Shown here: positions 1 through 64,000 of the stretch, in pieces
How positions within the stretch are numbered: position 1 is the first letter of the stretch
Layout of the letters: the number at the start of each line of letters is the position of its first letter
Origin: Takakia lepidozioides
Lineage: Eukaryota; Plantae; Bryophyta
Length of the DNA stretch: 64,000 nucleotides
Direction: 5' to 3'
Assembly (NCBI GenBank): GCA_030704615.1
Contig: CM060734.1
Span: forward strand, 48,298,001-48,362,000
The notes under the pieces: generated by a model
Databases searched by the model: none
What the model saw: the letters and a program-made list of their open reading frames with translations, nothing else
What the model was told of the DNA's origin: nothing
Translations under genes and position numbers: made by a program

Positions 1-2714
1 TCAGCAAAAGTTGTGCCACCCTGGTTTCCTATTACAATGAGACTGTCTCCACTGTAGTGCGGCCAGGATCCCATTTCACAACTCCAAACTAAACCTCACA
101 CCAATCATGTCACCGTCCCAATAAAACTACGTACCTTGGGCCCTCTCTCAAGCTGTCCAGATACTGTCACTTATTATTATGCCTTCCCCCCATTGAAAAC
201 ATGTCATAACAAACGCCAAACAAGCTATATCTTCGTTTCTTCACCACGAGCTCCATGACAGCTTCATGGTGGGTCCCCTGCACTTTTCCTCCTGCAGGCA
301 TGAACTGACTGGATGCGACAGGTGCTGTCATAACTGGCAGCACCTAATCAACCAGCACAAACACCCACACCCAGACAGTTAAGTAGGTACAGATTGTGAT
401 ATCATACTAAAATGGGGCAAAGCCATTGAAAGTTTTCGCTCTTGATTTCTATCGGGAGAACAACCATCCATGCGATACGCTTAGCCCAACAATAAACTTC
501 ACACATATACACATCCTCCGGGCCCACAAATATTTGACTACTGGTTGGCTCAACAAAAGCAGCTCACATCTCCGTTGTTCCCTCTGTCGATTATCGGCGG
601 ATGACCGAATTGGCTGCTTATAGATTGCTATTTGCATTGAAATGATTCTGACCCTGGTCAACTTGTTTACTTTTGTCGCATGGCCAGCCTGGGTTGATCA
701 GATCGGTGCCGAGGAGTCTGAGTTGGGTTCGTCAACATCCTCGAGCAAAGAATACAATACATACATTGATTGGGCACTTGCACTGACTTGTCATCAGGCA
801 ATCTTATCGACGTCGCGCCAAACTTGGATGCTTGCTCCGTTGCACGCGTCAACAATTCTGCTTTACCTAGATTTTGGATCTAGCATAGAGATCCCCATTT
901 CTTGGAGGGTGGGCTCCACATGTGAGCTCAGACCCTACAGATAGGTGGCAGTGTCCGCAACAAGAAGCGGCTTTGACTCAGCAAACACTCCCTTAAAAAA
1001 AACCGGGAAAGAAAAATCTGAGCAAATAGTTCAGGGAGATCGGATGGCTAGGTCTATGCGGGGGAGAAGGCATCTGGAAGAATAGTCTGAGGATAGTTGA
1101 GGGTAGACTGGCACATCATGTGTAGAATATAAAGTAAGGAGGGTGCAAGGCTGGCTTGGCTAGGTGCTCATGCTCATGAGGAGATGGATGGCGACTCGCG
1201 AGGCCCTTCTGGGTCCAACCAGGCATGCATTATATAAGCTCAAAGAGCTTATTAGACACAAGAAAGCAGGGTATAAACGTATGTACAATAAGCAAAGTGG
1301 GGTCCTCCAGAAAGCAGCACAAATTCGCGAGATTCTCTAAGATGGATCGGAACTGAGCCTGATGCGCACATATACCGCCAAGCAATTCTGATACTGCTAA
1401 TGTAAGAAATCAGTAAGGGGGTGGATAGGCAACAGTATCGTCCCGGATCTGTAGGACGGAATGTCCTTCATTCTCTCTCCACTCTGCAATCTCTATCGTA
1501 AGCAGTCAGCGTCGTCCCATCTACCACATCTGTACTCGGGTTGTGTCAGCCAACACTGAAAGAATGGGCGAACATTCATTGTGGTTTCTGGATTTGTTCG
1601 ACTCTCATGTTTTCTTCCATTTTGTCCCATAAGCTCTATGAGCTTTCCGCGGACGTTATAAAGCACCATTTCATTTCATTTCCATGTGCAGCACCTGTGC
1701 CTGTCCTCGACATGATCATTGGCATGGCTCTGACGCGGTGGAATGGGTGCTTCAATGTGCTGCTGTAGCCACAACCCCAGCTCAGGCCCATGCAGCTCAC
1801 TGCCCCATGAAATGCAGGATGTTGGGATGGGCCCTTGTGATCTGGTTGGATCAAATTTTTTTGGAGTTCACTGCGATGTCATATATCCTGTACGAGGTAA
1901 TGTTCCTGCCCAAGCATTTGAGAATTCTTGCTGATGTCCAGAACGGGACTGGTCCAGATGGAAGTATCCAAATCTCCTTTCCTACTGAGGAACTCTCTCC
2001 ACATGCAAGTTCAGAGTCCATAAAATATTTTGGCATAGTGAAAAAACCTAGTGAAGCATGGATAATACACAAGTTTGATAGTTCATTGATGGAGGGCAGA
2101 TTGAGAGAAGGTACAAGCACATGATGTCTAGTGTCATATCCACAAGGACGCTAAGAATTGAACCACCACCTCATAGCTGTCCTTAAGAGCTTGAGACAAG
2201 TCTGGCACAGTCTAAGGATACACATGAATGAAGTTACATTGATGTTCCTCCGTGCCATAAGATGGGTGGATAGATACCGCAATCCTGCTTGACAGCAACT
2301 CCAGATTAGGAAAGAAATGATGAAGTCTCTTTCCCCACAATCGCTGCATTGTTGCGCCAGTGTGCGTTTGGGCATGTCTCACCTTAGTTTCTCTGATTTT
2401 GTTCAGGCGTGGAGTAATCTGTGAAAAGCTGGTGTAGGAGAAAGGGCTGGGAGTCATGGAAAGTGTGCAAACAGTGTAGGATCTCAAATTGCCCGCCATG
2501 TTTCCACCAAGCCAGCAGACAAACCATATGCATGGACTTCTATTTCCTCCTTTGTGAAAGTTCCTCGTGTACATGCAATATCACAAGTCAACAACATCAC
2601 AATGTCTACCTTGGTTGAAGGTGGGAACTCAGATCTCCACTCATGCCATCAATGATGTGGACCCTGATCATATGTTATTGGAGGCAATTCTATGGCACTG
2701 CATGTTGTTGATTG

Positions 2715-3112
2715 TCAGATGTCATGGGACAGCCACAATTGTATCACTGCTCTCTCCCATGACCGCCTAACAATCTTCAAGATGAACTTAGTGGCTGTGT
2801 AGAAGTCACCAGACACCCTAAGGTTGTGATGCGGAGAGGCGTTCCAGGGGAGGGTGCCCAAGGCCAAAAAATCAATGGACAGCCTCTGACTGTTGTGACA
2901 AAGAGAGAATTCTTTTATCTCCTCCTCCACATCACGCAAGAAGTGTCAGGCACATACCCAGCCTCCTTCATCTGGCCAGACAATCTCTTCAGCTCAGCAT
3001 GGATTTTGCAGTTGTTGACCTCAACATAGCACCACCCTGGCCTCTTTATCGCACGTCTGTCCTGCCTCATTTCTTACCTTTGCTCCGTTGTCCCACCTGC
3101 CAACTGCAGCAA
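2715..3112 (-). pseudogene. Frameshifted E2/E+/DYW deaminase remnant of the PPR gene
   Basis: Out-of-frame pieces on the minus strand: SNIFAAVGRWD, KRPGWCYVEVNN (PG box), KIHAELKRLSGQMKEAGYVPDT, CHNSQRL (HxE motif degraded) and NLRVSGDFYTATKFI (CxxC lost). Confidence 0.85.
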
Positions 3113-5188
3113 AGATGTTGGATTTTGCTGGAGATCCCACTTGAGAAGGCAGTTTGCCATATGTTCTGCTAGCTCCACATTGCCATAAATGCTGCAGGCA
3201 CTAAGCAATCCCACCCACACTGAAGAATCAAGTTTGATTGGCAGATTGTTAATAAACTTTTCTGCCTCATCCAATCGCCCTGCACGGCCTAGAAGGTCTA
3301 CCATGCAGCCAAAATGCTCGACTGTAGGATTCACACCATGATCTTGACACATGGAACAGAAGTAGTGAAAGCCTTCATCCACTAGGCCCCCATGGCTACA
3401 GGCAGAGAGAAGACATGTAAAAGTGATACCATTCGGCTTCAAACCTTCCTTCTGCATTTGTTCAAATAGTTGGAGGGCTTCCCTACCACACCCCTGCTGA
3501 CCATATCCTGCTATCATCGCAGTCCAGGAGACTGCATTTCGCTGAGCCATATTATCAAACACGTGACGCGCATCGTCCATGCTCCCACATTTGGCATACA
3601 TGTTTGCAAGGGCAGTTTCCAGAATGATATCTGGAGCAATTCCAGCTTTGGTGATGTCAGCGTGTACCTCTTTGCCCTTTTCCAGGGCTGCCAGGTTGGC
3701 ACATGCATTGAGAACGCAAACAAACGTGACCTTATCCGGCGTCATCCCTTCCTGTATCATTTGCTCATAGATCTCCAAAGCCTCCCTACCACACTCATGC
3801 TGGCTGTATCCTGCAATCATCATGTTCCATGAGACTACATTTCGTTCAGCCATATTATCAAACACTTGACGTGCATCCTTTACGCTCTCGCATTTGGAAT
3901 ACATGTTAGCCAGGGCAGTCTCCAGAATAATGTCTGGTGCAATCCCAGCTTTGATGATGTCAGCATGGACCTCTTTGCCCTTTCCCTTGTCTGCCAGGCT
4001 TGCACAGGCATTGAGAATACAAATAAACACGACCTTGTCCGGTGTCACCCCTTCCCGTATCATTTGCTCATAGATCTCCAAAGCCTCCCTACCACACCCA
4101 TGCTGAACATATCCTGTGATCATTGCACTCCATGAGACGACATTTCGTTTAGCCATATTGTGGAACACTCGACAAGCATCCATCATACTCCCACATTTCG
4201 CATACATGTCGACAACGGCCGTCTCCAGAAACACATCTGCTGGAAATTCAGCTTTCAAGATGGCACCATGGACCTCTTTGCCCTTCTCCAGGTTACCTAG
4301 GCTAGCACATACCTTGAGAATGCAAATGAACACAACCTTGTCTGGAGCCAGTGCTTCCCGTTTCCTTAGATCGTACATCTCCAAGGCCTCCCTACAACAG
4401 CCATGCTGACTGTATCCCGTAATCATCACATTCCACGAGACAACATTTCGTTCAGTCATATTATCAAACACTTGACGTGCATCCGTTAAGCTTCCACATT
4501 TCGCATACATGTCAACAAGGGCCGTCTCCAGAATCATATCTGGTGCAATTCCAGATTTCTTGATGTCAGCATGGACCTCTTTGCCTTTTTCCAGGGCTCC
4601 TAGGCTGCCACATGCCTTGAGAATGCAAATGAAGGTGACCCTATTTGGCTTCACCCCTTCCTGGATCATTTGTTGATAGATTTTGAGTGCCTCCCTCCCA
4701 CACCCGTGCTTTGCATATCCTGCTATCATTATAGTCCATGTAAACAAATTTCGTTCGGGCATTTTGTCAAACACTTGGCCTGCATCCAGCAGACTCCCGC
4801 ACTTTGCATACATGTTGACAATGGTGTTGAGTAGAAAGATGCTAGGCTTGAATTCACGTCGGGTAATGTGTGCATGCACCTGCTTTCCCTTTTCTAGGTC
4901 TTTACTCTCGATGCATTGCTGCAGGAGAGACACATAAGTATTAGAGTCTGCAGAAATGTGCAGCAACCCTTCCAATTGTCCTGCTTTACATAGTGTCCTC
5001 ACATCCCTACAAGTGTCAGGCGAGTTTGTGTCAATGCCCTCTGGTAGTCCTCTTTCAAAAGCAGTGGTCATTGTGGAGGTGCCTGAATCAAATAATTGGG
5101 CCTGATTCAACCATGCCATCCTGCATGACCACATCCTGCATCTCTTGGTCACGGCCTGCATCGCCTGGTCACAGCCCTCTACACTCAC
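3074..5188 (-). CDS. PLS-class pentatricopeptide repeat protein (organellar RNA-editing factor type), truncated in the E domain
   Basis: Intronless 704-aa ORF of ~101-aa P-L-S triplets (VVSWxxMIxGY / VxFxCxLxAC / LETALxxMYAKCG), ending in P2-L2-S2 and EHFGCMVDLLGRAG. The likely true ATG is at 5119 (MAWLNQAQLFDSGT, matching the paralog's MAGFHQAPLFESGT). Confidence 0.93.
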   Translation of the reverse strand: MSVEGCDQAMQAVTKRCRMWSCRMAWLNQAQLFDSGTSTMTTAFERGLPEGIDTNSPDTCRDVRTLCKAGQLEGLLHISADSNTYVSLLQQCIESKDLEKGKQVHAHITRREFKPSIFLLNTIVNMYAKCGSLLDAGQVFDKMPERNLFTWTIMIAGYAKHGCGREALKIYQQMIQEGVKPNRVTFICILKACGSLGALEKGKEVHADIKKSGIAPDMILETALVDMYAKCGSLTDARQVFDNMTERNVVSWNVMITGYSQHGCCREALEMYDLRKREALAPDKVVFICILKVCASLGNLEKGKEVHGAILKAEFPADVFLETAVVDMYAKCGSMMDACRVFHNMAKRNVVSWSAMITGYVQHGCGREALEIYEQMIREGVTPDKVVFICILNACASLADKGKGKEVHADIIKAGIAPDIILETALANMYSKCESVKDARQVFDNMAERNVVSWNMMIAGYSQHECGREALEIYEQMIQEGMTPDKVTFVCVLNACANLAALEKGKEVHADITKAGIAPDIILETALANMYAKCGSMDDARHVFDNMAQRNAVSWTAMIAGYGQQGCGREALQLFEQMQKEGLKPNGITFTCLLSACSHGGLVDEGFHYFCSMCQDHGVNPTVEHFGCMVDLLGRAGRLDEAEKFINNLPIKLDSSVWVGLLSACSIYGNVELAEHMANCLLKWDLQQNPTSLLQLAGGTTEQR

Positions 5189-7914
5189 AACTCACATAAC
5201 AGATCTCACAGCTCATAAATTACTTCAAAGACAGACTTCTTCCATGAGGACAGGCTCCTTGCAACGCATTAACAGGGATGGAAAATCCTTCGAGAATATG
5301 CTGTACCATCATTTATTTGAGGTGAAAACCTAAGACCACTAAAAGATAAAAACAACCCGTGAAACTCTCGGCCTGAAGCTCTATGGTGTGCAGGGACACG
5401 AGAACCATGATGAGATTGTGCTCGACCTTGTATCGTGGGAGATGGCTCTTCTTTCACCCAGGGAGGCTTCGACCAACCGTCCATCTCAAGGTCCTCCTTC
5501 GTACGCTGATGTCTGAAATCTGGTAACCTTGGACTTTCCTGCAAAAGCCACCGGTGGGCATCTGAGTTGCCATAGCTTCAACCACAGCCTATCCAGAGAA
5601 GGCTACGACCACGAGAGCTCAAACCTCTTTACAGTAACATTGAACAACCTTGAACACCCTCCTTTCTAAAAAACTACTTATGGTAGCAGTAAGAACAGTT
5701 TTTGCTGGTTTTCAGGAAGCAGAGCAAAGTTGTCCACAAACAACTGGAGATACGACCCAGTCTACAAAACATCATCATGCCAGTTTCAGTCACAAGCTCT
5801 GCTGCAGTCTCAAGTGAAGGTAGCCTCAACCATATGAAGCCTGTTGTCCCACCACTGTGAAGCAACTGAGACCAACTCCCAGAGCCATTCTTTGCTCATT
5901 GCTTGATCTGCAAGGAAGAACTGCAAGAATCGTGTGTCCGTACCTTCCTTCGCACTTGTTGCAGGCCGGGGACGCGTCACAGCCATCACTTGCAAGGGCC
6001 TGGGCTCAGGAGTCCGAAGCTGGATGCCCATTTCCACGCCACATACTGGCGCGAGAATCTGGTGTATGACATGAGGCCTCCTGCCCACTCGGTGCAAGAA
6101 CAAAACGGGCTGGAGAATGAGAAAGGCTGCCATGCCTGCGCTCAACCAGCTTCAGTCGGAGCTCTCAAATCTCCTTGCCTTCACGATCTTGGCCGAAAAA
6201 TCGCATTCCCATCACAAAAATTGCTTGCAGAAAGTATCAGCTCAATTTCAAATCTCTGGCGCCGATTCAATGATCAACCAAACAAACAAGAGAAGGGTTC
6301 TGATGAGCACAGAATCTCACGCAAGAACATGCGAGATACTCCGGAGATGGATATCAAGTCAAATCCTACCCCACCCCTTCTTACCCCTATTAAAATTTCA
6401 GAAGAGAGGCTCGGTTTTTATACAGTGCCGAGTAGGTATAGCCCTTCAAGTCACCGTAACTTCCGCTTCCTTCGGGAGGCATCGTTATTATTCTTTCCTA
6501 GTATACATTTTATCCCTCAAGTGCCCAGACTCATTTTCACCCTCTAGTGGAAAAACATGACCCTGGCCCACAAAAACATTTTTATCTGGAAAATCTCTAT
6601 GTCCCTGTAAAACTGACCGTTGGAATTACTTCCCACCTACCCCACCTCCTGCCACAAAAAGTTTCATCAAATTCCAACTGCCAGATCAGAAGATTATAAA
6701 GTGTAGAGTGGGGACAAAAAAAACTCTTCACTAAGAAATAGGTGCCAAAACGTATTTGGGCAGTTTTAATTTCTCTTTTTTTGAGAGTCTCAAGAATGTT
6801 GTACCATACCTGATAACACACATCCTCATAATTTTTCAGTTTTTTTTTAAATGTTCTCAAGTGGGCTCCTTTGTAGTGACAAATTGGGGGGTCAAAATAT
6901 GCCATTTTCTTTGGGCAGGCCAAAATATCTCTTCCTAAAATTATACAAACAAATTCATCCGTTCAATTCCTAATCCCTCCGGTTGAAGTGTCATGAACAT
7001 CCATATGAGATCCCCAAAAAAGTTTGGGACCAATCGATAATTGCCCTCACATCTTTAGGTTCCCTGCCCAAGACTTCAAATGGCACACCTATGGTATAGC
7101 CTGCAAGCCTAGGATATTTGGAGCCATAGCCCAGAAGGGCACGGGGTTTGGGAGCTCCTCTGGCTACCCGGCCCTGCTTTCATGGGGGGCCACTCCACCC
7201 TCAACCCTCTCAAACCCCCACCATAGGTCTGGCCCACCCCTCATGGCGTTTTTCTTGAGCCTTGAGCTCTGCCACCATCACAACTACACTCCCTCCAGTC
7301 CACCCTGCATGACGTTGGCCGGAGCTGCCATCGCCGTCGATTCACACTAGGGCCCAGGCCTGGGAAGGCCTAGGCCTGCGCCAGGCGCCATGCCCCCACG
7401 GGGCAATCAAGGGGTTTGGGGGAGCGTGTCGCCCTAACCTTTATGGGGTATCTTTCAGTCACCCCAACCTGACCGCAGTTGCCATGTCAGCAACTTGGGT
7501 TGGTTAGGGGGGCCAAATTGGCCTCAAAAAGCTGAGTGTGCCCTCCTTCCAATTGGTCCAGACCCATACCCCTTCGGACATTGACCAATTGGCCAATGCC
7601 ATATGAACGGGGACCCGATTTTCTATCGATTGAGCCCAAAAAACACCCAATCAGCCTTAACCCTGAACCACATGAAGTTATGGCTGGTTAAGCAAACCCA
7701 ACCGACCCAGAATGGGTCGCTTGGGCACTTTAAGGGTTATACAGTCAAAGGACGCCATGAATGTGATAAAGGTGAAGGGCTGTGTAAAGTCTGCACCAAG
7801 GAAACATTGAGAAAAATAGTATTTGGAGGCTGAAATCCATTGGTGGTATAGCCAACTCCGGGTATATATGTGAAAGAACTCAATTGTGCTGTTTGTTGCA
7901 TAGCCGTAATGTTT

Positions 7915-8279
7915 GTTGCATACCCTTTCAGCAGCATCTCCACTCCGCACGTGATCTTCTTCCGGCACCGGTGCGAGCATGTCTACCACCATTTGAGCAG
8001 CTGGTTGCTCAATGCCTAGACCATCTTCAGGGGTCCATTTCCGAGCACGTGCACCGTCATTCCTTTTCCGGCATGCTCTCAAGTGCTTCTTCTGAGTTGC
8101 ATCAGGCCCAACTTCTATCATGCGCAGGACCTGAAGCAGGGGCGTGGTTGGCAGCACGACCCACTATCGTACCTTTCCGCCTCCCATCCCCTATTTTCAC
8201 TACTGCGCTCGGCCTTCGACTCGGTTTACCTCATCCTTCAGCATTGGGCCTTCAGAGATGTGTCTATCGTCAGCCCATC
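7915..8279 (+). mobile_element. 5'-truncated RLE-type (CRE/R2-like) non-LTR retrotransposon, left half
   Basis: LLSCAGPEAGAWLAARP...FTTALGLRLGLPHP...C is typical of the post-RT region of RLE LINEs. The reading continues at 31228 after the CATC duplication. The left boundary is approximate. Confidence 0.75.
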
Positions 8280-8376
8280 TGTCGTGCGCATACGTATCGC
8301 TACACAACTACATCGCTGTCCAAACTACACCACACATATATGGACAATAAAGTAGTCTGTCACAATCGCCCCCCTA
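8280..8376 (-). repeat. E1 3' terminal segment B (8280-8364) preceded by polypurine tract (8365-8376)
   Basis: Minus strand reads TAGGGGGGCGAT|TGTGAC...GCGATACGTATGCGCACGACA, homologous to E2 B1/B2. Confidence 0.85.
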
Positions 8377-8624
8377 GTTGGTGGATAGGTCCCTCTAACT
8401 CCAGATAGCTACAAGATGTAATAGCCACAGCCGTACTAAGTCCTCTATCACTGTCCCTATTGTACTCAAACTCTATAGACCAAGAGGCCAGGTACAAGAG
8501 TAGCCCCATCGTTAGTCGTCGTCTTGCAATCTGTGAACTTGAGCCAGGATCTCGTGTGTTCAAGGTCTCCTAATAGCTTGGTCTTGCATTTCTTGTTAGC
8601 TTTCCATGGTTGTATCCACTCCCA

Positions 8625-11600
8625 CTATCCAATGTAATGCGGACATAATCAATCCCCATCAGGAACCATCTGAAGAGGTGGAGTCAAACATCCCATATGC
8701 CAACCTCTAGAGCATCGATCACACACCAGCATGGTGGCTGCCCCTCTAGCAGACCCACACAACATGCACCTCAAACTTGCAGGTACCACTGCTAAGTTTG
8801 GGTCAATCCTACCATCGACATTCGGAAGGTGACATGGCGCACAATTACGCACATGGTCCTTCCAAGTTATGCCATCCCGACCCTCCAAGATCAAGACGCC
8901 TGAAGGCAATACCTCTCGAACCCTCAAAATAACACATCATGCAGTCACATCCAAGGTCGTAGGAGCAGTCTGCTGTAGATAAATATAGTCACCAGGGTTA
9001 AATCTCCGGATCCCAGGACGATAGCCCCCACCTCGTATGGTAGCATACCTCAACGTATCACGATGTTGTGCAATGGCAAGATTCTCGAAAGCCATGGGAA
9101 TTACTTTCTTGAACAACTCTGCACGTTGATCACATGCACGTGCCCACACATCCGGATCATCAAGGTTAAGAACTGTAGCAATTTCTCTACGAATGGATGT
9201 AGGCAAATCCGGCTCTCGGCCAAAGAGAAGAAAGTATGGTGAGAAGGAGGCAAGTGATGTTTGCTTGCTGAACCTGTAGCCCATGACTAACCAGGGTAAC
9301 TGAAGGTCCCAATCTCCTAGGTGTCCCTTCTGCAAGCCATACTTGCGCAAACCCCTCTTTACTGTCTGAACAACCCTCTCTGCCAAGCCATCGGCCTCAG
9401 GATGATCCCGAGAAGTGGTGCGGTGGTCTATCAAGGCCTTGTCACACAAAGCCTGAAACTCCCCCAAGAACTCTCTCCTTTGGTCCGTGAGTACCTCAGC
9501 TGGAGCACAAGTACACAATCCAAAAATGCATACGCATCTCCCTCACTAGCCTTATCAGGCAATGGAGCCAACTCGATCCACTTGGAGAAGTGCTCCACCA
9601 TCACCAATACGTACTTGTTGTGGCGCATGGTCAGTGGCAATGGCCCTGCGAAGTCAAGACTCCACTTGTAGCCCAATCCCATGATCGGAAGAGGGTGCAA
9701 TTGTGGAGTAGGGGCGTTGAATGAAGCACGCACCCTGTCACACACCATGCACCTAGCCACAAATTGTTGCACCTCTGTGTGCATACCACGCCACCAATAT
9801 TGCCCCTACAGTAGACTATGAGTGCGTCGCATCCCAAAATGCCCCAACTCCTCATGGGCATGCCGCACTAACCGTGCCCGCTGTGTTGGATGAGGCACAA
9901 TCCCCACTCGACCATCCTCCCACACTCGGAGTAGGTGTGTCCCCTCCCACTTGAACCTCTTGGCTCGTTGTAGGATCCGATCCCTCTCCTTGGCAGTCAA
10001 AGTGGCTGTCGTGTCTCCAGTGCGGAGGTAGTCCAACACATCTGAATCCTCATGTATATCTTTGGCGCCACCTTGCTCATTGCTGGCCTCAGGGTCCTCA
10101 GACACTTGATCTACAGTCATCCCTATTACAGGTCTAACCTTGCCTTCTGTTGCCAAGATACACAGAAATGCAGATGCATGCCATCCGGGCACCATCTCCT
10201 CGTCCGTCTCACCATGTTACCGAGCTCCAGTGTCATCCTGCTGGCTCGTGCATGGATTGTGACTCAACCCATCTGCATCCCGATTGACAAACCCGGTCGA
10301 TGCACAACCTAAAAGTCATACTCTTGAAGGATGAGTGCCTACCGTGCAAGCTTCCCCGTAAGCTTGTCTGACTCCATCAACCACTTGAGTGGTTGGTGAT
10401 CCGTGACAAGGGTGAAGAGATTGTCGTATAGATAGCACCTGAAGTGTGCCACGGCCCACACTACAGCTAAGCATTCTCCCTCATATGAGCTATACTTAGA
10501 CTCTGCAGCGTTGTTCGAGCGGCTAGCATAAGCCACTACAAACTCTCTTCCCTCATCATCCACCTGTGTGAGCACCACTCCAAGCCCTAGCATGCTCCAA
10601 TCTGTATGCAACTGAAAAGAACGCCCCCTGATAGGTCGTATCAAGATGGGCGCCGAGGTCAACCTCGCCTTGAGCTCTTGAAAAGCTTGTTCTTGCTCAT
10701 CTTCCCACTGCCACTCCTGGTCCACCTTGGTCAGTTTGGTTAGAGCCTTTGCAATGGCACTAAATCCCTTAACAAACCGTCTATAATAGTTTGCTAACCC
10801 CATGAAAGCTTGAACTCGGCTCACATCCGTGGGGCGTGGAATCTGTGCAATGGACTCTACCTTAGTCTGCTGTACCCCCAATCCTCCAGAATATATCATG
10901 TGACCCAGATACTCAATTTGGTTGTGGAAAAACTTGCACTTCCCCGGATGCAACTTCAATCCGTGCGCCCTTGAGCGCTCAAATACCACCTAAAGGTGTC
11001 TCTCATGCTCCTCCACCGTAGCACTAAAGATGATGATGTCATCTATGTAGCACCGAGCAAACTCCATGACTCTCTGAAACTCTGCAGGAGCGTTCTTAAG
11101 CCCAAATCGTAAGAACTGCCACTGGTATAGGCAATCCTTCCCGTGCTCATTGATCGCCCAGAATGCCGTCTTCTGCTTATCCGCCTCCTTGATCGGCAAC
11201 TAGTGATATCTGGATCGTAAATCCAAAGTGCTAAAGACCTTGGCATGCCCAATGGCATCAAAGATCTCCTCTGGTGCCGGCATGGCATACCTATCGGACT
11301 TGGTCTGATGATTTACAGACCGGTAATCACCGCACATACGTCTCTCCGTCCAATTGCCATAGACATCCTTCTTGGCTGGCATCACTGTGGCTGAAGCATA
11401 CATTCCCCCAGATAGCTCCACCAAACCAGCCTCCCAAAGGTCCTGAGTTCTTATCTGAATTAAGGACCTCTCCATGTCACTGTATCTATAGGGTCTCCGA
11501 AAGATTGGCGTGTCAGTAGCCAATTCAATGCGAATCTCTTGACCCTTCAGTGCTCCTAAGTCTTTCAAACTGAAGGCAAAGCAGTTCGTGTAAGCCCTCA

Positions 11601-11727
11601 AGAACCGCCGTATACGTCGTCTTTCCCCTCCGGTGACTATAGGTCCAACATCAGGCTCTCAGTTGTCCTCCGTGACTGCAACCTTGAGTCCAGCAGGCTT
11701 AGAGATAAAAGACGCGTCCCGTGGTTG
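8625..11727 (-). pseudogene. E1 pol: reverse transcriptase-RNase H-integrase-PHD finger (multiple stops)
   Basis: RMCGDYR, FSTLDLRS, YIDDIIIFS (RT); LHTDWS...ECLAVVWAV...TDH (RH); HHCC (HEELGH...CMVC), SLDF...TDQ...DGLAER (IN); CMLC...CDRCSRGWHMGCLTPPL (PHD). Confidence 0.93.
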
Positions 11728-14700
11728 CTATGCTGCAACCTCTTGAGCAGTGACCACTGCCTCCTCTGTCAGTGACAATGTCTCATCCTGCCCCAGCATC
11801 CCATTCTTGAGGACCTCCTCAACCCGAGAAAAATTCCCAACCTGATCCATCACCGCCGCCTTGGCTGCCAACTCCTTCTGAACCTCGAGCACCTCCCACG
11901 TGTGCCATGGATGCAGCCTGCACCTCGTGGTCCTCACCTGTTCGTCCCCACTCGCTGCTTGTACCGTCTCGGTAGGCAGGGAGACCATCAAGGGAAGTGT
12001 ACTCCGTAATTTGCGTTGCTCAGCCATAGCCAAGCTGATAATCTAGGTCAAGCAATTGAGATCCATTGCTTGCCCCAACACCTGACGACGTGATGCCTCA
12101 GAAAGAGATGGCACCGCCATGGTACCAGTGGTAAAACCTATCGCCCGCTCGCGCTCGTCAGCATTGGGCTCCACTAATTGCTGCAACTGGCTATCCTACA
12201 AGAGGCCAGGTCCACCATCGCGGAAAGCATGAGATCCTGGAAAGCTGAGTAGTGTAGGCAATGCGGCTCGTGGGTGACCCACCTTATTGACCACTGCCAA
12301 AGGTGATCGGTCATTGTGTCTCACACGCTGAGACTGTCTCCCTATGTCCAAAATGCTATCCACCATCAGGTGTGGTGGCCGCTGCACCTCATCAAATGCA
12401 CGCTTAAGCAGTGCAAGTGACATCAAGTTGGTCCACCATAGTCGTGGGCGATGAGCCCGTGATCCCACTGCAGCTGCGTCCAGCAACACTGCTAACCCAA
12501 GCCAAGACCGCACTTGATGCACACTGGCCATCACCTTGGCCCGATAATCACCCATCAATGGCTTATTCTCCAAAATATATGCCGGAGAGTCTGTCTGCTG
12601 AAGCTGTAAATAACGTAGGACCCTCAACATCTCTCAAAACATGCGTGACCTTGAGTCTTGTAACCCATTGCCATGCCCGGCTGATGAATGCCCTTGGCAG
12701 GGCCAACCTGCCACTACCAAATGAATAGGGTCAACCCGCTCCAAATCATGCGCCCCCAGCAAATAGATGTCTGTTGGCAATGCTTGTTGGTATCCACAAA
12801 CTGCAGACACTGGCAACAAATCAGGGTACTGCTGCACCAACTGAGCAACATGGCACAGTGAGACGCGTCGTGCAGTCTCATCCCTCTCCACATACAGGTA
12901 ACGTCGAACTCGTACACCTGCCTGCAGCACTGTAGCCAATCCAGTGCTGATCCCGCCAAACAAGTCCAGAAGGCATATGCCTTCATCCGGGCACTACCAC
13001 ACAAGAGGTGTGGTGTCCAACGGCGACAACTGAGATGGTCCTGGTGCAATCACCGCACTCTCCTCCTCTCCTGACGGTACGAAGGCCTCTACCCAGGCTT
13101 GTTGCACCCGTCTATCAGCAGCCTGCTGCAAATGCTTGTTCGTACCCCACAATGGAGTGTGAGCAACCATGGCAGACAACTCCGCCGTACCATGCATGTC
13201 ATCCTGCTCTGCTAGAGGTGGCACATCCTCTGCATGGGCATTGCCCTCCAGCAACTCTCCAGGCCAACTAACTGCAGCTGTGAAGGCTGCTAGTGTTGGC
13301 ATCTTGCCCCGCTGGGCAGCAGCAACACCCCCAATGAATGTCACAGGGAGCTGTACACGACGACCATCCCCTGACTGCCATCCAGGCCTGTAGGATGCTG
13401 ACTCCTCCCAAAAATCCAGGGTGAAGCCCATGAGATATAACACTGCCCCACCAACGAGGACATTGTAAGAGACCACATCTGTCACAATGGCCTTGGCTCG
13501 CATCACTGAGCCATCTATAGGATGATCCGGCTGTAGTCTAATGACCAACTCACGCCGTGTCATGCCCCGAGCCTGCTCTGATCCTCCCATAGATGTCTGT
13601 ATCTGGAAAGAACAAGGCTCCATGTCCGCCTCTATGAGACCCAAACCTGCAATAGCAACTCTGCCCAACATCAATGGCTGAGCTCCCGAGTCCAACAAGA
13701 CCCGCAGTGGCCGGTACCTCTTCCTGTCGGTCCACTCAAAGAGAAAATGTCATCCTGGTTGTCTAACAAGACAACTCCAGGTATCACCATGGCACGCTCA
13801 AAGGCTGGCCTAGCTGGCAGCTCCGTCAACCTGGCAGCTGCAGCTTGCCATGGCGCAGCCATGGCAGTCTTGACCCTCAAATCCGAGGATCCCTCTGCCA
13901 CTACACCCTCCACTAACTCCACAGAAGATGAAGTGACATCCCCACTCTCGTAGAGTGTTGCTGCTAGTCTGAACACTGCAGCTAGTCTTACCCCCGGCGT
14001 CGCAATCATGGTTGCCGAGAACAGTGGGGCTTGATACACAAAGGTGGCTGCCCCCATCAACACACTGGCTGCACTAGCCTTGGCAGCAGGTGTCAGTGCT
14101 GCACGTGTAGCTCTCCTCAATGGTACAATAACGGCCTCTGTATCTGTCGGACAAGAACTAGGTGCCATGGATGTCGTCGACACTGTCTCCCCCCAAGATG
14201 AATGATTGAGGCAACCTAGCTTGACGGCTTGCCTCCCCACGCTGTGGATCTAACTCCACCTCTGCACATCGTGGCTCAGGAACTCGTGCTGCTCCTCGAG
14301 TGACGGCTGCAGCATACTCCACCTGCACTAGTGGTAGTGTTGCCCCACACATAAATCCCATGCCTCCCATGTCTCCTCCGTCAGGATGACGCTGCTGAGG
14401 AGGAACATGAGGTGGACCCTCAAGTCTTGGAGCTGGTACCACCTGAGCTGTGGCCATGGCAGCAAGCCTTTGCTCTAGTTGCTGAAGCCGGTTGGCCATG
14501 CCTTGGTCAACGCCGTGACCTCCACGTCCTTGGCCATATTGTGCTTGCCCTTGTCTGCACCTCGTGCCTGAGCACCTCGTCCTCGCTGAGGTGCTCCACC
14601 ACGCCTTCGGCCACCACTGTTCCATTGGAACTGGAATCGCCGCAACTCAGGGTGCAAGTCATAACACTGGGCATCTCCATGCCCATACTTGCCACAATGC

Positions 14701-15930
14701 CCACACTGCAACTGTGCAAGCTATGCTTGTGCCGGCCCTTTGCTACTTTCTGGGCAATCTTTCTTGATATGGGGTCCTCCACATGTCCAACATACCACCC
14801 CTGGTTGCTGTTGGCCCGCAAAAGAAGCTACTGGCCTTTGCACCTGAGGTCCCCTGTAAGCTCCATGGAATTTGGGTTGGGAAACCTTGCCCCCCTGACC
14901 ACGCTGTTGGGCAGTCCCTTGTGCTTGTTGGCTGGCAGCTGCACCTCGTGCAGGCATGTCTTTGCCAAATCCAATGGTAACAACTCGCTCCTCCACCATG
15001 TTGAGCTCAATCTGCTCAGCCAGCAGAAACACATCTGCTAATGTGGGTTGGGCTGCTTGTAATAGGGTTGCATCCCGCACCCTTCTCCTGAGCTCATTGT
15101 CCAAAATTCCATACGAGAACTGGATTGTCTGAGCTTCAGTATCCCCCTGGGTCACACTTATCAAGCGGCTCATACGAGTGTAGGCCTCTCGCAGGCTCTC
15201 ACTGGATTTGCCCTGGAAGTCTTGCAAACTTCGCAGCTTCTTTGTCCGTACACCTTGGTAGTTCCTCCGCAACTCCTGGAAAAACTCCACCACCGGGTTG
15301 AATCTAGGCACATGTGTTGTAGTTGTGGTAGGAGGAGTAGTAACACCTTTTGAACTGGTACCACCTGCAGAAGTACCGACACTACTTGTTCCACTACTAG
15401 TGCTGGCAGTGGGAGATATTGGTGCTGATGCAGCTACTGGTCGCGTCGTGCCTCAAGTAATAGAGACGTAGTTAGGTGACCAATATATCCTCCACTCCTC
15501 AATCTCTGCTTCATGTCCTCGCCTGAACTCATGGTAATCGTCCATAGGCGGGCCTTCCAAATGCTGGAACAGTCCCTTCCACGCCATGAATGGGGTGAAC
15601 AGCTGTGGATTGCGCATCTGCTGCAAATCACACCAGCTGTCAAACTCCTGGATAAAGTCATCCAGCTCGATTGTGCCCATAGCTCCAGAGTACCTACGAG
15701 GCCCCTTAGTAGCTCCATACATCTCCTCCATGTCGTCCCACAACAATGGCGAATGAAACTGCACACCTATTGATGAAGCCTCCGAGTCTGTGTCTTACTC
15801 TGCACTAGTTGAGGGTGGAGGTGAAGGTGGTCTGAAACGAACACCTCGTCTGGTGAACCCACTCTCACTGCTACTGCCTGTAGCCGTACTCCCCTCAAAA
15901 CCCTTGGGTAACTCCGTGACGACACTCACA
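11728..15930 (-). pseudogene. E1 ORF1: Gag (zinc knuckles)-aspartic protease-DNMT3-like cytosine methyltransferase
   Basis: ELDDFIQEFDSWC (Gag N-terminus), CWTCGGPH and CGHCGKYGHGDAQC, LLDSGAQ (protease), then MTase motifs. Protease, MTase and RT fragments lie in one frame from 13698 to 10339. The start is approximate. Confidence 0.88.
12045..12980 (-). pseudogene. C5-cytosine DNA methyltransferase domain (DNMT3-like) in E1
   Basis: Motif I LLDLFGGISTG, II YVERDE, IV LVVAGWPCQ, GLQDSRSRMF, VI YILEN, VIII SRAHRPRLWWTN, IX ERERAIGF, X RRQVLGQAMD. Confidence 0.9.
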
Positions 15931-16057
15931 ACCCGCACCTCCCCCACGTGACACTATAAGGCTTTAGTACTAATTCTAATAGTGACACGGGTGAGCACCT
16001 GTTGCGGATTAAGGGTCATATCCCAGTGGCTAAGGGCACCTGCACCTGCATCCACCG

Positions 16058-16385
16058 TGTCAAGTTATTTTTACCACTAGTGTGAAACTAGCTAGGAAAT
16101 AGCTAGCTTTTACATATTGACATTTGGGATTGGCCCAAATGTCAATCCAGGGGTCAAGGCAGATTTAGGCCCTGGAGTGGTTATCTTCACGGCAAGCGCG
16201 GGAGGCTCATATTTCTCGAGTTGAGCCTCACCGCGCCTAGCTATGGCGCCGTAGTGTGGATTCCCCATGGCGTGGGGTGCATTTGGCTTGACTTGTATTT
16301 GAGTGATGAGGTTATATATGCATGAGTTTATGCTTCAGCTTTGTGAGCTCGCATGAGCTTGCGCTTGTATTCTTCTTCTTTATCA
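16058..16385 (+). repeat. E2 segment A1 (328 bp, TG...CA)
   Basis: Near-identical to 26534-26860. Confidence 0.92.
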
Positions 16386-16401
16386 CTCGAGAAAGATGAG
16401 C
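16385..16401 (+). promoter_or_regulatory. Putative self-priming primer-binding site of E2
   Basis: ACTCGAGAAAGATGAGC is the exact reverse complement of GCTCATCTTTCTCGAGT at 26680-26696 (one mismatch to 16205-16221). There is no TGG tRNA-type PBS. Confidence 0.7.
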
Positions 16402-16804
16402 TCGTATCTGTGAGTGCCAGATACGAGTTAGTTGTAGCACTTGTGGTTTTTGCTTGAGAATGAGAGAAACCAGGTTGTTATGCAAGGAGCACCGTGGAGC
16501 TCTTGGCGAAGCGAAAGGGCTGATTTGGCTTGGGGCAAATCAGTGCACTTTGTTGAGTATGTGGAGATTGGGTTTCAATCTCGAGCTTCAGCAGTGAGAG
16601 GGCTCTTGTCATGGGCTGGAACAGGAGCTAAGAGGGGCCGCAAGACCATGGAATGTGCACCTAGGGTTTCAGAGCTTGGAAGAAGAGCTCTTGCACCACA
16701 AGAGGAGTGTCTTGTGGCTGTAAATGTAAGCCTTAGGGTTTCAAGAGCTTGGCAAGGGCTATGGAGTGCTTAGTCTTGTCTTAGAGAGCATCAAGGAGCT
16801 AAGG

Positions 16805-17250
16805 AGCCAAGATAGGGGGCTGATACCTCTTGTGTGAAGAGGTTGCATGTGTGGAGCATGTATTCAGCTCATTGAAGCTTCCATCTTCAAGCTTGGAGGG
16901 CAAGCAAGGAAGAGGGAAGGGCTGACTTCCCTTATGTGAGAGCAATGCATGTGTGAAGCATGCTTTCAGCCTGTTGAAGGCTTGTACTTTCAGGTTTGGG
17001 AGTGCAAGAAAGAAAGGAAGGGGCTGGTTTCCCTGTAGGGCATGTGTGGAGCATGCTTCCAGCCCGTTGAAGCGTGTATTGTCAGGTTGGTGGGTGCAAG
17101 AAAGAAAGCAAAGGGGCTGATTCTCTGGTGGTGAGATTGGGGCATGTGTGGAGCATGCCTTCACTCTATTGGGCTTTTGTTTTCAAGCTTTAGAGAACTA
17201 GAAGAGAAGGTAAGGGGCTGATCTGCTCTTATGTGACAGTCCGACACTTG
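16805..17250 (+). repeat. ~100-bp tandem repeat (4-5 degenerate copies) in the E2 leader
   Basis: Recurring AGGGGCTG...GCATGTGTGGAGCATG...TTCAGC units near 16815, 16918, 17019, 17112 and 17213. Confidence 0.8.
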
Positions 17251-17667
17251 TAGAGCGTTCTGTTCTAAGTTGGGGTTTCAACCTCAAGCCTAGATATAGA
17301 GCATGGCTCTTGAAGTGGCAGGTGTGAGGGGGCTGGAATAGGCTCTAAGACAGATGCTATGGCCAAGGGAAACGCTTGAATGAGTGCTCACAAGGGCTGG
17401 AAACCAGCAAGGCTTGGTTGTTTGCCATTGAATTAGTGGCGTGTTTGGGGAGAGTCTAAGTGAGAAAGAAGGCTTGGTTTGTGGCAACCATCTTCCTCAT
17501 GCTTAGGGCTACTATTGGTGTGTGTGGGAGCCGAAAAGAGCAAGAAATACCTTGCTGATTTTTTCACAGCCGCCATAGCTCGGTGCAAAGAAGCCTAGAG
17601 TCCAAGAGACACAAACCTAGCTTGGCGTGACTAAACTCCTTGGAGAAATGGCTAAACTGTCATAAGT

Positions 17668-18310
17668 GGCCTGTGGGGATGTGTGACGGCCTGTGAGGGC
17701 CTGTGACAGGCTGTGCCCTCTGGCCTGTGGGGCTGTGACGGGCTGTGTGGAAGGTTGTTACAGGCCGTGACAGGCTGTGGCTAGCTGTGATAGGCTGTGA
17801 AGGCTGTTTGTGACAGGTTGTGCATGTGGCATGTGGGGGCTGTGACGGGCTGTGAGGGGCTGTGACAGGTTGTGGCCTTTGGGGCTGTGTGACCCTGTGA
17901 CCTGTGTAGGGCTGTGACAGGCTATGCCATGTGGAATGTGGGGTTGTGACGGGCTTGTGATGGGCTATGACAAGTGTTGGCCCTGTGGCTTGTGGGCGGC
18001 AGTGGCGGCTGTGTGATAGGCTGTGGCCTTTGTTCTCTGACCCCTGTGGACTTGTGACAGGCTGTGACGGGCTGTGAGGGGTTGTGACAGGCTATGGCCT
18101 TTGGGGCTATGACCCCTGTGACCTTTGTAGGGCTGTGACAGGCTGTGTCAGGCTGTGCCATGTGGTCTGTGGGGCTGTGACGGGCTGTGAGGGCTGTGAC
18201 AAGCTGTGGCCTGTGTGGGGCTGTGACGGCTGTGACCAGTGAGCTGTGTGGGCCTGTGCTGGTCTGTGGTGGCCCGTGTTGACCTGTGGACGGCCTGTGC
18301 TGACTGTGGA
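17668..18310 (+). repeat. GGCTGTGA-based ~10-bp degenerate minisatellite in the E2 leader
   Basis: Dozens of GGCTGTGAC(A/G)-like units. Confidence 0.85.
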
Positions 18311-18967
18311 GGCACTGGTGGACTACCTAAGGACTGGCATGTGGTCTTGAAGGTCGAATTTTGAAGCTCGTGGAGGGCGGTTTGAGGAGTATCTTCATGA
18401 TATTCCATGGTCATGCAAGTGAGGGAAGAGATGAGAGGAAGAGTGTTGGGATGAGGGCATGCTGGGGTTAGGCATTGCTTTAGCTTCTCTTCCTCGTAGT
18501 TTCCACCCTCTCATTAGGCCAAGACCTTTCCGTAGGTGGAGGCAAGAGTCAGTCCGGGTTTGGGCTGGGGTGTCCTTGCAGGACAACACCAGGAGTTGTT
18601 TTTGGTGTGGGGGAGTTGTCGTTCTGATTTCTTGTGTTTGGATCCCCTCCATACCTGCATGCTTGACTGTGCGCCATGCTAGTTTTGTGTGGCGCTTGTT
18701 TTTATAGGTGATTGGTCCGGATTTGATCACCGGCCAGTCCTAGAGCATGCTGTCGATGGTGAGGCTGGGATGATGACCAGCCAGACCATCATTGTTCTCT
18801 GTGTGGTGAGGTTGGAGGTGATGACCAGCCAACCATAGAGTGCTTGCGGTGGATGCAGGTACAGGTGTAGGCTATGTTAGGAACTTAGTATTCCAAACCA
18901 TAAGCCGCAACAGGTTCTCTACCCGGTTACCTTGTGGAGAGGGGGTTAGGGACATGTTCATGACCGG

Positions 18968-21900
18968 TTGAGTGTCAACACGGAGGTGCCACTAGTTGCT
19001 GGGGACAGTGCCGGTTCGAGCACTAGCGATACTAGTGGGTACACGAGACGAGGTGTGCGGTTTAGGCCACCTTCACCTCCTGTGTCTTCTACGGAAGGTT
19101 CTGATTCGGATTGTGAATCAGGAGACTCATACCGGCGGTGCAAGTTGTTTCCTTGCCATTGTTGTGGGACACAATGGAGGATGTATGGAGCTACCAAGGG
19201 GCCACGAAGGTACTCTGGGGCGGTGGGCACCATCGAGTTGGATGATTTTATCCAAGAGTTTGATAGTTGGTGTGATTTGCAGCAAATGCGCAATCCACAA
19301 CTATTTACGCCTTTCATGGCATGGAAGGGGCTGTTTCAGCACCTTGAGGGGCCGCCTATGGATGATTACCATGAGTTCAGGCGGGGGCATGAGGTTGAGA
19401 TCGAGGAGTGGAGGATGTACTGGTCACCCGACTATGTCTCCATCACTAGGGGCACTAGAGCCACGAGGGCAGTGGCTACACCTGCCGCTGCACCGGCAGC
19501 TTCAGCAAGCAGGGACTAGTGGACTGGTGGTACAGTAGCTACGACGTCCACCCAAGCCACTACCGCACCAGCACCAGTACCGTGCCTGCCTTCAACCCTG
19601 TTGTGGAGTTCTTCGAAGAGTTGAGAGGGAACTACCAAGGGGTGAGGACAGAGAAGTTGCGGAGCTTGCAAGAGTTCCAACGGAAGCCTACGAGAGCTTG
19701 AGGGAGGCTTTCACTCGCATGAGGCGCTTGATAAATGTAACCCAAGGGGTTACGGAAGCTCAGGCAGTCCAATTCTGGTATGGGATATTGGACAAGGAGC
19801 TGAGGAGAAGGGTGCGGGATGCAACTCTCCTACAAGCGGCCCAACCCACCTTAGCAAATGTGTTTTTGCTGGCAGAGCGGATAGAGCTCAACATGGTGGA
19901 GGAACGAGTGGTCATGGGGATTTGCTAAGGAGACACCACGGGGTAGTGGTGCTCCTAGCCAACCACTACCTCAACGTGCTCAAGGCAACAAGGGGGCTCA
20001 GGTGAAGCTCAGGGAAGGGCAGAGAGGACCTCAGATGCAGGGGTCTCTCCCTTCATTTGCAGGCCAACAACGGGCGGATGTGGTGTGCTGGACATGTGGA
20101 GGACCCCATGTCAAGAAGGATTGTCCAGAGGGAGGCAAAGGGCCGGCATGCACAGCCTGCACAGTTGCAGTGTGGGCATTGTGGCAAGCACGGGCATGGA
20201 GAGGCCCAGTGTTATGGTTTGCATCCTGAGTTGCGCCCAGGCCAGTTCCAAGGGAACAATGGTGGGGGGGCGAGGGGGAGCAGCCCAAAGAGGACGAGGT
20301 GGCCAGGCACAGGCCAAGGGCAAGCTCAACATGGCCAAGGACGCGGAGGTCAGGGTGTTGACCAAGGCATGGCCAACCGGCTTCAGCAGCTAGAGCAGAG
20401 GCTCGCTGCCATGGCTACAGCTCAGGTGGTACCGGCTCTAAGGCCGGATGGTCCACCTCCTGCTCCTGAGGGAGGAGATATGGGAGGCATGGGATTCATG
20501 TGTGGAGCAGCACTACCACTAGTGCAGGTGGAGTCTGCTGCAGCCGTGACTCGAGGAGCAGCACGAGTTCCTGAGCCACGAGGTGCAGAGGTGGAGTTGG
20601 ATCCACAGCGTGGGGAGGCAAGCCGTCAGGCTAGGCTTCCTCAGTCATTCACATTGGCGGAGACAGTGTCGACGCCATCCATGGCACCTAGTTCTCGCCC
20701 GACTGTTACCGAGGCGGAGGTTACTATGCCATTGGGGAGAGCTACACGGGTAGCACCACTACCTAGTGTTGCCAAGGCTACGGCAGCTAGTGTGCTGCTA
20801 GGAGCGGCCACATCTGTGTGCCAGGCTCCATTGTTCTCGGCTACCATGATTGCGACGCGGGGGTAAGACCAGCTGAGGTGTTCAGGCTGGCAGCTACACT
20901 CTGTGAGAGTGGGGAGGTTACTTCATCTTCTGCGGAGATAGTGGGAGAGTGCCGGAGGGATCCTCGGATTTGAGGGTCAAGACTGCCACGGCGGCGCCAT
21001 GGCAAGCTGCAGCTGCCAGGTTGATGGAGCTGCCAGCTAGGCCAGCCATTGAGCGCGCCATGGTGACACCTGGAGTTGTCATGTTAGACAACCAGGATGG
21101 CATTTTCTGTTTGAGTGGACCGGCAGGCAAGAGGTACCGGCCACTGCGGGTCTTGTTGGACTCGGGAGCTCAGCCATTGATGCTGGGCAGAGCTGCTATT
21201 GCAGGCTTGGGCCTCACGGAGGCGGATATGGAGCCTTGTCCTTTCCAGATACAGACGTCTCTGGGAGGATCGGAGCAGGCTCGGGCATGACACGGCGTGA
21301 GTTGGCTATCAGACTACGGCCGGATCACCCTACAGATGGCTCAGTGATGCGAGCCAAGGCCATTGTGACAGACGCGGTCTCATACGATGTCCTGGTTGGT
21401 GGGGCAGTGTTGTACCATGGGCTTCACCCTGGATTTTTGGGAGGAGTCAGCTTCCTATAGGCCTGGATGGCAGTCAGGGGAGGGCCGGCGTGTGCAGCTC
21501 CCTGTGACGTTCATAGGAGGAGTTGCGGTTGCCAGCGGCAAGATGCGACACTAGCAGCATTCACAGCGGCAGTGAGTTGGCCTAGAGAGTTGCTTGAGGG
21601 CAACGCTCATTCAGAGGATGTGCCACCTCCGGGAGAGCAGGATGACATGTATGGTATGGCGGAGTTGCCTACCATGGTTGCTCAGACTCCATTGTGGGGC
21701 ACGAGCAAGGATTTGCAGCGGGATGCTGATCGACGGGTGCAACAAGCCTGGGTGGAGGCTTTTGTACCGTCAGGAGAGGAGGAGAGTGCGGGGATTGCAC
21801 CAGGACCACCTCAGTTGTCTCCATTGGACACCACACCTATTGTGTGGCAGTATCCGGATGAAGGCATTTGTCTTCTGGACTTGTTTGGCGGGATCAGCAC

Positions 21901-23009
21901 CGGATTGGCTGCTGTTACAGGCAGGTGTACGAGTTCGGCGTTACCTGTATGTGGAGAGGGATGAGACTGCACGACGTTTCACTTCGCCATGTTGCTCAGT
22001 TGGTGCAGCGGTACCCTGAGTTGTTGTCGGTGTCTGCATTCGTGGATATCAGCAGGCCTTGCCAGCAGACATTTCGTTGCTGGGGGCGCAGGATTTGGAG
22101 CGGGTTGGCTCCATTGATCTGGTAGTTGCAGGTTGGCCCTGCCAAGGGCATTCAACTGTATCTCCAGCATACATCTTGGAGAATGTGCCACTGATGGGCG
22201 ATTCTCGGGCCAGGGTGATGGCCAGTGTGCATCAAGTCCGGTCGTGGCTTGGGTCAGCAGTGTTGCTAGATGCAGCTACAGTGGGGTCACGGGCTCATCG
22301 TCCACTATGGTGGACTAACTTGATGCCACCGCACTGCTCAAGCGTGCATTTGATGGGGGTGCAGCGGCCAGCACATCTCACAGTGGATAACATTCTGGAC
22401 ACAGGGAGGCAGTCTCAGCGTGTGAGACACGATGACCGTTCGCCTTTGGCAGTGGTCAACAAGGGTGGGTCAACCACGAGCAGCATTACCTACACTGCTC
22501 AGCTTCCCAGGATCGCATGCTTTCCGGGATAGTGGACCTGGCCTCCTGTGGGATGCTCAGTTGCAGTTAGTGGAGCCTAATGCTGACGAGCGTGAGCGGC
22601 AATGGGTTTTACCACTGGTACCACGGCGGTGTCGTCTCTTTCTGAGGCATCACGTCGTCAGTGTTGGGGCAAGCAATGGATCTCAATTGCTTGACCTGGA
22701 TTATCAGCTTGGCTATGGCTGAGCAACGCAGAGTGCGGAGTACACTTCCCTCGATGGTCTCTCTGCCTACCGAGACGGTACAGGCAGTGAGTGGGGGCGA
22801 GCATGTGAGGACCACGGGGTGCATGCATCCATGGCACACGTGGGAGGTGCTCGAGGTTCAGAGGGAGTTGGCAGCCAAGGCGGCTGTGATGGATGAGGTT
22901 GGGGATTTTTCTCGGGTGAGGAAGTCCTGAGGATGAGATGATGGGGCAGGATGAGGCCTTGTCATTGACTGAGCAGGTAGGGAGTACTGCTCAAGAGGTT
23001 GCAACATAG
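18968..23009 (+). pseudogene. E2 ORF1: Gag-protease-DNMT3-like (frameshifted, MTase internally deleted)
   Basis: Same motifs as E1. MTase at about 21865-22700. WPCQGHS joins directly to TVSPAYILENV, so about 30 codons are missing. Confidence 0.88.
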
Positions 23010-26000
23010 CAACCACGGACGCGTCCTCTACCTCTAAGCCCACTGGACTTAAGGTTGCAGTTACGGAGGACAATTGGGAGCCTGACATTGGACCCATTGT
23101 CACCGGAGGAGAGAGACGACGTATACGGCGGTTCCTGAGGGCTTACAGGAATTGCTTTGCCTTCCTTTTTCAGTTTGCTGCACAGACCCCGATTCGGCCC
23201 TGACACGCCAATCTTTCGGAGACCCTATAGATACAGTGACATGGAGAGGTTTGATTCAGATGAGGACTCAAGATCTCTGGGAGGCAGGTTTGGTGGAGCT
23301 CTCTGGTGGAGAGTATGCTTCAGCCACAGTGATGCCAGCCAAGAAGGATGTCTATGGCAATTGGACGGAGAGACGTATGTGCGGTGATTACCGGCCTGTA
23401 AATCGTCAGACCAAGTCCGATAAGTATGCCATGCCAACACCAGAGGAGATCTTTGATGCCATCGGGCATGCTAAGGTCTTTAGCACTTTGGATTTACGAT
23501 CCGGATATCACCAGTTGCCAATCAAGGAGGCGGACAAGCAGAAGACGCATTCTGGGGATCAATGAGCACGGCAAGGATTGCCTATATCAGTGGCGGTTCT
23601 TACCATTTGGGCTTAAGAATGCTCCTGCAGAGTTTCAGAGAGTCATGGATAGGATTCTAGCAGGGGTGGACTTTGCTCGGTGCTACATAGATGACATCAT
23701 CATCTTTAGTGTTATGGAGGAGCATGAGAGACACCTTCAGGTGGTATTGGAGCGCTTGAGAGCGCACGGATTGAAGTTGCATCCGGGGAAGTGCAAGTTT
23801 TCCACAACCAGATTGAGTATCTGGGTCACATGATATATCCTGGAGGATTGGGGGTACAGCAGACTAAGGTAGGCCATTGCACAAATTCCACGCCCCACGG
23901 ATGTGAGCCGAGTTCGAGCTTTCATGGGGTTGGCAAACTATTATAGACGGTTTGTCAAGGGATTTAGTACCATTGCAAAGGCTCTAACCAAGCTGACCAA
24001 GGTGGACCAGGAGTGGCAGTGGGAAGATGAGCAGGAACGAGCTTTTCAAGAGCTCAAGGCGAGGTTGACCTCGGCGCCTATCCTGAGACGACCTATCAGG
24101 GGGCGTCCCTTTCAGCTGCATACGGATTGGAGCATGCTGGGGCTTGGAGCGGTGCTCACACAGGTGGATGATGAGGGAAGAGAGTTCGTAGTGGCTTATG
24201 CTAGCCGCTCGAACAACGCTGCAGAGGCTAAGTACAGCTCATATGGGAGAGTGCTTAGCTGCAGTGTGGGCCGTGGCACACTTCAGGTGCTATCTATACG
24301 GCAATCTTTTCACCCTTGTCACGGATCACCAGCCACTCAAGTGGTTGATGGAGTCAGACAAGCTTACGGGGAAGCTTGCACGGTGGGCACTATACTCCAG
24401 GAGTATGACTTTCAGGTTGTGCATCGACCGGGTTTGGTCAATCGGGATGCGGATGGATTGAGTCGCAATCCATGCATGAGCCAGCAGGATGACACTGGAG
24501 CTCGGTGGCATGGTGAGACGGACGAGGAGATGGTGCCGGGATGGCACGCATCTGCATTTTTGTGTATCTTGGCATCGGGAGGTCAGGTTGGACCTACAAC
24601 AGGGATGACTGTAGACGGAGTGTCTGAGGACCCTGAGGCTAGTGATGAGCTAGGTGGTGCCAAAGATATACATGAGGATTCGCTGTGTTGGACTACCTCC
24701 GCACGGGAGACACGGCAGCCATTGTGACTGCCAGGGAGAGGGATCGGATCCTGCAACGAGCCAAGAGGTTCAAGTGGGAGGGGACACCTACTTCGAGTGT
24801 GGGAGGATGGGGTGAGGATTGTGCCTCACCCCACACAACGGTTAGTGCGGCATGCCCATGAGGAGTTGGGCATTTTGGAGTGCGACGCACTCACAGTTTA
24901 CTGCAGGGGCAGTATTGGTGGCGTGGTATGCATACAGAGGTGCAACAGTTTGTGGCTAGGTGCATGGTGTGTGACAGGGTGCGTGCTTCATTCAACGCCC
25001 CTACACCACAGTTGCATCTTTACCAATCATGGGATTGGGCTACAGGTGGAGTCTTGACTTCGCAGGACCGTTGCCACTGACTATGCGCCACCACAGATAT
25101 GTGTTGGTGATGGTGGAGCACTTCTCCAAGTGGATTGAGTTGGTTCCATTGCCTGACAAGGCTAGTGAGGGGGCTGCGTATGCATTCTTGGATCGTGTGC
25201 TTAGCCGATTTGGTGCTCCAGCTGAGGTACTCACGGACCAAGGAGAGAGTTCTTGGGGGAGTTTCAGGCTTTTGTGTGATAAAGCCTTGATAGACCACCG
25301 CACCACTTCTCGGGATCATCCTGAGGCCGATGGCTTGGCAGAGAGAGTTGTTCAGACGGTGAAGAGGGGTTTGCGCAAGTATGGCTTACAGAAGGGACAC
25401 CTAGGAGATTGGGATCTTCAGGTTCCTTGGTTAGCCATGGGCTACAGGTTCAGCAAACAAGCATCACTTGCCTCCTTCTCACCATATTTCCTTCTCTTTG
25501 GCCGAGAGCCGGATTTGCCTGCAGCCATTCGTAGGGACACTGCTCAAGTCCTTAACCTTGACGATCCGGACGTGTGGGTACGTGCATGTGATCAGCGTGC
25601 AGAGTTGTTCAAGAAAGTCATGCCCATGGCTTTTGAGAACCTTGCCATTGCACAGCACCGTGATACGTTGAGGTATGCCACTATACGTGGTGGAGGATAT
25701 CGTCCTGGGGTTCGGAGGTTTAGCCCTGGTGACTATGTTTATTTGCAGCAGACTGCTCCTACGACTCTGGATGTTACTGCAGGGCGTGTTATTCTGAGGG
25801 TTCGAGAGGTGTTGCCCTCAGGGGTCCTGATCTTGGAGGGTCGGGATGGCATGACTTGGAAGGACCATGTGCGTAATTGTGCGCCATGTCACCTTCCCAA
25901 TGTCGATGGCAGAGTTGACCCAAACTTGGCAGTGGTACCTGCAGGTTTGAGGTGCATGCTCTGTGGGTCTGCCAAAGGGGCAACCACCATGCTGGTGTTG

Positions 26001-26096
26001 ATCGATGCTCAAGGGGTTGGCATATGGGATGCTTGACACCACCTCTTGAGAAGGTTCCTGACGGAGATTGGTTGTGTCCACACTGCTTGGGATAGT
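23010..26096 (+). pseudogene. E2 pol: RT-RNase H-integrase-PHD (frameshifted)
   Basis: RRMCGDYRP, YIDDIIIFS, LHTDWS, integrase core in ORF 25029-26036, PHD CMLC...CSRGWHMGC...WLCPHC. Confidence 0.92.
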
Positions 26097-26344
26097 GGCA
26101 GTGGACATGACTGGAGGCAGCTAACAAGACATGGGAGGCCAAGCTCATAGGAGTCAATACATGAGATCCCAAGCTCAAGTTCACAGGTTGCAAAGACGAT
26201 GACTAACGATGGGGCAACTCTTGCACCCGGCCTCTTGATCTATCGAGTTTGAGTGTAGTAGGGATAGTGGTGGAGGACTTAGTGAGGCTATGGTCACTAT
26301 CACATCTTGTGGCTACCTGGACTTAGAGGGACCTAAGCACCAGC

Positions 26345-26860
26345 TAGGGGGCGATTGTGTGGACTAGTGACTGCCATAGTGGGCAGCATAGTGGCAGCCT
26401 AGTGACTGACTAGTTGTAGCCTAGTGGTTGGACTAGTGGTGGACTAGTGATATACTAGTGTGTGACGTGCACATGTTGTGTGTGGTTTTGGACAGCGATG
26501 TAGTTGTGTAGCGATATGTATGCGCACGACAGCTGTCAAGTTATTTTACCACTAGTGTGAAACTAGCTAGGAAATAGCTAGCTTTTACATATTGACATTT
26601 GGGATTGGCCCAAGTGTCAATCCAGGGGTCAAGGCAGATTTAGGCCCTGGAGTGGTTATCTTCACGGCAAGCGCGGGAGGCTCATCTTTCTCGAGTTGAG
26701 CCTCACCGCGCCTAGCTATGGCGCCGTAGTGTGGATTCCCCATGGCGTGGGGTGCACTTGGCTTGACTTATATTTGAGTGATGAGGTTATATATGCATGA
26801 GTTTATGCTTCAGCTTTGTGAGCTTGCATGAGCTTGTGCTTGTATTCTTTTTCTTTATCA
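26345..26860 (+). repeat. PPT (26345-26355) followed by the full LTR unit B1 (26356-26531)-GC-A2 (26534-26860)
   Basis: TAGGGGGCGAT|TGTGTGGAC...GCGCACGACA GC TGTCAAGTTA...TTTATCA; the unit is TG...CA and 505 bp long. Confidence 0.88.
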
Positions 26861-26861
26861 T

Positions 26862-27030
26862 TGTGTGGACTAGTGACTGCCATAGTGGGCAGCATAGTGG
26901 CAGCATAGTGGCAGCCTAGTGACTGACTAGTTGTACTAGTGGCTGGACTAGTGGTAGTGTGTGGCGTGCACATGTGTTGTGTGGTTTTGGACAGCGATGT
27001 AGTTGTGTAGCGATATGTATGCGCACGACA
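26862..27030 (+). repeat. E2 segment B2
   Basis: Second copy of B1, joined to A2 as ...TTTATCA-T-TGTGTGGAC. Confidence 0.9.
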
Positions 27031-27551
27031 ACCGCAAGAACTCATATGGTTGGCTGGTCATCAACCCAGCCTCACCATAGAAGAAACACTGGTGGTCTTG
27101 CTGGTCATCACTCCAGCCTTACCACCAACGGCATACTCTAAGATTGACCGGTGATAAAATCCAGCCTAATCCCTATGAAAGCAAGCGCCCACACAAAACC
27201 AACATGGCGCACAGTCAAGCATGCAGGTGTGGGGGAGATCCAAACATAAGAAACCAAAACATCAACACCCCCACACCAAAATCCCTCCACAGTGCTGCTC
27301 CTGCAGAATACCCCAGCCCAAAAACCCCGGACTGACTGGCCTCCACCAAGAGAGGCTTTGACAACTACAAGTACAAAGTAATGAAAATAGTAAAGAGAGG
27401 GAGGGAAAGAATAGAGGTCCGACCAAGCAAGATCTAATTCTGATCTATGCTATCAACTGCCAGACTTTTCTCAAAGTGCCTCGCTCTACATGATGGTAAG
27501 ATGTGGGAGGTATATCTATATCCAGAAACCTGCCACTAACCTTATCCCAAG

Positions 27552-28190
27552 CTATAGTAGCTCTAACCAACCCTCCTCCTCTTTCTGCCAGGTAGAGACA
27601 AAACAATACTCCCCTATCTCCCGCTCACTGAATACTAAAGAAAATAAAGGTACGGTCTGATAGTCTCTCAACTCGAAAGCTTTGAGACGGTTGTGGGTGT
27701 CTTCGTTGCGAATGACTGCATCTCCTTTAAGCAGAACAAACTGTTTGTTGCTAATGAACCCCCGTTCGTGGTTGCCTCGTGCAGAGCGTGTCCGGCTGCA
27801 ACCACGTCTGATTGCAAAAACTTGTGCAGCTCCTGCTCCTTTGCTCCAGTACACCACGGCCTTGTGGTTGAACACCTTGGTCCCCGGGGCTGTCTTTGGC
27901 TGTGTTCCAAGCCTAGCTTCCACCCACTTTGGTATTTCACCTACAGCTGCAGAACTGCTTGCTCCAACAAAGTTCTGACTGTCCAAAGCAATATTGAGGC
28001 CCTCAACGCCAACTACAACAATTTGTTGTCTATTGCTAATGCCTGACTCCCAGTATGCAATCAACTCGTCCAACTGCTCTCCACTCAAATCAGTCTGAGT
28101 TCCTTGAGAAACATAAATCTTGTCCCCTTGTGTGCACAGGCTAAGAGAAGAGACATGCCCTTCAATTACGTCCTCATTTCCCCCAGCCAT
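27552..28190 (-). CDS. Hypothetical 212-aa protein in the E1 leader (sense to E1)
   Basis: ATG-initiated open frame with globular-looking composition. No recognised motif. Absent from the E2 leader. Confidence 0.4.
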   Translation of the reverse strand: MAGGNEDVIEGHVSSLSLCTQGDKIYVSQGTQTDLSGEQLDELIAYWESGISNRQQIVVVGVEGLNIALDSQNFVGASSSAAVGEIPKWVEARLGTQPKTAPGTKVFNHKAVVYWSKGAGAAQVFAIRRGCSRTRSARGNHERGFISNKQFVLLKGDAVIRNEDTHNRLKAFELRDYQTVPLFSLVFSEREIGEYCFVSTWQKEEEGWLELL

Positions 28191-28695
28191 ACAAGGGGGA
28201 CATCCCCAGATTTTTGTCTCATATAGACCACAACAGGTTCTAGAAACAGAATTATGGATCTTTCATAGCACACTCACACTCAAAAAATTCCATAGATTTT
28301 TAGCAGAGTCCAAAAAACTAAAACCAGCTCTAGATAAGTAGATTTCCCCTTTCTGCAGCTATCCCCCCAAAAACTGTGTCAAACGGAGCTCATATGACAA
28401 AGATATGGCCAAAGAGGCTCTGCAAATATAATATATGACCTTAAATAGAAACAAATACAAAGAAAAACTATTTTCAATTGGTTTCCTTTGGTTCCCTGTT
28501 CCCACGGTTTTTTTTGGTTTTTTTTTTTCCGTTTTTTCCAAACAGGGAGCAGACCAGATCTATGAGCTTGCTACGATCCAGCCTGCTTCTTACTCCAGTT
28601 TCTTGGATGGCTTATGGACAGGCGGTCTGTAATCGAAAGCTTCGTGGATGGTTGCTGGACTTGCACAACACATATATCATATCGGAACCACAGCT

Positions 28696-29202
28696 TCACT
28701 TCACCACATTCAACACAACAGGAGCAGAGCAGGGCATACAAGAGCTTGGCCGTTGATTGCGACACCTTGGAGTATGTTGGTCAGACAGCACGTCATGTCG
28801 TCGTCTCTTGTTGCAGGGCAGTGGCCTTCTTCTCTCAGATGGCTGATTCAAGGTACGTCCGACTCTAAAGGTATATGGCACGCCTGGCGCTCCAACGGGA
28901 ATGCATCTCTTGGTTAAGAACTCCAAGACATGGGCAGCCTGGGATTCCGCGGGTGTCGTGCACCTCACTTCGGTAAGCTCCCCCCTCAAGTCATAGTTAC
29001 TCACTTGATGCGCGCGCCTAACTCCCAACTTGGCCGCCGGTCCAACTTGGAGCTCCGGCTGCTCACCGGGGCATAACGGTCCCCCTTTGATCTCCCAAAG
29101 AACCCTCCAACGATTTGGAACCAGCGGAATTCCCTTTGGTAGTTGGTAGTCCGGAACAGCTCCCCACTCTTTGGTCGCTTTCCGGCTCGCTCGCTTACTC
29201 AC
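28696..29202 (-). CDS. Hypothetical 168-aa ORF in the E1 leader
   Basis: Open frame only; no motif recognised. Confidence 0.25.
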   Translation of the reverse strand: MSKRASRKATKEWGAVPDYQLPKGIPLVPNRWRVLWEIKGGPLCPGEQPELQVGPAAKLGVRRAHQVSNYDLRGELTEVRCTTPAESQAAHVLEFLTKRCIPVGAPGVPYTFRVGRTLNQPSERRRPLPCNKRRRHDVLSDQHTPRCRNQRPSSCMPCSAPVVLNVVK

Positions 29203-30861
29203 TAGTTTTTGGTCACCAACGGGCTTGCACCGTTCTCGGGGTTACTACTCCCTATATATACTTCTGTAGCTATCCGCGGGGGTTTCATAAACAACCATGC
29301 CATTTTATGGCGAACCACCACGAACACCCTCGACTCCCGGTGATGAGTCGCGGTGAGTCTTGGCCCACCCACCACGGCCCCTATGGACCGTGATGAGTCC
29401 CAAGACTCCCCACGACTCCCACCACGAGGTCGCCGCCCCAGGGTGAGTCTTATGCCACCCCCACTAAGTCCCGCTAAGCTACCACCACCCCTTGTGGAGC
29501 CACCCCCACCGCAACCCGGTGTGCGGGGCTCCACCTAGTGAGCGCCTCCGCCTCATTGAGTGCCTTGGGCACTCAAGGGTGCTTCAGCCCCCCATATCTA
29601 TCGCTGCCACTGCCCCCACCATAGGGGCAGCCCCTCTTGTGTCCCGACCCCCTGCCCTCAAGGCAAAGGGCCGTGACACGCGGCTTCTCCCATTTCTCTC
29701 ACTTTTGGGAAATGGCTCATTCTGCTCTCCTAAATTCATGCCAGCCCTTTCAAGTAGAAGAGTGGCTGCTCTGAGCACTATCTTTGGTAGCATAACCGAT
29801 TCCTGGTTTTCTCTTTGCTCTCATCCAGTCAATAGGTTATCGCTCCCAGTTTGGCTTGGAGGTTTGTTGGGGCAATCACCTTTCGCTTTTTATGCCGGAT
29901 GATGTTTGAGGCTCATGTGAGGCACCACAACAGGCAGCAGTGCTGGACCTTGCCTTGATGTGTTTGACCCTCTTGTACAAACCTCGGTACTCAACAACAG
30001 AATTACAACAAGTTGAAGCCCTCCGTATTGGCCAGGACATACACTCCCCAATTGAGGAGGTCTAAGTTGTACTTGCCAGAGATCCACTTAAGACCCGAGG
30101 GGATTTCCAAGCACACGGAGTAAAAGTGCACTCCCTCTTCACTATGAGTGGCTGTATAACTTCCGAACACCAATACCCTCCAAGTGCCTCGGGAAGAGAG
30201 AGGGGTAGGTCATGGTCTAGGCTAAGGGTCGACGGACACAAGGTCATACACTTGACGCACACACTTAACCATCCCACACTACGATTGCACCGCCCCACCT
30301 GCTGCCACGTTACACCTATTCAAGGCCCATGCTTCCCAATTCTGCTTTACGTGGGTGCCCTTCCCCCTCAGCTCCAATCCGGAGCTTGCTGCAGCCTGCA
30401 ACCTGCTCCTTTCGTGACACCTATCTGCAATTGATGATTGTTACTGGGTTAGTTTCAACTCATCAAATACAACAGGGCTCATACATTCCAGACGTTCGAA
30501 GGAGCTGCTACGTTCCCATTGAGTGCCTAGTATAAAGGCAAGGTAGGCTGAACCAACATAGAAAGCATGTCTGCTCCGAATCCCTCCATGTCCTCAAAGT
30601 TATGCTGAAACCATTCCAGCTCCAGTGTAACCTGCACAACGCCCCAACTTCGTGTTCCTATGCGTTGCTGCTGCGGCTGACGAGTTGGCAGATCACTTGA
30701 ACAAAAATGCCAGAGCCTGAACACAGATAATCACTTCTCTGTCTCCAACTAGCTTGTCACAAACATAATCTACAAACCACCATAATTTTCTTCTCTCACT
30801 TTCAAAACAAAAACCACAAAGTGCTAAAACTAAACTCACCTCTGGCACTCACAGATACAAA

Positions 30862-31227
30862 CTGATTTCTCTCGAGTGATTGAAAACTAAAATCACACTG
30901 TTGACACAGAAACACTCAATACAACACAATCACTCATTAAAACTACGAGTCGAGCCAGGGGCACCCCAAGCTATGGGGACTCCACCCCACAACATCATAT
31001 TCTCCCTTCATAAACACACTTAGATTCTAAGCAGTGAAAGAGCTCGGTCGTGCAGGCTCAACTCGAGAGAGATGAGCCGCACGACTGACGCTCTCATGAA
31101 GATAAGATGGTTCAGGTGTCAAGCTAAACTTGACACCTGATTTAACACTTGAACTAAATCCAAGTGTTAAATACAAATAACTAGCTTTATTCTAGTTAGT
31201 TTCACACTGTGTTTATTTAACTTGACA
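30862..31227 (-). repeat. E1 5' segment A (30877-31227) plus self-complementary PBS (30862-30876)
   Basis: Diverged homolog of E2 A1 with the same hairpin series. It ends ...AATCA|CTCGAGAGA, complementary to the A-internal site at 31061-31077. Confidence 0.85.
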
Positions 31228-31991
31228 CATCGATGACCTTGCCATCCACTGTCCATGTGGTGCGAGCGCACTGCATCTCATGATGTGGTTTGTGATGCGG
31301 TGGCATCTGTTGCTCGGGAAACAATGTATCATGTATTACGTGAGCAACCCCATCTTCGGCCGACGCTCACATCCCACTCTACACGCCGCCATGTTGACAT
31401 CGTTCTCTTCAGAGATGGTCTGTGTACCCTTGCAGATGTTGTTCTTGCCGACACCACTTGAGCAGATCTGCTATCCTGAGCAGCCACCACACAAGGCACG
31501 GCAACCACTATAGCAGCTCAGGCCAAAGAGCGCGATTATAGCGATCATGACCCCACCAACAAATTCCTTCCGCTGGCGGTCGAGATATTTGGCTTCTTGC
31601 ACAGCCACTTTGATGATTTCCTTCGGACATGTGCACATCATGCAGCGCACCACAGGTCCACTGGCATCCCACATGCCTCCATCTTTGTCGCATACTATCG
31701 GCAACGTGTTTCAGTTGCTTTGCAGAGAGCACAAGCCATATCTATTTTGCATCGGGCTGATGTGGCTGGCTCCGCGTCATCTCATCTTCCACCTATGCCT
31801 GACACTTTGTCTGATCTCCTCCAGGTTGTTGGCCGGGAGGGTCGTTCTGGTTGAGTAGCCTACTATAGCTTTTGTTTTCTTCCTGGTTGAGTAGCTTACT
31901 ATAGCTACCCCCCACCCCCCTAACCCCACCCCCTTTTTGGGAACTTCTCATCTTTTCTACGTTCGCCCATTGTACATGTTGTAAATAAAAT
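31228..31991 (+). mobile_element. RLE-type non-LTR retrotransposon, right half (Zn knuckle and restriction-like endonuclease), degraded
   Basis: IDDLAIH...ERTASHDVV; RRHVDIV...LADVVLAD; AAQAKERDY; FLPLAVEIFG; QRVSVALQRAQA; ends with an AATAAAA-like tail. Confidence 0.8.
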
Positions 31992-32960
31992 CTTAGAGGG
32001 TTTCGTCATCTACAGAACTGTCTGTCTGTTCAGCTTCTCTGTCAATGGAGTCAGATCTGAAATTTTTGAGGTTATGAAAGTGGCCATTGTGACACAAGAA
32101 ATGTGGAAGCTGATTCGATAACATGCACAAAACAGATTGAATACTCAGAGCTGACCAACTCGCTTTGTTTTGGTATCCTTCCAAATCTCATCCGGATAAA
32201 CAAATTTACGTTGACTGCAGAAGTTTGCCTCATTCTGAGGCGAGTTTGAAGCAGCTTCCGTTACGTTTATTCACAAGTGTGACTGCAAAACTGAGTTACT
32301 CAACCCTCGCGTCCTAAACTCTGACGGTTTACCCTCTAATCCTGTCGCTTTCAAACTGACTGACTGCAGCCTGAGCGTGATCTCATGGACTGTGTTTCCG
32401 CCGAAATTCTATGACACAGCGAAGGGTCTGTTACTCCTGAACTCGTGCACTTTCTCTATACACACACGGGCACTCACACTCTTTCAGAAATAAAATCAGC
32501 CATTGGACGTCACAGTGGAGCTTCGATCATTCCAACGAAGGTACTGACGACAGACAGAGTAGAGTGCGAGAAGTTGGAAGTGGGGCAATGTGGGCTGCGC
32601 TACAGACGTAAACAAGAGATGGGAGGGAGGGGGTTGTGGATGCCAGTCCACATGGGTGGTGGGGATCCTACGCAGGGGAGTATCGAGCATCCACGCTCGC
32701 TGGTGGGTTGTTGCATACCCCACAAATCTGAAGTGTACAGCAGGTATTGTTTCAATGTTGACCTAACGTTCCGCTCAATTCATTAGATTGTTACTTTTTG
32801 TTCTAGGAGTGTACGACCGCAGTAGTTTCATAACCCTGTTAAAATGTAGCAACAACCTGTCTTCATGGAGACATTCCTCTTTGTAGTGTGGAGGAGTTTT
32901 GAGATATGTTATGTGAGTTTGATCGTAAAAGCTTGCAACTGAGAGTTTGAGTTCTACAGG

Positions 32961-34799
32961 ATGGCAGGGTTTCATCAGGCACCATTGTTTGAATCAGGCA
33001 CTTATGTCTGTCTCTTGCAGGAGTGCATCAAAATTAAGGATCTACAATCGGGAAGGAAAGTGCATGACCACATTATAAAGAGTGGATTCAATCCAAACAA
33101 CTGTCTACTCAACACCCTTGTCAACATGTATACGAAGTGTGGAAGAGTGGTCGATGCACGCCAAGTATTTGACAAAATGCCTAAACGAGATATGTTTACT
33201 TGGAATATAATGATAGCAGGATATGCAAAACAAGGGTGCGGTAGGGAGGCTTTTGAAATCTATGAGCAATTGAGGCAAGAACGGGCAATGCCTGACAAGG
33301 TCACATTCACCAGTGTTCTTCATGCGTGTGCCAGCCTAGGAGCCCTGGAAAAGGGCAAAGAAGTCCATGCTGACATTATCAAGGCGGGAATTGTGCCAGA
33401 TATCATGCTGGAGACTGCCCTTGCTGACATGTATGCAAAATGTGGGAGAATAAATGATGCATGTCGGTTGTTCAACAATATGGCTGCACAAGATGTTGTC
33501 TCATGGAATGCAATGATTGCAGGATATGCTCAGCAGGGTTGTGCTAGGGAGGCATTTGAGATGTATGAGCGAATGATATGGGAAGGGTTGACGCCCGACA
33601 AGGTCACATTCATTTGTGTTCTCAATGTCTGTACCAGCCTGGCAGTCCTTGAAAAGGGCATAGAGGTCCATGCTAACGTCATCCAAGCTAGAATTGCCCC
33701 AGATATCATTCTGGACACCGCTCTTGTCAACATGTATGCCAAATGTGGAAGCATGAAGGATGCATGTCAAGTATTCGACAATATGGCTAAACGGGATGTG
33801 GTATCATGGAGTGCCATGATCGCAGGATATGCTCAGCAGGGGCATGCTGGGGAGGCTTTGGCGACATACGAGCGAATGTTACAGGAATGTGTGACACCTG
33901 ATAGAGTTGCTTTCATTTGTGTTCTCAATGCATGTGCTAGCCAGGGAGCCCTGGCAAAGGGCAAAGAGATCCATGCTGAGATCAGCAAAGCCAGAATCGT
34001 TCCTGATATCATTCTGGAGACTGCCCTTGCTGACATGTATGCCAAATGTGGGAGCATGAAGGATGCACATCTAGTGTTCAACAGTATGGCTCAGCAAAAC
34101 GTGGTCTCATGGAACACAATGATTGGAGGATACATTCAGTATGGTTGTGGTGGGGAGGCTTTGGAGATGTATGAGCAAATGATACAGGAGGACATGACGC
34201 CTGACATGGTCACGTTCACTTCTGTTCTCAATGCTTGTGCCAGCCTGGCAGTCCTAGAAAAGGGCAGAGAGGTCCATGCTGACATCATCAGAGCTGGAAT
34301 TGCACCAGATGTTATTCTGGAGACTGCTCTTGCTGATATGTATGCCAAATGCGGGAGCATGAAGGATGGACGCCAAGTGTTTGACAGTATGACTCGACGA
34401 AATGTGGTCTCGTGGAGTGCAATGATTGGAGGATATGCTCAACATGGGTATGGTAGAGAGGCCCTGCAACTATTCGAACAAATGCAGCAGGAAGGTTTTA
34501 AGCCAGATGTTATCAGCTTTGCATGTGTTATGTCTGCGTGCAGCCATGTGGGCCTAGTGGATGAAGCCCGTCATTACTTGGATTGCATGAGCCGAGATCA
34601 TTGCCTCATTCCTACAGTGGAACATTTTGGCTGCATGGTGGACCTTCTTGGCCGTGCAGGGCAACTGACTGAGGCAGAGGACTTTATCAAGAATATGCCA
34701 ATCAAACCAGATTCTTTAGTTTGGGGGACTCTGCTGGGTGCCAGCCGAATCTACAGTGATGTGGAGGTAGCAGAACGAGCGGCAAAATGCCTTCTGTAG
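32961..34799 (+). CDS. PLS-class PPR protein, paralog of 3074-5188, stops in E1
   Basis: Intronless 612-aa ORF with five P motifs in PLS triplets and EHFGCMVDLLGRAG. Confidence 0.93.
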   Translation: MAGFHQAPLFESGTYVCLLQECIKIKDLQSGRKVHDHIIKSGFNPNNCLLNTLVNMYTKCGRVVDARQVFDKMPKRDMFTWNIMIAGYAKQGCGREAFEIYEQLRQERAMPDKVTFTSVLHACASLGALEKGKEVHADIIKAGIVPDIMLETALADMYAKCGRINDACRLFNNMAAQDVVSWNAMIAGYAQQGCAREAFEMYERMIWEGLTPDKVTFICVLNVCTSLAVLEKGIEVHANVIQARIAPDIILDTALVNMYAKCGSMKDACQVFDNMAKRDVVSWSAMIAGYAQQGHAGEALATYERMLQECVTPDRVAFICVLNACASQGALAKGKEIHAEISKARIVPDIILETALADMYAKCGSMKDAHLVFNSMAQQNVVSWNTMIGGYIQYGCGGEALEMYEQMIQEDMTPDMVTFTSVLNACASLAVLEKGREVHADIIRAGIAPDVILETALADMYAKCGSMKDGRQVFDSMTRRNVVSWSAMIGGYAQHGYGREALQLFEQMQQEGFKPDVISFACVMSACSHVGLVDEARHYLDCMSRDHCLIPTVEHFGCMVDLLGRAGQLTEAEDFIKNMPIKPDSLVWGTLLGASRIYSDVEVAERAAKCLL

Positions 34800-35025
34800 T
34801 AGGATACATAGGACACACAGCTTTTGTTGTGCTATCGAACTTCTACGCTGTGGCAGGTGGAATGAAAGGCAGCAGGTAGGACAATGATGGAGGGGAGAGG
34901 TGTCAGATACAGCCCAGGCGTAGCTGCATTGAGATCATTATAGAAGACAAATAGCATCAGCAAGATTCATGCTGAGCTGAAAATATATCTGGCCAGATGA
35001 AGAAGGCTGAGTACATACGGACAAA
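34800..35025 (+). pseudogene. Decayed E2/E+ extension of the second PPR gene
   Basis: After the stop: AFVVLSNFYAVAG, MEGRGVR...PG..SCIEI and SGQMKKAEY in broken frames. Confidence 0.75.
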
Positions 35026-35465
35026 ACTGATTTATCTCGACCACCTCTTCGTTTCTTACACAGATGCCATGTCAGCACGAGCCACCACTAGCCACTGGAC
35101 AAGCCTCACAGCCTTTTCAAACCAAAAAGCGGACAAGAATGGTGCAAGTGGACAAAATCAAATCATGTTTATCCCTCTCTCTTTCTTGTTTAGGATTTCT
35201 TGTTGAAAGTACTGCACAGTCATGGAGCCTTTTGCTCAGAAAATCATTGTAGGAACTGTAATTGTGCAACTTCCCATTAGGCAGTGGTGTCTTGGCATTC
35301 ATGATGTCTGAAAAAGGAAAGTAATTTATAGTCTGGAAATGTGTACAACATTGTGAAATTGGGTGTGGAACAGTCAAGGTATGCTGCTTCAGCTGTTGGA
35401 CAGGCACTGCCTCCATTGTAACTCACAGATGGAGGATCCAAGCTCACCTGAGTCTGCCTACGACT

Positions 35466-35800
35466 TTGTCTATCTCTCAGTTGATTTCAAGTGAAGATAC
35501 TTCAATGGAAGAATTCCTTGAAACCATCACCAGTCTTGTTGCCCAACTTGCTAGCTTTGGTGAAGAGATCGAGGAGCACATTCTGAATGCATTGCCCGAT
35601 TCATACCTTGCTTATGGAGATTCCATCATGGCTCAGAGGGAGCTCCCAGAACGAAGCCCTGTGGGTGAAGTTGAACTTCAATCACGCGTATAAGAGTACT
35701 CGGGGGGCCAGACTTGCCTCGACCATGAAATCATCAACGGGTACCTGCAACCGATGTGGTAAGGAGAGTCACTGGACGAAGAAATATTGCTCGGTGCCAT
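35466..35800 (+). mobile_element. Ty1/Copia Gag remnant
   Basis: UBN2-like MEEFLETITSLVAQLASFGEEI...LNALPDSY, followed by the knuckle CNRCGKESHW. Confidence 0.6.
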
Positions 35801-36342
35801 ATGACGAAATCATCCGATCTCGATCCCAACAGGCCAACGTCGTGGAGGACATGCCAAAAGAATCTGATGTTTCTACTCTCCTTCCCTCCAAGATAATATC
35901 CTGCTGGCAGCTAATTTGACACTTTGATTAACCTTGCGTGTGTTGAGGCTGTCCCGTTTAATAGTTGCTTCAAGCGTAAGTGCTCACCTGGGTGTGGTTT
36001 TGCCTCTCTTGTTGACCCAGAAAATATCTTGTGTTCACTCGCCACATGTATTGATTTATACTGAGGCGAAATCCCTTTTTGGTGCAGCTGTGAGTGGTGT
36101 GTGGCCATCAGTATGTACAAGGTCAACCCAAGGACCCACAGCAACATGGTGAGAAGTTTGCATGAAAGTGTGGTATAGAGCAACCATTCAAGTAGGGCAG
36201 GTCTATCAATAGAGCAGTTTGCTGCCAAAGATCTGGAATCTGCATGGCTGTACCCACTTCTTTAGATGGAGCATCTGAATATGTTGGTACTTTAGATCAC
36301 ACTGAGATCTGACCTGCAGTGATGACTATGTGGATTTTCCAG

Positions 36343-36745
36343 GAACAGGTGCAACTTGGGGTACGCGTTTGTTAACTTTACCAGCGTGGAGGCAACAAAG
36401 AGGCTCTACAAAGCCTTTCATGCTCAACAATGGGTGGCCTTCAATTCTCGCAAAATTTGCCAAGTCATTTACGCCCGTGTCCAGGTCTGTAATGGCCTTG
36501 GTCAATGTACCGGTCTGGATATTCCAGAAGTGATATTAGAACTCCTGTTACCTTTTAAGTGATGCCTACATACACTTGAATGCAGGTCCACCTTAGTGAA
36601 CAGGGATCTTGTGCATACCACTGGCATATTTTTAAAAGCTACTGTAGTGATTGTACAAAGTTGTAAGTTTAGTCAATGGCTGTTAACGGCATTTGGGTTC
36701 TTACAAGCAGGGAGGAGGCGCACTGGAGGAGCACTTCCGTATCAG
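36343..36745 (+). pseudogene. MEI2-like / TERMINAL EAR1-like RRM3 exon fragments
   Basis: AG|...[47 protein letters not shown]|GT (36343-36484), then AG|GGGALEEHFR from 36711. No upstream RRM exons recognised. Confidence 0.8.
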
Positions 36746-37268
36746 ACGCCAGAGCATGTTGGGACTGTTCATTCTGCATTGCATGAGCTCCCATTTGCAT
36801 TACAAAGGGCGGGCAAGTATCCTGGCCTGTCCGAGCAACAGGCTAGGCCAGAATACTTGCAGTTTGCCCCGCATCTTGGGCCCACATGCAAGCCATACGG
36901 TTGGGCCTGTCAGTGGGTTCAAGTTCCACTTCGGCCTTTGCCATTTCCAAGGTAATAGGTTGGCAATGGAGGGAGCAATTTAATGACTTAGTGGCATACT
37001 TACATTCATTACCTTCCATTTTTTAGTAGCCTACTGGCAAGATTATATCTACGATAGTTAGGCGTTGCACTTTTGGTGGGGGTCCGTGTCACCCCAGCTG
37101 TGTGTCACAGTGCTCTGTGTTACCCCAGCTTGTGTGATTTATGTCAACGTGTCAACCCATGCTTGGTGTATATTCTTTCCTAGGATAACCAAATTGGAAT
37201 ATGGAACCATCACCAATGTGAATCACAGATAAGTACCTAGTCAAAAAGTAAAAGTAAGAGGCCTTTCG

Positions 37269-37475
37269 AATTATGGTGTCTCTTGACACCAAAGGACAAC
37301 TGCCTCCTGGCTGGAGGGTTGGACACCTTGTACATAGTTGGCAACCAAGTTGTAGCCCGATGGTATTGGGCACATACCACCTGGGAAGTGGTCTTGGGTT
37401 CAATCCACTTGTCACAAAGGTGTCCAGTGCCCACCTTCCAGACAATAGCCCTTCAAGTCAAGAGACACCATAATT
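37269..37475. repeat. Fold-back / MITE-like inverted repeat
   Basis: AATTATGGTGTCTCTTGAC (37269-37287) and its reverse complement (37457-37475), with further inner pairing. The right flank resembles about 6437-6510. Confidence 0.65.
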
Positions 37476-40400
37476 TAGGCTTCCTTCAGGAGGCATCATT
37501 ATTATTCTTTCCTAGTAGTACGTTTTATACAGGCAATTTTGCACTTTCAGTGACATTAAATTGGAGTTGGACCGATTGGAGTGACATTCCCTTCCCTATC
37601 ACCCCCACTCCTGTACTTAGTGTTACCCTGCTTGGTGTAGCCCAGCTCTGTTCACCCCAGCTTATGGTTAATGTTACCCTAATTTGAGCTTATCTTCCTG
37701 TAAGCACATTTTGAACTTACCAAATTTGGACTGTGGAGGTACACCAATTCATGATTGGAGTAGCTTTTCAGTGACAGTCACAAAAAGTTGATCATTTCTG
37801 TTTTTTTCCACTGGCATAGTCACAAAATGTTGAGTGATTCTCCAATCTTCTAATGGCTTAACTAGCTTGCTTGTATACTATAGAGCAATGCTCCTCCTAT
37901 ATAGCATTTTTTTTTCATACTACAGTATTGAGCTCAAAGAAAGCTCATGCTTCATGCTTCAACTAAATGTCTGTACAGTTTCTACTGTCCAGGACTACCT
38001 CCAACCAAAGATGACATTGTCGCAGGGTCCTTAACGAAGGTGAATTTAAATGTCGAGTGCGACATGATGTTGCCTTGCAAGAAAGAATTGTGCAATCGAG
38101 CATTGGTAGCTGCAGGATGACTTGTAGCCAGAACCTCAGGTGCATGATGGGCAACCAACTCAGGATCAACTCCAGAAGCAACTATTGCAGAACAAGGAAC
38201 ATCCACAACAGATTTGCCCTCCTCTGGCACTATAGGAGAGGCAGCCACGGTATTGATAGGGGCCTGAGGGACATCCACTTTTGAAATCTGACCAGATGCA
38301 AGCACCTCACCCACGGCAGGAACTGGCAGTGACACTGCAATCGGAACAGGAGCTGGAACTGACGCAGGAACTTGCAGTCTAACAGCAATTGGCACAGAAG
38401 CTGGCACTTCAGATGCAAGAGTGGTGTTGGGAATGGCTTAGCAGAAGGGGGTGTGTCCCCTCAATTCAATGCTCAGCAGGTACCACAGAACGGGGGGCAT
38501 GTCTTCTGCAAACAACGGCCCTGAGTTTTAACAGTGGCCTAAGAAGCATGTTCGCTAATAACTGGAGAGCCAGGCTGCCAGGGTTGGGCGTGGTGTACAA
38601 CGATTGTTTCTTGGTGCTCCAATCTGCAGTCCGAAATCCTCCAGGTTCTGGTGAGTGGAAAAATACGACCTTGGTTTTCTCTCAACCCTGCATAGAATGA
38701 TATATTGTCATAAAAACCCAGAATCCACATCATAATTTACAGGAACGGATTGGGTCACATTACAATGCACAGGTAATATGGGATTTCGCTAGTCCTTGCT
38801 TAATTATGGCCATCATACAGACACTTGCTTTTTGGCAGAGACCCACAGAAGCAGTGTAACTTGAGTCGTGGTCGTAAAAGTAGCTCAGTTTGCACTATTT
38901 CATGGTCAAGATGATTCGAAATCATGGGTTCATCTCGCGGATGCAAAGAATGGTTTTTCCTTGAAAGGGGGCACCCTCCACAGTACAGTCAGCTGCATCA
39001 CTGCCGTTTCTGAGTGTGATCCCTCTAATTGTTTTGTTCAGAAGTCGTCCAAGATTCTGAACAGGAGTGGACACCATTCTCTATATCAAGGAGTGGAGAG
39101 AGGATGGCGGAAAAACATATGCAATACATTGTTCGTTTACCATTCAAGTCTTACTATGCTCAGAGATGCACCTGAAAGTACATGCCATTATTTATTTATT
39201 TATTTATGCCATTATTGACCTTCATGTGGACCATGAATAATTCATTGGGTTTTGTATAATGCTGAACGTCTACTTTACCCCCACCTCCATTGTTGCACCT
39301 CCATTGTCAGCGGCCATATACTTATTGTTTCTCACATGCACGGTTTATCCCAAGTCTTTTCCGAGTTTTTTTGTTTGAATAAGAGAAACACCGGGGAGCG
39401 ACAGCTCACAAATCAGGCCCCTTAAGTATAGTGAGAGCCTAGAGGAGAAAACAACCTACACCGACTTCTTTGCAATGAAAAACTAGTACTACGAGTTGTT
39501 CTTTAATCTTTTAACAAAAGGGAACGGAGACCTGTAATCATTCTGTCAAATTAGTCCTGTCAATTTCGGCTCAATTTGACCATTACAATTTGGGTCTACC
39601 TATAGCTTGAGTCCCTCCAAGTCATTGTTCCATACACTGTTTTCATGCAAAGAATGCAAAGATTAAGTCTATTATTGCTAACCACATGTCATCCATTCTA
39701 TAAAATGCCCATGTGAACTACTACGACCCACTGCTAATGCCTATACTTTTTTTTGTAACTTGACACGATGTAATCCATCCAGAAACAGTCATCCAGCAAC
39801 ATTGGTCTCTCTTGCGGGCGGCAGGACGGCAGGACCAACAACTGCCTGAAGTACATGCAAGCCTTGCCGTATTGTAACAACGAAGAGGTTGTAATAGTGG
39901 GGAAGATCACCACGATGCCTGCACTTTGTGGGACCATTCCATGACCTACAGGGGGACTGCTGATAGGAACCGATGTCAGGGAGAAAAGCGTGGGTGGCAC
40001 TATCTCCAGATCTTGAGCCAGCACCTCTCCAAGGGCTTTGATCTCACCGGGCCGGCATCATCGGCTCTGTTCGCTTTTCATGGATCTGCTACTGCGGCAG
40101 TGGAGTCGAGAGTGGGAGATCTCTGCTCAGATGTTTCAAATTCACCTCTCCTTCAAATTGGGGCAAAGGGTTAGCGATGGCCACGATGCTGCCGTGAATT
40201 GCAGCAATCGGGCAGGAAGGTAGGGGGCCCACTTAGGTGCATTGTGCCACGTGCACTAGGCATTCCTCACAAAATGGATCTGATATACTGGTAACTTATG
40301 AGCTACCAAATTTTCAAGCACATATCAGGCTTGGAGGGTATCGCTATATGCCAGTGTTGGGTAACTGCGTCCTACCGACACGGACCCTACCCTGAACCCA

Positions 40401-41040
40401 AGGGGATACCCGGACCCGGTTTCTACTCGCCTCGCGGGGTTGGCTCCGGGTTTATGCCCACAGTAGCCCACCACCATCTACGGCGTCTATTTATATTGGA
40501 CCACACACTAATATGCTAAAAAATGAATTTCTTGCTCCCTTTTTCTATTGGTCCACACATAGACGTGTGGTAATTGCCGTTTTTCTCTTGGGTTAGGCTA
40601 GGCTCGTCCTCAACAGTGGGTGTGTAATCTACCTTATGGCTTCTCAGGGGTTTTTACTTTTTTTCCTCTTCAATAAAATTATTTGTCAGTGGATTTATTT
40701 TCTTTTATTTTATGAAAAAGGGAGCAGTGCCCGATTGTCAAATTTAAAGGGAAACAATAAAAAATTAGCCGTGAAAGAAAGTCGTGAAGCATAGGAGGGG
40801 GATACCAACTCTGAAACATTTTGTTATTTAATTTTAATTTTTTCCCTGGAAATTTATTATAATAATTATTTGTGGGGAAAAAAATTAAAACCCCGTATTA
40901 ATTTAAAGTGTTGAAAACATGAATTAGCTGCGCCATTTTATTTTTATTTATTTATTCCCAGAAAGGGGAGGTAGCCCTTGAGTATTGGACTGTTTTAAGA
41001 AAAAACTTCCTTGTTATTGTGTTGTGCCATAGGTCCGGAC

Positions 41041-41734
41041 CAGTGTTGGGCGGTTCTTTGGATTTGGGTGAAAGAACCGCCGGTTCCGGACCCGGGTATG
41101 TACCCCCTTAACCTCGGGTATTAAAATTTCAAATGCCCTAGTCAAGATTGAACCGGAGGATACCAAAATCTATTTACCAGTGAACTTCATCGAACCGGGC
41201 GTTCTCTAATAGCTAACACCTACGACCTACGAGTTGGAATGAGAGGGGAGGGTAAGGGTAAATGCACCAACACATGGGTATAAGGGCGATTATCTAAGGT
41301 TAGCGTGGAAGCCTTGAGGAAGAAGGGTAGTGAAAATGCTAGAACCGAATGCCAACATGCCAATAGTGCAATCTAGAGGAAGTTTAGTGTTAGTTGTGCT
41401 AGAAAATGAGTTTAATTATTGACAATTGTGGCCATCTCATACATGCACATTTTTTTATTCTGTCCATAATAACTTTTGAACTCATAACCGGGTCATCTCT
41501 CGGTTCTCTATACGGTTCTCTACCCATATACCCGAGCACCGGATTTGGCGGATAATTGCATTAAAGAACCGGTATAAAACATACATGTGGAAATGTAACT
41601 CAGAGATATACCCTGCACTGCAGGTTTTCTAACTGTCCATATTTTTAAGTACCCCCCCCCTAGGTTCTCTATTTACCTTCCACAAGATAGAACCTACCCT
41701 GCAGGTTCTACCGAAAACCAGAGAACCGCCCAAC
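41041..41734. mobile_element. Non-autonomous TIR DNA transposon (hAT-like ends), right TIR truncated
   Basis: CAGTGTTGGGCGGTTCT at 41041 and AGAACCGCCCAAC at 41722-41734, with subterminal AACCGG/GGTTCT motifs. Confidence 0.6.
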
Positions 41735-41735
41735 T

Positions 41736-44700
41736 ACCACTATCCCAAGTAGTGTGGACACAACCAATCTCTGTCAGGAACCTTCTCAAGAGGTGGTGTC
41801 AAGCATCCCATATGCCAACCCCTTGAGCATCGATCACACACCAGCATGGTGGTTGCCCCTTTGGCAGACCCACAGAGCATGCACCTCAAACCTGCAGGTA
41901 CCACTGCCAAGTTTGGGTCAACTCTGCCATCGACATTGGGAAGGTGACATGGCGCACGATTACGCACATGGTCCTTCCAAGTCATGTCATCCCGACCCTC
42001 CAAGATCAGGACCCCTGAGGGCAACACCTCTCGAACCCTCAGAATAACACGCCCTGTAGTAACATCCAGAGTCGTAGGAGCAGTCTGCTGCAAATAAACA
42101 TAGTCACCAGGGCTAAACCTCCGAACCCCAGGACGATATCCTCCACCACGTATAGTGGCATACCTCAACGTATCACGGTGCTGTGCAATGGCAAGATTCT
42201 CAAAAGCCATGGGCATGACTTTCTTGAACAACTTTGCACGCTGATCACATGCACGTACCCACACGTCCGGATCGTCAAGGTTAAGGACTTGAGCAGTGTC
42301 CCTACGAATGGCTGCAGGCAAATCCGGTTCTCGGCCAAAGAGAAGGAAATATAGTGAGAAGGAGGCAAGTGATGCTTGTTTGCTGAACCTGTAGCCCATG
42401 GCTAACCAAGGAACCTGAAGATCCCAATATCTTAGGTGTCCCTTCTGTAAGCCATACTTGCGTAAACCCCTCTTCACCGTCTGAACAACTCTCTCTGCCA
42501 AGCCATCGGCCTCATGATGATCCCGAGAAGTGGTGCGGTGGTCTATCAAGGCTTTATCACACAAAGCCTGAAACTCCCCCAAGAACTCTCTCCCTTGGTC
42601 CGTGAGTACCTCAGCTGGAGCACCAAATCGGCTAAGCACACGATCCAAGAATGCATACGCAGCCCCCTCACTAGCTTTGTCAGGCAATGGAACCAACTCA
42701 ATCCACTTGGAGAAGTGCTCCACCATCACCAACATATATCTGTGGTGGCGCATAGTCAGTGGCAACGGTCCTACGAAGTCAAAACTCCACCTGTAGCCCA
42801 ATCCCATAATTGGTAAAGGATGCAACTATGGTGTAGGGGCGTTGAATGAAGCACGCACCCTGTCACACACCATGCACCTAGCCACAAACTGTTGCACCTC
42901 TGTATGCATACCACGCCACCAATACTGCCCCTGCAGTAAACTGTGAGTGCGTCGCACTCCAAAATGCCCCAACTCCTCATGGGCATGCCGCACCAACCGT
43001 GCACGCTGTGTGGGGTGAGGCACAATCCTCACCCGACCATCCTCCCACACTCGAAGTATGTATCCCCTCCTATTTGAACCTCTTGGCTCGTTGCAGGATC
43101 CGATCCCTCTCCCTGGCAGTCACAATGGCTGCCGTGTCTCCCGTGCGGAGGTAGTCCAACACAGCCGAATCCTCATGTATATCTTTGGCACCACCTAGCT
43201 CATCACTAGCCTCAAGGTCCTCAGACACTCCATCTATAGTCATCCCTGTTGTAGGTCCAACCTGACCTCCCGATGCCAAGATACACAAAAATGCAGATGC
43301 GTGCCATCCCGGCACCATCTCCTCGTCCGTCTCACCATGCCACCGAGCTCCAGTGTCATCTTGCTGGCTCGTGCATGGATTGCGACTCAATCCATCCGCA
43401 TCCCGATTGTCCAAACCCGGTCGATGCACAACCTGTAAGTCATACTCCTGCAGTATGAGTGCCCACCATGCAAGCTTCCCCGTAAGCTTGTCTGACTCCA
43501 TCAACCACTTGAGTGGCTGGTGATCCATGACAAGGGTGAAAAGATTGTCGTATAGATAGCACCTGAAGTGTGCCACGGCCCACACTGCAGCTAAGCACTC
43601 TCCCTCATATGAACTGTACTTAGCCTCTGCAGCGTTGTTCGAGCGGCTAGCATAAGCCACTACGAACTCTCTTCCCTCATCATCCACCTTTGTGAGCACT
43701 GCTCCAAGCCCCAACATGCTCCAATCCGTATGCAGCTGAAAGGGACGCCCCCTGATAGGTCGTCTCAGGATAGGCGCCGAGGTCAACCTCGCCTTGAGCT
43801 CTTGAAAAGCTCGTTCCTGCTCAACTTCCCACTGCCACTCCTGGTCCACCTTGGTCAGCTTGGTTAGAGCCTTTGTAATGGTACTAAATCCCTTGACAAA
43901 CCGTCTATAATTTGCCAACCCCATGAAAACTCGAACTCGGCTCACATCCGTGGGCGTGGAATTTGTGCAATGGCCTCTACCTTAGTCTGTGTACCCCCAA
44001 TCCTCCAGGATATATCATGTGACCCAGATACTCAATCTGGTTGTGGAAAAACTTGCACTTCCCCGGATGCAACTTCAATCCGTGCGCTCTCAAGCGCTCC
44101 AATACCACCTGAAGGTGTCTCTCATGCTCCTCCACCATAACACTAAAGATGATGATGTCATCTATGTAGCACCGAGCAAAGTCCACCCCTGCTAGAATTC
44201 TATCCATGACTCTCTGAAACTCTGCAGGAGCATTCTTAAGCCCAAATGGTAAGAACCGCCACTAATATAGGCAATCCTTGCCGTGCTCATTGATCCCCCA
44301 GAATGCCGTCTTCTGCTTGTCCGCCTCCTTGATTGGCAACTGGTGATATCTGGATCGTAAATCCAAAGTGCTCAAGACCTTAGCATGCCCGATGGCATCA
44401 AAGATCTCCTCTGTTGGCATGGCATACTTATCGGACTTGGTCTGACGATTTACAGGCCGGTAATCACCGCACATACGTCTCTCCATCCAATTGCCATAGA
44501 CATCCTTCTTGGCTAGCATCACTGTGGCTAAAGCATACTCTCTACCAGAGAGCTCCACCAAACTTGCCTCCCAGAGATCTTGAGTCCTCATCTGAATCAA
44601 ATACCTCTCCATGTCACTGTATCTATAGGGTCTCCAAAAGATTGGCGTGTCAGTAGCCAACTCAATACGGATCTCTTGACCCTTCAGTGCTCCCAAGTCC

Positions 44701-47131
44701 TTCAAACTGAAGGCAAAGCAATTCCTATAAGCCCTCAGGAACCGCCGTATACGTCGTCTCTCTCCTCCGGTGACAATGGGTCCAATGTCAGGCTCCCAAT
44801 TGTCCTCCGTAACTGCAACCTTAAGTCCAGTGGGCTTAGAGGTAGAGGACGCGTCTAGTGGTTGCTATGTTGCAACCTCTTGAGCAGTACTCCCTACCTG
44901 CTCAGTCAGTGACAAAGCCTCATCCTGCCCCATCATCTCATCCTCAAGGACTTCCTCCACCCGAGAAAAATCCCCAACCTCATCTATCACTGCCACCTTG
45001 GCTGCCAACTCCCTCTGAACCTCGAGCACCTCCCACGTGTGCCATGGATGCCTACACCCCGTGGTCCTCACATGCTCGCCCCCACTCACTGCCTGTACCG
45101 TCTCGGTAGGCAGAGAGACCATCGAGGGAAGTGTACTCCGCACTCTGCGTTGCTCAGCCATAGCCAAGCTGATAATCCAGGTCAAGCAATTGAGATCCAT
45201 TGCTTGCCCCAACACCTGACGACGTGATGCCTCAGAAAGAGACGACACCGCCGTGGTACCAGTGGTAAAACCCATTGTCCGCTCATGCTCGTCAGCATTA
45301 GGCTCTACTAACTGCTGCAACTGAGCATCCCACAGGAGGCCAACCCGGAAAGCATGCGATCCTGGGAAGCTGAGCAGTGTAGGTAATGCTGCTCGTGGTT
45401 GACCCACTTTGTTGACCCATCTTGTTGACCACTGCCAAAGGCGAACGGTCATCATGTCTCACACGCTGAGACTGCCTCCCTGTGTCTAGAATGCTATCCA
45501 CTGTGAGATGTGCTAGCCGCTGCACCCCATCAAATGCACGCTTGAGCAGTGCGGGTGGCATCAAGTTAGTCCACCATAGCCGTGGATGATGAGCCCGTGA
45601 CCCCACTATAGCTGCATCTAGCAACACTGCTGACCCAAGCCACGACCGGACTTGATGCACACTGGCCATCACCCTGGCCTAAGAATCGCCCATCAGTGGC
45701 ACATTCTCTAAGATGTATGCTGGAGATACAGCTGAATGCCATTGGCAGGGCCAACCTGCCACTACCAGATCAATGGAGCCAACCCGCTCCAAATCATGCG
45801 CCCCCAGCAACGAAATGTCTGCTGGCAAGGCCTGCTGATATCCACGAACTGCAGACACCGGCAACAACTCAGGGTACCGCTGCACCAATTGAGCAACATG
45901 ACAAAGTGAAATGCGTCGTGCAGTCTCATCCCTCTCCACATACAGGTAACGCCGAACTCGTGCACCTACCTGTAACACTGCAGCCAATCCGGTGTTGATC
46001 CCGCTAAACAAATCCAGAAGACAAATGCCTTCATCCGGATACTGCCACACAATAGGTGTGGTGTCCAATGGAGACAACTGAGGTGGTCCTGGTGCAATTC
46101 CTTGTACTCTCTTCCTCTCCTGATGGTACAAAAGCCTCCACCTAGGCTTATTGCACCCGTCGATCAGCATCCCACTGCAAATCCTTGCTCGTGCCCCCCA
46201 ATGGAGTCTGAGCAACCATGGTAGGCAACTCCGCCATACTATACATGTCATCCTGCTCTCCCAGAGGTGGCACATCCTCTGAATAAGCGTTGCCCTCAAG
46301 CAACTCTCCAGGCCAACTCACTGCCGTTGTGAATGCTGCTAGTGTCGGCATCTTGCCTCGCTAGGCAACCGCAACTCCTCCTATGAACGTCACAGGGAGC
46401 TGCACAGGCCGGCCCTCCCCTGACTGCCATCCAGGCCTATAGGAAGCTGACTCCTCCCAAAAATCCAGGGTGAAGCCCATGGGGTACAACACTGCCCACC
46501 AACTAGGACATCGTACGAGACCGCGTCTGTCACAATGGCCTTGGCTCGCATCACTGAGCCATCTGTAGGGTGATCCGGCCGTAGTCTGATAGCCAACTCA
46601 TGCCGTGTCATGCCCCGAGCCTGCTCCAATCCTCCCAGAGACGTCTATATCTGGAAAGGACAAGGCTCCATATCCGCCTCCGTGAGGCCCAAGCCTGCAA
46701 TAGTACCTCTGCCCAACATCAATGGCTGAGCTCCTTAGTCCAACAAGACCCGCAGTGGCCGGTACCTCTTGCCTGCCGGTCCACTCAAACAGAAAATGCC
46801 ATCCTGGTTGTCTAACATGACAACTCCAGGTGTCACCATGGCGCGCTCAATGGCTGGCCTAGCTGGCAGCTCCATCAACCTAGCAGCTGCAGCTTGTCAT
46901 GGCGCCGCTGTGGCAGTCTTGACCCTCACATCCGAGGATCCCTCCGGCGCTAGGCTGGGTGAGGCTCAACTCGAGAAATATGAGCCTCCCGCGCTTGCCG
47001 TGAAGATAACCACTCCAGGGCCTAAATCTGCCTTGACCCCTGGATTGACATTTGGGCCAATCCCAAATGTCAATATGTGAAAGCTAGCTATTTCCTAGCT
47101 AGTTTCACACTAGTGGTAAAATAACTTGACA
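41736..47131 (-). mobile_element. Duplicate of E2 (part of A1, then a ~4.7-kb deletion, then PR-DNMT-RT-RH-IN-PHD)
   Basis: Reverse complement of 16058-~16240 joined to ~20952-26098. Integrase-PHD ORF 41740-42825 is open. It shares the E2 MTase deletion. Confidence 0.9.
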
Positions 47132-50023
47132 CGGTGGATGCAGGTGCAGGTGCCCTTAGCCACTGGGATATGACCCTTAATCCGCAACAGGTGTTCACCC
47201 GTGTCACTATTAGAATTAGTACTAGAGCCTTATAGTGTCACGTGGGGGAGGTGCGGGTTGTGAGTGTCGTCATGGAGTTACCCAAGGGTTTTGAGGGGAG
47301 TACGGCTACAGGTAGTAGCAGTGAGAGTGGGTTCACCAGACGAGGTGTTCGTTTCAGACCACCTTCACCTCCACCCTCAACTAGTGCAGAGTAAGACACA
47401 GACTCGGAGGCTTCATCAACAGGTGTGCAGTTTCATTCGCCATTGTTGTGGGACGACATGGAGGAGATGTATGGAGCTACTAAGGGGCCTCGTAGGTACT
47501 CTGGAGCTATGGGCACAATCGAATTGGATGACTTTATCCAGGAGTTTGACAGCTGGTGTGATTTGCAGCAGATGCGCAATCCACAGCTGTTCACCCCATT
47601 CATGGCGTGGAAGGGACTGTTCCAGCATTTGGAAGGCCCGCCTATGGACGATTACCATGAGTTCAAGCGAGGACATGAAGCAGAGATTGAGGAGTGGAGG
47701 ATATATTGGTCACCTAACTACGTCTCCATTACTTGAGGCACGACGCGACCAGTAGCTGCATCAGCTCCAATATCTCCCACTGCCAGCACTAGTAGTGGAA
47801 CAAGTAGTGTCGGTACTTCTGCAGGTGGTACCAGTTCAAAAGGTGTTACTACTCCTCCTGCCACAACTACAACACATGTGCCTAGATTCAACCCGGTGGT
47901 GGAGTTCTTCTAGGAGTTGCGGAAGAACTACCAAGGTGTACGGACAGAGAAGCTGCGAAGTTTGCAAGACTTCCAGGGCAAATCCAGTGAGAGCCTGCGA
48001 GAGGCCTACACTCGTATGAGGCGCTTAATAAGTGTGACCCAGGGGGTTACTGAAGCTCAGACAATCCAGTTCTGGACAATGAGCTCAGGAGAAGGGTGCG
48101 GGATGCAACCCTGTTACAAGCAGCCCAACCCACATTGTGGGGCAGCAATACCACTAGTGCAGGTGGAGTCTGCTGCAGCCGTCACTTGAGGAGCAGCACG
48201 AGTTCCTGAGCCACGATGTGCAGATGTGGAGTTAGATCCACAGCGTGGGGAGGCAAGCCGTCAAGCTAGGTTGCCTCAATCATTCATCTTGGGGGAGACA
48301 GTGTCGACAACATCCATGGCACCTAGTTCTCGTCCGACAGATACAGAGGCCGTTATTGTACCATTGACGAGAGCTACACGTGCAGCACTGACACCTGCTG
48401 CCAAGGCTAGTGCAGCCAGTGTGTTGATGGGGGCAGCCACCTTTGTGTATCAAGCCCCACTGTTCTCGGCAACCATGATTGCGACGCCGGGGGTAAGACT
48501 AGCTGCAGTGTTCAGACTAGCAGCAACACTCTACGAGAGTGGGGATGTCACTTCATCTTCTGTGGAGTTAGTGGAGGGTGTAGTGGCAGAGGGATCCTCG
48601 GATTTGAGGGTCAAAACTGCCATGGCTGCGCCATGGCAAGCTGCAGCTGCCAGGTTGACGGAGCTGCCAGCTAGGCCAACCTTTGAGCGTGCCATGGTGA
48701 CACCTGGAGTTGTCTTGTTAGACAACCAGGATGACATTTTCTCTTTGAGTGGACCGACAGGCGAGCCAAGGCCATTGTGACAGATGTGGTCTCTTACAAT
48801 GTCCTCGTTGGTGGGGCAGTGTTATATCCCATGGGCTTCACCCTGGATTTTTGGGAGGAGTCAGCATCCTACAGGCCTGGATGGCAGTCAGGGGATGGTC
48901 GTCGTGTATAGCTCCCAGTGACATTCATTGGGGGTGTTGCTGCTGCCCAGCGGGGCAAGATGTCAAACTAGCAGCCTTCACAGCTGCAGTTAGTTGGCCT
49001 GGAGAGTTGCTGGAGGGCAATGCCCATGCAGAGGATGTGCTACCTCTAGCAGAGCAGGATGACATGCATGGTACGGCGGAGTTGTCTGCCATGGTTGCTC
49101 ACACTCCATTGTGAGGTACGAGCAAGCATTTGCAGCAGGCTGCTGATAGACGGGTGCAACAAGCCTGGGTAGAGGCCTTCGTACCGTCAGGAGAGGAGGA
49201 GAGTGCGGTGATTGCACCAGGACCATCTCAGTTGTCGCCATTGGACACCACACCTCTTGTGTGGCAGTGCCCGGATGAAGGCATATGCCTTCTGGACTTG
49301 TTTGGCGGGATCAGCACTGGATTGGCTACAGTGCTGCAGGCAGGTGTACGAGTTCGACGTACCTGTGAGAAGGATGAGACTGCACGACGCGTCTCACTAT
49401 GCCATGTTGCTCAGTTGGTGCAGCAATACCCTGATTTGTTGCCAGTGTCTGCAGTTTGTGGATACCAACAAGCATTGCCAGCAGACATCTATTTGCTGGG
49501 GGCGCATGATTTGGAGCGGGTTGACCCTATTCATTTGGTAGTGGCAGGTTGGCCCTACCAAGGGCATTCATCAGCCGGGCATGGCAATGGGTTACAAGAC
49601 TCAAGGTCACGCCTGTTTTGAGAGATGTTGAGGGTCCTACGTTATTTACAGCTTCAGCAGACAGACTCTCCGGCATATATTTTGGAGAATGTGCCATTGA
49701 TGGGTGATTATCGGGCCAAGGTGATGGCCAGTGTGCATCAAGTGCGGTCTTGGCTTGGGTTAGCAGTGTTGCTGGACGCAGCTGCAGTGGGGTCACGGGC
49801 TCATCGCCCACGACTATGGTGGACCAACTTGATGCCACTTGCACTGCTTAAGCGTGCATTTGATGAGGTGCAGCGGCCACCATACCTGACGGTGGATAGC
49901 ATTTTGAACAAAGGGAGACAGTCTCAGCGTGTGAGACACAATGACCGATCACCTTTGGCAGTGGTCAATAAGGTGGGTCACCCACGAGCCGCATTGCCTA
50001 CACTATTCAGCTTTCCAGGATCT
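47132..50023 (+). mobile_element. Duplicate of E1 Gag-PR-DNMT region with internal deletions
   Basis: Reverse complement of ~12232-16057. Deletions near 48135 (zinc knuckles) and 48760 (protease site). Catalytic PC is changed to PY. Confidence 0.9.
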
Positions 50024-50973
50024 TCTATAAGCGAAATGCAAACAACAACCTTCAATGTGTGTGTGCATCAAATATGTCATTCAATAATTACATGTATGTG
50101 CGCAACGTACACGCATGCAAAGTTTCAAACCCAAACAAAATCATTTGCCCCCCCAATGACGCATTCACCCTATCAACCAATTTTTGTTTATTAATATGAA
50201 AGAAAATCCTCTCATGCCATTGCACCCAACAAACGGATGTGGCTCAAGCTTCATTTTTTCCTACATGTGCTTAAATATGTGTGCAACACGTGTACAAAAA
50301 TCCAGCAGACTATAAAAAAATAAAAATAAAAATAAAAATTGCCTCCCCAACGACGCACTCACCCTTGCAATTTTGAATTAAAATCGAATTTAAATTAACT
50401 TAAAATAAATATTTGCATTTAGAAATATATATGATTGCGGTTTTGAGGGGCATAATGATTTTATTTTTAGCTCTTTTTTGTTATGTGACATCGGGCTTTG
50501 CACCACTACATCCATGAAAAAAATGGGACAAAAAAAAATGGAAAAAAAAATAAGTGTGTTTCTATGGTCAATTTTGCAAAACTCTCTATAAAGAGTGCAA
50601 GAAGTTGAAGATAACTCAACTTTGGAATGCAAATGAGAGAACTAAATCTGGTTATGGGTCCAAATGACTTTTGCTTGCACGCACATTGCATATGCTATCA
50701 TTAAGCATATGGCTTGAAAATGAAATAAAAAAAATCATCTGCAGGCAAAACACAATTTTCCATCTCTATGACACGTAGCTGCATTCAACACTAGAATGAC
50801 CCATTGAATCAACTTGGTTCAAGCTCATATTTGGTCCACATGTGTATAAGTATGTTTAGATGACATATGCAAAGTTGCAACCCACGAGCAACAAGAAAAA
50901 AATTTACATCAATCGATTAATCGGATGTATACAAAGTACATCATGAGAATATCTACAATGCCCCTCTACGCGA

Positions 50974-51520
50974 TCACTGTCTCAAAGGAACCCTATTTCT
51001 ATCATACACATCCCACTCACGCTGTAATCGGAGGTCCCAATCATCCCGGGAGAACTCGTATGATGCAAATAGTTCGTTGCCAGCCCTAATAGTCCTACTA
51101 GCACATGTCATCACAACATGTACATCCCTCACAGTATACTGACGTATGACCACAAAAGCTCTCATGCCCATCGCTTTGCTCGTCCCATACTACATTGGTT
51201 CTCCTAGGATGACCAAAAGAACTATTGACCAGCCTAGCAACATTGCCGAAGATGTCGGGGTCACCATCACAAAATCTGATCTCAATGGGAAACAACCCCC
51301 GTCTACGTACATCCTGTCCGTTGACACACAAAATGTAGGGTAGGATGTATGGGGCTTCAAGGCGTAATGTACGGAACTCCGCGGAGGTGTAGTAGGGAAA
51401 CAAGTCCACCATGTTGTTTCTCCGAGGAGGAACCACAATATCATTGACCGTGAATAACCCCGACCATAGCAAGGTCTGTAGCGGCTCTCACAACATACCG
51501 TCTCCCCCAATACTCGAACT
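50974..51520 (-). pseudogene. SET-domain (lysine methyltransferase-like) ORF remnant
   Basis: GLFTVNDI (motif I), GNVARLVNSS (cf. GNxARFINHS) and ASRTIRAGNELFASYE (cf. AxRDIxxGEELxxDY), split over frames. Confidence 0.7.
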
Positions 51521-52699
51521 CCACATTTTCCTCAGATGGGGTGGGAGGGTCGAGATGATTCCCCCAACAACGAGGCTAGATGGTCCTCAGTAACATAGTC
51601 CTATGCGCTTCCCATCGGGGCGAGGATCCGGCTTAGGCCGCCCAAGCCGAAGGGGAGGAACCTAGGGCGAAGCCGACCCCTCCTAGGGGTTCGGGGGGCA
51701 CATACACATGGAGGTGGAGGTGGAGGTGGTACTGCTGGCGGAGGAGATGAAAGTGGAGGTGGTTGAGGATGTAATGTCGGAGGTGCAGCCGGGGGTACAA
51801 CGTCCGGATAAGGTACAACCGGAGGTGGATCAAGCAAAGAAATAGACGGGGGGGGGGGGGGGGGGGGGGGAGGCCACAATCAGGGGGACCGCAGCTTGGG
51901 CATCAAGTCGTGGCTGCAATGTGTGTAGTGAACGACGTATCAATACTTATGTCGTAATTTTTATTCATGTATGCTTACCAATCATACTATATATTAGATA
52001 AACCTAAATGTACCTTATATAAATGTTAATGAGAGTGGGAAAAACACTCACCTTTGCCGCAACCGCAATCTTGTTTCTTGTAATTTTTTCGACAACATGC
52101 GGTCGCCGCCTCGGTGGTCTGGTGCCGCCGGCGGTATCCGTTCCCACACTTAGTGCACCAACACTCAATCCTGTCGGGGGGGGGGGTCAAAGGTGGACGT
52201 GGTTGGACGGGGTGGCCCGCAACGGGGCAACCCGCTGCGCGCCCGACTCGATCCCGGAGTGTCAACACCTCCGCATCACTAAATTTGGCCCCGGTCCCTT
52301 CTACGATTGTGCCCGGCAGCCTGTATTGAATCAGGTGCAATGGGTGGCTCCTCGCCACGAAAAATGGTCGCTCTAGGCCACAATCGATGTGGTACTACCT
52401 CCCCATCCTTGAGGAGACGGGTCGATGTTTCCTCACCATCGCATCCTAATTAACACACACCACCACACTTTCATTTCTCAAAAACCGTTGGCAAAAAAAC
52501 CCTATGCCTCAGCCTCGGGGCTTTCAAAATTGGTAACCAAAGGTGGAGCATCCCTATGGTGCTAGAGCCCAAGACAATAAATCCTTCCTCTCGTTCTATC
52601 TTTAGGATGCTCACACTATGGAAAATTTTGTTGAGACCCAGCGCTTTGCGATTATCAGATTGAACCACATTTTGGGTATGTGAAACCTGACTTAGAGAG

Positions 52700-52921
52700 T
52701 GTAGTGTCCAAGCCATGTCTGTTACCAAAAATTGTCCGATGAAAATGAAGTTAGGAAGAAACTTCCCTGAACCTGTTTCCAGTCTGTGACATGGGGGAGG
52801 ACATCATGGATGCGCTCAAGGTCTATCCACTCTTGGCACCAGACCTAAATTTAAAGTCAGGGCAGGAAGACTACCTTTGAACAGTAAACAGAAGCAGAGA
52901 GGAAAGGGAAAGTGCAATTTC
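52700..52921 (+). mobile_element. LINE 3' fragment, inverted relative to 54790-55000
   Basis: Shares TCCGATGAAAATGAAGTTAGG...GAAGCAGAGAGGAAAGGGAAAGTGCAAT with the minus-strand copy. Confidence 0.7.
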
Positions 52922-53739
52922 CCTGACGTACCTCTGCTGCTGCGGGTGCTTGAAGCGAGCTGGCGCGGTGAGCTGCTGCGGTGCTATCGCGGCTGCCAGC
53001 GGCGCGGGTCCCCGCCGCTGCAGGGCGTCTCGCCCCCGCTCACCACGGCTCTCTCTCTCTCTTCAACTCGTTAGGTCGCGCCTCTGCGCGGCGTTCCTAC
53101 CACACAGGGGAGAGAGACATCAGCCCGTGCTTAGGGCAAGAAGAAAGACATAAAGTGAGGGAGAGGCAGTGCTTACCTTGGGCGTTGGAGCGGCGTTGGG
53201 GCAAACTCCTTGGGCCTTGCGACCACCTCGGGCTCAGCAGCACGTGCGTTTCTCCTCCACGCTAAACCCTAAACCCCTACTCTCTGAACTACCTCTCTCC
53301 CAAAGACAAACGAAAACTGGAGGGGAAAGCGATGCTTGAAGCACTTAGGGAAAAAAAAGGGCGCGACGCCCGGCCGTCGCACGCCTACGCCCGCCCTTTT
53401 TTGAAATGTAAAAATGAAGATTGAGACGGCTGGCCGTCGTTTTTTGCGACCCCCGGCCCCATAAATAAAAAACACGTCACCCCCAGCGACGGCTGTCCGT
53501 CGAGGGGTGCGACCCCCAGGTAAACAAAAACTCGTCGTCCAATGCGACGCCGGGGTGGTCGCAGGAGGCGACGGCCGGCCTTTCTGGATTTAGGGTTTAG
53601 GGCCTTTTGAGTTTCTTAGTTTTTATTTTATTTATTTATTTATTCATATGGTACTAGGTTAGGGTGTTTGTTTTTCTTTATGGTGCTGGGTTTTGGATTG
53701 GCGGTTTTGGTTGTGGGTCTTGGGGTTAAAAGGATAAAC

Positions 53740-55215
53740 GGTCAAGGTCAAGACTTGCGGGTCTAGATTCAGATCCTTGAGAATCTCTTTTACTCTCTTC
53801 TCCCAGGGCTCACCCTGTTTGACAGGGCGAAGGGGCTGGGCTTTTGGCTTAGCCTCGACTTTTTCAAAGTTAGTAAACAGAGGTACATGCACAATTCCCT
53901 TGATAGATTTGAAGAGAGCGTCTCTTTGGTGAGAGAACCCCAGACAGTGTCTTAAAAAATGAATAATGTCTTCAGGTTGCCCACAGACATGGTTGGACAC
54001 TACAGCCTCTAAGTCAGATTTATCCAGCAGGGTGAAGACTTGCGGTTCCAGGTCCAGGTCTTTGAGAATCTCTTCTACTGTCTTCTACCAGGACTTAGCC
54101 TGTTTGACAGGTCAGTGGGCGGTCCTGTTTCCAAGATATAGAGTCGATTAACTTAAGATATCTGGTGTTGGACATATGTTGCAACTGAACCCACCATCTG
54201 ACCTTGAATTTATCTCGTCGGGAGCTTAAAAGAGAGCAGCACAGAAGAGAGGGAGAGAGAGGGAGAGGGAGACATCAGGGGGCAACAAAGAAAAGAAAAG
54301 AAGGTGGGGGGGGGAGTGACTGAGCAGCTGCTGCTGCTCAGTCATTCCCCCCCCCCCCACATCCTTCGTCGGCTACAACTCACTTTTGAAAGGTTTGCCA
54401 TTATGGGGGTCGACTTCTGATCCACAGAGTTTTCTGTTATTTTTCTTTGTTGCCCCCTCTCTTGGGGAAACAAAAGGGACAGATCCTACCTCTGTCAGGG
54501 GCTGACGTTGGTAGTAAGACTTACCTTCACATATAGAATTAATCCGGGTTTTCCAGATATCCTCTACAAATCCCTTCACACAAGCATCAATCTGTTGTGT
54601 GTGATATGCCCAAAAACTAGGCCTCAGAAGGGGCTGGGCTTTTGGCTCAGCCTCGACTTTTTCAAAGTTAGTAAACATAGGTACATGCACAATTCCCTTG
54701 ATAGATTTGAAGAGAGCGTCTCTTTGGTGAGAGAACCCCGGACAGTGTATCAGAAAATGAACACTGTCTTCAGATTGCCCACACAACGGGCAATTGCACT
54801 CTCCCTTTCCTCTCTGCTTCTGTTTGTTGTTCAAAGGTAGGCTTCCTGCCCTGAGTTTAAATTTCAGTCTAGTGCCGAGAGTGGGTAGACCCTTGATGTC
54901 ATCCAAGATGTCCTCCCCCATGTCACTGACTGGAAACAAGTTCAGGGAAGTTTTTTGCCTAACTTCATTTTCATCAGACAATCTCATGGCAACAGACATG
55001 GTTGGACACTACAGCCTCTAAGTCAGATTTATCCAGCAGGGTGAAGACTTGTGGTTCCAGGTCTAGGTCCTTGAGAATCTCTTCTACTGTCTTCTGCCAG
55101 GACTTAGCCTGTTTGACAGGTCGGTGGGCGGTCCTGTTTCCAAGATATAGAGTCGATTAACTTAGGATATCTGGTGTTGGACATATGCTGCAGCTGACCC
55201 CACCATCTGACCTCC
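53740..55215 (-). mobile_element. Two tandem LINE 3'-end fragments (ORF2 C-terminal zinc finger)
   Basis: LKFKLRAGSLPLN...CPLCGQSEDSVHFLIHCP in ORF 54373-54999. About 53830-54200 duplicates parts of 54620-55215. Confidence 0.65.
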
Positions 55216-56867
55216 CCCCCCCCCCCAACCCATTTTTTTTTCATTGTTGCCCCTTCTCTCCCTCTGTCTCCCTCCTCAGAACCGGCCGGTTGCATCAGTG
55301 TTCTTTTCATGATTTTCCATCTATACCAGATGGACTCTAAAAGGTGTTTTCACCCGACTTGTAAAGGTCTTCTATCCATACCGGAAGAATCACCTGGGTG
55401 GACACTAAAGTACCTTTAAAAAGGACTTATAATTTTTCATTCCTCTTTTATTGACTTTCATCTATATCAGATGGGTCACCAGAGAATGAGGAATTACCTC
55501 CATAAGGGTTATGACACTGGCATCCTATCTATAATTTTTCCATCCATGCCGGATGAAAAATACCAGGATCTGAATTCGTTTTATTTCCCATTTTACGCTT
55601 TTTTTCCGTAGTGGATGAGGCTTTCTCTTAAGGGATGACGAATTACCTGTTAGGATGAAAAACCGCTACCCTAGATGATTGATACTAATTATCATCCTGC
55701 TGATGGACCTCATCCAAACAAATGAACCTATTTATTTTTTCATCTGGACCAGATGAAAAAATCAGCTTATGATGGCCATGGAGATTTTTCTAATTACCCT
55801 TAATTATTGCTAGTTAAGGAGTGAAACCCTAACTCCTACCCTATAAACCTAGCTAACGGATGACATCCGTCGGTAAGAGAAAGGGTATCGATTATTCATC
55901 CTATGGATGAAAAATCGGGCTCTGCCCTAGGGTGTCTCTCCCGCTGTCAGCTGCATTTCTCGTGCTGCTGAGCTCGCGAGTTATGGCGTCTGAGCCCTGC
56001 TACTACCCTGTCTGCTGCTTCATGCCAGACGAGCTCCTGGGGATGCACAATGGCGGTGTCTGGTCTCTTATCACAGGTGGGAGAACCTGTTGTGATGGCA
56101 TCACCCCTTTCCCTCCTCTGGCTTTTATGTTTTGCAGCGGCGCTTTGGTGGGGAAGTATATCGCTCCCTCTCCCTTCTTAGACATAGCATTTGTATGGGG
56201 TATCTTGATGGAGAAGTTTCCTCGAAAAGAAGTTTCTTGAGCAGTTTCCCAAGTTACTCTCGGTAATTGGGTAAACTCCTGATAACTTGATAACTAATAG
56301 TAACTTATGGTAAATCATGATAGATCACGGTAACTTTTGATAACATGATAACTTGGTAACTTCTAGTATTTACTCCTGGTAAGTTCCTCTGGGCTATGTC
56401 CGTGACAACACATGCCACAACGACGGGTCAACGGGGAGACGAATGCGCTGCAGACGAGGCATCGCAACTTGGTAAGAGGCGAAACAGGGGCGATGGAGGA
56501 AAGGCGTCCAACCTGCCATGAACATCGCAATTGCTCGAGGGCTTGGCGCTGCTGCTCCAGCGAACGCCTCTAGACACCGCCGATACCAGTCGCAGAGCTC
56601 TCGTATATCCTTGGGTTGTCCTGTCGGTGGTTGTGCTCATATATAAGTTGTATGGGCTTGCAGAGGCGTGACAGGGGGAGCTGATTAGCTGCTTGGTTTA
56701 TACAACTCTCCAAAGATAGGGCTGCAAAGCGACCAGAAACTAGATTGGGGGAAACTCTATTTCGTAGATCAAGGGTAGATCAGCGATAGAGACTTACTCT
56801 AGCTGGACCATAAATTCGTAAAGTGTGCCTAGTTTTATCTTCAGGAGATACCATTCCCAACACCCCA

Positions 56868-59800
56868 ATGGGAATTCTCCTAGTAGCCTTGGTGCTTGAG
56901 TTGGTTGTGTTCGCAGTCATAGTGAATGTTACGGCCTACCCCCTTTGTCCAAAATCGATATATGCTTTCGGGGACTCGCTGACTGATACAGGAAACGTGC
57001 AGGCAGTGTTTCCCTTTACAACACTAATTTCTCTCTCGACAACACTGAATTCTCCTTACGGGGAATCCTATAACTTCTCCAATCAGCCCGGTCACAATCG
57101 CTTCTTAGATGGGCATCTTATCATTGACTTCATAGGTGTTGGAAAACATGAACATCTAAAGCTACTGTAGACACTCACAACAACAATAGATTCATACACT
57201 TGACCAGGCGGTGAGAAGAAACAACGTGCTAAAGAAGAGTATGCTCAAGAGTGAAAAGAATGAATATAACGGAAAGCATGAGAAGGTTATATACAATGAG
57301 AGTCTTGTGGAGAGGCTGGGCTTCTAGTCACTATTCATAGTAAGAGATAAGGATCACCGTCAATGTGCAATTAAGCACCGTCGTGACCTACAAATATGGG
57401 AGAGTTGTCGAGGGTAGGATAAATGCACATTCTAACACTCCTGCTCAGTTTTGAACCCGACTTAGAGGCCTTATTTGTAGCTTTTCCTGTGAAGTTCAAA
57501 CCTTGCCCTTGGCAGCAGCTTGGTAAAAATATTTGCAGCCTGCAATTTAGTTGGACAATATTCCAACAAAATTTCTTCCTCCTCCAGTTTCTCTCGAATG
57601 AAGTGAAACTGAGTTGCTATGTGCTTGCATCTTCCGTGAAACTTGGGAAACTTAGCCAGTGCAATGCAACTCTGATTGTCACATTTGAGGTTGAGAAGAT
57701 CAATTTGCTTCATTCCAATGTCATGGAGTAATCTCCTCCAAATGGCCTCCTTGGCAGCTTCTGTGGCAGCCATGTACTCAGCCTCTGTGCTTGATAGGGC
57801 CGTGGCTGTTTGTTTCTTGCTGTGCCAGGAAATAACCCCGCCATTCAAGGTAAAACAGTAACCAGATGTGGACTTCCTTGCATCCACGTCCCCTGCATAG
57901 TCCAAATCGCAATATCCTTGCAAAATCCCAGATTTGCTACCTGTCTCACCTATGCCTAATGTAATACCAAAATCAATAGTGCCTTTGATATACCTGAATA
58001 CACGCTTGACCGCAGCCCAATGGAGGTAACCTGGATTTTCCATAAAGCGACTTAACAGACCTACAGCAAAGACAAGATCAGGTCTTGTGAGAATCGCTGC
58101 ATACATAAAGCAACCTATGGCCTTTCGATGTGGTATTCCCTTCATCTGCTCCTGCTCTTTTGTTGAAGTTGGACACATATCAATGGACAACTTCGAGTTT
58201 GCTTCCATGGGTATGGCTACAGGCTTACAATCCTCCATCTTGAATTCATGCAGCACATTCTCCAAGTAGCGTTTCTGACTGATATGGATTGTCCTTTTCT
58301 CCCTGTTTCGGATGATGTGGATTCCAAGACAGTGTTGATATCCCCATAATCTACCATCTCAAATTCTGCAGCGAGCTCCTTCTTCACCTCATTAAGAAAG
58401 GTTAGATTGTTGCTTATCAATATTGCATCGTCAACATACAAAGCAAGGATGACCAACAACTCTGCTACTCGCTTCACATAAATGTTTGAATCCACTTTTC
58501 CACTCCGAAACCCTTGAGCCAACAAATATCGATCGATTCGTTGGTACCAAGCTCGTGAGGATTGCTTCAATCCATACAGAGATTTCTTGAGCTTGCATAC
58601 TTTTCCTTCGGCTCCTTCAACAACAAAACCTTCGGGCTCTTGCAGCCTATTGCCTTCCTACCTGCCGGGAGATCAGCAAGTATCCAAGTTCCATTCTTCA
58701 TGAGAGAGTCATATTCTACTTGCATAGCAGTTGTCCATCCGGTAGCATCACTTTCCAATGCTTCGTTAACATTTCCAGGTACGGTAATTGCTGAGAAACT
58801 CATCGGATGACCTAGGGTTTCTCGGACTTTTAGTGAAGGCTTTTGAATTCTTACCTTGACGTTGTCCAGGCAACTGAGGTGTTCATTTGCTCCTGCTGAA
58901 GGTGATTGTCCAGATGGAGAGGCTACTGCTTTGACCTCTTCATGTGAATCTTCCTCGACTGCTGTTCTCAAATCATCACGATCTGCAATGCTATCACATG
59001 TCGACTCTTTGTCGTCAAGATCAATCTGCACATTTACTTCTTGCAGTCTCTCTTCATCGTGTGGAGCATCATGGATCTAATTTTCTTGAACCTGCTCTTC
59101 AAGTTCCCACCTTGTAAAACACTCAATAGGGTTGACAGGAAATAAATCCCAAAGAAACCACAATTTTTGTGTCACCATGAGATTTCAGCTCTTGTCCCTG
59201 TATTGTATTGAATTCATCAAATACCACATCCCTACTAAGGAACACCTTCCTCGTGCTTGGATTGAACATTTTGTATCCCTTCGCTTCTTCACTATAGCCC
59301 ACAAAAATGCACTTCACGCTCTTAGGCTCCAATTTGGTTCTTTTTTCTTTTGGAACTTGAGCGTAAGCCTTACATCCGAAAACCCTAAAATGATCAACAC
59401 TTTGCTTCTTACCAGACCAAATCTCTTCAGGAGTCTTGGTTGGAGATGCCTTGGTGATCACTCGGTTCCGAATATACGTTGCGGAAGTTACCGCTTCAGC
59501 CCACAAAGCCTTGATCAGCTTGTTGTCATGAATTATGCTACAGACACTCTCCATCAGTGTCCTGTCCATTCTCTCAGCCAGGCTGTTTTGAAAAGCATTG
59601 TAAGGAATAGAAGTGTATCTCTGGATGCCATTTTGACTGCAATATTCCTTGAAAGCGAGAGAAATAAACTCTCCACCATTGTCGCTCCTGATCGCCTTCA
59701 ACTTCAAACCTGTTTGCATTTCTGCAATCTTATGAAAGGTCTTGAATGCATCAAGGATGCCTGATTTTTCTTTCAAGCAATAGACAGCCACCCTCCTAGA

Positions 59801-62800
59801 GAAATCATTAGTAAATGCCACAAAATACTTGGCTCCTCCAAGTGAAGGAACTCTCATCGGTCCAACCACGTCAGTGTGGACCAACTCAAGCACATGGGCA
59901 GCCCTCGGGCAGCCCTGCTGCCTGTGGTCTTAGGAATGGGTGCCTTATGTTGCTTACCAAGCAAACACCCTTCGCAAAGTTTTAGGTGTGATCCATATTC
60001 AATCTTTAAACCCTGTGACAGCTTGAGTTTTTTCCATCAAGTGCATTCAAGTTTGAAAATTCAGATGCCCCAATCTCTTATGCCATATCTCTGCTGAATT
60101 TTCTTGTCCATATAAGGATGCTTTTGCGCAATACTGTTGCATTGGTGTCAATGAGTAAAGATCCCCAACTCTATCTCATTTGGCCATCAAATTCAAGTCG
60201 TCATCATAGAGTTCACAACCTTTTTTCTTGAATAAAGTATTCATACCTTCATCTGCCAATTTACTTACTGCCAGATGTTCTCTAGACTTGGAACACAAAG
60301 TACACCTTTTAGCTCCTTGGTCATGCCATTAGGAAGCTGTGTAAGTATGGTTCCCTGACCTGTAATTTCACTGTAAGTGGCATTGGCCACTTTCACTCTC
60401 CTTGGAACATGGGCTTCTTGGAATTCCACAAACCAATCTGATCTAGATGTCATATGATGTGTGGCTCCTGAGTCCAACAACCAAGAATCAAGAGCACGAT
60501 GACATCTTTCAACTTATTGATGTGATCAGAAAGGTTTCCCCCTTCTTGCAATCTAGAAGTTAGCACATTCCTAGAAGCAATATCAATTGCTCAGGTACAG
60601 ATTTTTTCTCGTACAACTCCTCTAGCTTCTTCCAGGCCTCAGATGCCGTCTTTGAAGTCTTGATGCGTCGTATGACAGAGTCTTGGAGATGCCAAACAAA
60701 GATGGAATGAGCCTTCCCATCCATCTCTATCCATTTGCTCAACTCATCTGTCTTCGAACTTCCGTCAGTTACAGGTTGCTTTCCAGCTCCCTTTGAAGTT
60801 GTCTCCACAGGTTGCTTTTCTTCCCCTGTTACGATGCTCCATAAACCTTGATGCACCAACATGTGCTGCATCTTGTATTTCCAAAGAGCAAAGTCTTCAC
60901 TGCCAAATCTATCCATGAGGCATGGGGCAGAGCTGACGGGTTCCATAGTCGTAGCTTGGAGAGAACCGTTGGTCTAACGCTAGAATGCAATGCTGATCTC
61001 ACATTCTACGGTGCACTAGGAGCAACGGCTTCTATCTAGTTCTACGCTACTTGTCGCCTGTTCACACTTGTTAACTTTAGTTGTTAATTCGAAGGAACTA
61101 ACATACTAGCTCTGATACCATGTTGGAAAACATGAACATCTAAAGCTACTGTAGACACTCACAACAACAACAGATTCATACACTTGACCAGGCGGTGAGA
61201 AGAAACAACGTGCTAAAGAAGAGTATGCTCAAGAGTGAAAAGAATGAATATAACGGAAAGCATGAGAAGGTTATATGAAATGAGAGTCCTATGGAGAGTC
61301 TGGGCTTCTAGTCACTATTCATAGTAAGAGAGAAGGATCACCGTCAATGTGCAATTAAGCACCGTCGTGGGTAGGTAACCAGACCTGATCTAATCCTACA
61401 AATATAGGAGAGTTGTCGAGGGGTAGAATAAATGCACATTCTAACAATAGGTACCTACGAGTAACCCATGTTCCCTCTGGACTATATTTTAATGATATAT
61501 CACTTTCAGTGCAGGCTTGTGGATTTGAAAATGTGAGACAGGTTGAGTTCGTTTAGAGTGAGGGGAGTTTCGAAACAGAAAGCGTGGAGTAGTGAAGGAT
61601 AAACTTGCTCAAGAAGGTTTGTACGTTATTTGGAAATTCCAGTGAAGGTCTGAGGCTGGGAGGTGGCAATTGGCGCGACTATAGCTTGGATTATAGCTCC
61701 CCAAATACCTGCAAAAACGACATTTAGAGGGGAAACTCTATTCACACAGCGCTAGAAAAAAACATCGCTGTCATCATTTCTTACACTCAGTTAACATCAA
61801 GTCGGAAGATGTATGATCTCACCGCAATGGAATTTATCTGCGGAGTCGACGTGGTGCTTAAAAGTTTCTGGTTGTGTTCAGAGCCCCCATGCTCCCTCCA
61901 GCTTGTGTCCAAAGCGACATATATGCTTTCGGGGTTTCGCTGACTGATGCAGGTTCAAACGTGCAGGCCCGATTTCCTTCTCCCCTTCCAGAGCACGCTC
62001 TGCATGTGAATCATGTACTTTCTTTAATCAGCCCGGTCACAATCGTTACTTAGATGGGCGTCTTGTCATCGACTGGAGTCATACTTGTACACGGTCGACA
62101 AAGGAAGCTTTCTCCACAATACTGTCATGAATTCCTAGGATCAGTATATAGTTACCAGCTGGCGGTATGTGGGATCGGACCAATTGAAGTCCTAGGTCCT
62201 GTAAGTACTCATAGCTTGGATCTCTCCGATATCGCTCACTGCTGAGGCCCGGAGCAGATGAAGACGGATAAGTATAACTGATGATATGAATTCAAGCCCA
62301 TGCCCGAGGATCTATACTTCTGGAAGCGTGACGTGTACATATAACTACTACTGTGCTATTTGAGCTCAATTAGTGATACCTAGGAGAATTCTCACATGTA
62401 CGTGATATTTTGTGCCTTGAGATCGAAGACGTGAAAGAAGACCACCATATACTGCACGATGGGACGTTCACAAATGTTGGATTAAGATTATACATACAGT
62501 TATGTAAAAGTGCTGGTTTCCATCGCAATGCACAAAACATACCTATATGCGTGTGTACGTGTCTAGTAGTGGACAGTAATTAGGTCATTATATTCACTTG
62601 GAAAGGTATGCGTATGTATGTATGGCGGACTTACCAGAACTGTGTTGTATCTACTAATCGTTGGGATGCTTGACATTGAAAGCAGCACAAGCTTTGTATT
62701 TTCCATTTCTCGCACCATATGTGTTCGCTCTGAACAGAGCTGATTCTCGTTATGGTGCCAATTTTGCGTACGCTGGAGCCGCTGCGCGAGATGACACCTC

Positions 62801-64000
62801 GCTAGTCCCCTTTTACCTGCAGCTTCAACTTAACCAATACTTCTTCTTCAAAAGTACAGCCCAGTCGAATGACTCTGAAAGTACGCTCTCGTCGGCCACT
62901 ATTACTGAATTGCACTTTAATCCAAGGTCATTTTGTATGTTTTGTTTATTTGTTCTTGTTCAAAGCAGATTGGCGCGTTTTTCTTTTGAACAGCAGACCA
63001 TATCTGGAGTAATCTCCGAGCAAAAAAGCTCCAGGCTATGGAACTCTCGGAGCTCGACCACCCCTTGTCATGACTTCTATGTAAGTACTTATTGAACAAT
63101 TAGGTCGGCAGACACAAGTAATTAACTGCGAGTAAAGGACGCGTGTGGGGCTACCTATTTTTCAATGTGCGCTCCGTGATTTGTGTTGTCGTCAGTCTGT
63201 CTTGTAGATTTCGGATGACCCTTGCTGAACTCTTGTCCAGACCCTATGGCTGCTGACGATCATTGCGTCGTGCCCCCCTCCTTCTTCGATACTAAGGCAT
63301 ACTACATCATACCCGAGATTGGGGTAAACGACGTCGTCTTATCGCTAGAGCGAGGTTTGAATACCTCGACGATAAATGAAACGATCTTGCCTCAGACACT
63401 CGCAGTTGTCGTATCTGCAGTGGAGGTGAGTTACAATCTTGCTGAGCAAGACTTTGTTGAGATAGGGTCGCATCTCCACTTGCAGTCCTGTACAAAGTTC
63501 CATGAACTCACATATGTGTTTTTCTTCACGTTCCGCGCGGTGCTCAACTTGCGGAATGTCACCTGCAGCAACTTTATGCCAGTGGAACCAGAACTATTTT
63601 CTTGGGCACACTTCCACCACAAGGGTGCGTTCCCCTTCTCCTCACCGATCTCGCGGGCATCAGCCCCTATGACAGTATGGGCTGTTTGGAAGGTATCAAC
63701 GATGTTGACAAGGCCTACAATACTGAGCTCAACGCTTCGCTTGCGACACTTCGACAAAATCTCACGGATATCAACCTCTATCTCTACGACTGGTACAGTG
63801 CCAATATGGAGATTCTGACAAATCCTACCAAATATGGTGAGCAGTATATAACCTTTCTTGCTAATTTCAGACCATCATGATCAGATCACCTATGCACTCA
63901 ACTTGCAAATGGAAGTGTTGCAGTGGTGACCTGGCTGAACCTTTTCTGGAAACTGTCTAACTTGCATGTACATATATGCAGGATTTTTGGCGAATGCTAC
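56868..64000 (+). CDS. GDSL esterase/lipase (secreted), runs off the window; exons approx. 56868-57135, 62686-62880, 63241-63425, 63569-63836, 63982-
   Basis: Signal peptide, then block I FGDSLTDTGN, PYG, RFLDGHLIIDFI, GANFAYAGA, block III EIGVND, LPPQGCVP, YDSMGCL and NPTKYG. GT-AG boundaries give a consistent frame; an extra exon near 63000-63080 is uncertain. Confidence 0.88.
57137..61446 (-). mobile_element. Ty1/Copia LTR retrotransposon (degenerate, internally deleted)
   Basis: LTRs 57137-57437 and 61121-61446 (TG...CA). TSD ATAGG at 57132-57136 and 61447-61451. tRNA-iMet PBS TGGTATCAGAGC at 61109-61120. Gag, WLLDSGATHHM, IRSDNGGEF, LYVDD and RNase H fragments in Copia order. Confidence 0.95.
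61680..62075 (+). pseudogene. Degenerate duplicate of GDSL exon 1 and upstream sequence within intron 1
   Basis: TGTCCAAAG...ATATATGCTTTCGGGG..TCGCTGACTGAT and AATCAGCCCGGTCACAATCG...TTAGATGGGC match 56945-57130. GGGGAAACTCTATT matches about 56748. Confidence 0.8.

Follow-up and report, generated by a model that had tools for sequence, protein, structure and literature searches.

A bryophyte and algal Ty3/gypsy lineage with circularly permuted LTRs in its integrated copies

Introduction

LTR retrotransposons and retroviruses are taught to integrate by the tips of their linear cDNA, with circular forms as dead ends. How, then, can a gypsy-type element come to be inserted with ends that lie inside its own LTR? 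This question is raised by an element, E2, in a stretch of 64,000 nucleotides from Takakia lepidozioides (assembly GCA_030704615.1, contig CM060734.1, positions 48,298,001 to 48,362,000; hereafter the window). E2 (16058-27030, plus strand) has the order ACCG|A1-genes-PPT-B1-GC-A2-B2|ACCG. According to the original prediction, the cDNA circularises and the integrase uses an attachment site within the LTR, so that E2 would be an opened 2-LTR circle and E1, a second element in the window, an opened 1-LTR circle. The layout was also believed to be undescribed. This belief was mistaken: KnitGypsy-Dnmt3 from Klebsormidium nitens (de Mendoza et al. 2018) is listed with DIRS-type repeats and Gypsy-typical domains in the legend to Fig. 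4c (PMC5890265), in a paper that presents the family without TSDs, palindrome, PBS type, A..B form or mechanism. New here are a covarying self-priming site, the finding that A-genes-B copies are about as common as A-genes-B-A-B copies, and the absence of the mirror form A-B-A-genes-B.

Results

Structure of E2

The features of E2 and its surroundings are collected in Table 1. The PPT adjoins B and the self-priming PBS adjoins A, in agreement with the prediction that the unit B-GC-A is the functional LTR. The inserted ends of both E2 and E1 lie at the B/A palindrome and lack the GC, as had been claimed, and the proposed layout A...[B-gc-A]-B with the TSD ACCG agrees with the sequence and recurs across relatives. 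Once integrated, copies of the E2 lineage show the usual LTR layout in circularly permuted order. The reverse assignment, with A-B as the true LTR, was ruled out, since the PPT always adjoins B, the self-priming PBS always adjoins A and a 5' end with B was never found. In terms of the LTR defined by reverse transcription, A1 comprises R-U5 and, before it, the 3' part of U3.

B1 and B2 are 87% identical, with small indels between them, and the palindrome GACAGCTGTC occurs only once within the window. A single T between A2 and B2 had been read as a separate spacer. The T is indeed present, but it also stands between the PPT and B1, which makes it the first base of B; at the A2|B2 joint, the LTR tips defined by reverse transcription are thus fused flush.

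Table 1 Features of E2, E1 and the inverted duplicate in the window.
Feature	Position	Strand	Basis or remark
Left E2 TSD, ACCG	16054..16057	+	sequence; paralogous empty sites with one ACCG
A1, left end of E2, begins TGTCAAG	16058..16385	+	97.6% identity to A2
Self-primer site TTTCTCGAGT in A1, loop of GGCTCA/TGAGCC hairpin	16212..16221	+	complementary to 16385-16394
Self-priming-type PBS ACTCGAGAAAGATG, begins on final base of A1	16385..16398	+	pairing in five diverged subfamilies
Tandem array of 10-nt units (GGCTGTGACA-like), E2 leader	17666..18313	+
Decayed protease and DNMT region, E2	21021..22673	+	tblastn with PR-DNMT ORF of intact relative L006; weak protease match
Frameshifted reverse transcriptase and RNase H, E2	23054..24679	+	Pfam, tblastn
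DDE integrase (H2C2 zinc finger, rve core) and C-terminal PHD finger, E2	24818..26086	+	Pfam, tblastn
PPT AGGGGGCGA, directly 5' of B1	26346..26354	+	kept upstream of B in ~50 related loci
B1, 5' part of U3, terminates CACGACA	26355/6..26531	+
Palindrome GACA-GC-TGTC at B1/A2 boundary	26528..26537	.	putative integrase cleavage (att) site
A2	26534..26860	+	97.6% identity to A1
B2, right end of E2, flush with A2 end, terminates CACGACA	26861/2..27030	+	contigs bridge joint
Right E2 TSD, ACCG	27031..27034	+
E1, older relative, A-genes-PPT-B	8280..31227	-	flanks GATG; interrupted by E2
E1 A	31227-30877	-	one copy; starts GATG|TGTCAAG at 31227
E1 self-priming PBS	30877-30868	-
E1 region homologous to PR-DNMT ORF of L006	13728-11995	-	tblastn
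E1 PPT	8375-8366	-
E1 B, single, short	8365-8280	-	ends CACGACA|GATG at 8280
E1 TSD copies GATG	31231-31228 and 8279-8276	-
Inverted segmental duplicate of E1/E2 junction	41733..50023	-

Encoded proteins and relationship

The proteins of the lineage are Gag-PR-DNMT and RT-RH-IN(DD35E)-PHD. The order PR-RT-RH-IN is found in E2, by Pfam matches and a tblastn map, and in the intact relatives L002 and L006; intact relatives encode only a zf-CCHC Gag, PR, DNMT, RT, RH, H2C2-rve and PHD. DNA_methylase Pfam matches place the DNMT of L002 and L006 between protease and RT. The DNMT regions of the window copies are homologous to the L006 ORF by tblastn and are without a Pfam match, and are thus decayed. 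The DD35E triad (D16, D76, E111) is present in a window ORF at 41740-42825, which belongs to the duplicate copy, and in near-complete relatives the integrase ORF is intact with DD35E. A profile search gave no Phage_integrase match in the E2 ORFs or in near-intact relatives in which the internal region is taken up by ORFs, which is in line with the claim of a DDE integrase without a tyrosine recombinase.

E2 belongs, as a decayed copy, to a Ty3/gypsy lineage from bryophytes and streptophyte algae, which is the same type of element as KnitGypsy-Dnmt3. Both have a Gypsy-type polyprotein with a DNMT3-like methyltransferase, and the K. nitens loci L005 and L089 read PPT-B-GACAGCTGTC-A-B, like E2. 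The window element, however, is from a bryophyte, and its integrase and the K. nitens proteins share only ~54% identity.

E1 and the inverted duplicate

E2 is nested inside E1. The prediction that E1 has the form A...B with a 4-bp TSD was correct: it carries one A and one B, and its flanks on the minus strand are GATG. Another copy of A, positions 1-183, lies at 47131-46949 and is joined to E2-like PR-DNMT, RT-RH and INT-PHD (46951-41733). It was considered as a third independent insertion and rejected as such, since it has more than 1 kb of upstream flank, including ACCG, in common with A1; it is part of the segmental duplicate of the E1/E2 junction. The E1-like flank of this duplicate spans 47132-50023, and the identity is 97-98% (12232-16241 versus 50023-46949).

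Target-site duplications and assembly support

Empty sites, with CTGCATCC directly before ACCGCAAG and a single ACCG, were present in 44 contigs of run X1, two of X6 and one of X12. These sites are paralogous, and their single ACCG shows that the 4-bp duplication at E2 is real. Exact 4-bp TSDs flank nine of the 11 complete elements, E1 and E2 counted in. They are found in A..BAB elements (E2, L017, L043, L088 from Calypogeia fissa and L090 from Sphagnum fallax) and in A..B elements (E1, L018, L042, L054) alike. The flanks of L016 match at three of the four bases, and L069 has no matching TSD. The element ends are TGTC...GACA and thus of the TG...CA type.

Short contigs of other runs bridge B-GC-A and A-B, and none of the single reads spans the complete B-A-B. 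RNA-labelled contigs (X12) contain the flank joined to A as well as A-B pieces; contigs cannot show the ends of molecules. In the single-cell RNA run X15, zero reads fell on the window.

Layouts across the family

Relatives were taken from Calypogeia, Sphagnum, Klebsormidium and moss-associated metagenomes. Excluded from the layout census were L001 (GCA_030144725.1), L004, which is a Marchantia PHD-only gene model, and L087, a Calypogeia cluster with longer repeats; L003 is too decayed for any A to be located. The order flank|TGTC-A-PBS is found at every one of the 13 independent 5' ends. Among the independent 3' ends, about 25 show PPT-B-GACA-NN-TGTC-A-B|flank and about 20 show PPT-B|flank. 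A-genes-B is thus about as common as A-genes-B-A-B, a ratio of ~1:1 that is soft because some metagenome A..B copies may be assembler-collapsed B-A-B. The palindrome spacer is 2 nt in every case, either GC or a transition derivative of it, and GACAGCTGTC or transition-decayed versions are also present in the Klebsormidium, Calypogeia, Sphagnum and metagenome relatives.

Copies of the canonical form BA...BA had been predicted to be absent, with all ends at the palindrome, and indeed none occurs among the 13 five-prime ends. The two identical LTRs of Ty3/gypsy elements (LTR-PBS...PPT-LTR) were not found; the 5' end is A only and the 3' end is B-A-B or B. The mirror form A-B-A-genes-B is missing as well, both among the 13 five-prime ends and among complete elements (0, compared with six A..BAB elements). 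Where a complete element has B alone as its 3' end (five cases), the 5' end is always plain A.

Self-priming and the A2|B2 joint

Positions ~155-171 of A are complementary over 10-17 nt to the bases that begin at the end of A. Although the sequences differ (CTCGAG, CTCTAAG, CTTTGAG, TTCTAGAA), the pairing is maintained by covariation in five diverged subfamilies, and its observed length was reached by none of 1000 shuffles. The A2 copy of the self-primer site pairs over 13 nt. A PBS that pairs with a hairpin loop within A indicates that minus-strand synthesis is probably self-primed in a Tf1-like manner. A fossil, L020/L022, has the order B-GC-A-PBS-revcomp(A 1..~164)|flank. It is plus-strand strong-stop DNA that was folded back on the self-priming pairing and re-cut at the A-start site.

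Most copies have a flush A2|B2 joint. Extra bases are present in L038 (one G), L069 (AG) and L011 (a 17-nt filler plus a PPT-derived CGA). Such joints are what the joining of free cDNA tips would be expected to leave, and the resemblance to a 2-LTR circle junction that had been noted at the A2-B2 join extends to other copies. An origin of B2 from read-through RNA was rejected. As the PBS follows A1 and strand transfer goes to A2, copying does not extend to sequence beyond the 3' end of A2, and the PPT-derived extra bases at a few A|B joints contradict such an origin as well.

Discussion

None of the examined insertions ends at the tips of the LTR unit; all end at the 10-bp palindrome GACA|GC|TGTC. 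The integrase site and the tips defined by reverse transcription are thus out of register in every examined copy, which means that a joined or looped form must be the normal substrate. The whole is best explained if the lineage's own DD35E integrase cuts the B/A palindrome of a one-LTR or tip-joined form and inserts the permuted copy, a reading to which we assign a probability of roughly 0.72.

Reverse transcription defines B-GC-A as the LTR unit, with minus-strand synthesis from the site directly after A and plus-strand synthesis from the conserved PPT directly before B. The integrase would bind the palindrome as a symmetric pair of ends, nick the DNA behind both CA dinucleotides, a reaction also carried out by retroviral integrases at palindromic 2-LTR junctions, and insert both new ends. 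A cut on the one-LTR form, which may be a circular intermediate of reverse transcription or a 1-LTR circle, would give A-genes-B (E1 type). A cut on the completed PBS-side LTR, together with joining of the tips (end of A, start of B), would give A-genes-B-GC-A-B (E2 type). Only the E2 type would keep a full 3' LTR and be able to make replicable RNA. The intermediate may be circular. What speaks against this explanation is that A..B copies could be secondary deletions between B1 and B2, that L069 is without a matching TSD and L016 matches at three of four bases only, and that the 5' end of an insertion retains only ~150 nt of element sequence upstream of the presumed RNA start, which raises the question of the promoter.

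Integrases of PFV and HIV-1 cleave palindromic LTR-LTR junctions as tetramers (PMC1180852, PMC1905944). There, a ...CA-NN-TG... palindrome is cut to yield 3'-processed ends, and the palindrome of the E2 lineage has the same form. In retroviruses, however, the palindrome arises where the two LTR tips meet, and integration by this route is at best accessory, whereas in the E2 lineage the palindrome lies inside the LTR defined by reverse transcription and all examined insertions end there.

The strongest competitor, to which we give an appreciable but clearly smaller chance, is that transposition makes only A-genes-B-A-B and that E1 and other A-genes-B copies are later products, formed when B1 and B2 recombine unequally or undergo a deletion between them, comparable to the formation of solo LTRs. 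The direct repeats are just ~330-450 nt apart, the TSD would be retained after the deletion, and an A-genes-B copy has no 3' copy of R and is not expected to replicate. Yet B is short (86-180 nt) and B-only 3' ends are nevertheless about as frequent as B-A-B. Recombination between the longer repeats A1 and A2 should yield solo A-B units, of which none was seen in the sequence examined, a comparison of low power. Moreover, a one-LTR intermediate that is cut at its single palindrome would yield A-genes-B directly.

That finished cDNA is ligated to closed 1-LTR and 2-LTR circles, which the integrase opens at the internal palindrome to give E1 and E2, respectively, is the original prediction, and in this simple form we consider it unlikely. 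The layout of E2 is exactly what opening a 2-LTR circle at one B/A palindrome gives, and that of E1 is an opened 1-LTR circle; the A2|B2 joints resemble circle junctions, rare PPT-derived insertions included; and retroviral integrases cleave such palindromes. But a 2-LTR circle carries the palindrome twice in identical form, so the mirror form should be as common as A-genes-B-A-B. Zero against six complete elements has a P of ~0.016 if 1:1 is expected, and the 5' ends, including those of the complete elements with a B-only 3' end, give the same picture. The simple circle model is therefore incomplete. As a minor possibility, mirror forms could have been made and lost faster, by A x A deletion that converts them to A..B, an idea that needs an extreme difference in rate to fit zero mirror copies. 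For integrase cleavage of a one-LTR or tip-joined form, the absent mirror forms suggest that the cut may take place while only the PBS-side palindrome is double-stranded, and not on a finished symmetric circle.

The order A1...B1-A2-B2 is that of tyrosine-recombinase retrotransposons (PMC5890265), and mobilisation in trans by such a recombinase, as in DIRS, Ngaro and PAT, with the DDE integrase as a relic, would account for it. This we regard as very improbable in view of the exact TSDs, the TG...CA ends, and an intact DD35E integrase ORF in near-complete relatives in which a recombinase ORF is absent. TSDs are not expected from tyrosine-recombinase elements. An assembly error or a single rearrangement of a canonical LTR element in the window, conceivable for an extremely repetitive family whose B1-A2-B2 is not spanned by one read, can practically be dismissed, since contigs from independent runs bridge both joints and the B-A-B layout recurs with other flanks and TSDs in the chromosome-scale assemblies of Calypogeia fissa and Sphagnum fallax, in Klebsormidium nitens and in ~20 metagenome contigs.

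Like Tf1 and the sushi (Tcn1) elements of the Ty3/gypsy group, the E2 lineage has a PBS complementary to its own RNA instead of a tRNA, and self-priming was predicted for plant Tcn1 elements by Neumann et al. 2019 (PMC6317226). Tf1-type integration, however, gives two identical LTRs, whereas the ends of the E2 lineage are permuted. A PHD finger takes the place in which chromoviruses carry the chromodomain. With Ngaro and PAT the lineage shares split direct repeats in the DIRS order A1-genes-B1-A2-B2, but it differs from them by the DDE integrase, 4-bp TSDs, TG...CA ends, a gypsy-like PR-RT-RH-IN and the lack of a tyrosine recombinase.

It is tempting to speculate that integrase cleavage of the intra-LTR palindrome in looped or circular cDNA may be the sole route of integration for the whole DDE-integrase lineage, in streptophyte algae as well as in mosses and liverworts, a generalisation that we hold tentatively and at slightly worse than even odds. 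If true, nature would here offer an example of the long-disputed route in which a circle junction is the substrate of integration, and the split-repeat layout of DIRS, Ngaro and PAT would be independent of the tyrosine recombinase. With its integrase site and cDNA tips out of register and tractable models among its plant hosts, the lineage makes the use of a junction palindrome by a DDE integrase in vivo experimentally approachable, and it bears on the origin of split repeats in tyrosine-recombinase retrotransposons. In annotation, LTR finders that seek two matching terminal repeats will misplace the boundaries of such elements or miss A-genes-B altogether. Formally, the order A1-genes-B1-A2-B2 is that of a two-repeat circle opened at the B/A boundary.

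Results

The DNA of the window is nuclear and of plant lineage, and it carries a retrotransposon nest between two intact pentatricopeptide-repeat (PPR) genes, which are ~77% identical and oppositely oriented. E2, a decayed gypsy-type element, has the order ACCG / A1 - leader - PR-DNMT - RT-RH - IN-PHD - PPT - B1 - GC - A2 - B2 / ACCG, where A and B are the two segments of a permuted end repeat and PPT is the polypurine tract. A1 and A2 are 97.6% identical, B1 and B2 87%, with small indels. The palindrome GACAGCTGTC, a 10-mer at 26528-26537, occurs only once within the window. The 't' spacer postulated between A2 and B2 is a base of B rather than a separate spacer, since the same T stands right after the PPT at the first B copy. 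B thus begins at that T, and A2/B2 is a flush fusion of the LTR tips as defined by reverse transcription.

Features of the nest and its flanking genes
Feature	Position	Strand
PPR gene, intact	3074-5188	-
PPR gene, intact	32961-34799	+
E2	16058-27030	+
E2 A1	16058-16385	+
E2 PR-DNMT	21021-22673	+
E2 RT-RH	23054-24679	+
E2 IN-PHD	24818-26086	+
E2 PPT AGGGGGCGA	26346-26354	+
E2 B1	26355-26531	+
E2 A2	26534-26860	+
E2 B2	26861-27030	+
E1 A, single	31227-30877	-
E1 PPT	8375-8366	-
E1 B, single, short	8365-8280	-

The E2 leader holds ~50 degenerate tandem copies of the 10-nt unit GGCTGTGACA (17666-18313, also 16844-17163); their core, GACAGGCTGT, is one base off the integrase palindrome. An integrase fragment with an SH3-like domain typical of copia-type elements (59123-59893, minus strand) belongs to an unrelated retrotransposon.

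The right end of E2 was checked by aligning contigs from three public runs to 26250-27110: X1 (same species label), X6 (plant metagenome) and X12 (RNA-labelled). In these contigs the family is very highly repeated; in all three runs short contigs bridge B-GC-A or A-B joints; the whole B-A-B is not covered by any single read, and a raw RNA run aligned to the stretch yielded zero reads. Contigs aligning from 27031 on, with ...CACCTGCATCC ahead (44 in X1, 2 in X6, 1 in X12), are uninterrupted E1-family sequence with one ACCG. These paralogous empty sites with a single ACCG confirm the E2 boundaries and the 4-bp duplication.

Self-comparison of the window revealed that E2 is hosted by E1, an older relative on the minus strand, whose interior extends over 8361-15863 and resumes at 27031-27347 and further. 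E1 starts at 31227 (GATG/TGTCAAG), ends at 8280 (CACGACA/GATG) and lacks A2-B2. With only ~70% identity between its A and that of E2, E1 belongs to a different subfamily. An A fragment at 47131-46949 was rejected as a third insertion, because >1 kb of upstream flank including ACCG is common with A1; the alignments place it in an inverted segmental duplicate of the E1/E2 nest. The duplicate matches 12232-16241 with 50023-46949 (97-98% identity) and E2 20948-26102 with 46951-41733 (95.5%), E2 positions 16241-20948 having been lost in a 4.7-kb internal deletion. Everything 3' of the integrase-PHD region is also missing.

Relatives of the integrase ORF share 79-81% identity with it in Calypogeia fissa, 66-78% in Marchantia polymorpha, 60% in Sphagnum fallax and ~54% in Klebsormidium nitens. 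A and B were mapped in all loci around integrase relatives in genome assemblies and metagenome contigs, and loci with the same flank were counted as one. About 25 independent 3' ends read PPT-B-GACA-NN-TGTC-A-B/flank. The spacer NN has 2 nt in every case and is GC or AC, GT or AT, as transitions in a decaying GC would produce; B2 always terminates in ...GACA, with unrelated flanks beyond. A further ~20 3' ends read PPT-B-GACA/flank without A2-B2. All 13 independent 5' ends have flank/TGTC-A followed by the same kind of primer-binding site (PBS); among these 13, none has B before A, as in a canonical BA...BA element, and none the A-B-A of the mirror form, A-B-A-genes-B. Target-site duplications (TSDs) flank A-genes-B-A-B elements (ACCG in E2, AAGG in L017, CATA in L043, CTAA in L088 from Calypogeia, ATCT in L090 from Sphagnum) as well as A-genes-B elements (GATG in E1, TACA in L018, ACTA in L042, TGTG in L054); two complete elements deviate, L016 with three of four bases matching and L069 with no matching TSD. 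These two TSDs apart, the census bears out the original prediction of TGTC...GACA ends, 4-bp TSDs and no BA...BA copies. The permuted layout is real and family-wide.

In L087 (Calypogeia fissa; 11600-13400 and 200-5600), repeats of 490-615 nt, occurring five times in 20 kb and >99% identical, follow a related integrase-PHD element; the arrangement may be the same layout with larger repeats, or else a nested cluster. Fragments of the integrase-PHD region of this retrotransposon are annotated as host 'PHD-type domain' proteins in Marchantia polymorpha, namely Mp_7g09570 (L004) and several other gene models.

E2 encodes protease, RT, RNase H and rve integrase in gypsy order. The near-intact relatives L002 and L006 encode a zinc-knuckle Gag, protease, C5 DNA methyltransferase, RT, RNase H, an H2C2-rve integrase and a C-terminal PHD finger; these ORFs occupy the internal region, and no tyrosine recombinase was found in either. 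The integrase has the DD35E triad.

Discussion

The E2 lineage has the enzymes and TSDs of Ty3/gypsy elements but not their two identical terminal LTRs. Its repeat order is that of Ngaro and PAT elements, but it has neither their recombinase nor their lack of TSDs. The layout is already in the literature. De Mendoza et al. (2018) described KnitGypsy-Dnmt3 of Klebsormidium nitens, to which the legend of their Fig. 4c assigns the repeat structure of a DIRS element with domains typical of Gypsy (PMC5890265). TSDs, palindrome, priming mode, the A-genes-B form and mechanism are not mentioned there, and a full-text literature search found no other paper naming KnitGypsy-Dnmt3. Additions to the 2018 paper are the self-priming site, the abundance of A-genes-B and the absence of the mirror form; the duplications and the conserved palindrome were tested here across species.

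The LTR delimited by PPT and PBS is B-GC-A, and integration at its tips was never seen. The palindrome is built like a retroviral circle junction, ...CA-NN-TG..., and the integrases of PFV and HIV-1, as tetramers, cut such palindromes and leave processed ends (PMC1180852, PMC1905944). A nick after each CA would produce 2-nt GC overhangs, to be removed by gap repair; both the missing GC and the 4-bp duplication fit this scheme. The A2/B2 joints, mostly flush (exceptions: an extra G in L038, a 17-nt filler plus PPT-derived CGA in L011, an extra AG in L069), behave in their sequence like joined free cDNA tips. On the basis of the palindrome ends and these joints we accept the core inference of the original prediction, an integrase site inside the LTR and joining of the reverse-transcription tips.

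We infer one scheme that would fit E1, E2 and the absence of the mirror form together, in which integrase cuts the palindrome once it is double-stranded. Before strand displacement, a circular reverse-transcription intermediate would have a single LTR, and a cut would give A-genes-B. Once the plus strand has been transferred, synthesis of a few hundred nucleotides would complete the PBS-side LTR, whereas the displaced PPT-side copy would stay single-stranded until the plus strand has traversed the whole interior. A cut at the PBS-side palindrome in that interval, with joining of the two tips, would give A-genes-B-A-B. The A-genes-B copies may instead have arisen later by B1 x B2 deletion. The ratio of A-genes-B to A-genes-B-A-B is ~1:1 but uncertain, and metagenome assemblers may collapse B-A-B into B; from chromosome-scale assemblies, A-genes-B is represented only by E1 and the decayed 3' end of L003. 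The simple model of a 2-LTR circle opened at an internal palindrome, as in the earlier circle proposal, falls short: such a circle has two identical palindromes, and random opening would yield A-genes-B-A-B and the mirror form equally often, but complete elements number 6 against 0, and in all five whose 3' end is B only, the 5' end is a plain A.

No tRNA-type PBS was found after A. The bases from the last nucleotide of A on are complementary to a site at ~155-171 inside A, in the loop of a conserved GGCTCA/TGAGCC hairpin. This pairing is kept across five subfamilies despite sequence change: TTTCTCGAGT with ACTCGAGAAA in E2 (13 nt for the A2 copy), TCTCTCGAGT with ACTCGAGAGA in E1, AGTTCTCTAAGT with ACTTAGAGAACT in Calypogeia, the 17-mer AACATAGTTCTTTGAGT in Sphagnum and AGTTTTTCTAGAATT in a third moss family. 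In the two cases tested, none of 1000 shuffles reached the observed length. Such complementarity is the hallmark of Tf1-type self-priming; for plant Tcn1 elements, this mode was predicted by Neumann et al. (PMC6317226). By analogy with Tf1, the RNA would start inside A; U3 would comprise B-GC and the initial ~150 nt of A, and R-U5 the remainder of A.

An aberrant relative (L020:3242-3878 / L022:1293-1929) reads PPT-B-GC-A-PBS, then the reverse complement of A from ~164 to 1, then flank, with the inverted A terminating in ...CATGACA/flank. This fossil looks like plus-strand strong-stop DNA that snapped back on the self-priming complementarity: the PBS tail would have folded back on the site in A and been extended, and the inverted start of A would then have been used as a ...GACA end. 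The fossil thus supports the self-priming pairing.
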